Shown here piece by piece: positions 1-43,525 of a DNA stretch of 43,525 nt. The DNA is taken from the sequence record SRR20825019_3141. The stretch is one strand, 5' to 3'. A program made the position numbers and the translations under genes. Within the stretch, counting starts at the first letter, position 1. Each line of letters opens with the position of its first letter. Under the pieces are notes generated by a model. That model was given only the letters and a program-made list of their open reading frames with translations. It was not told the origin of the DNA and did no database searches.

Positions 1-172
1 CAATGATTCCAAAGGTTATGGTTTCATTACGAACGACGACACAGGAAAAGACATCTTTGTTCATGTTACAGCATTGAACGGAGTGGAATTGAACGAAGGC
101 GACAAAGTAGAATACATCGAAGAAGAAGGAAGAAAAGGAGTGGTTGCTGCACGCGTGCAAGTAATCGGATAA
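1..172 (+). CDS. Cold-shock protein (CSD), 5' truncated by window edge
   Basis: Manual translation NDSKGYGFITNDDTGKDIFVHVTALNG...VQVIG*, with RNP1 (KGYGFI) and RNP2 (IFVH) motifs; not in ORF track. Confidence 0.93.
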   Translation, partial: NDSKGYGFITNDDTGKDIFVHVTALNGVELNEGDKVEYIEEEGRKGVVAARVQVIG

Positions 173-196
173 AAATATTTTATTTTGATTTGATTT

Positions 197-227
197 AAAA
201 CCTCGGCAATGCCGGGGTTTTTTCTTT
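197..227. terminator. Intrinsic terminator, probably bidirectional
   Basis: AAAACCTCGGC-AAT-GCCGGGGTTTTTT hairpin between convergent genes. Confidence 0.85.
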
Positions 228-696
228 AGTTAAGGTTTCTTCGTTGAATAAAGAATCGCTTGAGCATTTCTGAAGCCTCCCTTTCCATAACACCTCCTAC
301 GACCTCGGTTTTGGGATGGAGATGCCCTCCCATAACACTAAACCCACGCTCCAGATCCGAAGCGCCATAAACCACTTTGGAGATTTGGCTCCAATACAAT
401 GCCCCTGCGCACATTTGGCAAGGCTCCAAGGTCACGTACAACGTACACCCCTGCAGGTATTTTCCGCCTAAAAAGTTCGATGCAGCCGTAATGGCCTGCA
501 TTTCGGCATGTGCGGTAACATCTTTTAAACGCTCGGTTAAGTTGTGAGCCCTTCCAATGATCCGGTTGTTCACCACTATGACCGCACCAACAGGTACTTC
601 CCCATTTTCAAAAGCGATTTCCGCCTCTTGCATGGCTCTTTTCATAAAATAATTGTCGTCAAATGGGTTCTCCACGATTTTTATGTCATTTTTCAA
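226..696 (-). CDS. tadA: tRNA adenosine deaminase / nucleoside deaminase
   Basis: EVPVGAV, HAE and EPCQMC zinc deaminase motifs; start codon uncertain. Confidence 0.85.
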   Translation of the reverse strand: MKNDIKIVENPFDDNYFMKRAMQEAEIAFENGEVPVGAVIVVNNRIIGRAHNLTERLKDVTAHAEMQAITAASNFLGGKYLQGCTLYVTLEPCQMCAGALYWSQISKVVYGASDLERGFSVMGGHLHPKTEVVGGVMEREASEMLKRFFIQRRNLN

Positions 697-758
697 CAGA
701 TTGCTAAGCTACACATAAAATAATTTTGAGGAGAATCGATACTTTTGTTTTTTATTCA

Positions 759-2537
759 TTGGAAAGACTGCTAAAACATATCGAATCCCCTAAGGACCTC
801 AAAAAATTAACCTTGGACGAGCTGCCCAAGCTCGCTCAGGAATTGAGGGAATTTATCATTGATATTGTTTCTACCAAGGAAGGACATCTAGGGGCAAGTT
901 TGGGGGTTGTGGAACTTACCATTGCCCTTCATTATGTGTTCAATGCTCCGTATGACAAACTTATTTGGGATGTGGGCCACCAAGCTTACGGACACAAAAT
1001 TTTAACGGGACGCAAAGAAATTTTCGATACCAACCGACAATTGGGTGGAATCAGTGGTTTTCCAAAACGAAGTGAAAGCGAATACGACGATTTTGGGACC
1101 GGGCACAGCTCCACCGCCATATCTGCTATTCTTGGCATGGCCATGGCCTCAAAACTCAACAAAGACTTTAACAAACAACATATTGCGGTAGTTGGGGATG
1201 CTTCCATTGCGAGCGGAATGGCATTTGAAGGACTTAACCATTTGGGCGTTACCAATGTTAACACATTAATTGTCTTGAACGATAACGCCATCGGAATCGA
1301 CCCAAGCGTAGGTGCGTTAAAAAAATACCTTACCAATGTTAAGGCTGGAACCGCCAAGGACGAGAACATTTTTGAATGCCTAAACCTCAACTACACAGGA
1401 CCAATCAATGGTCATGATCTAAAAGCTTTGGTAACAGAACTGGAACGCTTAAAACATGTTGATGGTCCAAAACTGCTTCATATTATCACCACAAAAGGGA
1501 AAGGGCTAAAACAGGCCGAGGAAGACCAAGTGGTGTACCATGCCCCTGGAAAATTTGATAAAATTACTGGGGAGCGGTTTAAAAAATCGGGGGAGGTACA
1601 GCCTCCCAAATATCAAGATGTGTTTGGACATACCCTTGTGGAATTGGCCAAGTTAAACGAAAAAATTGTTGGGATTACCCCTGCGATGCCCAGCGGAAGC
1701 TCCCTTAAATTTATGATGGAAGACATTCCAGAGCGCGCCTTTGATGTAGGCATCGCCGAGCAACATGCCGTAACCTTGGCCGCAGGTATGGCCACTCAGG
1801 GATTGGTCCCGTTTTGCAATATTTATTCTACTTTTTTGCAAAGAGCCTATGATCAGGTCATACACGATGTTGCGCTACAAAAACTTCCTGTAATTTTCTG
1901 TTTGGACAGGGCTGGTTTGGTGGGACAGGACGGTCCTACGCACCATGGCGTTTTTGATATGGCCTTCTTGCGCTGTATTCCCAACTTGATCATATTCTCC
2001 CCAATGAACGAGATGGAGTTACGAAACATAATGTACACAGCACAATTGGGATTGGATGGACCGATTGCAATAAGATACCCTCGAGGTCGTGGCGTGACCA
2101 TAGATTGGAAAAATGATCTTGAATCCATAGAAATAGGTACTGGGCGCAGTCTTAAAAATGGGTCCAAAATTGCTGTTCTGACCATTGGACATATTGGCAA
2201 TACGGTTGCCGAACTCATTCAAAAATTGGATAGGCCCGAAGAAGTGGGGCACTATGATATGCGCTTCGTAAAACCGCTGGACAAGAATCTTCTCCGCACT
2301 GTTTTTAATACATACGAGCATGTTATTACCGTGGAAGATGGCACAAAGCTGGGTGGTCTTGGTTCTGCCATACTCGAATTTGCCAATGAAGAGGGCTTCA
2401 CAAAGCAAATAAAGATATTTGGGGTTCCTGACCAATTTGTAGATCATGGCGATGTCTTGGAGACCCACCAAATGGCTGGTATAGATTTTGATACGATACA
2501 CACATACATACAATCAACCTTGAACCAATGCGATTAA
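759..2537 (+). CDS. dxs: 1-deoxy-D-xylulose-5-phosphate synthase
   Basis: GHLGASLG, WDVGHQ, GDA..LNDN TPP motif, GIAEQHAV, DRAG; TTG start at 759 chosen because a TACTTTTG -7 box lies at 740-747 (ORF track start 726). Confidence 0.95.
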   Translation: MERLLKHIESPKDLKKLTLDELPKLAQELREFIIDIVSTKEGHLGASLGVVELTIALHYVFNAPYDKLIWDVGHQAYGHKILTGRKEIFDTNRQLGGISGFPKRSESEYDDFGTGHSSTAISAILGMAMASKLNKDFNKQHIAVVGDASIASGMAFEGLNHLGVTNVNTLIVLNDNAIGIDPSVGALKKYLTNVKAGTAKDENIFECLNLNYTGPINGHDLKALVTELERLKHVDGPKLLHIITTKGKGLKQAEEDQVVYHAPGKFDKITGERFKKSGEVQPPKYQDVFGHTLVELAKLNEKIVGITPAMPSGSSLKFMMEDIPERAFDVGIAEQHAVTLAAGMATQGLVPFCNIYSTFLQRAYDQVIHDVALQKLPVIFCLDRAGLVGQDGPTHHGVFDMAFLRCIPNLIIFSPMNEMELRNIMYTAQLGLDGPIAIRYPRGRGVTIDWKNDLESIEIGTGRSLKNGSKIAVLTIGHIGNTVAELIQKLDRPEEVGHYDMRFVKPLDKNLLRTVFNTYEHVITVEDGTKLGGLGSAILEFANEEGFTKQIKIFGVPDQFVDHGDVLETHQMAGIDFDTIHTYIQSTLNQCD

Positions 2538-3586
2538 ACTGTTTTTTAATTTTATTTCTAGCTGTTTTTCTATCTGCCCATTCCCAAGTGACCCAGTTAA
2601 AGGCGTTTGAAATTGATAGCACCAATGGCAGCTTTAAGATAATTCGCATTAAGGATGTAAAGCTCAAATACCTTACCCGGAATGCAAAACTGACCGACCC
2701 ACGTACGGTATTGAACCGGGTAAAGCCTTTGAGTATATGGTACAATCGTTTCAAACCAACATCTTTCTGGAAAAAGGTCAACAAATTTGGTCTCAACGTC
2801 AGTGAAGTTTCTTTTGTAAACTGGAACGCAGGGGGAGACAACTCTGTTTCGGCTCTTGCGAGCGCTGATTTTGCCCGTAACTATAAATTCCGCTACCTAA
2901 GTTGGAACAATGAAGCCCAGCTTCGATATGGCCTCAATGCACAAGAAGGACGAAAACTCCGCAAAACGGACGACCAGATTCGACTCTCCACCACGCTCAG
3001 TTTTAGGAAGGACACCATCACCAATTGGTACTATTCGGTAAAGGCCAACATTCGGACGCAATTTTCCAATGGTTATAAATATCCTGATAGAGATACGCCA
3101 ATTTCAAGGTTTATGGCCCCTGGATATTTGTTTGTCGGTGTGGGTACATCATACATACCCCCAAAAGATCAGTTCAACCTTTACATTTCACCCGCGACCA
3201 TGAAATCTACCTTTGTGTTGGATGAGGCTCTCTCCAATCAGGGCGCTTTTGGTGTGGAAGCCGGGGACAGAGTGTTTTTGGAACTTGGTTTTTTGGTGAC
3301 AAATACTTGGGAAACCGAAATTGCCAACAATGTTCTTATGAGCCATCGCCTCAACCTATATACAGATTATGTGCGGAGTTTTGGGAACATAGATGTGGAT
3401 TGGGAACTTAACTTCAATCTCAAGGTAAATGACTTTCTAAATGCAAATATTGGAACTCATATCATCTTTGATGATGACATCAAATTTGATGAGGAAGTTG
3501 CTGAGGATGGAACCGTAATAAGCCCGGGCGTGGCCAAAATCCAGTTTAAGCAGTTACTGGGGGTAGGACTGCTCTATTCGTTTTAG
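2528..3586 (+). CDS. DUF3078-like outer membrane beta-barrel protein
   Basis: Signal peptide, NWNAGG, RKTDD, SRFMAPGY motifs, C-terminal Phe. Confidence 0.8.
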   Translation: MRLNCFLILFLAVFLSAHSQVTQLKAFEIDSTNGSFKIIRIKDVKLKYLTRNAKLTDPRTVLNRVKPLSIWYNRFKPTSFWKKVNKFGLNVSEVSFVNWNAGGDNSVSALASADFARNYKFRYLSWNNEAQLRYGLNAQEGRKLRKTDDQIRLSTTLSFRKDTITNWYYSVKANIRTQFSNGYKYPDRDTPISRFMAPGYLFVGVGTSYIPPKDQFNLYISPATMKSTFVLDEALSNQGAFGVEAGDRVFLELGFLVTNTWETEIANNVLMSHRLNLYTDYVRSFGNIDVDWELNFNLKVNDFLNANIGTHIIFDDDIKFDEEVAEDGTVISPGVAKIQFKQLLGVGLLYSF

Positions 3587-4941
3587 ACCTTTCGACCTGT
3601 TAATTTATCATGGATATGAACGGCGGCACTATCGGACAAACTGGCCACAAAACAACTGGTGTCCAATAATATCTTATAGATGGGCACATCCGTATTCCTA
3701 TAGTTTTCAGGTAAACTTTTGATGAGCAATCGGTCATAATTGGTATCCTCTCCCTCCTTTACATTGATAAGGGCCGTAGTATACATATCCAATAAGTCCG
3801 AAATAATTCGATATCCCGCCAATTCCTTATCCACTACCTCGGTGGATTGATATATCTTTTCCACGCTCAATTTGATGATGTCATCGACCTGCGCTGTGTA
3901 CTTTCCCTTGTCCAGTAAAGATGCATCAAACTCACCATTGAGAATCTTCTCCTCGTTATTTACAAAAACCTCTACTGCATCTCCTATCAAGGTACTGATG
4001 GCAAGCGCCCTCAAATAGCTCAATCTATCACTGGAGGTGGTCATGGCATTATACTTTTTGGTATTGATGTTGTCCTTTACCAAATTGATAAGGTACTCCA
4101 AGGCATATTCCTCGGGTATCAATCCCAAATTGATGCCGTCCTCAAAATCGATAATTGTATAGCAAATATCGTCCGCTGCCTCTACCAAATAGGTCAATGG
4201 ATGTCTTAAAAATCCTGTTTTGGGGTGGGCAGGATTGGGCAAAAGACCTATTTCCCCCACTAATTCATTAAAAAACTCTTTTTCGGACTGGAAAAAACCA
4301 AACTTCTTATCGGCAATGTTCCTCGACGGCTTTTTTGGCAAAGAAGCTTTGGGGTACTTTATGAATGCTCCCAGAGTAGCGTAGCTCAACCGCAACCCCC
4401 CAGGCACTCCTTCACGGGATTCTGTTAACAACTTAAACCCGTTGGCATTACCTTCAAAATCAATCAAATCTTGATACTCTTCTGCTGCGAGAACATCTTC
4501 GTAGAATTTTCCTTTGCCCTGTTTAAAGTAATTGCCGATGGCTTTTTCCCCACTGTGCCCAAACGGGGGGTTACCAATATCATGGGCCAAGGCTGCGGCG
4601 GCTACAATAGCTCCAAAATCGTTAAAGTGATGGCCATGAACTTCGGACAAGAACGGATACTTCGCTAAAACCTGTTGTCCGGCAATACGCCCCAAACTTC
4701 TTCCTACCACGGACACTTCCATGCTGTGCGTAAGGCGGGTATGCACAAAATTCTTCTGTGAGCCTACTGCAATCGGCATTGGAAACACCTGTGTTTTGTC
4801 CTGTAAACTCCTAAATGCCGATGAAAAAATGATTCGGTCGTAGTCCACCTCGAACCCTAGCCGGGTTTCGTTCTGTTCCTTCCGCAGGCGTTTTCCGGTG
4901 TCCCCGTATCTTTTTAAAGAGAGTAGCTGTTCCCAGTTCAT
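3583..4941 (-). CDS. dgt: dGTP triphosphohydrolase (HD family)
   Basis: FRSLQDKTQV, TRLTHS, HDIGNPPFGH, FEGNA, EAADDICY. Confidence 0.95.
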   Translation of the reverse strand: MNWEQLLSLKRYGDTGKRLRKEQNETRLGFEVDYDRIIFSSAFRSLQDKTQVFPMPIAVGSQKNFVHTRLTHSMEVSVVGRSLGRIAGQQVLAKYPFLSEVHGHHFNDFGAIVAAAALAHDIGNPPFGHSGEKAIGNYFKQGKGKFYEDVLAAEEYQDLIDFEGNANGFKLLTESREGVPGGLRLSYATLGAFIKYPKASLPKKPSRNIADKKFGFFQSEKEFFNELVGEIGLLPNPAHPKTGFLRHPLTYLVEAADDICYTIIDFEDGINLGLIPEEYALEYLINLVKDNINTKKYNAMTTSSDRLSYLRALAISTLIGDAVEVFVNNEEKILNGEFDASLLDKGKYTAQVDDIIKLSVEKIYQSTEVVDKELAGYRIISDLLDMYTTALINVKEGEDTNYDRLLIKSLPENYRNTDVPIYKILLDTSCFVASLSDSAAVHIHDKLTGRKV

Positions 4942-5045
4942 AATGATTTATTGGTGCAATATACGTTTAACCTAAATCATAGACCAACATAGGGGCTTTA
5001 CATTGCTTTACAATGCTTAATGATTACTTAAACTTAAAATTACAG

Positions 5046-5154
5046 TAAAGAAATTTCCAAAGTTCAATTTTGAATTGGATTTCTTTATGGATATTAGTTT
5101 TTGTCGACTATTCTTCGAAATCTGAGGGCTACCTTTCAAGAGGTAGCCTTTTTT
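5046..5154 (+). ncRNA. Candidate small RNA upstream of the phosphate porin
   Basis: 5' hairpin 5046-5087, U-rich segment with a 12-nt complement to the porin 5' UTR, GC-rich terminator 5125-5154. Confidence 0.5.
5125..5154 (+). terminator. Intrinsic terminator with no upstream + strand gene
   Basis: GGCTACCT-ttcaag-AGGTAGCC followed by TTTTTT. Confidence 0.85.
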
Positions 5155-5187
5155 ATTAAAATGACATACATAAAATAACATACAGGA

Positions 5188-5204
5188 AATGTTAACTTAA
5201 CATT
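5188..5204. promoter_or_regulatory. Palindromic operator candidate
   Basis: Perfect inverted repeat AATGTTAA-c-TTAACATT; related CTTAACAT upstream of the Pi transporter (6466-6473). Confidence 0.45.
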
Positions 5205-5242
5205 GGGTGCGGTTATTTGCAGCGACAAAAACTAGTACCGTA

Positions 5243-6457
5243 ATGAATACCAAAAAGTTAACCCTAATTGGGATTATCTTTATATTCACTTGCACGCACC
5301 TTTCTTATTCTCAAGAAATTAGATCAACGCATTTTGGCAACGGATTGCTCAACATTATGGGCAAAGACAGCACTTGGTCCATGAAAGTGGGAGCAAGAAT
5401 GCAATTATTGTCCAATTTTAGCTGGACTGATGAAGGGCAAAGTAAATTTACCAACCCAGAGCAGGATTTTTTGGTAAGACGTGCACGGCTCAAATTCAAC
5501 GGCTTTGCCTATTCCCCAAAACTTAAATACAAAATTGAGCTTGGTCTGTCGAACAGGGATATGTCGGGGTCATCAGAGTTTACGGGCAATACGCCAAGGT
5601 ACATCCTTGATGCCGTGGTCATTTGGAATTTCTACCAGAACTTTGAACTTTGGTTTGGACAAACCAAGTTGCCCGGCAACATTGAAAGGGTCATCTCTTC
5701 CGGAAATCTTCAACAGGTAGATCGCTCATTGTTGAACAGTAGGTTCAATATAGACAGGGATATGGGCTTTCAACTCCGACATCATTTCTATTTGGGCAAT
5801 AGGTTTTTGGTCCGTGAAAAATTAGCATTCTCACAAGGTGAGGGAAGAAACGTTACACAGGGTAATCTAGGAGGGCACCAATACACCTCAAGAATTGAGC
5901 TGCTTCCCTTTGGGAATTTCGTTAAAAAAGGAGACTATAGGGCTGCCGACCTCAACCGTGAGCAAACCCCAAAGCTAATGTTCGGAACTACTTATGACAT
6001 AAACAACAACGCGGTTAAAACTAGGAGCAATATGGGAAGTTATATGCCCAATGATATTGGGTTCCACGAAACCAACATCTATACTCTGTTCCTTGACCTT
6101 ATGTTCAAATACAGGGGCTTTTCACTTATGGGGGAGTTTGCGCATCGCGATGCCAGTGAACCCGTGGCATTGAACTCAGATAACACTCCTACGGGAGACG
6201 CTGTGCAGGTAGGAAATGGACTTAACCTGCAATCGGGTTACTTGTTCAAAAATAATTGGGAGGTATCGGCCCGATTCACTAACATTGAATTGGATATGGA
6301 AATCACAGGTAAAAATCCGCAAAAACAATATACATTAGGGCTATCAAAATATATTGTAGGACATAAACTAAAGGTTCAAACAGACCTTAGCTATTTAAAT
6401 ATTGACAATGGTTTGGATGAGCTGATGTACCGCCTACAGGTAGATGTACATTTCTAA
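5243..6457 (+). CDS. Phosphate-selective porin O/P family protein
   Basis: Signal peptide, FLVRRARLKFNG, FGQTKLP, RDMG motifs, C-terminal Phe; next to Pi transporter. ATG 5243 preferred over 5207. Confidence 0.8.
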   Translation: MNTKKLTLIGIIFIFTCTHLSYSQEIRSTHFGNGLLNIMGKDSTWSMKVGARMQLLSNFSWTDEGQSKFTNPEQDFLVRRARLKFNGFAYSPKLKYKIELGLSNRDMSGSSEFTGNTPRYILDAVVIWNFYQNFELWFGQTKLPGNIERVISSGNLQQVDRSLLNSRFNIDRDMGFQLRHHFYLGNRFLVREKLAFSQGEGRNVTQGNLGGHQYTSRIELLPFGNFVKKGDYRAADLNREQTPKLMFGTTYDINNNAVKTRSNMGSYMPNDIGFHETNIYTLFLDLMFKYRGFSLMGEFAHRDASEPVALNSDNTPTGDAVQVGNGLNLQSGYLFKNNWEVSARFTNIELDMEITGKNPQKQYTLGLSKYIVGHKLKVQTDLSYLNIDNGLDELMYRLQVDVHF

Positions 6458-6528
6458 AAAATAACCTTAACATAACTTATCAAAAGTGTATTCTCTTGAT
6501 ATTTGAAAAATTTTTTTGAATTCTAATT

Positions 6529-8823
6529 ATGGACAACATTTACTTTTTAATCCTTGTAGCCTTGGGCATTCTGGCCATTGCAGATCTTGTTGTTGGCGTC
6601 AGTAACGATGCTGTAAATTTTCTGAATTCTGCTATTGGTTCCAAGGCAATATCGTTCAAGACCATCATGATCGTGGCAAGTGTGGGCATAGCCTGTGGAG
6701 CCATTTTCTCCAGCGGTCTTATGGAAGTTGCAAGGAAAGGTATTTTTAACCCCGGTGAATTTTATTTTGATGAGATCATGTTCATTTTTATGGCCGTAAT
6801 GATCACTGACATACTGCTATTGGACTTTTTCAATACCATAGGAATGCCTACATCAACCACTGTTTCCATAGTTTTCAACCTTTTGGGGGCCGCTGTTGCT
6901 ATGGCAATTTTAAAAATAGCAAATGTAAATGGTAGTTTCTCGGATATTGTTCATTACATCAACACGGACAAGGCCATTGAAATAATCATAGGTATACTTT
7001 CGTCAGTTGTGATTGCATTTTCCATTGGTGCCTTTGTGCAATGGGTATCCAGGGTATTGCTCTCGTATCAATTTCAAAGAAAGGCGAATTGGGTCGGGGC
7101 CGTTTTTGCGGGAATCGCGCTGTCCGCCATTTCTTATTTTATCCTTTTAAAAGGAATAAAGGGAACTCCTTTTGCCGACCAGACTTATGGTTTTATAGGA
7201 GGTGTAACCATTAAAGATTATTTGGAGACAGAGGTCTACAAGGTGGGCTTTATCAATTTTGCTTTTTGGGCTATTTTGTCCTTTGTACTGATACAGTTCG
7301 CCAAAGTCAATATTTACAAAGTTATCATTGGGGTGGGCACGTTCGCTTTGGCGCTTGCTTTTGCAGGCAACGACCTGGTCAACTTTATTGGTGTGCCCAT
7401 TGCTGCTTGGCAATCCTACATAGCATGGTCGGGATCAGGAGTGGATGCTTCTGAATTTAGCATGGGAATCTTGGCCAACACAGTTGAAACCCCTACCCTT
7501 TTGTTGTTCCTATCAGGAATGATTATGGTAGCCACCTTATGGATGTCCAAAAAAGCCAGATATGTTGCCGATACCGAAATAAACTTATCCAGAGAAGGTG
7601 AGGCCAAGGAAAAGTTTCAGCCAAACTTTCTATCAAGAGGTCTGGTAAGATTTTCCATAAACTTGTCAACATGGGCATCTTCTATAGTTCCCAACTCCCT
7701 ACAAAACAAAATCAATAAACGGTTTGAAAAGCCCACTATGAACCTTTCAAAGGAAAAAGTGCTTCAATTACCCGCTTTTGATATGATCAGGGCTTCGGTC
7801 AATTTAATGGTTGCCGGTATCTTGATTTCCATAGCCACATCTTACAAACTCCCCTTATCAACCACCTATGTCACCTTTATGGTGGCCATGGGTACTTCTT
7901 TGGCCGATAGGGCCTGGGGTGCTGAAAGTGCGGTTTACCGAGTCGCTGGGGTTTTGAACGTAATCGCCGGATGGTTCAGTACGGCCATAATCGCTTTTAT
8001 TGCTTCAGGAGTGGTCTTGTCCCTCATTAATTTTGGGAAAGGTGCCGCCATAGCCATGTTGTTGTTCGCAGCGGTTCTTCTTTTGGTAAGAAATTATATC
8101 TCCTATAACAAAAAATCCAAGGAAATCAAGGTCGAAGATCGTTTAAGAAGAGCAGAAAGTAGCTCCATACAAGGCGTTATCGAAGAAACCGCGACCAACA
8201 TTGCCAATGTGGTAAAGCGTAGCAACAAAATTTACTCCAACTCCATTAATGGTCTTGCCAAGCAGGCTTTGGATTCCCTGAAAAAGAACAAAAAACAAGG
8301 AAACAAACTGGCCTTGGAAATAGAAGACCTCAGGGAACACACCTTTTATTTCATCAAGAACTTGGAAGAGGCCCATATCGGAGCCAGTAACTTCTACATA
8401 AACATAATGGGGTACCTGACAGATATGTCCCAATCCTTGGAATACATTGGAAAGGTGAGTTACAACCACGTTCAAAACAATCATAAAAAGCTAAAGTACA
8501 ATCAAATAAAGGAGCTCAAGGAAATCGACCATAAATTGGAGGAAATCTTCAACAGTACCCAAAAGGCGTTCGAAGAAAAATCCTTTGAGCAAATAGGCGC
8601 CATATTGGATTCCAAGCAAGAACTTTATGATCTGGTTTCCCAAAAGATAGACATCCAAGTATCCCGAACAAGAACAGAGGAATCGAGCCCAAAGAACACC
8701 ACTCTTTACTTCTCACTATTGCTCGAAACAAGGGACTTGATAACCGCTATGATGAACCTTTTGGAACAATATTATCGCGAACATGATAGTACGGTTCAAC
8801 CAGCCACTATCGAAAAAAAATAA
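6529..8823 (+). CDS. Inorganic phosphate transporter (PiT family) with C-terminal helical PhoU-like region
   Basis: GVSNDAVN and AGNDLVN repeats, PTSTT/PLSTT PiT motifs, many TM segments, soluble helical tail. Confidence 0.85.
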   Translation: MDNIYFLILVALGILAIADLVVGVSNDAVNFLNSAIGSKAISFKTIMIVASVGIACGAIFSSGLMEVARKGIFNPGEFYFDEIMFIFMAVMITDILLLDFFNTIGMPTSTTVSIVFNLLGAAVAMAILKIANVNGSFSDIVHYINTDKAIEIIIGILSSVVIAFSIGAFVQWVSRVLLSYQFQRKANWVGAVFAGIALSAISYFILLKGIKGTPFADQTYGFIGGVTIKDYLETEVYKVGFINFAFWAILSFVLIQFAKVNIYKVIIGVGTFALALAFAGNDLVNFIGVPIAAWQSYIAWSGSGVDASEFSMGILANTVETPTLLLFLSGMIMVATLWMSKKARYVADTEINLSREGEAKEKFQPNFLSRGLVRFSINLSTWASSIVPNSLQNKINKRFEKPTMNLSKEKVLQLPAFDMIRASVNLMVAGILISIATSYKLPLSTTYVTFMVAMGTSLADRAWGAESAVYRVAGVLNVIAGWFSTAIIAFIASGVVLSLINFGKGAAIAMLLFAAVLLLVRNYISYNKKSKEIKVEDRLRRAESSSIQGVIEETATNIANVVKRSNKIYSNSINGLAKQALDSLKKNKKQGNKLALEIEDLREHTFYFIKNLEEAHIGASNFYINIMGYLTDMSQSLEYIGKVSYNHVQNNHKKLKYNQIKELKEIDHKLEEIFNSTQKAFEEKSFEQIGAILDSKQELYDLVSQKIDIQVSRTRTEESSPKNTTLYFSLLLETRDLITAMMNLLEQYYREHDSTVQPATIEKK

Positions 8824-8859
8824 AAACGGTATCTTTTCGTCCTCATTAATTTTAATAGG

Positions 8860-9582
8860 ATGAAAAGATACTGTTTTGCTCTACTTGTTTTTGGTCTGTT
8901 ATCCGCTGCCTCCGGGTATTCACAATCAGTTTCAGCGGAAGAGGTTTTGGAAAAAGCCATTGCTTTTCACGATCCGAATGGAAATTGGCAAAGCTTGCAG
9001 GCCACCTTTAAAGTTGTGATGGAAACCCCGAACCGACCAGAAAGGACTAGTGTAATTCAGGTCGATTTTCCAAAACAGGAATTTAATCTGGATGTATCCC
9101 AAGGAGATCATACGTATTCCTACCAAATCCAGGACACATCCTGCGAGATTACCTTGAACGGAAGTAAAGAATACACCCAAAAGGAAGCCGAGCAGTTCAG
9201 ACTGAGCTGTGAGCGCGGTAATTTTATGAAGGATTACTACACGTATCTCTACGGACTCCCCATGAAGCTGAACGATCCAGGAACCAACTTGGACCCAAAA
9301 ACTAAAAAGAAAACATTCGAAGGCAAAGAGTATCTTGTTCTAAAGGTGACTTATGATGCAGAAATAGGAAAGGATACCTGGTATTTTTACTTTGACCCTA
9401 CCACCTATGCCATGGAGGTATACCAGTTTTACCATGATGAAAACAAAAATGACGGGGAGTACATCATTTTAAAGGGACTGGAGACCATTGAAGGGATAAA
9501 AATGCCAAAAACAAGAGCGTGGTACATGAACAAGGGCGATAAATATTTGGGCACCGATACCTTGTCAAAAGAGGTACAATAG
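8860..9582 (+). CDS. Exported protein, DUF6503-like
   Basis: Signal peptide; YYTYLYGLPMKL and DTWYFYFD resemble this Bacteroidota family (from recall). Confidence 0.6.
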   Translation: MKRYCFALLVFGLLSAASGYSQSVSAEEVLEKAIAFHDPNGNWQSLQATFKVVMETPNRPERTSVIQVDFPKQEFNLDVSQGDHTYSYQIQDTSCEITLNGSKEYTQKEAEQFRLSCERGNFMKDYYTYLYGLPMKLNDPGTNLDPKTKKKTFEGKEYLVLKVTYDAEIGKDTWYFYFDPTTYAMEVYQFYHDENKNDGEYIILKGLETIEGIKMPKTRAWYMNKGDKYLGTDTLSKEVQ

Positions 9583-9583
9583 C

Positions 9584-10168
9584 CTACCTATAAAAATTCA
9601 TTTCATCCATATACTTCCAAACCTTATATGGCAATAACGGACGGATGTTTTTACCTGCCTTGTGCGCCTTTCGTATAAAGGTGGAGGAAATTTCCATAAT
9701 CGGGGCATCGACCCGAGTGATCTTGGGATGGTCTTTAAATTCTTGTTCCACTTTGCCCTCTGAAACCCTAGGATAGACATGAATGGAATAGTGCTCCAAA
9801 ATGGTTTCATAATTCTTCCATTTATGGAAACTCTTCAAATTATCTTCTCCCATGATCAGTGAAAAACGATGGTCCTTCCCGTAGTTGTCATCCAAATGGG
9901 CCAGTGTATCTGTCGTATAGTTTGGCTGTGGGAGGTCGAACTCTATTTTACTGGGCTTTAGTTTGGGATACTCCTGTACTGCCTCAAAAACCATTTGATA
10001 CCGATGATTATTGTCCAGAAGCGATTGCTTGACCTTAAATGGACTTTGTGGGGTAATAACGAACCAAACCTCATCCAGATCGGAAAACTCCACCATATGG
10101 TTCGCAATGATCAAGTGACCAATATGTATGGGGTTGAAGGTCCCGAAAAAGAGCCCTACCTTTTTCAT
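9584..10168 (-). CDS. nadD: Nicotinate-nucleotide adenylyltransferase
   Basis: GTFNPIHIGH and ISSTFIR motifs. Confidence 0.95.
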   Translation of the reverse strand: MKKVGLFFGTFNPIHIGHLIIANHMVEFSDLDEVWFVITPQSPFKVKQSLLDNNHRYQMVFEAVQEYPKLKPSKIEFDLPQPNYTTDTLAHLDDNYGKDHRFSLIMGEDNLKSFHKWKNYETILEHYSIHVYPRVSEGKVEQEFKDHPKITRVDAPIMEISSTFIRKAHKAGKNIRPLLPYKVWKYMDEMNFYR

Positions 10169-10171
10169 GGT

Positions 10172-10768
10172 CTAGTTTTCTTTTGGAGGTATCTCGACAC
10201 CGAGGAATTCGGCCACCAATTTATGGGCTTCGTCCAAGGCGACAGGTAAATCGTAGTTTTTGATGACCTTATCGAATTGAGGTGCGGTAGCAAGCTCCAC
10301 AGAGGCCTTTGCTATCCTCATATTGATTTTGTCATCACTTTCGGTACTTCTCTTTTTAAGCCTAATCTTCAATTCGTCCACACTGGGCGGCTTCACGAAC
10401 ACGGCCAATGTTTTATCGGGAAATTTCTTTTTGATTCGGAGTCCGCCCGATACGTCTATATCAAAAATTACATTTTTTCCCTCTGCCCAGAGTCTTTCCA
10501 CTTCGCTTTTAAGGGTGCCATAAAAATTGTCCCTGTACACTTCCTCCCATTCCAAAAAGTCCCCCTCCTTGATATGCCTCTTAAATTGCGAAACGGACAT
10601 AAAATAGTAGTTGACACCATTCTTTTCCTTGCCCCTGCGCGGGCGCGAGGTGGCCGAAATGGAAAAGGCCAAGTTGAGTTCGGGTTGATTCAACAAATGT
10701 TTCACAATGGTTGTTTTTCCACTGCCGGATGGTGCAGAGAAAATAATGAGTTTACCGCCTTCCGTCAT
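10172..10768 (-). CDS. gmk: Guanylate kinase
   Basis: APSGSGKT P-loop, SATSRPRR, FYGT. Confidence 0.95.
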   Translation of the reverse strand: MTEGGKLIIFSAPSGSGKTTIVKHLLNQPELNLAFSISATSRPRRGKEKNGVNYYFMSVSQFKRHIKEGDFLEWEEVYRDNFYGTLKSEVERLWAEGKNVIFDIDVSGGLRIKKKFPDKTLAVFVKPPSVDELKIRLKKRSTESDDKINMRIAKASVELATAPQFDKVIKNYDLPVALDEAHKLVAEFLGVEIPPKEN

Positions 10769-11622
10769 AACACATTCAGCATTTGTTCTTTGATTTTTTC
10801 CAACTCGTCTTTCATTTGCACCACCAATTGTTGCATGGGTGCATAGTTTGCCTTGGATCCTATGGTGTTGATTTCCCTTCCGATTTCCTGAGAGATAAAG
10901 CCCAATTTTTTACCGTTGGAATCATCGGAGTTTAAGGTCGATTCAAAATATTTCAGGTGGTTGGCCAACCGGACCTTCTCTTCTGTGATATCGTATTTTT
11001 CCAAATAATAGATGAGTTCCTGCTCGAACCTGTTGGCATCGAGCTCCACTTTTAGGTCGGCAACCGCTTTCTCCAAGCGTTCACGCACTGTCCCAAGTCG
11101 CTCGGGATCCATGGTGTTCACCTTTTCCAATAAATCGTTCAAGTTGTTGAGCCTTGCTACAAAGTCTTCTTCCAAAACTTTTCCTTCTTCATTCCTAAAC
11201 TCAACTATTCTGGAAAGCGCTTCGTTCATTGCTTCAATTATGGACTTGTACTCCTCCTCATCAATATCATCCTTATCCGTTTTTAACGTATCCGGCATCC
11301 GCAGGGCCATCTCCAATAGTTTAATATCATCCCCATTGACAATATTTGCCAATTGGTCCATGTAATTTCTAACTACTCCTTGATTGACTTCCGAAGTAGT
11401 CTCCTCGCCTGTAATTTCGACATAAAGATTAAAATCGACCTTTCCCCTTTCCAAAGCGCCTGCAATCATTTTACGCAGCTCCAGTTCCTTTTCGCGATAA
11501 ATTTGCGGAAGCCTGGCATTGATGTCCAAACTTTTGCTATTGAGCGATTTGAGCTCTATGGTAATCTTTTTGGAAGGAAGCTGTACAATATGCTTCCCAA
11601 AGCCTGTCATGGATTGAATCAT
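10765..11622 (-). CDS. yicC: YicC/YloC family endoribonuclease
   Basis: MIQSMTGFG start, GKKLGF..QEIGREINTIGSK; TACCTTTG -7 box at 11643-11650 supports start 11622. Confidence 0.9.
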   Translation of the reverse strand: MIQSMTGFGKHIVQLPSKKITIELKSLNSKSLDINARLPQIYREKELELRKMIAGALERGKVDFNLYVEITGEETTSEVNQGVVRNYMDQLANIVNGDDIKLLEMALRMPDTLKTDKDDIDEEEYKSIIEAMNEALSRIVEFRNEEGKVLEEDFVARLNNLNDLLEKVNTMDPERLGTVRERLEKAVADLKVELDANRFEQELIYYLEKYDITEEKVRLANHLKYFESTLNSDDSNGKKLGFISQEIGREINTIGSKANYAPMQQLVVQMKDELEKIKEQMLNVL

Positions 11623-11706
11623 AGACGTATGATAAATTTTGCCAAAGGTAACCAAAATAGGTTACTGGCACTTTAAAGATTCTATCTGGCAAATGGTGAA
11701 AGGGAG

Positions 11707-12462
11707 TTAATCCAACTCCCTTACCCAAATATTCCTAAAGCTCACCCTACTGTTGTCCCCATGATCCTGAAGCCTAAGCGGCCCCTTTCCATGTGGTGGG
11801 TTTTTGGGCCAACCAATGTAAGGGGTGGTTCCTTTGATCTCCACATGATCTTGCACCAAAACACCATTATGTATCACGGTAAGGGTGCCGGACTTTACTT
11901 TTTGACCTTTTTCAAACTCGGGTGCGTGGTAAATAATATCGTAGGTATTCCATTCCCCAGTGGGCACAGAGGCCATCGCCAAGGGTGTATGCTGTTTGTA
12001 AATGGAGGCGACTTGGCCGTTTACATAGGTATCGTTATCATTGTTATCCAACACTTGAACTTCGTAGAGTCCGTTCAGAAAGATTCCGCTATTTCCTCTA
12101 TTTTGGCCATCTCGTTGCACTTCGGCAGGTGATTTCCATTCAATGTGCAACTGAATGCTCCCAAAATTCTGCTTGGTCTGAATGTCTCCCGTTCTATCCT
12201 TCACGGTCATGCTACCGTCCTTGTTCAAAGTCCATTTGGCGGCAGTACTGTCCATGGTGCTTATCCATTTCTCCAACGAGGTACCATCGAACAACACAAT
12301 GGCATCGCTTGGAGGCGCCCCGTTCTCACTAGGGGTCACTTTTGGCGGAACAGGTTTATATAATTCGGTCGCTTCGGGTTTTGTGGGTTCCACTTCCTGA
12401 GCATTGATAAAGAAACCTGCCATCATGGCAACTACGCCCAAGGTATATCTCAATCTTTTCAT
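11707..12462 (-). CDS. DUF1080 / 3-keto-disaccharide hydrolase family, secreted
   Basis: LFDG, GNSGIF, YEVQVLD, LQDHG..VSFRNIW; signal peptide. Confidence 0.9.
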   Translation of the reverse strand: MKRLRYTLGVVAMMAGFFINAQEVEPTKPEATELYKPVPPKVTPSENGAPPSDAIVLFDGTSLEKWISTMDSTAAKWTLNKDGSMTVKDRTGDIQTKQNFGSIQLHIEWKSPAEVQRDGQNRGNSGIFLNGLYEVQVLDNNDNDTYVNGQVASIYKQHTPLAMASVPTGEWNTYDIIYHAPEFEKGQKVKSGTLTVIHNGVLVQDHVEIKGTTPYIGWPKNPPHGKGPLRLQDHGDNSRVSFRNIWVRELD

Positions 12463-12463
12463 G

Positions 12464-13210
12464 CTACAACTCTTTAATCTTGATGTTTCTGAATGCTACT
12501 ACATTCCCATGGTCCTGCAATCCAATTTTACCTGTTTTAAAGGCGGCAAAATCTTCCCAGTCCGCAAATTTAGAGTTGGCTATCAATTCATCCCACTCTG
12601 GACCTTCCACCGGGAATTCAACGATTTTGGTACCGTTTTGAATCACATGACCTTGGTTGGTCTTGTGATTGATCATCAATTCTACGGAATTCCATTCCCC
12701 TGCCGGCTTTACTGTCTTTTCGGATGGTGGAACAATGTCGTACAAGGATCCCGCCAAACGATCTTCGCCATTTTTTGCATCAGGATGTCTCTCGTCATCC
12801 AAAACTTGAATTTCCGGACCGGTAACGTAAGGTTGGCCATATTCCTCCCCTTCTTTTACGCCCCAAAAGAATCCACTGTTTCCTCCTTCGGCGATCTTCC
12901 AATCCAGGGTCAGTACAAAATCGGTAAACTCTTCATCGGTAACCAAGTTGTAGTTGGCTCCTTCGGGTCTTTCTTCCATTGGGTAAAACACCATGGCCCC
13001 ATCTTCCAGTTTCCAAGGTTCGGTTACTTCTCCCCCATTGTACATGTGCCAACCGTCAAAACTTGTCCCGTCGAACAGGGTGGTCCATTCAGGTTCTTTT
13101 TCTTCAACGACCTCAGTCATTTCTTCTTGAACTTCTTCTTTGTTTTCCTTTGGTTTGTCCTTACAGGCAAATACTGCTGCAAGAGCTATAAACAACAATG
13201 GTTTTTTCAT
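12464..13210 (-). CDS. DUF1080 family lipoprotein
   Basis: Lipobox VFAC; LFDG, GNSG, EIQVLDD, LQDHG..FRNIKI. Confidence 0.9.
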   Translation of the reverse strand: MKKPLLFIALAAVFACKDKPKENKEEVQEEMTEVVEEKEPEWTTLFDGTSFDGWHMYNGGEVTEPWKLEDGAMVFYPMEERPEGANYNLVTDEEFTDFVLTLDWKIAEGGNSGFFWGVKEGEEYGQPYVTGPEIQVLDDERHPDAKNGEDRLAGSLYDIVPPSEKTVKPAGEWNSVELMINHKTNQGHVIQNGTKIVEFPVEGPEWDELIANSKFADWEDFAAFKTGKIGLQDHGNVVAFRNIKIKEL

Positions 13211-14259
13211 AATCCTAATATGTTTTTAAGTTTTTGTTCATCGATATCCGCTCCGGCGAAATCATCAAATGTTTTTGTGGTTGCTTCTATAATATGATCC
13301 TGGATAAATTTCGCACCTTCGCGGGCTCCCTGCTCCGGACTTTTAATACAGCACTCCCATTCCATCACGGCCCAAACATCACATCCGTATTGGGTCAATT
13401 TGGAGAAAATGGTCTTGAAATCTATTTGTCCATCCCCCAAAGAACGGTATCTGCCTGCTCTATCCCCCCAATCGTTGTAACCGCCAAAGGCTCCTTTTTT
13501 CCCAGTTGGATTAAATTCGGAATCCTTCACGTGAAAAGATTTTATAAACTCATGATAGTGGTCAATGTAGGTAATATAATCCAACTGCTGAAGTACGAAG
13601 TGACTCGGGTCGTACAAAATATTCACTCTTTTGTGGTTGCCGGTAGCTTCCAAAAAGCGTTCAAAAGTATCACCATCATGCAGGTCTTCTCCTGGGTGGA
13701 TTTCATAACATACATCCACGCCTTCTTCATCAAAATGATTAAGGATGGGCATCCACCTATTGGCCAGCTCTTCAAAACCCATCTCTACCAATCCAGCCGG
13801 TCTTTGCGGCCATGGGTGAGCGGTGTGCCAAAGCAAGGAACCTGAAAATGTGGCATGGGCCTTAAGTCCAAGTCTTCGGCTTGCCGTAGCAGCTTTTTTA
13901 ACGGTTTCTATCGCCCATTTTGTGCGCTCTTTTGGCTTTCCGTGCAATGCTTCGGGAGCGAAGTTATCGAACATGATATCATAGGCAGGATGCACCGCTA
14001 CCAATTGCCCTTGCAAGTGCGTGGAGAGCTCGGTAATCTCCAAACCATAAGAATTTACTTTTCCTTTGAGCTCATCACAGTAATCTTGGCTTTCGGCCGC
14101 TTTGTCCAAATCTATCAGGAAGGATTCCCAAGTTGGTATCTGAATCCCTTTGTATCCAAGATCTGAAGCCCATTTGCACATACCATCCAAAGTATTGAAC
14201 GGAGGTTGGTTGTCCACAAATTGCGCCAGGAATACGGCCGGTCCTTTAATTGTCTTCAT
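13207..14259 (-). CDS. Sugar phosphate isomerase/epimerase (xylose isomerase-like TIM barrel)
   Basis: YEIHP, YDPSH, FHVKD, MEWE metal-binding motifs. Confidence 0.88.
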   Translation of the reverse strand: MKTIKGPAVFLAQFVDNQPPFNTLDGMCKWASDLGYKGIQIPTWESFLIDLDKAAESQDYCDELKGKVNSYGLEITELSTHLQGQLVAVHPAYDIMFDNFAPEALHGKPKERTKWAIETVKKAATASRRLGLKAHATFSGSLLWHTAHPWPQRPAGLVEMGFEELANRWMPILNHFDEEGVDVCYEIHPGEDLHDGDTFERFLEATGNHKRVNILYDPSHFVLQQLDYITYIDHYHEFIKSFHVKDSEFNPTGKKGAFGGYNDWGDRAGRYRSLGDGQIDFKTIFSKLTQYGCDVWAVMEWECCIKSPEQGAREGAKFIQDHIIEATTKTFDDFAGADIDEQKLKNILGL

Positions 14260-14401
14260 TTAGTTAAAATTTAAGGAATTAGGAAATCCCGAATAAATTG
14301 GGATTTATCTTTTATATTTAAGAAAAAAACTATGCTATTTTTAGGTCTCATGTAGAAAAACATAAATATAGGAATTAGCTAACAATTAAAATAACATTAA
14401 A

Positions 14402-16105
14402 GTGATTGAAAACAAAGTTTATGATGCCATTGTTGTAGGAACGGGCATAAGTGGCGGTTGGGCCGCAAAGGAATTATGCGAAAACGGACTCAACGTATTG
14501 GTGTTGGAACGAGGTCCCATGGTAAAGCATATCGAAGATTATAAAACCATGAACGATGATTCGTGGGATTATAACTTTAAAGGGGAGCTTTCCCGTGAGG
14601 ACAAAGAAAAATATCATAAACAACTTAGGGTCGGGTGGGCGCCCAAAGAAGACGTAAAACACTTTTTTGTGAACGATTTGGAACACCCTTACCAAGAGAC
14701 CAAACGTTTTGATTGGATTCGGGGCTACCAAGTCGGGGGAAGGTCCCTTACCTGGGGCAGACAGAGCTACAGATGGAGCGATATTGATTTTGAGGCAAAC
14801 GAGAAAGAAGGCATTGCAGTGGATTGGCCGGTACGCTACAAAGATATTGCCCCATGGTACGACAAGGTTGAATCCTACATAGGCGTTAGCGGCCAGGCTT
14901 TGGGACTCAAACAACTGCCCGATGGAATTTTTCAGCCCCCCATGGAACTCAACTGTGTTGAAAAGGAACTCCAAGAGTCGCTCAGCAAAAAGTTTGATGA
15001 TGGTCGCCTGCTCACTATTGGGCGCGCCGCCCATATTACAGAAAACACAACCGACTTTAAAGGTCGAGGGCCTTGCCAATACCGTAGCCGTTGTTGGAGA
15101 GGATGCCCTTTTGGCGGTTATTTCAGTAGTAACTCATCAACATTGCCCGCTGCGGAAAGAACCGGAAACCTGACCTTGAGACCAAATTCGATTGTCCACG
15201 AAGTAGTCTATGATGAAGATCGGAACCAGGCGACTGGCGTAAAAATCATAGATGCCGTGACACACGAAAAACTGGAGTTCAACAGTAAGATTGTATTTCT
15301 TTGTGCCTCTTCCATGGCATCGGTGGGTATTCTACTACAATCTAAATCCAACAGGTTTCCAAATGGAATGGGGAACGAGCATGACCAGCTAGGGAGAAAC
15401 ATCATGGACCATCACTACCAATTGGGCGCATCTGCCAAGGTCGATGGACATTTGGATAAATACTACAAGGGCAGAAGACCCAACGGGGTCTATATCCCGA
15501 GGTTTGTTAATTTGGACGAGAAAACCAAACGCCCAGATTTTCTTCGGGGTTTTGGGTATCAAGGTGGCGCCAACAGGGGCGATTGGTCGGAAATGGTAGC
15601 GGAAATGGGATACGGCAAGGCACTTAAGGAGGCTATATTACAACCTGGAGGCTGGGAAATTGGATTAAGCGGCTTTGGAGAAATGCTACCTTATCACGAC
15701 AATCGGGTAACATTGAGCAAGGACAAAAAAGATCAATGGGGACTGCCCCAACTGGATTTTGATGTTGAATTCAAGGAGAACGAATATAAGATGCGGGAGG
15801 CCATTAAAGAGGAGGGCGTGGCAATGTTGAAAGCGGCGGGCTTTAAAAACATTTCCACATACGACAGGGAAACCGGTCCCGGTCTGGGCATTCACGAAAT
15901 GGGAGGTGCCCGTATGGGCCGCGACCCCAAAACATCTGTACTGAACAAGCACAACCAATTGCATGCGGTTCCCAATGTATATGTTACCGATGGGGCTTTT
16001 ATGACCTCATCCAGTTGCGTAAACCCTTCTCTGACCTATATGGCCTTTACGGCCAGGGCCGCAAACCATGCTGCGCAACAGTTCAAACAAAATAAATTTG
16101 CCTAA
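14402..16105 (+). CDS. GMC family FAD oxidoreductase (glycoside 3-dehydrogenase-like catalytic subunit), copy 1
   Basis: GTGISGG FAD motif, CxxxxxCxxGC Fe-S motif, HEMGGARMG, NPSLT. Confidence 0.9.
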   Translation: MIENKVYDAIVVGTGISGGWAAKELCENGLNVLVLERGPMVKHIEDYKTMNDDSWDYNFKGELSREDKEKYHKQLRVGWAPKEDVKHFFVNDLEHPYQETKRFDWIRGYQVGGRSLTWGRQSYRWSDIDFEANEKEGIAVDWPVRYKDIAPWYDKVESYIGVSGQALGLKQLPDGIFQPPMELNCVEKELQESLSKKFDDGRLLTIGRAAHITENTTDFKGRGPCQYRSRCWRGCPFGGYFSSNSSTLPAAERTGNLTLRPNSIVHEVVYDEDRNQATGVKIIDAVTHEKLEFNSKIVFLCASSMASVGILLQSKSNRFPNGMGNEHDQLGRNIMDHHYQLGASAKVDGHLDKYYKGRRPNGVYIPRFVNLDEKTKRPDFLRGFGYQGGANRGDWSEMVAEMGYGKALKEAILQPGGWEIGLSGFGEMLPYHDNRVTLSKDKKDQWGLPQLDFDVEFKENEYKMREAIKEEGVAMLKAAGFKNISTYDRETGPGLGIHEMGGARMGRDPKTSVLNKHNQLHAVPNVYVTDGAFMTSSSCVNPSLTYMAFTARAANHAAQQFKQNKFA

Positions 16106-16116
16106 AAACCCTACTT

Positions 16117-16581
16117 ATGGAAAATACTTCAGCCCGAAATCTGTGGGGCGATTTTTTGGATGCCCATTTGGAGTTTGCTTCTGAGGATGCGCCCAAGACC
16201 ATCCACTTTTGCGATAATGAAAAGGATGCGGACCTGTGTGCTGATTTAATCTGTAAAGAGACCAAAAGGGCCACCACACACTCGCTAAAAGGAATACAGC
16301 TCCGCAATGAAGCTTTGCCCAAAATCGGGGATTTTTATGTGGTTACGGACTGGAGTGGCGATGCCAAATGTATTATACGAACCACTGCTGTTAAGCTTCT
16401 TCCCTACTTCAGCATCAGGGAAGAGCATGCCCGTTTGGAGGGTGAAGGAGATAAAAGTCTGGATCATTGGAAAAAGGTCCATTGGGAGTATTATACCCGG
16501 GAACTATCTGACTTAGGGGCCAGGCCTACCGAGAGTATGATTGTGGTCTTTGAGCAGTTTGAGATGCTGTACAAAAAATAA
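16117..16581 (+). CDS. ASCH domain protein
   Basis: KRATT, PKIGD, EGEGDKSL..W...HW typical of ASCH/PUA-like proteins. Confidence 0.8.
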   Translation: MENTSARNLWGDFLDAHLEFASEDAPKTIHFCDNEKDADLCADLICKETKRATTHSLKGIQLRNEALPKIGDFYVVTDWSGDAKCIIRTTAVKLLPYFSIREEHARLEGEGDKSLDHWKKVHWEYYTRELSDLGARPTESMIVVFEQFEMLYKK

Positions 16582-16605
16582 TGGCTGCCAATCGGCAGCC
16601 ATTAT
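16578..16605. terminator. Hairpin terminator between convergent genes
   Basis: ATAATGGCTGCC-aatc-GGCAGCCATTAT, 12-bp stem. Confidence 0.75.
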
Positions 16606-16631
16606 CTATGCTTTTTTGAACGGGGTCAGGT

Positions 16632-17768
16632 TTAATCCATGTCCACCCAAATGTTCCCTTGCTTGTGGGATGCTACCGTGTTCTCTATAAAGTTCAGACC
16701 GCGTACACCATCCATCATGGTAGGGAATTCACCATCATTGTATTCTTCCCCGCGAATGGCTCTTGCCACGCCTAAATAGATATTGGCCATGGAATCAAAA
16801 ATACCTTCTGGGTGCCCAGGGGGCAACTTTGTTCCGTCCAAAGACAGTTTGGAATTATACTCATGTCCTGGCTTGTATACCTGCAACGGTTCGGGGTCGT
16901 TCAATTTGTATAGATAATTGGGGTTTTCCTGTTCCCATTTCAACCCTCCTTTTTCACCGTAAATGGCTATGGTCAGATTGTTTTCCTCTCCAGTGGCCAC
17001 TTGACTTGCCCTAATGACTCCTTTTACGTTCTTGTCCATACGTATAAGGGCGGTACCATCCATGTCCATCACATTGTCATCGTACATGTAGTTGAAGTCG
17101 CAAAGCAAGGATTGCACCTGCAGACCGGTGGTGTATTCTATCATGTTAAAGGCGTGTACACCGATATCTCCCATACAGGAACTGATTCCCGCTTTTTTGG
17201 GGTCGAGCCTCCATACGGTTCCTCTCTTTTCCTTATCGTGGATAATGGGGTTCATCCAACCTTGATAATATTGTGCATCAACTTTGTGTACTTTCCCAAT
17301 AACACCGTCCTTTATCATCTCGCGCATTTGGCGCACCATGGGATAACCTGTGTAAGTGTGCGTTACAGCAAATACCTTTTTGACCTCTTTAAGGGTCTCT
17401 TGAAGAATTTTAGCCTCTTCATATGTGGTGGTCATCGGTTTTTCACAAATGACGTGGAAACCGTTGTCCAACAGCTTTTTTGCCATGGGAAAGTGCAAAA
17501 AGTTGGGCGTAAGAATAGAACAAACTTGAATACGTTCGTCTTCTGGAAGCTTCATTTCTTCTTCTATCAACGTATCAAAATCTTTATAGATACGATTGGT
17601 TGGAATATCAATTTCCTTGGCAAAGGCTATACTTTCATTATGGTCTGGGTTAAACACAGCACCAACAATCTCGTAATTATCATTAATGAAGGCTGCCACC
17701 CTGTGCAGCACACCAATAAGCGAATCCCCTCCTCCTCCGAGAATTCCAAGTCTAATCTTTTTAGGCAT
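16632..17768 (-). CDS. Gfo/Idh/MocA family oxidoreductase
   Basis: Rossmann GILGGG, ICEKP, GDIGVH. Confidence 0.9.
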   Translation of the reverse strand: MPKKIRLGILGGGGDSLIGVLHRVAAFINDNYEIVGAVFNPDHNESIAFAKEIDIPTNRIYKDFDTLIEEEMKLPEDERIQVCSILTPNFLHFPMAKKLLDNGFHVICEKPMTTTYEEAKILQETLKEVKKVFAVTHTYTGYPMVRQMREMIKDGVIGKVHKVDAQYYQGWMNPIIHDKEKRGTVWRLDPKKAGISSCMGDIGVHAFNMIEYTTGLQVQSLLCDFNYMYDDNVMDMDGTALIRMDKNVKGVIRASQVATGEENNLTIAIYGEKGGLKWEQENPNYLYKLNDPEPLQVYKPGHEYNSKLSLDGTKLPPGHPEGIFDSMANIYLGVARAIRGEEYNDGEFPTMMDGVRGLNFIENTVASHKQGNIWVDMD

Positions 17769-17788
17769 TTTTATTGTTTTTTTTCTAA

Positions 17789-19024
17789 TTATACTACTTC
17801 TTCTGTATGGCCCTGCGGCACTCTTCTTTCTTCCAATTTCTTACGGAACACGAACAAAATGGAAAACAGAATCAACACTGCCAACGGAAAAAACATCATT
17901 TTCCCTAAGGTTGCCTTTCCTGCTGCCAATTCCGCCACCTCATCGGCAAGTCCAGATGAAACTGCCGTTTCTTTTGCAGTGTCCAACCACCCACCGATTA
18001 CCGGTTGCCAAATGGCCGTGGAGAACATTCCCGCACCCCCTACCAAGGACATTCCCAATGCCCCTGTTTTTGGAAGATATTCCGAGGTAAACCCTATCAT
18101 GGTAGGCCAAAAATAACAAACTCCCAACGCAAAAAGAACGGCTGCCAAATAAATCATGGAGCCTTCGGCAACACTCATACTATAAACTGCGGCTGTTGTG
18201 ATCAAGGCGGACATCACCAAAACCCCGATGGGATTGAGCCTATGTACAATGGGCCCGGCAAAATATCGGCCTATCGCCATAATACCTGTCACCATGGCCA
18301 AGACCAGCATTGGACTAGCCCCAGAATTACCCAAAATTCGTTCCACCCATTGTTGAGGGCCAAATTCTGAAATTGCAGTGAGGGTCATACACAACATGAT
18401 AAAAATAAACAAGGGGTCTGCAAGACCTTTGATGTTCTTGGTGGTATCCGTTTCGATATGTTCGCTTTCTGGAAACTGTTGCTTAAAGAACATATATCCG
18501 TAAATAAGCGTAGGTATCAACATTACCGCAATCTGTAATTGCCAACCCATTCCAAAGTCGGTCATAAACTTGGAGATAAGTGAGCCGATTACAATTCCTC
18601 CAGGGAACCATACGTGGAACCTGTTCAGCATCGCCGTCCTGTTCTTGGTGAACATATCGGCGATCATTGGATTACAGGCCGCTTCCACCGAACCATTGGC
18701 GAAGCCAATAAAGAAGGTGGATATAATCAGTGTCCAAAAACCTCCTGCCATCATAGTTAGGATCAACCCAAGCATATGGCAGACAAAAGCCGTTACCATA
18801 AGTTTACGTGCTCCGATTTTATTGTAGAGCAATCCGCCAAAGATCATGGCAATGGGGAATCCAAAAAAGCCCATACTGTTTATCCAACCCAATTGTTGAT
18901 TGGAAAGCATGAACTCCTCCCCTAATTGGGTCAATATACCAGCCCTAATGGCAAAGGTCATGGATGTGACCACCAGCGATATACAGGCTGCTAGAAATAG
19001 CTGATTCTTGTTTACGTTTTTCAT
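17789..19024 (-). CDS. MFS sugar transporter
   Basis: About 12 hydrophobic TM segments; sugar cluster context. Confidence 0.85.
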   Translation of the reverse strand: MKNVNKNQLFLAACISLVVTSMTFAIRAGILTQLGEEFMLSNQQLGWINSMGFFGFPIAMIFGGLLYNKIGARKLMVTAFVCHMLGLILTMMAGGFWTLIISTFFIGFANGSVEAACNPMIADMFTKNRTAMLNRFHVWFPGGIVIGSLISKFMTDFGMGWQLQIAVMLIPTLIYGYMFFKQQFPESEHIETDTTKNIKGLADPLFIFIMLCMTLTAISEFGPQQWVERILGNSGASPMLVLAMVTGIMAIGRYFAGPIVHRLNPIGVLVMSALITTAAVYSMSVAEGSMIYLAAVLFALGVCYFWPTMIGFTSEYLPKTGALGMSLVGGAGMFSTAIWQPVIGGWLDTAKETAVSSGLADEVAELAAGKATLGKMMFFPLAVLILFSILFVFRKKLEERRVPQGHTEEVV

Positions 19025-19126
19025 GTTTGTTTCGGTTAATTGTGGTTTAATCTATAAATCTTATGTCACTTCTTGTTTTTATCATATTGAATCAAAGGAT
19101 GTCCGAGCATGTGCATTCTCGGTTGC

Positions 19127-20356
19127 CTAAGATTTATATTCGACTTTCTCGTTCTTGAATATTAGTGCAAATAGGATAAATACGACTGCCGCGAACGCTG
19201 CTGGATAAATCCAGATACTCTCCCAAGCATGGGCACCGTCTTTCATGGTAAGTGAATCTGTAATTTGTCCTGCAATCCAGAAACCTATGAGCATTCCCAC
19301 TCCATAAGTAGCCAATGTGATCAACCCTTGAGCGGCACTCTTGTACTTTTCTCCAGCTTTGGTATCCGTGTAAATCTGCCCGGATACAAAGAAGAAATCA
19401 TAACAAATTCCGTGCAGTGCAATTCCAAGAATCAACATAAACGACAATTCATCCGCATTACCATAGGCAAAAAGCAGGTAACGAACAGTCCAGGCCAACA
19501 TACCTACCAATATGGTCTTCTTAAATCCAAATCTGGTAAAAAAGAAAGGTAGTGCGAGGATAAAAAGTGCTTCGGAAATTTGGCCTATGGCCATTTTACC
19601 GGTTGGATTTGGCAACCCTATTTCTGCCAAGAACGGATTGGCGTTTTGATAATAGAAAGCCAATGGGATACAAATCAATACCGATGAGATAAAGAACACC
19701 AAGAAATTTTTGTTCTTCAAGAGTTTCAATGCTTCAAGTCCCAACACATCAGAAATGGTCACTTTTTCGCTTTTGTCCACTTTTGGTGGGGTCTTTGGCA
19801 AAGTAAAGCTGAAAAGTCCCAAAACTGCCGAGGCAATTCCGGCCATTAAAAATGTATTTTTAAGCATTCCCGCTTCCAAGGCTTCTGGAGAGTCCCAAAC
19901 AAAAAGGTAGCTTATTACCAATCCCGCAACAATCCACCCAATGGTTCCAAACACACGGATGTTCGAAAACTCCTTTGCCGGGTCTTTCATTTGATTAAAG
20001 GAAATGGAATTCACCAAAGCCAATGTTGGCATATACAAAATCATGTATCCCAACACATAGGGGTAGAAAGCAACAAAATCCTCCGACTGATACATCTGGT
20101 ACATTAAAAAAGCACCAATAAGGTGCAGTACTCCTAAAATTCGTTCGGCATTAAAATATCTGTCGGCAATCAGTCCTATAATGAACGGGGCTATGATAGC
20201 GCCCCAAGATTGTGTGGAAAAAGCCATTGATGACTGCCCTGCAGTTGCTTCTAGATTATTCCCTAGGAATGTTCCCAAGGTAACAAACCAACCTCCCCAG
20301 ATAAAAAACTCGAGGAACATCATAAAGGATAGTTGGAATTTGGTCTTAATATTCAT
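19127..20356 (-). CDS. Nucleoside:H+ symporter family MFS permease
   Basis: FLEFFIWGGW, GLIADRY, RVFGTIGW, HGICYDFF (NupG/XapB-like). Confidence 0.85.
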   Translation of the reverse strand: MNIKTKFQLSFMMFLEFFIWGGWFVTLGTFLGNNLEATAGQSSMAFSTQSWGAIIAPFIIGLIADRYFNAERILGVLHLIGAFLMYQMYQSEDFVAFYPYVLGYMILYMPTLALVNSISFNQMKDPAKEFSNIRVFGTIGWIVAGLVISYLFVWDSPEALEAGMLKNTFLMAGIASAVLGLFSFTLPKTPPKVDKSEKVTISDVLGLEALKLLKNKNFLVFFISSVLICIPLAFYYQNANPFLAEIGLPNPTGKMAIGQISEALFILALPFFFTRFGFKKTILVGMLAWTVRYLLFAYGNADELSFMLILGIALHGICYDFFFVSGQIYTDTKAGEKYKSAAQGLITLATYGVGMLIGFWIAGQITDSLTMKDGAHAWESIWIYPAAFAAVVFILFALIFKNEKVEYKS

Positions 20357-20379
20357 TGTTGGTATTCAAAAATTAGTAA

Positions 20380-20823
20380 TTATCGTTTGTAATGCACATA
20401 GTCCAAAGGCTCGGGCACTATCCCCGCATTTCTCAACTCCATCATAATTTGCCCTCGATGGTGCGTGGAATGATTGATGATATGAAACAGGATGTCCTCC
20501 AGTTTATTTGAAAAATTCTTTCCTGTGCTGTTGGTATATTCCACTCGTTTATCAAAAGTATCCGTACTGGATACAATTTCAAAGGAAGTTCGTTGATTTT
20601 CGTAATGAATGTCTTCCCATATATCTACCTTATGCAGGTCCCAGACTCCAAATTCAGTTGGGGATTCCAGTATCCTTTGGTTCCAAATATGATGGGCATT
20701 GAGTATATGACTAAAAAGTCTAATGCAGTTGTCCGGAACCTGGCCCGGACCACTGCATTGTTCAATTATTTTTTTGTTACAATAAAAATTGTAATCGAAG
20801 AGCTGTTGTAAAAATCCCTTCAT
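20380..20823 (-). CDS. DinB/YfiT family protein
   Basis: SHILNA and NHSTHHRGQ His triad. Confidence 0.85.
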   Translation of the reverse strand: MKGFLQQLFDYNFYCNKKIIEQCSGPGQVPDNCIRLFSHILNAHHIWNQRILESPTEFGVWDLHKVDIWEDIHYENQRTSFEIVSSTDTFDKRVEYTNSTGKNFSNKLEDILFHIINHSTHHRGQIMMELRNAGIVPEPLDYVHYKR

Positions 20824-20849
20824 CTACCCATTTATATTTAGTAGGATAA

Positions 20850-21848
20850 TTATTCCAGTACTTTTTCCAAAAGTTTCTTGGTTGCCAATATTCCTTCTTC
20901 TTCGCTAAGTTCAGAGCCTTCGTACTCCACTCCCACATAACCTTCGTATCCAGCCTCGATAACAATATCCATGAGTCTTTCAAAATCAATGACGGTTTCA
21001 TTACCATTCTCATCAAAATTGTAGGACTTCGCGCTCACCCCTTTGGCGTAGGGCATCAATTCTTTTACACCTTTATATTTGTCATACTCTTCCAAACATT
21101 TGGACGAATAATAGTCTCCTTCTTCCCTTTTGATACAGAAATTTCCAAAATCCGGCAGTGTCCCACAATTCTCCATACCTACTTTTTCCATTACCTCGGC
21201 CAGCATTTCCGCATTGGAAGATGGTCCTCCGTGATTTTCCACTATTATATTGATGTTCTTGTCCTTGGCGTACGTGGCCAATTGCTTTAGTCCGGCCACC
21301 GAAGCTGGCATCCATACTTCGGGTTCCATGCTTCCGTTAAGGTTAACGCGAATGGAATGGCAGCCCAGAGCAGCAGCTGCATCTACCCATTTATAGTGGT
21401 TTTCCACGGCTTTTGTTCTTTCAGCTTCATCAGGAACCGCGATGTCGCCCTGTCCGTCCACCATGATTAAAAGGTTTTTTAGACCATATTTTTCACTCTC
21501 GGCCTTACTTTTTTCCACCCAGTGGCTCATGGCTTCTTCAGAAAAATTGGCTGCTTGCAGTTCTTTATAGTATAGGGCACTCACGTATTCCAAGCCTTCA
21601 AACCCCCATTTGCTTGCTTTTTCCGCAAACGTGTAGGGATCAACGCCTTCTTCAAAGATCATTTTGTGTATGGACCATTGTGCCAAAGAAAGCTTAATGT
21701 CCGGTTTAGGCTCATCTTCTGCTACCACCTCGGTGGCAGATTCCTCAGCTGTTTCCTTCTTTGAATTCTCTTTACAGGAATAAAATCCTAAAAAAGCCAC
21801 GGCAATAAGTGTGACAATACTTTTCTGTGCTAAACTACTTCTGTTCAT
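20850..21848 (-). CDS. Sugar phosphate isomerase/epimerase family lipoprotein
   Basis: Lipobox FYSC; SLAQWS, VENHGG, LPDFGNF, SAKS, GVEYEG. Confidence 0.88.
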   Translation of the reverse strand: MNRSSLAQKSIVTLIAVAFLGFYSCKENSKKETAEESATEVVAEDEPKPDIKLSLAQWSIHKMIFEEGVDPYTFAEKASKWGFEGLEYVSALYYKELQAANFSEEAMSHWVEKSKAESEKYGLKNLLIMVDGQGDIAVPDEAERTKAVENHYKWVDAAAALGCHSIRVNLNGSMEPEVWMPASVAGLKQLATYAKDKNINIIVENHGGPSSNAEMLAEVMEKVGMENCGTLPDFGNFCIKREEGDYYSSKCLEEYDKYKGVKELMPYAKGVSAKSYNFDENGNETVIDFERLMDIVIEAGYEGYVGVEYEGSELSEEEGILATKKLLEKVLE

Positions 21849-21984
21849 ATTTTTACGTTAGTTAATTTCGTGCGGAATCCAAAAACTACAACGTTATAGT
21901 GCTGAATTCTCAATAAACATAGGGATTAAATGTAGAAAATTAATTTAATAATTAATACATTTAGCAAATAAACAATCCGAATAA

Positions 21985-23703
21985 ATGAGTAAATTTTATT
22001 ACAATCAGGAGCAGGAATCCTACGATGCCATAGTGGTAGGTACGGGTATCAGCGGTGGTTGGGCTGCAAAAGAATTGTGCGAAAACGGTCTCAAGACTTT
22101 GGTCTTGGAGCGTGGCCCCATGGTAAAACACCGTGAAGATTACCCTACGGCCAATATGGACGATTGGGATTTTAAGCATGCGGGCAGAGCAACCCGAGAA
22201 GACGTTAAGCAACAAGAGAAACAATCCAGAACTGGTTATACCACCGGTGCAGCTTCAAAGCATTGGTTTGTAAACGACTTGGACCATCCTTACAACGAGA
22301 CCAAACGTTTCGATTGGATGAGAGGTTACCACGTAGGTGGACGTTCTATTATGTGGGGACGACACAGCTACAGGTGGAGCGACATTGATTTTACTGCAAA
22401 CAAAAACGAAGGAATCGCCGTTGATTGGCCAGTACGTTATAAGGATATAGCTCCTTGGTACGATAAAGTTGAAAGTTATATCGGGGTATCCGGTGAAAAT
22501 TTAGGTCTGCCTCAACTTCCCGATGGACAGTTTGAGCCCATGATGGAACTCAATTGTGTAGAGGACCACGTAAGAGGCAAGGTCGCCGAACATTTTGGTG
22601 GCCGTGTCATCACCGCAGGTAGGGTGGCCCACATAAACAGTGACAAACAGTTTGATGGTGACGGTCGGGTTCGTTGTCAATTTAGGAACCGTTGTATTAG
22701 AGGATGTCCTTTCGGAGCATATTTCAGCAGCGTTTCCTCTACATTGCCAGCTGCCGAAGCTACAGGAAACATGACGCTTAGACCGGATTCCATTGTACAC
22801 GAGGTAATCTATGACCCCAACACCAAGAAGGCTACAGGCGTTAAGGTCATCGATAGAGAAACCAAAGAAGAGTTTGAGTTCAAGGCAAAAGTTATTTTCC
22901 TATGTGCTTCTGCCATTGCTTCTACTTCCATTTTGATGCAATCCAAATCGGATAGGTTCCCTAATGGTTTAGGAAACGACTCCGGAGAATTGGGCCATAA
23001 TGTTATGGACCACCATTTCTTGGTAGGCGCATCCGGTAAGTTTGATGGGTATGAAGACAAATACTACAAGGGTAGAAAACCAAACGGAATCTACATCCCA
23101 AGATTTAGAAACCTTGGCGGTGATTCCGATATGAAAAACTTTAAACGTGGTTATGGCTACCAAGGGGGCGCAGGTAGAGGCAATTATGAAGAATTGATCG
23201 CGGAAGCTTCGTTCGGTAAAGATTACAAGGATGCCGTTCTTACCCCGGGAGGGTGGACAATGAACATGCTCGCGTTCGGTGAAACCTTGCCTTACCATGA
23301 TAACAAAATGACCTTGGATTACGACAAGAAAGACAAATGGGGGCTTCCTACCGTTACTTTTGATGCGGAAATTCGTGAGAATGAGCTGAACATGAGAAAA
23401 GACATGCAAGATCAAGCCGTTCAAATGCTCGAAAAAGCAGGCGCGAAAGACATTACCCCTTACGATGCGCCCTATGCATTGGGTCTAGGTATTCATGAAA
23501 TGGGTACCGCAAGAATGGGACGTGATCCAAAGACTTCCGTTGTAAATGGCAACAACCAAGTACACGGATGTGAAAACGTATATGTTACCGATGGCGCCTT
23601 TATGGCATCTGCAAGTTGTGTAAACCCATCGTTGACATATATGGCATTTACAGCAAGGGCTGCCAACCATGCTGCCCAAGAACTTAAAAAAGGAAATATA
23701 TAA
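21985..23703 (+). CDS. GMC family FAD oxidoreductase, copy 2
   Basis: Same motifs as 14402-16105 (GTGISGG, CQFRNRCIRGC, HEMGTARMG). Confidence 0.9.
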   Translation: MSKFYYNQEQESYDAIVVGTGISGGWAAKELCENGLKTLVLERGPMVKHREDYPTANMDDWDFKHAGRATREDVKQQEKQSRTGYTTGAASKHWFVNDLDHPYNETKRFDWMRGYHVGGRSIMWGRHSYRWSDIDFTANKNEGIAVDWPVRYKDIAPWYDKVESYIGVSGENLGLPQLPDGQFEPMMELNCVEDHVRGKVAEHFGGRVITAGRVAHINSDKQFDGDGRVRCQFRNRCIRGCPFGAYFSSVSSTLPAAEATGNMTLRPDSIVHEVIYDPNTKKATGVKVIDRETKEEFEFKAKVIFLCASAIASTSILMQSKSDRFPNGLGNDSGELGHNVMDHHFLVGASGKFDGYEDKYYKGRKPNGIYIPRFRNLGGDSDMKNFKRGYGYQGGAGRGNYEELIAEASFGKDYKDAVLTPGGWTMNMLAFGETLPYHDNKMTLDYDKKDKWGLPTVTFDAEIRENELNMRKDMQDQAVQMLEKAGAKDITPYDAPYALGLGIHEMGTARMGRDPKTSVVNGNNQVHGCENVYVTDGAFMASASCVNPSLTYMAFTARAANHAAQELKKGNI

Positions 23704-24356
23704 TGGAAAGAAGATCAGCACTTAAAAATATGGGATTGGCCTTCGGTTATGCCGTGGCCACGCCGACATTGTTATCGCTATTGCAGAGCTGTAAAGACAA
23801 ACCTGCATATGCGGAGTGGACACCTAGTTTCCTAAGCAAAGAACAAGGATATGCCATGGCTCAAACGTTGGATGTCATACTTCCAAAAACGGATACACCA
23901 TCTGCAACCGAGGTGAACGTGCATACGTTTATAGATGCCTATTTGGATGAAGTTATGCCATTGGACCAAAGGGAGTTTGTCGTCATGAAAATGAACAAGT
24001 TCTATGACAAGGTCTTGGCCGATTCCGGGAAAGAATCTTTAATGGATATTGAAGCTGCCGATATAGAGCCTGCATTGCAAGCCTATCTTAGAAAGCGTTC
24101 GGACGAAGAGGAAAAGGTACATTCTGAGGCCATAATGAACTATATGCAGGCCATAATGCAAGGAGGTGAGGCTAGTCTGGACGAAGATATTGCCCGATTC
24201 TCTTTTGCAAACGATCTGAGGGATTTGGCCACTTGGGCCTATAAATCATCAGAATATGTAGGTGAAGAGGTATTAGCTTATTTGCCAATTCCAGGTGAAT
24301 ATATCGGATGTGGCGACCTTGAAACCTTAACAGGTGGAAAAGCTTGGTCAATCTAA
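23703..24356 (+). CDS. Gluconate 2-dehydrogenase subunit 3 family, Tat lipoprotein
   Basis: ERRSALK twin-Arg, LQSC lipobox, ILPKTDTPSA, YLPIPG; start overlaps GMC stop. Confidence 0.85.
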   Translation: MERRSALKNMGLAFGYAVATPTLLSLLQSCKDKPAYAEWTPSFLSKEQGYAMAQTLDVILPKTDTPSATEVNVHTFIDAYLDEVMPLDQREFVVMKMNKFYDKVLADSGKESLMDIEAADIEPALQAYLRKRSDEEEKVHSEAIMNYMQAIMQGGEASLDEDIARFSFANDLRDLATWAYKSSEYVGEEVLAYLPIPGEYIGCGDLETLTGGKAWSI

Positions 24357-24380
24357 GGCTTAGATAACATCCATAAAATT

Positions 24381-24411
24381 AAAAAACCTCCAAATTATTG
24401 GAGGTTTTTTT
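24381..24411 (+). terminator. Intrinsic terminator of the GMC operon (bidirectional form)
   Basis: AAAAAACCTCCAA-atta-TTGGAGGTTTTTT. Confidence 0.9.
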
Positions 24412-24423
24412 ATGTCGGTTTCT

Positions 24424-24645
24424 AAAAAAATACCCCGGATGTTCTGTTGTGGGGTGAACATTTCCGAGGTATTAAATCAATAAACACTATCACCTGTGCC
24501 ATTCTAGGCACAAAATAACTGTATACACAATACAGGAATATCTGTTGTATCGGCACAGTAATTTGTTGAAGATTTCCTAAAACGGTTTTAGTATCCTACG
24601 CTTTTCAGCGTGTGGAATCTACCTAATCTAGTTCTTGGGTCAACG
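24424..24645 (-). ncRNA. Candidate structured ncRNA (~220 nt)
   Basis: Several hairpins, a GAAA tetraloop on the minus strand (24598-24611), terminal hairpin plus U7 tail at 24424-24473; no convincing ORF. Confidence 0.5.
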
Positions 24646-24775
24646 CCGACAAAGATTTAAAAATACCTTGAGTTTTTAAAGATTCAACGCTAAAAACACC
24701 CGTAAAGTTTTTAACATAAAATGTTGAAATCTAGGCACTGGCTTAATTTGTAAGCAATACTTTACAAAATCTGTA

Positions 24776-24826
24776 AAAACAAAAAGACCAAGTAACATAT
24801 CAGTATGTTTACTTGGTCTTGCTTTT
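24776..24826 (-). terminator. Intrinsic terminator of the small-peptide transcript
   Basis: AAGACCAAGTAA/TTACTTGGTCTT 12-bp stem with A-tract on the left (U-tail on minus strand). Confidence 0.8.
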
Positions 24827-25057
24827 ATGATGAACCGGCTAAATAGTCAAATATTACCAAAGAGTACGGCCTCTTCAATCGAGCCTTACTAAATCTTTTT
24901 TTGTCCTAGGTAGTTCCCCCGAAACCTAAAATCAAATCCAGATTATGGCCAAACAGAAGTTAATTGTGCAAGCGGTTTATACAATCAAAAGATTGGTTGC
25001 CGTGGCCGTACAATTATTTGGTAATACAAAATTTTTAAGAGCTATCGTGTTACAAGA
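24827..25057 (-). ncRNA. Structured 3' region of the small-peptide transcript
   Basis: Long-range helix 24852-24871 with 25004-25026; internal hairpins at 24907-24928 and 24982-24995. Confidence 0.5.
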
Positions 25058-25177
25058 TTATTTCCTTGCAACAACCTTATTCCAATCGCTGCCCAATTGG
25101 GCGTTGTTCTTTTCTGATACTGCGGCGAAAAACAGGGCCGCTATCAAAATCAAAAACAATATTGCACATTTTTTCAT
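25058..25177 (-). CDS. Unannotated 39-aa secreted peptide precursor MKKCAILFLILIAALFFAAVSEKNNAQLGSDWNKVVARK
   Basis: Manual translation; MKK n-region, hydrophobic h-region, NNA|Q cleavage candidate; A-rich initiation context; -7 box upstream. Confidence 0.7.
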   Translation of the reverse strand: MKKCAILFLILIAALFFAAVSEKNNAQLGSDWNKVVARK

Positions 25178-25218
25178 TTTCTGGCTATTTCAAAATTGTC
25201 CTCTCATTTTTGACATGC

Positions 25219-25290
25219 CGAATATAGACAACTAAATTTCACACATATAATGCGTATGTATAAACTGTTCTGTTTTATGTATAATTGGTT
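25219..25290 (-). promoter_or_regulatory. Promoter of the small ORF with LytTR-type direct repeats
   Basis: TATATTCG -7 box (25219-25226); TATGTATAA repeated at 25255 and 25276 (21-bp period). Confidence 0.65.
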
Positions 25291-25381
25291 TTTGGGTATG
25301 GGAAACTAGCTTTAGCTTTTCTGTAAACTATAGTCCCAAACAGAAAAAACCAGTGATTTTTCACCTGATTCCCCTTTTTAT

Positions 25382-25451
25382 ACCAGTTATACGTGCTAAA
25401 TATCCATTAACACATTATTTTATTGCCATGTAGAGAATAATTCTAAATTTG
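25382..25451 (+). promoter_or_regulatory. Promoter of the LytTR/kinase operon with related repeats
   Basis: ACCAGTTATAC (25382) and degenerate TCCATTAACAC (25403), 21 bp apart; TAAATTTG -7 box at 25444-25451. Confidence 0.55.
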
Positions 25452-25470
25452 GTATAACCTATATTAGATT

Positions 25471-26205
25471 ATGCTAGAAGCAGTAATAGTTGATGACGAG
25501 ATAAAAGCCCTCCAAAGCCTAAGCTGGGAACTTACCAACTTGAGCGATGAAGTGGATATTATTGCATCTTTTACAGATGCCAGGGAAGCTTTGGACTATT
25601 TGGAAAAGAACACTCCCGATTGTCTATTTTTGGATATTGAAATGCCCGCAATGGACGGGTTCCAGTTTATAAAAAACTTGAAAAACAAGGATTTTCCGGT
25701 AGTCATTACTACAGCCTATAACCAATATGCCCTGCAGGCCCTAAAAAATGAGGCCATCGACTATCTCCTAAAACCCATAGACTCGGATGATCTGGAGGAA
25801 ACCATAGCCAAAATAAAAAAGTTCAACGCTAAAAATTTGACCGTTGAACGCTTGGAAAGAATTCTTCTTAACTTTAATTCGGAATCGCAAAGCAAAAAAA
25901 TAACCATCAATACGGACGGTAAATTGGTCTTTTTGAACAGCGATGAAATCCTGTATGCAGAATCGGATGGTAATTACAGTACTATTTTTTTAAAGGATGG
26001 ACAAAAAATCCTTCTCACGAAAAAATTGAAGGAAGTCAATGCTTTGTTGCCAGAAAGCAGCTTTTTTAGAATACACAACTCATATATAATCAATCTCAAC
26101 AAAATAAAAGAATTCCTCAAAACCGACGGCTATGTGGTTCTGGAATCCAATCATAAAATCCCTGTTTCCCGGCAAAAAAAATCCGACTTTTTGGATATGC
26201 TATAA
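25471..26205 (+). CDS. LytTR family response regulator
   Basis: REC domain (VDDE, FLDIEMP, YLLKP) plus LytTR domain (FFRIHNSYIIN, IPVSR). Confidence 0.95.
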   Translation: MLEAVIVDDEIKALQSLSWELTNLSDEVDIIASFTDAREALDYLEKNTPDCLFLDIEMPAMDGFQFIKNLKNKDFPVVITTAYNQYALQALKNEAIDYLLKPIDSDDLEETIAKIKKFNAKNLTVERLERILLNFNSESQSKKITINTDGKLVFLNSDEILYAESDGNYSTIFLKDGQKILLTKKLKEVNALLPESSFFRIHNSYIINLNKIKEFLKTDGYVVLESNHKIPVSRQKKSDFLDML

Positions 26206-26220
26206 TCTCAAAATGTTCCC

Positions 26221-28188
26221 GTGCCTATAGTAAAGTTCCTCCTTATCAAAAACCTGCATCGAGCGCGAACCGGGTCTCTGGTCACCTTTTTGCTGTTCTC
26301 CTTTTTATATACTTTACACGCTCAAAATCTCTCCGACGAGTTTATTGACAAAACGGAAATACTGGTAAAACTTAAACCCAAGACCTACGAGGCACTGGAT
26401 GAAGAGCTATCTTCCGAAAAACGGGACACCTCCTTATTAAGATACTTTGCCGACTTTAGCAAAAAAAACGACTATCTAGAAGGACAATCTTATGCCTTGA
26501 ACCAATTGGGCATGAAGTATCGGAACTTTTCCCAATATGAACAGGCCGTAGCATTGCACGAACAAGCCTTGGCCGCCTCTGAAAAAGCGAACAACATTGA
26601 TTTTAAAGTACTCAGTTTAAATATGCTAGGTGTGGTCTATAGACGTACCGATGGGATAAAGACCGCATTGGATTATCACCAAAAGGCGCTTGAACTGGCA
26701 GAACAAATAGAGAACCCATCCAACCATATTAAAAGAAGTATAAATGTTGCCCTGAATGGTATTGGAAACCTTTACCAAACTTTGGAGCAGTACGATTTGG
26801 CCATATTACAATTTAGAAGGGCATTGAAACTGGAAGAGGAACTGGGCAACAAACTGGGGTTGGCCATAAACCATCAAAATATTGGGCATTGCCTAGAGGA
26901 AAAGGGCGATTTGGAAGAGGCTCTGGAAAATTACAGGAAATCCTTGGCCTATAACGAGGAAATCGATTCGGAAGTAGGCCGTGTTATATGCAAGAACAGT
27001 CTGGCCCAAATCTATTTAAAACAGAACATGCCCTATTTGGCGTTGGTACTTTTAGAGCCCCTACATTCAGAATCCGAAAAAATAGGCGATTTCTCCGTAA
27101 CAGGCCTGGTGTATATCAATACGGGATGGGCACATACCAAATTGGGCAACTATGAGGAAGCAGAAACCTTTATCCAAAAAGGACTTACAATGGCGCAAAA
27201 CCGAAATATGCCCAGCAATATTTTGTATGCGTACGAAAAGATGTCCGATCTAGAAAACGCCAAAGGTGATTTTAAAAAAGCCTATGAGTTTTACAAAAAG
27301 GCCAGTGAACACGAAAAGGAGATTTCCAGTGCAACCAACCTACGGTACATGAACGATATTATCGTTAGGTACGAAAACGACAAGAAGAACAGCCAAATCG
27401 CAGTTTTGGCGAAAGAAAATGAAATCGTTCGGCTAAGGCTTAAAAAAAATCAGACAACTCTTCTGGTAAGTGCATTGATCGTTGGGCTTATTTCATCCAT
27501 ACTCTACATTCTTTACCGACAATACCAGAGTAAGAACGAGAAGAGGGTACTCACTTTGGAGCAACAAATGCTGCGCAGCCAAATGAACCCCCATTTCTTG
27601 TTCAACTCCTTGAACTCGATTAAGCTGTATATTATAAACAACGAGCAAAAAAATGCCGTTCATTATCTGAACAAGTTCTCCAAACTTGTCCGAAAAATTC
27701 TAGAAGCATCTTCCCAAAAGGAAATCCCGCTATCCGAAGAACTGGGAACCATGGAGCTATACATGAATATCGAAAATATCCGGTTCTCCAACGAAATAGA
27801 TTTTAAAATAGAAGTAGAAAAGAACATCAATATAGATAATATCAAAATTCCATCTTTGACACTTCAGCCTTTTTTGGAAAACTCCCTTTGGCATGGCCTA
27901 TCTCCCAAAGAAGGAGAAAAGAAAATTCAAATTAACGTGAAACACAAGGACCGAGGACACGTTACAATTGAAATTGTGGACAATGGTGTTGGGCGAACCA
28001 TGGCCGAGGTAAACAAAGAAAACCGTGTGCTAAAAAGGAAATCCTTGGGTATTCGCATTACCAAGGAACGATTGGCCAATTTTGCCAAAGACTATCAAAA
28101 CAAATTTGATGTGGATATCTTGGACCTGTTCGATGAGAACGGTGATCCCATTGGAACCAAAGTTGTGCTGGACATCCCCACTATCTAG
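26221..28188 (+). CDS. TPR-repeat sensor histidine kinase, LytS/His_kinase type
   Basis: N-terminal hydrophobic segment, multiple TPRs, one TM, SQMNPHFLFNSLN H-box, LQPFLEN, DNGVG. Confidence 0.92.
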   Translation: MPIVKFLLIKNLHRARTGSLVTFLLFSFLYTLHAQNLSDEFIDKTEILVKLKPKTYEALDEELSSEKRDTSLLRYFADFSKKNDYLEGQSYALNQLGMKYRNFSQYEQAVALHEQALAASEKANNIDFKVLSLNMLGVVYRRTDGIKTALDYHQKALELAEQIENPSNHIKRSINVALNGIGNLYQTLEQYDLAILQFRRALKLEEELGNKLGLAINHQNIGHCLEEKGDLEEALENYRKSLAYNEEIDSEVGRVICKNSLAQIYLKQNMPYLALVLLEPLHSESEKIGDFSVTGLVYINTGWAHTKLGNYEEAETFIQKGLTMAQNRNMPSNILYAYEKMSDLENAKGDFKKAYEFYKKASEHEKEISSATNLRYMNDIIVRYENDKKNSQIAVLAKENEIVRLRLKKNQTTLLVSALIVGLISSILYILYRQYQSKNEKRVLTLEQQMLRSQMNPHFLFNSLNSIKLYIINNEQKNAVHYLNKFSKLVRKILEASSQKEIPLSEELGTMELYMNIENIRFSNEIDFKIEVEKNINIDNIKIPSLTLQPFLENSLWHGLSPKEGEKKIQINVKHKDRGHVTIEIVDNGVGRTMAEVNKENRVLKRKSLGIRITKERLANFAKDYQNKFDVDILDLFDENGDPIGTKVVLDIPTI

Positions 28189-28750
28189 TCTTTTCTGCAG
28201 CTACTTCCTCCAATTCCCTGTACCAGGCCTTTCCGAACTTTTTGATCAAAGCATCTTTTACAAACTTGTAGATAGGGACTTTCAATTCCTTACCCAAGGA
28301 GCAAGCCGGGTCACAGATTTCCCATTTATGGTAATTGACTGCGGTAAACTCCGAATATTCCCTTGTACGAACCGGATACAGATAGCACGAAATAGGTTTT
28401 TTCCATTTGGTGGCACCGGCCTCATAAGCAGCTTCCAGTCCACATTTGGCTATGCCATCATCAGAAAAAACCACATAAGCGCATTCATTATTGTTCACCA
28501 AAGGGGTTTCCCATTCACCATCCTCTCCTTTTACAAAAACCCCATGTTCTTCAATGGCAGCAATACCTTCCGGGCGCAAAAAGGGCTTTACCTCATCATA
28601 AATATTGAGTAACTTGTCCGTCTCGGAATCCTCCAACGGTGCACCATACTCGCCACCCACACAACAAGCTCCTTTGCAAGCATTCAGATTGCAAACAAAA
28701 TCATTTTCCAGTATCTCTTCGGATACTATGGTTTTTCCTATCTGGAACAT
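28181..28750 (-). CDS. DUF3109 family Cys-rich protein
   Basis: FVCNLNACKGACC, KPISCYLYP, WEICDPAC. Confidence 0.85.
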   Translation of the reverse strand: MFQIGKTIVSEEILENDFVCNLNACKGACCVGGEYGAPLEDSETDKLLNIYDEVKPFLRPEGIAAIEEHGVFVKGEDGEWETPLVNNNECAYVVFSDDGIAKCGLEAAYEAGATKWKKPISCYLYPVRTREYSEFTAVNYHKWEICDPACSLGKELKVPIYKFVKDALIKKFGKAWYRELEEVAAEKTR

Positions 28751-28871
28751 AATATGTCCTTACTTTTTGGGCAAAGGTAAATCAAAACCAAAAAATTGAT
28801 GATTTATAAACACTTTATATGATCCAAAAGTGTTTTTTACCCGTAAATTTGCCGTCCAAAAAAAAGACGCC

Positions 28872-29456
28872 ATGAATTTTAATTTTAAGGAAATAGCGAC
28901 CGCTGGAATGGTATTGTTTGCCGTAATCGATATTTTAGGAAGTATCCCTATTATTTTATCGCTCAGAAGCAAGGTGGGTCATGTACAATCGGAAAAGGCT
29001 TCCATCGTGGCCATTTCGATCATGATTGCTTTTCTTTTCGTTGGAGAAAGCATTCTTTCTTTGATAGGAATCGATGTAAACTCCTTTGCTGTCGCTGGGG
29101 CCTTTATCATCTTTTTCCTTGCCATTGAAATGATTTTGGGAATCTCGCTCTATAAAGACGATGAACCGGAAACTGCTTCCATTGTGCCCATTGCCTTCCC
29201 GTTGATCGCGGGTGCGGGGACGCTTACTTCTATTTTGTCCTTGCGAGCGGAATACCATGTGGAGAACATTATAGTGGCCATTATTATAAACGTTATCTTT
29301 GTGTACATCGTGCTTAAATCCAGTGCCCGGATTGAACGTATTTTAGGCAAAAACGGACTTAACATTATCCGCAAAGTATTTGGAGTGATTCTTATGGCTA
29401 TTGCCGTAAAGCTTTTTGTGACCAATGTAAACGGGCTACTATCGCACGGTGCTTAA
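28872..29456 (+). CDS. MarC family membrane protein
   Basis: LFAVID.LG, VPIAFPLIAGAG; TAAATTTG -7 box at 28844 supports ATG 28872. Confidence 0.88.
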   Translation: MNFNFKEIATAGMVLFAVIDILGSIPIILSLRSKVGHVQSEKASIVAISIMIAFLFVGESILSLIGIDVNSFAVAGAFIIFFLAIEMILGISLYKDDEPETASIVPIAFPLIAGAGTLTSILSLRAEYHVENIIVAIIINVIFVYIVLKSSARIERILGKNGLNIIRKVFGVILMAIAVKLFVTNVNGLLSHGA

Positions 29457-29465
29457 AACATTGAC

Positions 29466-29666
29466 ATGAACAGGACATTTGCTTTAATTTTGATACTACT
29501 GGCGTTGGGTCTTATCGCCTACAACGTGACTTTGGTAGATTTTGAAAATCCAATACAAGGTGACAGTACGATTGCCCTAATAGGAATCGTAGCTTCTTTA
29601 TGTGCCATTGTATTGATGTTGATTTTTATGACTTCCAAAAAGATTGACAAAAAACTGAAGAAGTAA
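29466..29666 (+). CDS. Small two-TM hypothetical membrane protein
   Basis: 66 aa, two hydrophobic helices, basic tail, follows marC-like gene closely. Confidence 0.75.
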   Translation: MNRTFALILILLALGLIAYNVTLVDFENPIQGDSTIALIGIVASLCAIVLMLIFMTSKKIDKKLKK

Positions 29667-29667
29667 G

Positions 29668-31296
29668 TTAAGGCTTGATGTCTATTGCCCCTAGTTGGGA
29701 TTCATCAATCTTGGCCTTGTCCAAAGCCTTTACTTTTTTGAGCATTGGGTCGTACTCTCCTTTTATTTGGGCCGATAGGTTTGGCGAATACAGTTGTTCC
29801 GCAATATTCGCCTTTATGAACGCCTTGATCTTGTCCTCGTAGGCATAAAAATCCAGTTTTATCTTACGGTCCAGTACAAATTGGATAAAGTTATCAAAAA
29901 GGATATCGTCCACTTGGAATTCGTCCAAAAATTGGTTCTGTTCATAACTATCGTACATGGTTCTGTCCTCTTCTAAATGCTCGAACACAAAACGTGCGAA
30001 AAACTGATAGGTATCGTCCATACTCTCGATGGCCTCCTCCTGATTGTTCCCGATCGGAACAAAAACATCGGGGATGATTCCTCCACCTCCATAAACTACT
30101 TTGCCTTTGGGTGTAACAAACTTTAATGAGTCCGCCACCTTGATACTGTCCGCCGACTGAAGTTCGCCACTTGCATAGCGCTCCATAAACCTTTGGTAAT
30201 AGTCATGGTTCCCGTCTTTATAGGATTTTTGGATGGATCGCCCCGTTGGGGTATAATAGCGTGAAACGGTCAAACGAACGGCAGACCCGTCGCCCAAATC
30301 CATTTCTCGCTGTACCAATCCTTTTCCGAACGAACGGCGTCCCACAATGGTGCCTATATCGTTGTCCTGTAAAGCTCCTGCAATAATCTCACTGGCAGAT
30401 GCCGAGCGTTCGTTGATAAGAACATATACCTCTCTATTTTCAAAATCACCTTTTTTAGTAGCGTAAGCTTTTTTGACTCTTCCCTTTTTGTTTTTTGTAA
30501 ATAAAATAAGCTTATCATCCCCCAAAAACTCGTCTGCCAATTTTTCGGCTATGCCCAAATAGCCTCCAGGGTTGTCCCTAAGGTCCAAGGTCAGTTTTTC
30601 AGCGCCTCTTAGTTTCAATTTGCGCAAAGCATCTTTGAACTCATCAAACGTGGATTCGGCAAAACGGTTTATTTTAATATAGCCCATATCCTTGGTCAGC
30701 ATATAATAGGCCTCCACACTTCTGATGGGAACCCGATCACGGACCACGGACATATTGATCATCTTGTTTTCCGTTTTTCTATAAACTTTCAGATTGACCT
30801 TGGTACCTATTTTGCCCTTTAGGGTAGAGACCACATCATCGTTAACTATTCTTTTACCGTACAGTGTATCGGTGTCGGCCATAAGAATACGATCGCCAGG
30901 TTTTATACCGCTGATGTAACTGGGGCCGTTCTTGATGGTTCTTATCACGGTAATAGTGTCCCGGTACATATAAAAGCTAACTCCTATTCCCGCAAAATCG
31001 CCCTTCATGCTTTCGGCGACATCCTTCATTTCATCCTTTGGAATATATACAGAATGAGGGTCCAACTTGCCCAAAATATTATTGACCGTTACATCCACGA
31101 TGCTATCGGTATCTACATCATCCACATACTCGTAGTCAATATAATCGATAAGCCGGTTGAGCTTGTCCTTTTTTGAATTGGTGGAGAAGAGCTTCTCCGG
31201 GGAATCGTTAAAATGGAGTTTGCCCCCTATAAAAATACCTATGGCTACTGCCAAAGCAAGTAGGGTGGGCCAAATATATCCTTTAATCTTTTTCAT
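29668..31296 (-). CDS. S41 C-terminal processing peptidase
   Basis: LDPHS, PDZ domain, DLRDNPGG, SASASEI, SFGKG. Confidence 0.93.
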   Translation of the reverse strand: MKKIKGYIWPTLLALAVAIGIFIGGKLHFNDSPEKLFSTNSKKDKLNRLIDYIDYEYVDDVDTDSIVDVTVNNILGKLDPHSVYIPKDEMKDVAESMKGDFAGIGVSFYMYRDTITVIRTIKNGPSYISGIKPGDRILMADTDTLYGKRIVNDDVVSTLKGKIGTKVNLKVYRKTENKMINMSVVRDRVPIRSVEAYYMLTKDMGYIKINRFAESTFDEFKDALRKLKLRGAEKLTLDLRDNPGGYLGIAEKLADEFLGDDKLILFTKNKKGRVKKAYATKKGDFENREVYVLINERSASASEIIAGALQDNDIGTIVGRRSFGKGLVQREMDLGDGSAVRLTVSRYYTPTGRSIQKSYKDGNHDYYQRFMERYASGELQSADSIKVADSLKFVTPKGKVVYGGGGIIPDVFVPIGNNQEEAIESMDDTYQFFARFVFEHLEEDRTMYDSYEQNQFLDEFQVDDILFDNFIQFVLDRKIKLDFYAYEDKIKAFIKANIAEQLYSPNLSAQIKGEYDPMLKKVKALDKAKIDESQLGAIDIKP

Positions 31297-31310
31297 ATAG
31301 CAATATGGTC

Positions 31311-31748
31311 TTAAACCATTTCTTCCAGAACTGGCAAATGAACAATCTCCACACCTGCCCTTTCCAGAAATTTTATTCCAGAGTCATCTTTATATGCACT
31401 CTGGTATACCACACGTTTTATGCCAGCTTGGTGCACTAGCTTGCTGCACTCCCTGCATGGGGACAATGTGATATATAATGTGGCACCCTCGCAAGACTGC
31501 GTTGAAGAGGCGACTTTAAGAATTGCATTGGCTTCAGCGTGAAGGACATACCATTTGGTGTACCCTTCCTCATCTTCACAATAATTTTCAAATCCTGTTG
31601 GGGTACCATTGTACCCATCGGAAATGATCATCCTGTCCTTAACTATAATAGCTCCGACCTGCCTTCTTTTACAATACGATAATTTCCCCCATTCTTGGGC
31701 CATCCTCAAATAGGCTTTATCGTACTTTTCTTGTTTGCTCGCCTTCAT
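31311..31748 (-). CDS. dCMP deaminase family
   Basis: GYNG, HAEANA, PCREC. Confidence 0.9.
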   Translation of the reverse strand: MKASKQEKYDKAYLRMAQEWGKLSYCKRRQVGAIIVKDRMIISDGYNGTPTGFENYCEDEEGYTKWYVLHAEANAILKVASSTQSCEGATLYITLSPCRECSKLVHQAGIKRVVYQSAYKDDSGIKFLERAGVEIVHLPVLEEMV

Positions 31749-31833
31749 AAATCAAAAAAACGCTGATAATTAAATAAATATACCTGCTTTGATAGACCCT
31801 CACAACCTTCTTCAATAAATTTTAACTAAGGGC

Positions 31834-32418
31834 CTATATGGGGAACGTTGCTATGAGCAAGGGTATTGTAATGGCTATGATCAAAATTGAAGCGACCGTA
31901 ATATAAATAGACCGTTTTACCTTCAAAAGACCTAAAACTACATAGGCAATAGCCAACACAACCAATATGATGGTCACTTGCGATAATTCTATACCGGTCG
32001 CAAAACCTAATAGAGGGGTAATCTTGTCCTCTTCTTCGGCCATCAACATCTTAAAATAGTTGGAAAATCCAAAACCGTGTATCAAACCAAAAAAAGCTGT
32101 GGACAAAATATGCAGAAAAAGACCAATATCTAGGGATTCTTTGAACACATACGCAAAATTGAACAAGGCCGTAAGCAAAATGGTGACCGGTATCAAAAAC
32201 TCAATAAGACCAACATCTGCCGTAGCCACCTCATACACGGACAATGCCAACGATGTACAATGGGCAATGGTGAAAATAGTGGCCAAGACCAGTACCTTTT
32301 TCCAACTTTTAAAAGTGAACGGAACTGCAAGGGCCGACAAGAATAAGATATGATCGTAGGCTCCAAAATCCAAAACATGGGTAAGTCCCAATTTTATGTA
32401 GAACAGAAATTCTTGCAT
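31834..32418 (-). CDS. HupE/UreJ family membrane protein
   Basis: YDHILFL, FTIAH, FGLIHGFGF, GIELSQ. Confidence 0.85.
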   Translation of the reverse strand: MQEFLFYIKLGLTHVLDFGAYDHILFLSALAVPFTFKSWKKVLVLATIFTIAHCTSLALSVYEVATADVGLIEFLIPVTILLTALFNFAYVFKESLDIGLFLHILSTAFFGLIHGFGFSNYFKMLMAEEEDKITPLLGFATGIELSQVTIILVVLAIAYVVLGLLKVKRSIYITVASILIIAITIPLLIATFPI

Positions 32419-32487
32419 GAAGTTTTGTTTTCAAATTTACCAATAAAAAACATTTCCTCATCCAAAAGCCGGTAAACACCTTGGAAT

Positions 32488-32543
32488 TTATTTTAAATTA
32501 ATCCAAATAATGATTCTGTTTTAGGGACCAGCCATTATATTTG
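32488..32543 (+). promoter_or_regulatory. Promoter with Fur-like AT-rich palindrome
   Basis: TTATTT-N11-AAATAA at 32488-32510; TATATTTG -7 box at 32536-32543. Confidence 0.45.
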
Positions 32544-32657
32544 CGAAAATTGGATTTCAACATTAAATCAATTAAACGATTGAACAGATGTGCAGTCGTA
32601 TACCGGAATTTGATTCATTTAATCCAGTTGAAATAACATGAGCGCTTAATAATCGGT

Positions 32658-33812
32658 ATGGGAAAAAATAAGAAATACGGAATCAGAGACTTTATCAACG
32701 ACGTTCACCTATGGTTGGGGCTCGTTAGCGGTATCATTTTGTTCTTGGTCTGCCTAAGCGGAACAATTCTAACTTTTGAGGAAGAAATCGAGGGCTGGTT
32801 CAAAAAGGACATGAAGGTTGAGGCCGTAGGAACCAAAAAATCAATTTCCAATTTGATAAATGACCCTGCAATCCAAGAAAAAGGAATTCTCACATCCATC
32901 ACCATTCCAACCGATGAAACCTCTCCGTATGAATTTTCCATTAAAGAAGACCCCAAGCAGCGAAGGGGAACAACATACGAGATAAACCCTTACACCGCGG
33001 AACTTTTAGCCCCTGAAGATACGGGAATAGACAAGTTTATGTTCAGTATGTTCCGTATGCACAGATGGTTAATGATGGACATTAAGTTGGGAAGGCCCAT
33101 AGTAGGCATTGCCACCATTATTTTTATGATATTGGCCATTTCCGGAATTGTGCTATGGTTCCCTAAAAAGATAAAATGGAAAACCGTGAAAGCTGGCTTT
33201 AAGATAAGGACCAATGCCAACTGGAAGCGTATCAATCACGATTTGCACAACACTTTGGGCTTTTATGCCTGTATCTTGATTTTGATTATGGGCATTACAG
33301 GCCTCTGCTGGTCGTTCGAAGGTTACAGGGACGGTTTAAGTGTCATTATGGGCACTCGGGTGTTCGGGAACCGTGGTGGAGGTCCGGAAATTGATTTGGA
33401 AAGTTTCGACAACGAAAAATCAATCAGCTTGGAAGAAGCCATCGCCCTTGCAAACAGAGAACTGGATTACAAAGGATTCCTATCCATTGGTCTGCCAAGT
33501 GATGAGAACCCCATGTACAGTTTTAGAAAACTGGCGGACAATTCTTGGTCAACCATTGCGCAAGACAGACTGCAAATTCATACTTCCGGGGAGGTGGTCA
33601 GCAAAGAAATCTATGCGGATAAACCGCTAAACGTTAAAATTGCGTCGGCAATCAAGCCCATCCATACAGGAACCATTTTTGGAACGTTTAGCAAATGGAT
33701 ATACTTCTTGGCCTGCTTGATCGCGACCAGTTTACCCATCACAGGAACTATCATTTACATAAACAAACTTAAAAAGAAGAGTAAGCGAAAAAAGAGTTTG
33801 GCCACCGTTTAG
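32658..33812 (+). CDS. PepSY-associated TM helix protein (iron-uptake associated family)
   Basis: HLWLGL, MHRWL, DLHNTLG, IHTG conserved His pattern; INPYT. Confidence 0.88.
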
Positions 33813-34546
33813 GAAATGCCCCTTTCCTTTTGAATGGTCTCGTAGGCCTTTTGTACTTCTTTGAACTTTTCTTCGGCCCCTTTGCGAATGGCCTCATTTT
33901 CGGTTACCACGCGGTCGGGATGGTATTTTTTGGCCATATTTCGATACGCCTTTTTCACCTCATCATCGGTAGCGGTCTTCTCGATTTCCAAAATCTTGTA
34001 CGCGTTGTCCGTAGATTTGATGAACATGGCCATGATGCTCTCAAAATCGTGTTGGTTGACCCGAAAATATCCAGCAATCTCTCTTAATTTTTCAATCTCG
34101 GCCTTACTTACCTGTCCATCGGATTGGGCAATACCGAACAAAAAGTGAAGCATTTGCAAGCGAACTTCGTATCGGGTACGCTGCACCATAAAAGTACAGA
34201 TGCGCTGCGCCGATATCTCCCTCTTTTTAATTACCTCGTTGAAGGTCCTGAAAATGGCGTTCGCTTTTTCTTTGCCATAGGTGCTCAAAAAATATTGTCG
34301 CACATAATCGAGCTCCCGCTGGTTCACCTGCCCGTCGGCCTTAATAATGATGGAGCAAAGTGAGAGTAAGTTCAATTCAAAATCGGCCGGGGAAACGGAT
34401 TGTCGGGTCACATTTTCAAAAATGGAGCCAGTCCTTTTTCCGGAACCTCCAAAATTATCCAGAAAGGTCCCTACGATAAACCCTAATACCGCACCTGGAA
34501 ATCTAAACATAAAATAACCGAGCAAGGCGGCTATCCACTTGATCAT
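33809..34546 (-). CDS. DjlA-like co-chaperone (TM + TerB + DnaJ)
   Basis: N-terminal TM, KADG/SDG TerB motifs, J-domain HPD. Confidence 0.88.
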
Positions 34547-34564
34547 GTTTCAAAATTTAAAGCG

Positions 34565-34646
34565 CAAAGATAGGGGTTTGATTAACAAACAAAGCTTTAT
34601 GCAATGTTAACGGTGATGAAAAAATCCTCACAATACCGTATCTTTG
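34565..34646. promoter_or_regulatory. Divergent sigma-A -7 boxes
   Basis: TATCTTTG on minus (34565-34572) and plus (34639-34646) strands. Confidence 0.65.
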
Positions 34647-34668
34647 TAACATAATCAAAAAGAAGTCT

Positions 34669-35079
34669 ATGTATCCAGAAGAATTGGTAAAACCTATGCG
34701 CGAAGACTTGGCCAGTGCCGGGTTTGAAGAACTACATACAAGTGAAGCCGTAAACGAAGCTCTAAAAAAGGATGGAACTACTTTGGTAGTGGTGAATTCG
34801 GTTTGTGGTTGTGCCGCAGCGAATGCACGGCCAGCCGCTAAATTGAGCTTGCAAAACAGCAAAACTCCAAACAACTTGGTAACCGTTTTTGCCGGTGTGG
34901 ACATGGAAGCCGTTGCTACGGCAAGAAATCACATGGTCCCTTTTCCTCCTTCTTCACCAAGTATGGCCCTTTTCAAAGATGGAGAATTGGTTCACATGAT
35001 CGAAAGGCACCACATTGAAGGTAGACCTGCCGAGCTGATTGCAGAAAACTTGATGGAAGCATACAACGAGCATTGCTAA
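34669..35079 (+). CDS. BrxA/BrxB family bacilliredoxin
   Basis: NSVCGCAAANARP CxC motif, TVFAG, PPSSPS. Confidence 0.92.
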   Translation: MYPEELVKPMREDLASAGFEELHTSEAVNEALKKDGTTLVVVNSVCGCAAANARPAAKLSLQNSKTPNNLVTVFAGVDMEAVATARNHMVPFPPSSPSMALFKDGELVHMIERHHIEGRPAELIAENLMEAYNEHC

Positions 35080-35106
35080 AATCAGGTAATTTAAGATATG
35101 AACACG

Positions 35107-35129
35107 CCACCCAAATGGGTGGTTTTTTT
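35107..35129 (+). terminator. Intrinsic terminator
   Basis: CCACCC-aaat-GGGTGG followed by T7. Confidence 0.8.
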
Positions 35130-35157
35130 ATTTTTACCTTAATTTAAATATGTATCC

Positions 35158-35892
35158 GTGCTAAAACTATTGTCTTACCCACTTACCGTTCTATTCTTTT
35201 TGCTTTTTGGTCTGGTTCTGGTCATATTCCATCCCATACAATGGTTTTGCCTAAAAGTATTCGGGTACAATGCGCACAAAAAAAGCGTTTCCATATTAAA
35301 TTGGTTCATTATGCGATGCACCAATGTTCTGGGTACCGGATACCGTTTTATAAACGAACAAAACATTCCCACCGATAGGCCACTGATCATTGTTACCAAT
35401 CACCAAAGTATGTACGACATTCCTCCCATTATTTGGTACATGCGAAAGCACCACCCCAAGTTTGTGAGTAAAATAGAGCTGGGAAAAGGGATTCCCAGTG
35501 TTTCTTATAACTTAAGACATGGTGGTTCTGCCCTGATTGATAGAAAAGACCCTAAACAGTCCATTTCCGAGCTTCAGAAATTGGCCAAGTACATTAATGA
35601 GAACAACCGAAGTGCCGTAATTTTCCCCGAGGGTACCCGAAGCAGGGACGGTGTGCCCAAACCATTCAAAACGACCGGGCTTAAAATAATGTTGAAGAAT
35701 GCTCCTTCGGCCTTGATCGTGCCCATTAGCATCAACAACTCTTGGAAATTGTTGCGTTACGGAAAGTTTCCCATGGGATTGGGTTCCCAGGTTACGTTCG
35801 AGGTACATCCTCCCATTGAAAATGAAGGCAAAGCCGATGAACTTATCGCCCAAATAGAAAGCACCATCGTGGGAGGGGTCAATACCAACTAA
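35158..35892 (+). CDS. Lysophospholipid acyltransferase (PlsC family)
   Basis: NHQSMYD, IDR, FPEGTRS. Confidence 0.9.
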   Translation: MLKLLSYPLTVLFFLLFGLVLVIFHPIQWFCLKVFGYNAHKKSVSILNWFIMRCTNVLGTGYRFINEQNIPTDRPLIIVTNHQSMYDIPPIIWYMRKHHPKFVSKIELGKGIPSVSYNLRHGGSALIDRKDPKQSISELQKLAKYINENNRSAVIFPEGTRSRDGVPKPFKTTGLKIMLKNAPSALIVPISINNSWKLLRYGKFPMGLGSQVTFEVHPPIENEGKADELIAQIESTIVGGVNTN

Positions 35893-36551
35893 TGAAGGAA
35901 ACACAACTTATACAACACACCATCGCTTTTGTAAAGGCAGAGCTCCAAGATGCCGAAGGTGGGCACGATTGGTTCCATATTGAGCGTGTTTTCAATACCT
36001 CCAATCTACTATTGAAACATGAAGAAGGAAATGCTACGGTCGTAAAATTGGCTGCTTTGCTTCACGATATTGCAGACCCAAAATTCCATGGAGGAGACGA
36101 AAGCATTGGGCCAAAAACTGCCAAAAGTTTTCTGGAATCCCTTTCCGTTGATGAGCGGACCATTGACCACGTAGTGAACATCATCAAGCATATGTCCTTT
36201 AAAAATAGCCTGGACAAAACCGGAGGATCATTTACCTCTAAAGAGCTTCAAATTGTACAGGATGCCGACCGACTGGATGCCATTGGGGCCATTGGTATTG
36301 CCAGAGCGTTCAACTACGGAGGTTTTAAAAATAGGGAACTTCACAATCCGGATGTCCCGCCCAACCTCAACATGAGCAAAGAAGAATACAAAAACTCCAA
36401 TGCGCCCACCATCAACCATTTTTACGAAAAACTGTTGTTGCTCAAAGATAAAATGAACACCGCTACTGGAAAAAAACTGGCCGAGGCACGTCATCAATTT
36501 ATGCTGGATTACCTTGACCAGTTTTACAAAGAGTGGAACGGTGATGCATAA
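35892..36551 (+). CDS. HD domain phosphohydrolase
   Basis: GHDWFH, LLHD, QDADRLDAIGAIG, HFYEKL. Confidence 0.9.
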   Translation: MKETQLIQHTIAFVKAELQDAEGGHDWFHIERVFNTSNLLLKHEEGNATVVKLAALLHDIADPKFHGGDESIGPKTAKSFLESLSVDERTIDHVVNIIKHMSFKNSLDKTGGSFTSKELQIVQDADRLDAIGAIGIARAFNYGGFKNRELHNPDVPPNLNMSKEEYKNSNAPTINHFYEKLLLLKDKMNTATGKKLAEARHQFMLDYLDQFYKEWNGDA

Positions 36552-36615
36552 AGCATAGGATTTCTCTTCCCCTTTTTTGTATCTTGTGGACTCACATAAT
36601 ATCAAACTAAACATA

Positions 36616-38040
36616 ATGCAAAGAAGAAAATTCATCAGAAATGCCGCCGCTGCTTCGGCAGCATTTTCGATTGTACCCAGTCACGTACTGGGGAAAACCC
36701 ACATTCCTCCCAGCGATACCCTTTATGTGGCCGGATTTGGAGTCGGCGGAAGGGGAAATTCAGTAATTAATGGCCTGAACGATACCGGAAGAGTGAAATT
36801 TGTTGCCTTTTGCGATGTGGATGACCGTCGTGCACAACAAACCTACGAGCAATTCCCTGATGTAAAACGATACAAAGATTTTAGAAAGGTCTTTGATGCG
36901 CATTTAGGTGACATCGATGCCATTGCCGTAGCTAGTCCGGACCACACGCATGCGACCATTTCCTTGCCCTTTATGCGCGAGAAAAAACATGCCTACGTGG
37001 AAAAACCTCTTACGCACAACATATACGAAGCTCGATTAATGACCCAAGTGGCAAAAGAGCAGGGCATTGTGACCCAAATGGGGAACCAAGGAGCATCCAG
37101 TGATGGAAGCAGAATTGCCCGTGAATGGGTAGAATCCGGCATCATTGGAAAAGTACATACCATAGACTGTTGGACCAACCGACCTGTTTGGCCGCAGGGG
37201 GTGCCACTGCCCACGAAAAAAGACAGGATTCCCAAAGGATTGGATTGGGACCTTTGGTTGGGCCCTGCAAAAATGAGAGACTACAACGATGCTTATCTAC
37301 CGTTTAAATGGAGAGGTTTCTGGGATTTCGGAACGGGTGCATTGGGCGACATGGGGTGCCATATTATGGAAACACCCTTTAGCGTACTTGATCTAGGCTA
37401 TCCTACCGAAGCAGAGGCCAGTTGCACAACGGTTTGGGTGGATGATTTTGTGGAAGCGGATTATAGTCACTCCTGTCCACCTTCTTCTAAAATCCATTTA
37501 AAGTTTGAGCACGAAGAACATGGGGACATTGCATTGAATTGGTACGATGGCGGCCTTAAGCCTGACCTACCGGACGAACTAAAAGACGATGAGACCATTG
37601 GTGATTCCGGTGGAGGAAGTATTTTTTATGGTGATAAAGGCATTTTGATTTGCGATACCTATTCCCGAAACGCTAGATTGCTCCCTTCCGAAGTGATGGA
37701 TCTATACAAATCCCCAGCACCGAAATATGATAGGGTACCAGGGGGAATAGATGGCCACTTTGCCAACTTTGTGGATGGTTGCCAGAACGGTACGCCAACT
37801 TCTTCCAATTTTGAAAAAGCGGGACGGCTTACAGAGACCGTGTTGATGGGTAACTTGGCAGTAAAGGCCTACCAATACAAAGAACTTAAGGAAGGTAAAA
37901 AACTGGGGGATTGGGATCCATATGGTTTTCCTGGTAGAAGAAAGCTTTTCTGGGACGGCGACAATATGAAGATTACCAACTACGATAAAGCCAACGATTG
38001 GGTAACCCGCGATTACCGTGATGGCTGGGAATTGAAATAA
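36616..38040 (+). CDS. Tat-exported Gfo/Idh/MocA oxidoreductase
   Basis: QRRKFI Tat motif, GVGGRG, VEKP, WDLWLGP, GDMGCH; ATG 36616. Confidence 0.9.
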   Translation: MQRRKFIRNAAAASAAFSIVPSHVLGKTHIPPSDTLYVAGFGVGGRGNSVINGLNDTGRVKFVAFCDVDDRRAQQTYEQFPDVKRYKDFRKVFDAHLGDIDAIAVASPDHTHATISLPFMREKKHAYVEKPLTHNIYEARLMTQVAKEQGIVTQMGNQGASSDGSRIAREWVESGIIGKVHTIDCWTNRPVWPQGVPLPTKKDRIPKGLDWDLWLGPAKMRDYNDAYLPFKWRGFWDFGTGALGDMGCHIMETPFSVLDLGYPTEAEASCTTVWVDDFVEADYSHSCPPSSKIHLKFEHEEHGDIALNWYDGGLKPDLPDELKDDETIGDSGGGSIFYGDKGILICDTYSRNARLLPSEVMDLYKSPAPKYDRVPGGIDGHFANFVDGCQNGTPTSSNFEKAGRLTETVLMGNLAVKAYQYKELKEGKKLGDWDPYGFPGRRKLFWDGDNMKITNYDKANDWVTRDYRDGWELK

Positions 38041-38058
38041 ACTCCCCATAATTATATT

Positions 38059-38085
38059 AAAATGGCCCAAATTGGGCCATTTTTT
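38059..38085. terminator. Bidirectional terminator
   Basis: AAAATGGCCCAAATTGGGCCATTTTTT inverted repeat between convergent genes. Confidence 0.85.
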
Positions 38086-38153
38086 GTTTTATCATTCTTG
38101 GCAAATACGAATCTTTTACAAGGCGAACATCCTTTTTTTTTGGCCGGTTGAGG

Positions 38154-39227
38154 CTAAAATAATTTCATCTGGCCGTCTTTGTATTGTTCATGAAGCTCCA
38201 TGTTCAATCTCGGAAAGTTTCTGTTCTTAAAATATCGTTTCCTTGCAATCTGTGCCATTTCGTGTATTTGCTCGGCAATTTTACCTTCACCCTTGGTTCT
38301 TGTTCCAAATCGACTATCGTTGACCGTCCCACCATGGCAATCCTGAATCTGGTGCAGTACCTTCTCCGCCCTGTCCGGCATGGCCTTCTTGATCCAGTCA
38401 GAAAAAATCTGTCCAATGGCACCATTGAGCCGTACCACCGTCAATCCAAAAGAAAGCGCTCCATGGTCCGCCACCGCCTTGGCCAAGGGCAATAACTCGT
38501 GCGAATTTATTCCCGGAATCATAGGTGCAAGCATGGCGTTAACAGGGATGTTGTTATCGGATAGAACTTGGATGGTTTTAAGCCGCTTTTGGATGGATGC
38601 CGTTCTGGGCTCCAGCTTCCGCCTTGTTTTTTCGGACAAAGTTGTAATCGATACATTGACCCCCACCAATTGATGCTCATTAAGTTGCCTTAAAATATCC
38701 AAGTCCCGTAACACCAAGGCATTTTTGGTGATGATACCCACGGGATGGCGATACCTTAAAAAAACCTCGAGGCATTTCCGTGTAATCTCGAACTTTTGCT
38801 CAGCTGGCTGGTAACAATCCGTATTCCCCGAAAGCACTACGGTATTTGCCTTCCAATTTTTATGTTTGATTTTTGCCTCCAGCAACTCTGGTGCAGATTT
38901 CTTCACTAAGATTCTACGCTCAAAATCCAAACCTGCGCTATAGCCCCAATATTCGTGTGTATTCCTGGCATAGCAATAAATACAACCATGCTCGCAACCT
39001 TGGTAGGGATTCATGGAATATCCCATGCCCACATCGGGGCTGTCCACTTTGTTAACGATGGTCTTTGGAAAAATGGGTATGTACTGGGTTTTATTGCTTT
39101 CGTATTCTTCACCTTCCAATCGACAGAACTCCAAAAAGTCGTCCCGCATTTCGAATACATGCTGCAAAAACCGATTGTCCGTATTCTTTTGAGCTCCCCT
39201 TCCCTTCAAGAATTTATTGAATGACAT
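38154..39227 (-). CDS. PA0069/Rv2578c-type radical SAM protein (SplB-like, putative DNA repair)
   Basis: NPYQGCEHGCIYCYAR CxxxCxxC, TDCYQP, LEP. Confidence 0.9.
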   Translation of the reverse strand: MSFNKFLKGRGAQKNTDNRFLQHVFEMRDDFLEFCRLEGEEYESNKTQYIPIFPKTIVNKVDSPDVGMGYSMNPYQGCEHGCIYCYARNTHEYWGYSAGLDFERRILVKKSAPELLEAKIKHKNWKANTVVLSGNTDCYQPAEQKFEITRKCLEVFLRYRHPVGIITKNALVLRDLDILRQLNEHQLVGVNVSITTLSEKTRRKLEPRTASIQKRLKTIQVLSDNNIPVNAMLAPMIPGINSHELLPLAKAVADHGALSFGLTVVRLNGAIGQIFSDWIKKAMPDRAEKVLHQIQDCHGGTVNDSRFGTRTKGEGKIAEQIHEMAQIARKRYFKNRNFPRLNMELHEQYKDGQMKLF

Positions 39228-39232
39228 ATATT

Positions 39233-39262
39233 GGATTTATTCCAAATATATGGATTATATCC
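39233..39262 (-). promoter_or_regulatory. Two Bacteroidetes SOS-like boxes (GGA-N5-TCC) flanking a -7 box
   Basis: GGATTTATTCC 39233-39243, GGATTATATCC 39252-39262, TATATTTG on minus strand 39243-39250. Confidence 0.75.
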
Positions 39263-39285
39263 TAGTCCAATTAAATGGTAATCAT

Positions 39286-39307
39286 AAAAAAAGCCTCCAT
39301 TGGAGGC
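39286..39307 (-). terminator. Intrinsic terminator
   Basis: A7 followed by GCCTCC-attg/GGAGGC hairpin. Confidence 0.75.
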
Positions 39308-39335
39308 CATTACTATCAAACTATGTATTGCTCAA

Positions 39336-40889
39336 CTATTTAAAGCCAACTTTTACGAGTTGCTTTCTGCCTCCTCTTTTGGCATAGAACAACATTTTAT
39401 CCTCTGCCTCATCCTTTAAGGGTTTGGAAACCATAAGTGGTAACCTGGCCTCTTGCTGATCAATGATTTTTTCATAGTCCATGACCCCATTCTCATCCAA
39501 CGAGATCATAAACACATTCCTGTTACGGCTAAAGCCCTGTTTAAATATCAAACGTTCGTTGTTGATCAATTGAGGGTTTTCTGCCGCAGTACAGATAAAG
39601 AAGTAGGTATTTCCATCCTTACAATACGAGCTGTAGGAAGCGTATGCGCCATCTCCTTGGGTCACTTCTGTTTTGTTGATGTTCCTCGCCCATTCCATAT
39701 TACCATTTTGATCAAGCTTTACACTGACTATATCGTTATGGTGATAGCGTTCGATTTTGACACGCTGCCCCGCACCGGTAGTTTCCAAGCCCGAGGTTAC
39801 GAAGTACTCTTCGGCATTAAAGAATATTTCGTTGTTCTCCGTTACTTCGACATTTTTGAAAACAAGGTTTTTAATGTCCTTATCCTCTTCCCGGCCAAAT
39901 TTATCATCCATAAATTGCTGCGAAAAGGGATTGTATTTCTGAGAACGAATATCCATTGTGTTCGGATTTACATCAAAATAAACGATGCCATTGTACCTGT
40001 TGTCCTTTCTATCGGCATAAAATCCCGTACAGACCAGTTTGTTTTCTATCAAAACGGGGTATAATGCTTCAGGGTATTTTCCTGGGTCCACAAACGACTG
40101 TGTCTGGCTCTCACTTTGGGACACTTTTATCAATTCATATTGAAACTTTCTCTCATCGACCCTAAATCTTCGTTTTTTAAAGTAAGCCTTGCCTACTATG
40201 TATGCGGTTTGAAGATCATTTGAAAATGCAACGTTCTCAAAAGCATAGTTCTTTTCCTCTACTTCATCCGAAAAATCGAACTCGAACTTTTTATTGAGCG
40301 CCGTATCGTACATATGGATCATATGTTTATTGCTTTTGCCCCTTTTGTGATGCGTACTGATCACAAAACCTGTTTTTTCCTCATTAAAAAGGATAGCCGT
40401 AGTAAATCCGCGCGAGAAATCACGGTTATAATAATTCTTCCCGACCGGATCATCCACTTTTTCCGAAGCAATGGAGAGCAACTTTTTTTCTTGAAAATTG
40501 AAATCGATAATTGGGCTACTGTGCGCCCAATATTCGTATTCACCTCTGTTTGAGTTATAGTTTAGAAACAAAAGATTCAACTGGCCGTTTTTAAGGAATC
40601 CATCTACAAAATCAAGGTCCTTGAGTTTATAATTGTACTCTTCCACGAGCTCTAAATCGCTATTGTATTTTTCGATGAGATATCCTTTTGGCTTAAGAAT
40701 AAGTCCTTGATAGTAGGCGCGCACCAAAATATAGCCCCCGGATTCGTCCTCATCGATGGCCACTAAATTGGAGTAGCGGTAACGGTCCTTGTATTTTTCA
40801 CCAAAATCGTAAGAAACGGGCATTTTTTGTGCGTTTACGGCCATGCCCGACAGCACAAAGCTAAATAGAAGAAGCAGGTATTTTTTCAT
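39336..40889 (-). CDS. Secreted hypothetical protein, beta-rich
   Basis: 517-aa ORF with signal peptide (VNA|Q); family not recognised. Confidence 0.8.
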   Translation of the reverse strand: MKKYLLLLFSFVLSGMAVNAQKMPVSYDFGEKYKDRYRYSNLVAIDEDESGGYILVRAYYQGLILKPKGYLIEKYNSDLELVEEYNYKLKDLDFVDGFLKNGQLNLLFLNYNSNRGEYEYWAHSSPIIDFNFQEKKLLSIASEKVDDPVGKNYYNRDFSRGFTTAILFNEEKTGFVISTHHKRGKSNKHMIHMYDTALNKKFEFDFSDEVEEKNYAFENVAFSNDLQTAYIVGKAYFKKRRFRVDERKFQYELIKVSQSESQTQSFVDPGKYPEALYPVLIENKLVCTGFYADRKDNRYNGIVYFDVNPNTMDIRSQKYNPFSQQFMDDKFGREEDKDIKNLVFKNVEVTENNEIFFNAEEYFVTSGLETTGAGQRVKIERYHHNDIVSVKLDQNGNMEWARNINKTEVTQGDGAYASYSSYCKDGNTYFFICTAAENPQLINNERLIFKQGFSRNRNVFMISLDENGVMDYEKIIDQQEARLPLMVSKPLKDEAEDKMLFYAKRGGRKQLVKVGFK

Positions 40890-40913
40890 GATTAGGCTTG
40901 GTTAGGCCAATGG

Positions 40914-41696
40914 TCAAGATCCAGGGAAATCGGCTTTGCGTTTTTCCAAAAATGCAGAGGTACCTTCTTTAAAATCGTCGGTCCCAAAGCAAGTTCCAAA
41001 AGCATCAATTTCCGCCGAATAGCCATCAGCATCATACCTAAAACCAGCATTTACCGCTTTTATTGCATGTTTTATGGCAACGGAGGAATTATTCGATATC
41101 CTGCTCGCTATTTTGATGCAAAAAGGCAGGAGTTCCTCGCTGGCCACTACATGGTTCACCAGTCCGTAGCCAAAGGCCTTATCGGAATCTATCATCCCAG
41201 CGGTCATGATCATTTCCATGGCCCTGCCCTTGCCCACCAACTGTGGCAAGCGCTGTGTGCCTCCATATCCGGGAACCAGACCCAAGGATACTTCCGGAAG
41301 TCCCATTCTGGCATTACTGCTGGCTACCCTAAAATGGCATGCCATGGCCAGTTCCAATCCGCCTCCCAATGCAAATCCATTGATTGCAGCGATAACGGGG
41401 GTGGACAGGTTTTCAACGAAATCGAACAGGGTCCGTTGTCCAGTTGCCGCCAATTGTCGTCCCTCCTTTACAGAGAAATCGGCAAATTCAGAAATATCGG
41501 CACCTGCCACAAAAGCCTTTTCCCCGCTTCCCGTAATAATGATCACCTTGGTTTCCGGGGCCTCATCCAATTCCTTGAAAGCTACATGTAACTCTTCTAT
41601 GGTCCTTTTGTTGAGTGCATTGAGCTTTTTGGGCCTATTTATGGTAATAGTGGCCAAATTGTTTTCTTCTTCAATGTAAATGTTTTCATAATCCAT
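40914..41696 (-). CDS. Enoyl-CoA hydratase / crotonase
   Basis: NRPKKLNAL, FVAGADI, ALGGGLE, PE..LG..PGYGGTQRL; ATG 41696 preferred. Confidence 0.92.
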   Translation of the reverse strand: MDYENIYIEEENNLATITINRPKKLNALNKRTIEELHVAFKELDEAPETKVIIITGSGEKAFVAGADISEFADFSVKEGRQLAATGQRTLFDFVENLSTPVIAAINGFALGGGLELAMACHFRVASSNARMGLPEVSLGLVPGYGGTQRLPQLVGKGRAMEMIMTAGMIDSDKAFGYGLVNHVVASEELLPFCIKIASRISNNSSVAIKHAIKAVNAGFRYDADGYSAEIDAFGTCFGTDDFKEGTSAFLEKRKADFPGS

Positions 41697-41735
41697 ATCA
41701 ATCGCTATTTGGGGCGGCAAGTGTACAAATTGCCG

Positions 41736-43193
41736 TTATTTCTTCTGTTCCTTGGGAAAATCTATGGTAAATACGGTGCCTTTCCCAACTTTTGAAGTAA
41801 AGGTAATGGTTCCTCCATAGTTTTCCACAATGTTCTTTACCATGCCCAACCCTAAGCCAGTTCCACTGGACTTGGTAGTAAACTTGGGCTCAAAAATCCG
41901 GTGTTTGTTCTCATCTGGAATACCCAGTCCGTTATCGGCAACAGAAATCTTTACCCGGTCGCCCACCGTTGCCACCGTAACCAAAATCCGTGGAGATTCC
42001 ACTTCAGGAATGGCCTGAATGGCATTTTTGACCAAATTCGTAATTACCCGAATCAATTGGGTGCGGTCCAATTTGGCCACCAATTCTTCCTCATCGGCTA
42101 TAAAATGAATATAGTCTTCATTAAAGATCTCCAATGCCAATTTTACCACCTTAACCACATTCAAGGTCTCATTTTGCTGGGCGGGCATGTCCGCAAAACT
42201 GGAAAAAGCCGTGGCAATATTGCTCATGGTATCGATTTGTTGGATCAAGGTCTTGGAAAACTCCTTCACCTTTTTCTGTATATCGGGGTCACTGGGATCA
42301 AACTTACGCTCAAAACTCTGGACCGTGAGACGAAGGGGCGTTAACGGGTTTTTGATTTCGTGCGCCACTTGCTTGGCCATCTCGCGCCAAGCCTGTTCAC
42401 GTTCGCTACGTGCCAATTTCACCGCGCTCTCCTCGAGCTCATCGATCATTCGGTTATAGGAATCCACCAGTTTACCAATTTCTTCGCCAGGGCTTTCCAA
42501 ATAGATTTTCTCGTTCTGACGGGTCAGATTCGTGCGATTCATCTTGTCCGATATGGTCTGAAGGGAACGTGTAATATATTTTGATATAAAATAAGCCAGA
42601 ACAATGGCCACGAGCAGCATCAGAATATAGACCATGGCCAGCCTAAAAAGAAACTCCTTGAGTTCCATATTATTGAAGGTATTGTCCTCAAAATAAGGAA
42701 GGTTCAATATACCGATGGGTTTAAATTTAAGGTCGTAGATATACGTATAGATGGCCTGATAGTTGTCCCCCGCGGCTCTCTTTTCCTCAACAAACTTGGT
42801 TTCCCCGCTTTCCCTTAAAAAATTGAGCACTTCGGCGTCCAAACAGGTGGCAATGGTATTCGAATCAAAACTGGGCCTTGAATTTTTGATCAAATTGCCC
42901 TCAAGATCATAAATGTTGAAATTTACATTCTGAATGTTCGCGATTTCATAGATCTCCTCGCTAAAAATCAAGTGCAAATTTTCGGTGGTAACAGGATAAG
43001 TGGTTTCCTTTAGCGTATAGTTGATACTCTTGATGAGCTGCTCTTCTTTTCGCTCCAACCTTTCTTGGTGATAATCGTTTCCCTGCTCCTTATATTGATA
43101 AACGGTGACCCCAGCAATAAGAACAGAAGCCAGCACCACCAGGGTGATCATGGAAATAAATATTCTTGACCGTAAGGAAAGTTTTTTTAGCAA
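41736..43193 (-). CDS. Sensor histidine kinase, NtrY-like
   Basis: Two TMs, HAMP, AWREMAKQVAHEIKNPLTP, HATPase motifs. Confidence 0.92.
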   Translation of the reverse strand: MLKKLSLRSRIFISMITLVVLASVLIAGVTVYQYKEQGNDYHQERLERKEEQLIKSINYTLKETTYPVTTENLHLIFSEEIYEIANIQNVNFNIYDLEGNLIKNSRPSFDSNTIATCLDAEVLNFLRESGETKFVEEKRAAGDNYQAIYTYIYDLKFKPIGILNLPYFEDNTFNNMELKEFLFRLAMVYILMLLVAIVLAYFISKYITRSLQTISDKMNRTNLTRQNEKIYLESPGEEIGKLVDSYNRMIDELEESAVKLARSEREQAWREMAKQVAHEIKNPLTPLRLTVQSFERKFDPSDPDIQKKVKEFSKTLIQQIDTMSNIATAFSSFADMPAQQNETLNVVKVVKLALEIFNEDYIHFIADEEELVAKLDRTQLIRVITNLVKNAIQAIPEVESPRILVTVATVGDRVKISVADNGLGIPDENKHRIFEPKFTTKSSGTGLGLGMVKNIVENYGGTITFTSKVGKGTVFTIDFPKEQKK

Positions 43194-43281
43194 GCCCGCT
43201 TGATTTTGGTATTAAATTTAAGCAATTATCGAGCCAAACAAAGCGCAAATTCAGGAGCCAAGTTCAAATCCGTTGGATTTG

Positions 43282-43525
43282 CTACGCATTGGGATTACGG
43301 TCCCTCACCTTTTTGTACCATCGAATGCCAAGCATCAACAGAATCATAAGTACAAACATGCCCACTATGCCGTAAATCCAATTAAAGGCACTTTTTAGTA
43401 CCACCAAAAAGACCACGGCAAAAAGAATAATGGTCGCCACTTCGTTCCATATCCGCATAAATTTTGAGGTGTATTTGACCTCATCGCGCTGTAGCTGTTT
43501 AAAAATTTGATGGCATTTAAAATGA
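43282..43525 (-). CDS. hemJ: Protoporphyrinogen IX oxidase HemJ (CopD/UPF0093 family), 5' truncated
   Basis: Manual translation ...FMRIWNEVATIILFAVVFLVVLK...RNPNA*; not in ORF track. Confidence 0.8.
   Translation of the reverse strand, partial: HFKCHQIFKQLQRDEVKYTSKFMRIWNEVATIILFAVVFLVVLKSAFNWIYGIVGMFVLMILLMLGIRWYKKVRDRNPNA

Follow-up and report, generated by a model that had tools for sequence, protein, structure and literature searches.

A LytTR regulator and TPR-sensor kinase facing a putative target transcript with a mini-protein gene and a conserved structured RNA in marine Flavobacteriaceae

The analysed DNA belongs to a marine Flavobacteriaceae genome of 4.4 Mb that is 100% complete by marker genes. 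In the window (the whole stretch of 43,525 nt that was analysed, sequence record SRR20825019_3141), the genes for a response regulator and a sensor histidine kinase lie on the plus strand and are faced by a minus-strand unit of ~440 nt, which comprises a box pair, a -7 box, a small ORF, an RNA domain and a terminator. The combined anatomy of the locus is far beyond chance expectation. The features, with the basis of each in brackets, are:

24650..24736, minus strand: relic of the nrdB upstream region with the palindrome TTTCAACAT-N-ATGTTAAAA; the nrdBA of relatives is absent here (comparison)
24775..24820, minus strand: intrinsic terminator, 12-bp perfect outer stem and inner pairs, then UUUGUUUUU (hairpin arms, fold)
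24849..25029, minus strand: structured RNA domain of ~180 nt with P1, P2, variable arms and an invariant hairpin (alignments, fold, covariation)
24909..24926, minus strand: invariant hairpin GGUUUCGGGGGAACUACC with a GGGG loop and a CU bulge (alignments)
25058..25177, minus strand: mini-protein gene, 39 aa, MKKC followed by ~16-17 hydrophobic residues and a polar tail (conservation, pN/pS)
25226-25219, minus strand: -7 box TATATTCG of the small-ORF/RNA unit (conserved column block)
25289-25276 and 25268-25255, minus strand: strong LytTR-type half-site pair ACCAATTATACATA / ACAGTTTATACATA with a 21-bp period, before the small-ORF/RNA unit (36.5 bits)
25382-25395 and 25403-25416, plus strand: weaker LytTR-type half-site pair CCAGTTATA N12 CCATTAACA, toward the regulator gene (7.3 + 7.1 bits, 21-bp spacing)
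25444..25451, plus strand: -7 box TAAATTTG of the predicted regulator/kinase operon promoter (sequence; conserved)
25471..26205, plus strand: response regulator with a receiver and a LytTR DNA-binding domain (Pfam)
26221..28188, plus strand: sensor histidine kinase with an N-terminal signal/anchor, a TPR array of ~370 residues, one TM segment, His_kinase (PF06580) and HATPase_c (Pfam, translation)

Pfam analysis placed the regulator in the LytTR family (PF00072 at 6.7e-25, PF04397 at 2.3e-22) and the kinase in the LytS/YehU type (PF06580 at 1.1e-21), in agreement with an earlier note on this DNA, which had described such a pair divergent from the small unit. The kinase HATPase_c domain (PF02518) scored 21.6 bits, under the 26.4-bit cut-off, yet was at the expected place. 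The kinase translation showed an N-terminal hydrophobic segment ending in ...LHAQ and a second at approximately residues 413-435, preceding the kinase core; these two segments suggest that the TPR array lies outside the cytoplasm. The kinase orthologues (n = 32) were 40-85% identical in the alignment, and regulator orthologues of at least 75% identity were present in 24 of the 150 other genera sampled. The regulator was upstream of the RNA and divergent from it in 47 of the 48 loci with enough flank. In the single exception, L066, the RNA still occurs with the small ORF, the boxes and the -7 box, but without an adjoining regulator. To our knowledge, LytTR/TPR-kinase pairs are numerous in Bacteroidota and functionally unexplored.

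LytTR regulators act on pairs of 9-bp direct repeats, imperfect in sequence and spaced by 12 bp, which gives a 21-bp period. The repeats with this spacing that the earlier note had seen at both promoters were present, and both pairs were conserved across genera when 32 diverse loci were aligned, which is consistent with LytTR targets. The two boxes of the unit read CCAnTTATACA, 21 bp apart. By position weight matrix, this dimer was the sole strong site in the 4.4-Mb genome (36.5 bits, compared with 19.1 for the next site and a maximum of 19.9 in the reversed-genome null), the matrix having been trained on these same sites, so that weaker genuine targets elsewhere would escape. Since the one strong genomic site stands before it, the small-ORF/RNA unit looks like the main output of the sensor system, much as RNAIII is in agr. 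ATACA-type paired cores 21 bp apart were found in 83 of 84 loci, with a regex that itself partly requires the ACA core. The conserved block of the weaker pair, read on the opposite strand of the 32-locus alignment, is TGTyAATGG-N12-TATAAyTGG, and this pair probably serves autoregulation of the regulator operon.

The Bacteroidetes -7 box has the consensus TAnnTTTG. Across the 32 diverse loci, the -7 box of the unit, which had also been noted from the window, aligned as TAnnTT.G, with T, A, T and T conserved in at least 95% and G in at least 80%. It lies ~30 nt past the proximal half-site, without a conserved -33 element, and the transcription start of the unit is predicted at ~25208-25214, a few bases further on. 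The -7 box of the regulator/kinase operon was conserved in the same alignment as its reverse complement, CAAATTTA/CAAAAATA. A sigma-70 promoter scan gave 6 sites against 6.3 expected, the sigma-70 model being uninformative for this phylum.

The 39-aa ORF, whose conservation the earlier note had named as a check, was intact in 19 of 20 same-genus loci (39 aa in 18, 40 aa in one); the 20th, L019, covers another part of the spacer. A crude detector identified it in 73 of 84 loci across genera. The mean pN/pS of 0.34 indicated purifying selection, with 0.21 in the N-terminal half and 0.47 in the tail, and the variable columns numbered 30, 20 and 36, each out of 39, at the three codon positions. 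Within the genus, the motif SDWNKVV is preserved. In 32 orthologues, the hydrophobic segment was not followed by a consistent small-x-small cleavage site. Because that site is inconsistent after a segment of ~17 residues, a membrane-anchored mini-protein appears at least as likely as a cleaved, secreted peptide. The complex prediction for kinase residues 30-445 and the mini-protein, with alignments unused, had a score of 0.10 relative to a mark of 0.34 and counts neither way. A protein atlas search with the mini-protein returned weak look-alikes alone (0.77 or less).

An additional gene for a 180-aa beta-barrel protein was present in the same operon in most genera. This partner has no Pfam family. 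Its model (pLDDT 87.7) matched generic 8-stranded beta-barrels only (Foldseek E 0.005 or worse; VIA Z up to 9.5), and no function follows from these predicted structural matches.

The structured RNA that had been proposed for the unit was borne out by folding and by compensatory changes. The domain folded with z = -5.4 on the minus strand, G-U pairs were seen solely on the minus-strand reading, and its conservation exceeded that of the ORF, with the hairpin and P2 invariant across many genera. In the covariation alignment A4, which was fitted to the model's own structure, 93% of the cells were paired, and both-side changes were observed in 33 of 52 pairs, compared with 13.8 ± 2.5 in shuffles (0/500 reached 33) and 15 or fewer in slid controls. 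Structure-naive analysis with MAFFT and RNAalifold also arrived at P1, P2 and the hairpin; of its 22 pairs, 11 were compensatory. The terminator previously assigned to the unit has perfect 12-nt arms at 24784-24795 and 24809-24820 and a minus-strand T-run at 24783-24775; in 74 of 92 loci, a hairpin with a T-run was located no more than 170 nt past the RNA core. No promoter of the RNA's own was apparent, the exact TAnnTTTG occurring 7 times in 95 loci without a positional peak, and the RNA starts within ~10-25 nt of the upstream stop codon in several loci.

No match to Rfam 15 was identified at 24820-25060 (E up to 1), in six loci of other genera (E up to 0.1) or in the sister-clade loci. The RNA is a family absent from Rfam and a strong candidate for a new class of RNA. 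The Rfam matches that were obtained sit at an unrelated terminator, at 24381-24410. Two known kinds of RNA were considered and rejected. For a CsrB-type protein sponge, CsrA (PF02599) was not found in the genome and the RNA has a single G-rich hairpin only. For an antiterminator, the 5' arm of the terminator resembles the 5' strand of P1, but by eye it is constant where P1 changes.

The exact 18-mer of the hairpin was present in at least 120 public-genome stretches; among the 80 matches listed, nearly all were from Flavobacteriaceae, and the genera included Maribacter, Flagellimonas/Muricauda, Robiginitalea, Eudoraea, Pricia and others. In a sister clade, the small ORF was missing from 5/5 loci, all of which carried the boxes and a short RNA-like block that is conserved, and the peptide is thus not a universal part of the arrangement.

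Several known systems were compared with the locus. RRNPP receptors have a cytoplasmic TPR domain fused to an HTH or a phosphatase and bind re-imported peptides. The RRNPP parallel drawn in the earlier note did not hold, as the TPR array here is the probable extracytoplasmic part of a membrane histidine kinase. In the agr system, as described in an excerpt of PMC4227749, the LytTR regulator AgrA acts at P2/P3 on direct-repeat pairs upstream of two divergent promoters, in a 9-12-9 layout. In agr, one promoter drives the regulator operon and the other a short peptide-coding, structured regulatory RNA; a like arrangement is predicted for the present locus. The boxes, an ORF under selection, a covarying RNA and one terminator, with no separate promoter found, would amount to an RNAIII-like dual-function architecture. 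The differences are that the present locus is from Gram-negative Bacteroidota, that the kinase is of the PF06580 type with a presumably extracytoplasmic TPR array rather than AgrC, that AgrB and AgrD are lacking, that the product of the small ORF begins with a hydrophobic anchor, and that the RNA is unrelated to RNAIII in sequence and structure (Rfam: no match). The AgrB-type peptidase PF04647 was absent from a search of the whole, 100% complete genome, for which the control genomes did not include a staphylococcus. Of the proposed agr/RNAIII-like system, the architecture thus stood (the boxes, the divergent ORF/RNA unit and the unique strong site), whereas the missing AgrB, the sister clade without the ORF and the lack of a consistent cleavage site make a secreted autoinducing peptide read by the TPR domain less likely.

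CpxP feeds back on CpxA. According to an excerpt of PMC4817254, cpxP is the strongest-induced gene, is divergent from cpxRA, and has a 3' UTR that yields CpxQ up to the terminator, giving two effectors per transcript. The likeness lies in a divergent, here predicted, target that encodes a probable extracytoplasmic protein, with an RNA in the 3' region up to the terminator. In contrast, the Cpx regulator is OmpR-type and not LytTR, and CpxQ is short and Hfq-dependent while the RNA here has a multi-stem fold of ~180 nt known from sequence alone. As far as we know, Bacteroidota generally lack Hfq. By analogy, cpxP/CpxQ appears to fit the locus at least as well as agr/RNAIII. VirR, like AgrA, carries a LytTR domain. 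FasBCA-FasX of Streptococcus pyogenes and VirSR-VR-RNA of Clostridium perfringens are presented in an excerpt of PMC3673130 as agr-related systems with a regulatory RNA as the main output. Both differ from the present locus in being from Firmicutes and in having unrelated RNAs, and FasX is non-coding. No comparable Bacteroidota module was found in the literature searched (open-access papers and bioRxiv).

In the reading that we favour, and regard as moderately probable, the TPR-sensor kinase works with the LytTR regulator as a two-component system, and the divergent ~440-nt transcript is its conserved direct target and gives two products, a mini-protein and an RNA. A phosphorylated regulator dimer would bind the two CCAnTTATACA boxes ~30 nt upstream of the -7 box and activate transcription, and binding at the weaker pair before its own operon would provide autoregulation. 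The ORF and the RNA would be transcribed together. The first product would be the mini-protein of 39 residues, translated and most likely using its N-terminal helix as an inner-membrane anchor, its short polar tail lying outside, on the same side as the TPR array of the kinase; it may have an accessory role and possibly a feedback effect on the sensor. The second would be the 3' domain of ~180 nt, a conserved multi-stem RNA ending at the intrinsic terminator, which may be the non-coding output arm, either trans-acting or binding a ligand or protein, centred on the invariant GGGG-loop hairpin. The proposed logic is that of cpxP/CpxQ and agr/RNAIII. A bolder version holds that this is a Bacteroidota module uniting the counterparts of agr/RNAIII and cpxP/CpxQ, a periplasmic-TPR LytTR system with a bifunctional transcript as its sole strong target, that the exported tail of the mini-protein is read by the TPR array, either as a self-signal or as feedback, and that the 180-nt RNA with the invariant GGGG-loop hairpin is a new regulatory or ligand-sensing class carrying the output; it is offered tentatively and seems to us improbable.

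The ancestral place of the unit is upstream of nrdBA, which raises the alternative that the RNA is a cis-acting riboswitch or attenuator of nrdBA, left over here after the deletion of these genes. In 27 of 52 informative loci, nrdB was downstream on the same strand, ~330-700 nt past the invariant hairpin; it also follows the RNA in a same-genus relative and in 5/5 sister-clade loci, and this synteny could be a sign of a cis role. Furthermore, the P1-closed multi-stem fold is followed by an intrinsic terminator, as in transcription-attenuating riboswitches, and then by nrdBA in about half of the loci, and by reading, the terminator is conserved in sequence between genera to an unusual degree. 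We nevertheless judge this reading unlikely. In the other 25 informative loci, from several genera, nrdB was missing within 2.5 kb and the 18-mer and the P1/P2 stems were kept, a comparison that carries ascertainment bias because the loci were found through the 18-mer search. RNA model R1 scored alike in both groups (25-42 bits with nrdBA, 22-51 bits without). A leader is expected to be retained only with its regulated gene, whereas this RNA lies at a predicted mRNA 3' end and is equally conserved without a following gene. No close NrdB was identified in this genome (a divergent reductase is on another contig). Even so, at least 12 same-genus species share the nrdBA deletion, and among them the RNA core hardly varies. 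Where nrdB is present, ~200 nt including the conserved palindrome separate it from the terminator, suggesting a promoter/operator of its own. An alternative pairing covarying with P1, as in terminating riboswitches, was not seen; by eye, this includes the 5' arm of the terminator.

Two other readings centre on the mini-protein. It could be the effector, together with the beta-barrel protein elsewhere, as an MgrB/CpxP-like kinase modulator, and the RNA a mere structured 3' UTR that stabilises the mRNA or ends it, without a trans function. MgrB, a small membrane protein induced by and acting on its sensor kinase PhoQ, is a well-known case of this kind, and the purifying selection on the ORF and an RNA with no detectable promoter that in several loci directly adjoins the stop codon before it agree with it. 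The invariant 18-nt hairpin and invariant P2, however, far exceed what a stabilising 3' hairpin needs, the RNA is conserved more than the ORF, and the sister clade has the RNA-like block with no ORF; we give this explanation the same low probability as the nrdBA leader. The other, which was the inference of the earlier note, is an autoinducing (quorum-sensing) loop, in which a Sec-exported precursor is cleaved to a peptide of ~13-20 residues that builds up outside the cell and is bound by the kinase TPR array, with the RNA as an RNAIII-like effector. The N-terminus is signal-peptide-like, the tail varies in the manner of pheromone precursors and is still under some constraint, the motif SDWNKVV is preserved within the genus, the TPR array is probably on the same side of the membrane as the peptide, and box pairs at both promoters suggest positive-feedback wiring. 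Against this, the hydrophobic segment is long for a signal peptide and lacks a consistent cleavage site after it, a released peptide must also cross the outer membrane, an AgrB-like processing protein was not found in the genome, the sister-clade loci have boxes and RNA without the ORF, and the beta-barrel gene in the operon of most genera suggests an envelope module and not a dedicated pheromone gene. We consider the autoinducing loop quite unlikely and the least probable of these readings.

Two-component systems with an RNA output are textbook knowledge in Firmicutes (agr, fas, virSR) and enterobacteria (Cpx/CpxQ). The favoured two-component reading gives a LytTR/TPR-kinase pair a clear candidate target, with a defined DNA site, a mini-protein ORF and a structured RNA family that occurs in many marine genera and is present in ocean metatranscriptomes. 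It offers a way into the study of post-transcriptional regulation and envelope signalling in a group of ecological importance, and the invariant RNA motif invites structural and ligand studies. If the bolder version were true, a new regulatory or ligand-sensing RNA class would carry the output of the system in abundant marine Flavobacteriaceae.

The RNA-library data were assembled contigs, from which strand, ends and abundance are not readable; one run, X15, is a 10-kb contig and DNA-like, and for X16, X17 and X19 the lack of cover from 25223 onward is not readable as silence. Metatranscriptome contigs from three studies, starting at 24631, 24829 or 24871 and reaching 25196 or 25201, cover the ORF and the RNA, and none covers 25223-25500. 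Their ends at 25196-25201 lie close to the start site predicted for the unit, a weak hint that it is expressed.

The anatomy of this locus fits a two-component system whose direct regulon would be very narrow, namely itself and a bifunctional transcript. The unit and its promoters lie in a spacer of 1,115 bp upstream of the regulator gene, back to the gluconate 2-dehydrogenase subunit-3 gene. The features were as follows:

23703-24356, plus strand: gluconate 2-dehydrogenase subunit-3 gene
24381-24410: bidirectional terminator, a perfect 13-bp hairpin between A-runs and T-runs, beyond the end of the dehydrogenase subunit gene
24494-24650: junction of the nrdBA deletion
24650-24736: relic of the nrdB upstream region, with the palindrome TTTCAACAT..ATGTTAAAA left behind
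24820-24775, minus strand: terminator of the unit, hairpin and T-run
24849-25029, minus strand: structured RNA domain of ~180 nt after the stop codon of the open reading frame (ORF), from conservation, folding and covariation
25058-25177, minus strand: 39-codon ORF, intact in same-genus loci
25226-25219, minus strand: block 4, -7 box TAnnTT.G, ~30 nt beyond the strong pair
25289-25255, minus strand: block 3, the stronger pair, two CCAnTTATACA copies with a period of 21 bp
25383-25391 and 25404-25412, plus strand: block 2, 9-12-9 repeat pair adjoining the regulator -7 box
25444-25451, plus strand: block 1, regulator -7 box TAAATTTG
25471-26205, plus strand: response regulator, in which a domain search identified a receiver and a LytTR domain
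26221-28188, plus strand: histidine kinase of 655 residues with TPR repeats, His_kinase (PF06580) and an ATPase domain

The kinase gene lies downstream of the regulator gene after a gap of 16 bases. The translated kinase has a hydrophobic stretch at its N-terminus, whose last residues are ...LHAQ, and a second hydrophobic segment directly precedes the kinase core; the TPR array of ~370 residues is predicted to face the periplasm. As the named records with 94-98% regulator identity belonged to Flagellimonas (formerly Muricauda) species, the window's genome is most likely of the genus Flagellimonas, Flavobacteriaceae. Several weak Rfam matches at the bidirectional terminator were spurious.

Four conserved blocks (blocks 1-4) stood out when 32 diverse loci were aligned between the start codons of the regulator and the small ORF. 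The -7 boxes were read by the -33/-7 promoter rule of Bacteroidetes, and the box pairs by the 9-12-9 repeat rule of LytTR proteins. The box cores were paired at 21 bp in 83 of 84 loci. A weight matrix built on 112 distinct half-sites found one outstanding box dimer in the 4.4-Mb genome (36.5 bits; next best 19.1; reversed-genome maximum 19.9), although these sites had themselves served to train the matrix, so that weak sites may exist elsewhere. The regulator-side pair scored 14.4 bits with the same matrix. There was no conserved -7 box directly before the RNA (seven exact matches in 95 loci, with no positional peak), and P1, the helix that closes the RNA fold, begins ~10-25 nt after the upstream stop codon in several loci; co-transcription of the RNA from the boxed promoter would therefore be the simplest reading. 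For AgrA, direct repeats have been described ahead of two divergent promoters (PMC4227749).

The 39-codon ORF was intact in 19 of 20 same-genus loci, the twentieth covering another part of the spacer, and its product was 39 residues long in 18 loci and 40 in one. Across 18 ungapped coding sequences, the variable columns at codon positions 1, 2 and 3 numbered 30, 20 and 36 of 39, and the mean pN/pS was 0.34, with values of 0.21 over residues 1-20 and 0.47 over the tail. The small ORF is a real gene. A like ORF was present across genera in 73 of the 84 loci with the regulator upstream, as scored by a crude detector that misses at least one (locus L022 has the ORF by eye). The mini-protein follows the pattern M-[KR]-[KR]-C, then ~16 hydrophobic residues (F8 and L15 invariant) and a variable acidic or polar tail of 18-45 residues. 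Because the aligned orthologues share no consistent small-x-small cleavage motif after the hydrophobic stretch, the product is less likely to be a cleaved precursor than a membrane-anchored mini-protein, with its N-terminus inside and its tail outside.

Within the genus, the RNA domain was more conserved than the ORF. Its minus-strand fold had an energy of -77.7 kcal/mol (z = -5.4; plus strand, z = -4.5), and many predicted pairs switch G-U with A-U or G-C, which is allowed on the minus strand only. In an alignment of 17 RNA sequences from several genera, itself fitted to the model, 93% of cells were paired and 33 of 52 pairs showed changes on both sides, compared with 13.8 ± 2.5 in shuffles (none of 500 reached 33) and at most 15 with slid partners. 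P1, P2 and the invariant hairpin were also recovered by plain MAFFT and RNAalifold from 15 sequences, with 11 of 22 pairs compensatory. P1 (UAUUACC.AA / UUUGGUAAUA in the window) co-varies freely, and P2 (GUACGGCC / GGCCGUAC) is nearly invariant; the core also holds the CU-bulged hairpin UUUC-GGGG-GAA, together with variable arms. In 48 of 75 loci this hairpin is enclosed by an exact GTACGG...CCGTAC pair, and other loci have matching variants such as GTCGTAC. In 74 of 92 loci, the RNA is followed by a hairpin and T-run no more than 170 nt away.

No Rfam 15 family matched the RNA domain in the window or in the loci of other genera searched. The covariance model R1, derived from 19 sequences of the genus, matched, under strict filters, in six of 150 other genera sampled, once in each. 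The invariant 18-mer GGTTTCGGGGGAACTACC was found in at least 120 stretches of a species-representative genome collection, where by our own arithmetic ~17 chance matches are expected in 596 Gb; locus L089 looks like one of these. The 80 stretches listed were nearly all from Flavobacteriaceae, and their genera included Maribacter, Flagellimonas/Muricauda/Allomuricauda, Robiginitalea, Eudoraea, Pricia, Croceivirga, Croceitalea, Arenibacter, Sediminicola, Saonia and Spongiimicrobium.

The regulator lies upstream of the RNA on the opposite strand in 47 of the 48 loci whose upstream flank reached 2.3 kb or more. The sole exception was L066, in which the small ORF and RNA stay together with the boxes and -7 box beside unrelated genes. 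This Pricia metagenome-assembled genome (MAG) carries the module without an adjoining regulator/kinase pair (L066:5750-6520), with an hflX-like GTPase gene on its upstream side and, downstream, a large beta-propeller sensor-like ORF; this points either to control of the module in trans or to a misassembly of the MAG at this place. In most genera other than Flagellimonas, an extra gene of ~180 codons lies between the small ORF and the RNA, as seen at L024:1810-2364 (minus strand) and about 29 other loci (alignment A9). Its product belongs to no Pfam family and was modelled as an N-terminal helix and an 8-stranded up-down beta-barrel (pLDDT 87.7), with structure matches to generic barrels only.

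In a same-genus relative, the gene order is small ORF, RNA, terminator, nrdB, nrdA and the dehydrogenase gene. Among 52 informative loci, nrdB lies within 2.5 kb after the RNA in 27, the dehydrogenase gene follows directly in 19, and neither is present in six. Some same-genus relatives have the operon of the canonical class I ribonucleotide reductase, nrdBA, at this place (L029:1264-4867), and it is deleted in the window's genome and at least 12 related species. No close NrdB was found in the window's genome, which carries on contig C82 a divergent reductase (large-subunit-like and small-subunit-like ORFs of 596 and 439 aa). A divergent reductase is likewise carried by one close relative, and in two relatives with nrdBA the canonical enzyme is the only one. 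A purely cis role of the RNA on nrdBA is unlikely, because the invariant parts are kept in loci without nrdBA and the model scores are alike with and without it, in a comparison biased by the picking of loci via the invariant motif.

The regulator orthologues form two groups, one of at least 75% identity (24 of 150 genera) and one of 62-70%. In the former, a strong box dimer was present in 21 of 24 loci and the RNA motif in 17 of 24 within a 1.5-kb flank, possibly too short for the other seven. In each of five loci of the latter, the sister clade (L176-L180; regulator 67-69% identical), a strong box dimer was present (28-34.5 bits) and the small ORF was absent. These loci share a conserved block GAGTGATCGTGGGGATTCACT...GATTAAATGCTATTAATC, then a terminator and later nrdB, which is preceded by a second conserved element, AGTTTTAGTTAGTTTAGTTAATTATT with a hairpin. 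Neither block had an Rfam match. The first block, a possible homologue of the RNA here, likewise presents a G-rich loop, and it shows that the boxed promoter can apparently drive a non-coding product alone.

The closest analogues of the module are agr/RNAIII, the likeness drawn by the earlier note, as well as cpxP/CpxQ (PMC4817254) and FasA-FasX and VirSR-VR-RNA (PMC3673130). The further step of that note, in which the mini-protein would be secreted as an autoinducer and bind the TPR array of the kinase, is not favoured, because the ORF product has no consistent cleavage motif, AgrB was not found in the window's genome, and the sister clade does without the ORF. No CsrA was found in the window's genome.

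Six RNA runs contain part of the stretch. The contigs cover 24631-25201 in X16, 24871-25196 and 24434-24620 in X17, and 24829-25002 and 25005-25201 in X19; the 10-kb contig of X15, which spans the whole stretch, is probably DNA. The contigs of three studies end at 25196-25201, just within the transcript whose start is predicted at about 25208-25214, and 25223-25500 is uncovered in these; as the data are assembled contigs, these ends are a weak hint of expression of the unit. The separate 187-nt contig of X17 (24434-24620), from a metatranscriptome, is identical to the window; it has the relic nrdB promoter region on one side and the bidirectional terminator (24381-24410) on the other, and overlaps a 44-aa minus-strand ORF (24422-24556).

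Follow-up and report, generated by a model that had tools for sequence, protein, structure and literature searches.

A 39-codon gene divergent from a LytTR two-component system in Flagellimonas: a probable membrane microprotein with a structured RNA domain on the same strand

What is encoded by a 39-codon open reading frame (ORF) that lies divergently beside a LytTR-type two-component system is the question raised by a stretch of flavobacterial DNA of 43,525 nucleotides (sequence record SRR20825019_3141), referred to here at its full length as the window; it differs from a Flagellimonas abyssi W52 contig by 2 mismatches in 16,117 bases. A sequence-only reading took the N-terminal 26 residues of the product to be a Sec signal peptide, cut by SPase I at NNA|Q so that Gln27 cyclises and a 13-residue pyroglutamyl signal is released, and named as the alternative an uncleaved membrane microprotein that modulates the kinase. 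Judged against its orthologs, the product is most likely a small membrane protein, predicted to remain uncleaved, rather than a secreted pyroglutamyl peptide; the headline pheromone of the earlier reading is not borne out, and the uncleaved membrane protein that it named as the alternative fits the sequence evidence, with modulation of the kinase a supposition. In Proteobacteria and Firmicutes much is known of peptide signalling, of kinase control by microproteins and of dual-function RNAs, and this locus would offer a compact, testable candidate in culturable marine flavobacteria, with one kinase whose sensor is of a peptide-binding type, one LytTR regulator, a predicted binding site and a short microprotein/RNA transcript. 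The ORF and the frame that overlaps it are as follows.

25058..25177, minus strand: gene of 39 codons plus stop, encoding a microprotein predicted to cross the membrane once, intact in 45/45 loci and under sense-frame purifying selection
24945..25235, plus strand: 96-aa antisense ORF, not a gene but a shadow of the real ORF, with which it has wobble positions in common; not conserved

The position and strand of the ORF are as originally claimed, its translation (MKKCAILFLILIAALFFAAVSEKNNAQLGSDWNKVVARK) matches the quoted peptide exactly, and the 96-aa plus-strand ORF does overlap it. The stretch 22000..29000 holds 73 listed ORFs of at least 30 aa; the size of this one is not significant by itself, and it stands above chance because it is conserved. 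Conservation was followed in 45 loci drawn from a single genome scan, with M[RK]KC[AV][IV]LF[LV] as its seed, by which more distant relatives may be missed. The records are mostly named Flagellimonas, Muricauda or Allomuricauda, and the remainder include a Eudoraea genome bin and bins labelled Algicola, Flavobacteriaceae, Bacteroidia and Bacteroidota. A word-based search, run with the 41-residue stop-to-stop frame as query (the minimum query length being 40), returned four close relatives, and an exhaustive search of 1.84 billion protein representatives returned nine clusters at E up to 0.001, with members of 39–78 residues in which the extra length of the longer ones consists of N-terminal extensions only. 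Some orthologs are publicly annotated as 'hypothetical protein'. Family searches gave no match in Pfam and only a sub-threshold match to PA3371 in NCBIfam (15 bits, cutoff 50); in the ESM Atlas, queried with an ortholog rather than with the window sequence, all matches were at or below 0.77, too low to be of use.

The gene is under purifying selection. An ATG-started open frame is found in all 45 loci, with 39 codons in 39 of them and 40–48 codons in the other six, and the 39 equal-length sequences, all distinct, have pairwise diversities of 0.30, 0.18 and 0.50 at codon positions 1, 2 and 3. The comparison of dN/dS across homologs that had been suggested as a check gave a median of 0.20 (267 pairs with dS between 0.05 and 1.5), and no frame-breaking change was seen in any locus. 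Among the six frames of the 39-codon sequences, the sense frame has the lowest pN/pS (0.35) and stops in 0/39; in the antisense frame with the same wobble positions, 2/39 contain stops and pN/pS is 0.43, and the remaining four have stops in 20–39 of 39 and values of 0.76–1.23. The 96-aa antisense ORF was itself considered as a gene and rejected: its stop-to-stop length varies from 26 to 164 aa with both ends shifting, its start codon is absent in 7/45 loci, and it is broken in the 95%-identical F. aurea locus. On the evidence of sequence conservation, the 39-codon ORF is a real gene, vertically inherited in Flagellimonas and close relatives; the conclusions drawn from it rest on closely related genomes, because the family is narrow (nine representative clusters).

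The features of the encoded protein are those of a single-pass membrane protein, and the substitutions among orthologs preserve its hydrophobic and charged layout.

25115..25168, minus strand: 18-residue apolar segment (codons 4–21), predicted to form a transmembrane helix and more conserved than the rest of the protein, defined by run length, column identity and AlphaFold2

The apolar run that starts at Cys4 is 18 residues long in 43/45 loci. Residues 1–3 carry a charge of +2 in all 45, and the net charge of the tail ranges from −6 to +3. In this pattern-seeded set, C4, L7 and F8 are invariant and L11, L15 and A18 nearly so, a spacing that would place them on one helical face. Within an otherwise variable tail, Trp32 is kept in 41/45. 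AlphaFold2, given the 45-sequence alignment, predicts a single unbroken helix over residues 2–38 with a mean pLDDT of 76.6, at about 90 over the apolar part and about 62–66 over the tail. The protein thus fits the pattern of a single-pass membrane microprotein, an apolar helix of about 18 or more residues flanked by charges, with the positive end inside. C-terminal variability, another check that had been proposed, is indeed seen, with an identity of 0.43 over tail residues 22–39 vs 0.73 over residues 4–21; as the apolar segment is more conserved than the tail, it is not leader-like, since a disposable signal peptide shows the opposite pattern. In the proposed arrangement, the basic MKK/MRK end would sit in the cytoplasm, the 18-residue helix would span the membrane with one conserved face (C4, L7, F8, L11, L15, A18), and the variable tail of about 18 residues, bearing the conserved Trp32, would lie outside.

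Divergent from the ORF lies a two-component system, and their linkage is conserved.

25471..26205, plus strand: response regulator with receiver and LytTR DNA-binding domains (Pfam), divergent from the ORF and in the same position in 45/45 loci
26221..28188, plus strand: sensor histidine kinase with a cleavable signal peptide (LHA|Q), a TPR sensor, one transmembrane helix and His_kinase and HATPase domains (Pfam), in 44/45 loci

The regulator gene lies about 280–335 bp from the ORF in every one of the 45 loci, and the kinase is matched in all but L032, in which the contig ends inside the regulator. As everything around these genes is conserved within one genus, this synteny says little about a functional link. 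The His_kinase domain is PF06580, of LytS type; the nearest NCBIfam model to the kinase is FimS (NF053520) at 86.8 bits against a cutoff of 600, and the nearest models to the regulator, BtsR and LytR, are both below cutoff as well. A literature search on flavobacterial LytTR/TPR kinases found none. When the kinase sensor and transmembrane helix (residues 35–445) were co-folded with the microprotein, the score was 0.04 (mark 0.34), which speaks neither for nor against binding. The transmembrane helix of the kinase (residues 411–433, 27454–27519) has a column identity of 0.97 vs 0.88 in the catalytic part; a near-invariant helix of this kind would fit a conserved membrane partner.

Between the two divergent genes, a paired repeat and a promoter-like box precede the ORF.

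25256..25285, minus strand: candidate binding site for the LytTR regulator, a direct repeat of ATTATACAT, a 12-bp spacer and TTTATACAT (9+12+9 geometry)
25219..25226, minus strand: −7-like box TATATTCG, a conserved block with 5/6 fixed positions of TAnnTTTG

An excerpt of PMC6193735 describes LytTR sites as two 9-bp direct repeats, mostly 12 bp apart, placed 4–11 bp upstream of the −35 element. The layout here agrees, with paired 9-bp repeats 12 bp apart (12 ± 1 bp being the spacing expected at a LytTR-activated promoter), upstream of a candidate promoter and next to a LytTR regulator gene; the repeat sequence at 25256..25285 differs from published LytTR consensus sequences, and it is the geometry alone that points to binding by the regulator. 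The repeat is conserved: YATACA-N15-YATACA occurs at one site in the window (25257..25283, minus strand) vs 0.59 expected by chance, and exactly once per locus in 43/45 loci, always about 80–108 bp upstream of the ATG. Excerpted text of PMC9723704 has the flavobacterial −7 box, TAnnTTTG, spanning −12 to −5, and from the −7-like box a start near 25214 would follow, with the repeats then at about −71 to −42. This putative promoter shows no recognisable −33 element. Most likely, the phosphorylated regulator would activate the promoter of the microprotein. On the other strand, an exact TAAATTTG at 25444–25451 (−7 consensus TAnnTTTG) lies 20–27 nt upstream of the regulator ATG and is likely the constitutive promoter of the regulator-kinase operon, and at 25378–25393, also on the plus strand and in the conserved part upstream of the regulator, TTATACC and TTATACG stand 2 nt apart as half-site-like copies of the repeat core with 9 bp spacing, which may form an autoregulatory site.

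The region downstream of the ORF holds a second conserved element, as the sequence 135–400 nt from the ATG is more conserved than the ORF itself.

24849..25028, minus strand: conserved structured RNA domain of about 180 nt, with an outer helix, inner helices and an 8-bp helix (GTACGGCC/GGCCGTAC) that is invariant, defined by conservation, covariation and a covariance model
24908..24926, minus strand: invariant GGTTTCGGGGGAACTACCT, a hairpin with a G-rich loop at the tip of the RNA domain, unique in the window, made up of invariant columns and also found in the Eudoraea locus (L045)
24775..24826, minus strand: terminator hairpin and U-run in the minimum-free-energy fold, with a covarying stem, the end of a predicted transcript of about 440 nt

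The helices of this domain covary. In the outer helix, with the consensus TATTACCAAA paired with TTTGGTAATA, nine consecutive positions pair in 38–39 of 39 distinct sequences, compensatory changes are seen (for example, U-A to C-G in eight sequences), and G·U pairs occur that are valid on the ORF strand only and are mismatches on the opposite strand. The stem pairs of the terminator covary too (for example, AU in 34 sequences and GC in nine), and its T-run is conserved. Under an RNAalifold consensus on a plain MAFFT alignment of 44 sequences, 90.0% of cells pair vs 34–45% when the partners are slid, and double changes are found in 20/55 pairs vs 13.6 ± 2.0 in shuffles, a count reached by 0/500 of them; the first such run missed the outer helix because it was misaligned, and an anchored analysis recovered it. 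A model-fitted alignment of 45 sequences, which leans towards structure, gives 91.4% paired and double changes in 27/55. The predicted transcript of 444 nt folds at −125.4 kcal/mol (z-score −5.2), and in this fold the start codon is left unpaired.

With a covariance model made from 44 sequences, 24849..25028 scores 188.5 bits. Built without L045, the model finds a copy downstream of the Eudoraea ortholog, on the same strand and about 300 nt away, with a different yet complementary outer helix and the same invariant hairpin; its 33 bits lie near the reverse-strand echoes of known copies (18–33 bits), so it is the conserved motifs that carry the case. The spacing of ORF and RNA in the Eudoraea bin (L045, 4037–4338) is about 300 nt vs 15–30 nt in Flagellimonas, and the ORF there has 48 codons and an unrelated tail; with about 300 nt between them, the ORF and RNA of that bin could be separate genes. 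Rfam 15 gave no match over 24777..25042 (E up to 1) or in L026 (E up to 5), and a literature search on the invariant RNA motif found none. As judged from these alignments, the RNA domain is real, lies on the ORF strand and is previously undescribed.

That the microprotein ORF and the RNA domain share one transcript is plausible. A conserved RNA structure is contiguous with the small ORF on the same strand, and a consensus scan of the minus strand found no terminator-like site between them. An internal promoter for the RNA domain was considered and rejected: there is a single TAnnTTTG-like box, one clade lacks it, and a transcript from it would begin within the outer helix that covaries. A search of the window for targets of the G-rich loop stayed at chance level, with 4 matches vs 4.76 expected. 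With the ORF followed by a structured 3' half, the locus resembles a dual-function RNA, or else an mRNA that encodes a microprotein and whose structured 3' region is functional.

Taken jointly, the locus probably consists of an uncleaved membrane microprotein gene, a transcript driven by the two-component system and a structured RNA domain on that same transcript, a reading that is favoured here with moderate confidence. The promoter with the LytTR-type site would face away from the operon of the TPR-sensor kinase and LytTR regulator and, once activated by phosphorylated regulator, would give a transcript of about 440 nt that runs to the intrinsic terminator, with the microprotein ORF at its 5' end and, as its 3' half, the conserved structured RNA domain with the invariant G-rich hairpin loop. 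All of the evidence is comparative: it shows purifying selection on the gene, conservation of the linkage and of the repeat, and covariation in the RNA. That the uncleaved product enters the membrane, that the regulator controls the gene, that ORF and RNA are transcribed together and that the microprotein acts back on the kinase are put forward as what the sequence suggests. A full-text literature search on the locus and motif themselves, as distinct from similar systems elsewhere in the Bacteroidota, gave no description of either.

Several known systems bear a partial likeness to this arrangement. MgrB is the feedback microprotein of PhoQ/PhoP in enterobacteria, and it is likewise a single-pass protein of about 40–50 residues, oriented with the N-terminus in the cytoplasm and a short tail on the far side of the membrane; its gene is controlled by the two-component system on which it acts. 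There is, however, no sequence similarity between the two, the periplasmic cysteines of MgrB are absent from the flavobacterial microprotein, and the flavobacterial gene is adjacent to and divergent from its two-component system, with binding to the kinase only hypothetical. SgrS/SgrT and other dual-function small RNAs share the order of a 5' small ORF followed by a conserved 3' RNA domain and terminator, as well as a divergently encoded activator; the flavobacterial RNA domain differs in its size of about 180 nt and its several helices, and is without a known base-pairing target or chaperone. The neighbouring kinase shares the TPR-sensor architecture of FimS-type kinases (NF053520), but with the score so far below the cutoff given above, and with a LytTR regulator as output partner and a LytS-type PF06580 core, it differs from that family.

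Another parallel in layout is RNAIII/hld of the Staphylococcus agr locus. There, too, a LytTR regulator and a kinase share an operon, opposite which stands a divergent promoter with two 9-bp direct repeats, and the RNA made from that promoter is structured and codes for a small peptide as well. The flavobacterial locus belongs to a different phylum, is without agrB/agrD-type pheromone genes and has its ORF at the 5' end; its kinase senses through a TPR domain rather than a polytopic membrane domain, and its peptide is a predicted membrane anchor, not an amphipathic cytolysin. The geometry of LytTR sites used in this comparison is that found in the excerpt of PMC6193735. An agr-like circuit in the Bacteroidota, in which a LytTR-driven bifunctional RNA would yield a peptide tail read by the TPR domain of the kinase and a riboregulator loop acting in trans, is unlikely, although worth naming for what it would entail: a membrane-tethered or released Trp-containing tail would give feedback or autoinduction, and the invariant G-rich loop of a structured riboregulator would act on target mRNAs in trans.

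Should cleavage take place at another site, after Ala18/Ala19 or Ser21, a peptide of 18–21 residues could be sensed by the periplasmic TPR domain of the kinase and close an autoinduction loop, which is judged rather improbable. A permissive form of the −3/−1 rule is satisfied after residue 18 in 34/39 sequences and after residue 21 in 28/39, a variable tail that keeps Trp32 (41/45) would suit a ligand that determines specificity, and a LytTR-type site lies upstream of the ORF; in Gram-positive bacteria, peptide signalling systems usually act through LytTR regulators. Gln is found at +1 in 0/39 at either site, however, the position after residue 18 falls within the apolar run, and the −1 residue at position 21 is Leu in 10/39. 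Face-specific conservation of the apolar helix would be unexpected in a discarded leader. The locus also lacks the marks of a ComC/AgrD-like precursor, as the double-glycine leader motif is in none of the 45 sequences and no processing or export gene is adjacent, the neighbours (DUF3109, MarC, S41 peptidase) including no dedicated exporter.

That the ORF is untranslated, with the whole 440-nt transcript acting as RNA and the frame kept open by RNA-level constraints, is very unlikely. The 3' domain is more conserved than the ORF, and no ribosome-binding site can be pointed to, as flavobacteria are without Shine-Dalgarno signals according to excerpted text of PMC9723704. Against this stand the ATG and stop-free frame in 45/45 loci with 39 codons in 39/45, the diversity of 0.50 at third vs 0.18 at second codon positions, the pN/pS of 0.35, and substitutions that keep the hydrophobic and charged layout of a protein.

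More doubtful still is a membrane peptide resembling a type I toxin, whose translation would be controlled by its long structured mRNA, as with hok or tisB. The peptide is small and hydrophobic, a single helix followed by a charged tail, and a large untranslated part of its predicted transcript is structured, which would suit such a toxin. The flavobacterial gene is, however, single-copy and strictly syntenic in 45 genomes beside a two-component system rather than patchy or multi-copy, an antisense RNA gene is not evident, and the structured domain is unpaired with the translation start in the predicted fold.

The pheromone from which the question started, a 13-residue pyroglutamyl peptide released at NNA|Q, is extremely unlikely, since Gln27 is present in only 7/45 orthologs, the −3/−1 rule is satisfied in 0/39 and the conservation pattern is the reverse of that expected. 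Several features of the window speak for it. The string NNA|Q is literally present, and A|Q also stands in four close relatives; the xA|Q leaders that had been named in other window proteins are there too (INA|Q in the ORF at 11707..12462 and VNA|Q in that at 39336..40889, both minus strand, and LHA|Q in the kinase). The neighbouring kinase carries a TPR sensor, and the TPR fold is known for peptide binding. An excerpt of PMC5837995 documents a Q-rule in Bacteroidetes, by which more than half of SPase I clients expose Gln, and the organism, with the kinase and two other window proteins as examples, follows it.

The orthologs read otherwise. Residue 27 is Gln in seven of the 45, Glu in 17, Lys in 15 and another residue in six, and residue 26, at −1, is Ala in 17 and Leu in 13, with T, V, S, K, E, I or N in the rest; in 21/45 the −1 residue is K, E, V, I, L or N. 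With the rule applied as a small −1 residue and a small or aliphatic −3 residue, the proposed site satisfies it in none of the 39 sequences, as −3 is N, K, D, S, E, R or Q. In the window sequence itself, −3 is Asn, and Glu22 and Lys23 stand between the apolar run and the cut, in the would-be c-region, where the genuine leaders of the window stay apolar to about three residues before the cut. The apolar run, at 18 residues, exceeds the 7–15 of a signal-peptide h-region. Column identity is 0.73 over the supposed leader (residues 4–21) vs 0.45 over the proposed 13-mer; in the signal peptide of the kinase, taken as a control from the same 32 genomes, it is 0.34 vs 0.79 in the mature TPR sensor, with 0.76 at Ala34 and Gln35 (+1) in 32/32. 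On none of the three criteria tested does the microprotein appear to behave as a Q-rule SPase I substrate, and it differs in this from the substrates of which PMC5837995 speaks in the excerpted part. A local match to the Q-rule is thus insufficient to call a secreted peptide, as orthologs and a true signal peptide in the same genomes reverse the call. The leader of the kinase (26221–26325, plus strand; L002–L044), variable with an invariant Gln, is in its own right a clean example of the Q-rule in Flavobacteriia.

On the other side of the microprotein ORF in the window, a GMC oxidoreductase gene and a gluconate 2-dehydrogenase subunit-3-like gene converge on it. This flank differs between clades, with the dehydrogenase genes at about +760 to +840 in 22 loci and beyond +4300 in 19. 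In the gap before the distant dehydrogenase genes (L026, L031) lie ORFs of 328 and 822–825 residues on the strand of the microprotein ORF, which were read as ribonucleotide reductase subunits. The reductase-like pair stands between the RNA terminator and the dehydrogenase genes in other Flagellimonas species; on the minus strand of the window, 24649..24735 is homologous to the 5' flank of the smaller reductase-like ORF and 24380..24496 to the 3' flank of the larger one, and the lineage of the window appears to have lost or moved the pair cleanly. That the RNA domain is a leader of the reductase genes, which follow it in one clade, was rejected as the sole explanation, as both the domain and its compensatory changes are retained in the 22 loci where the dehydrogenase genes abut it instead.

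At 24381–24410, a terminator with a 13-bp stem (AAAAAACCTCCAATAATTTGGAGGTTTTTT) has A/T runs on both sides; placed behind the dehydrogenase subunit gene, it probably ends transcription in both directions. Beyond it, 11707–24356 is a sugar-oxidation cluster with duplicated parts, which contains two GMC oxidoreductases, two 3-keto-disaccharide hydrolase-like proteins and two xylose isomerase-like TIM barrels, along with GFO/IDH/MocA oxidoreductases and MFS and nucleoside-type transporters.
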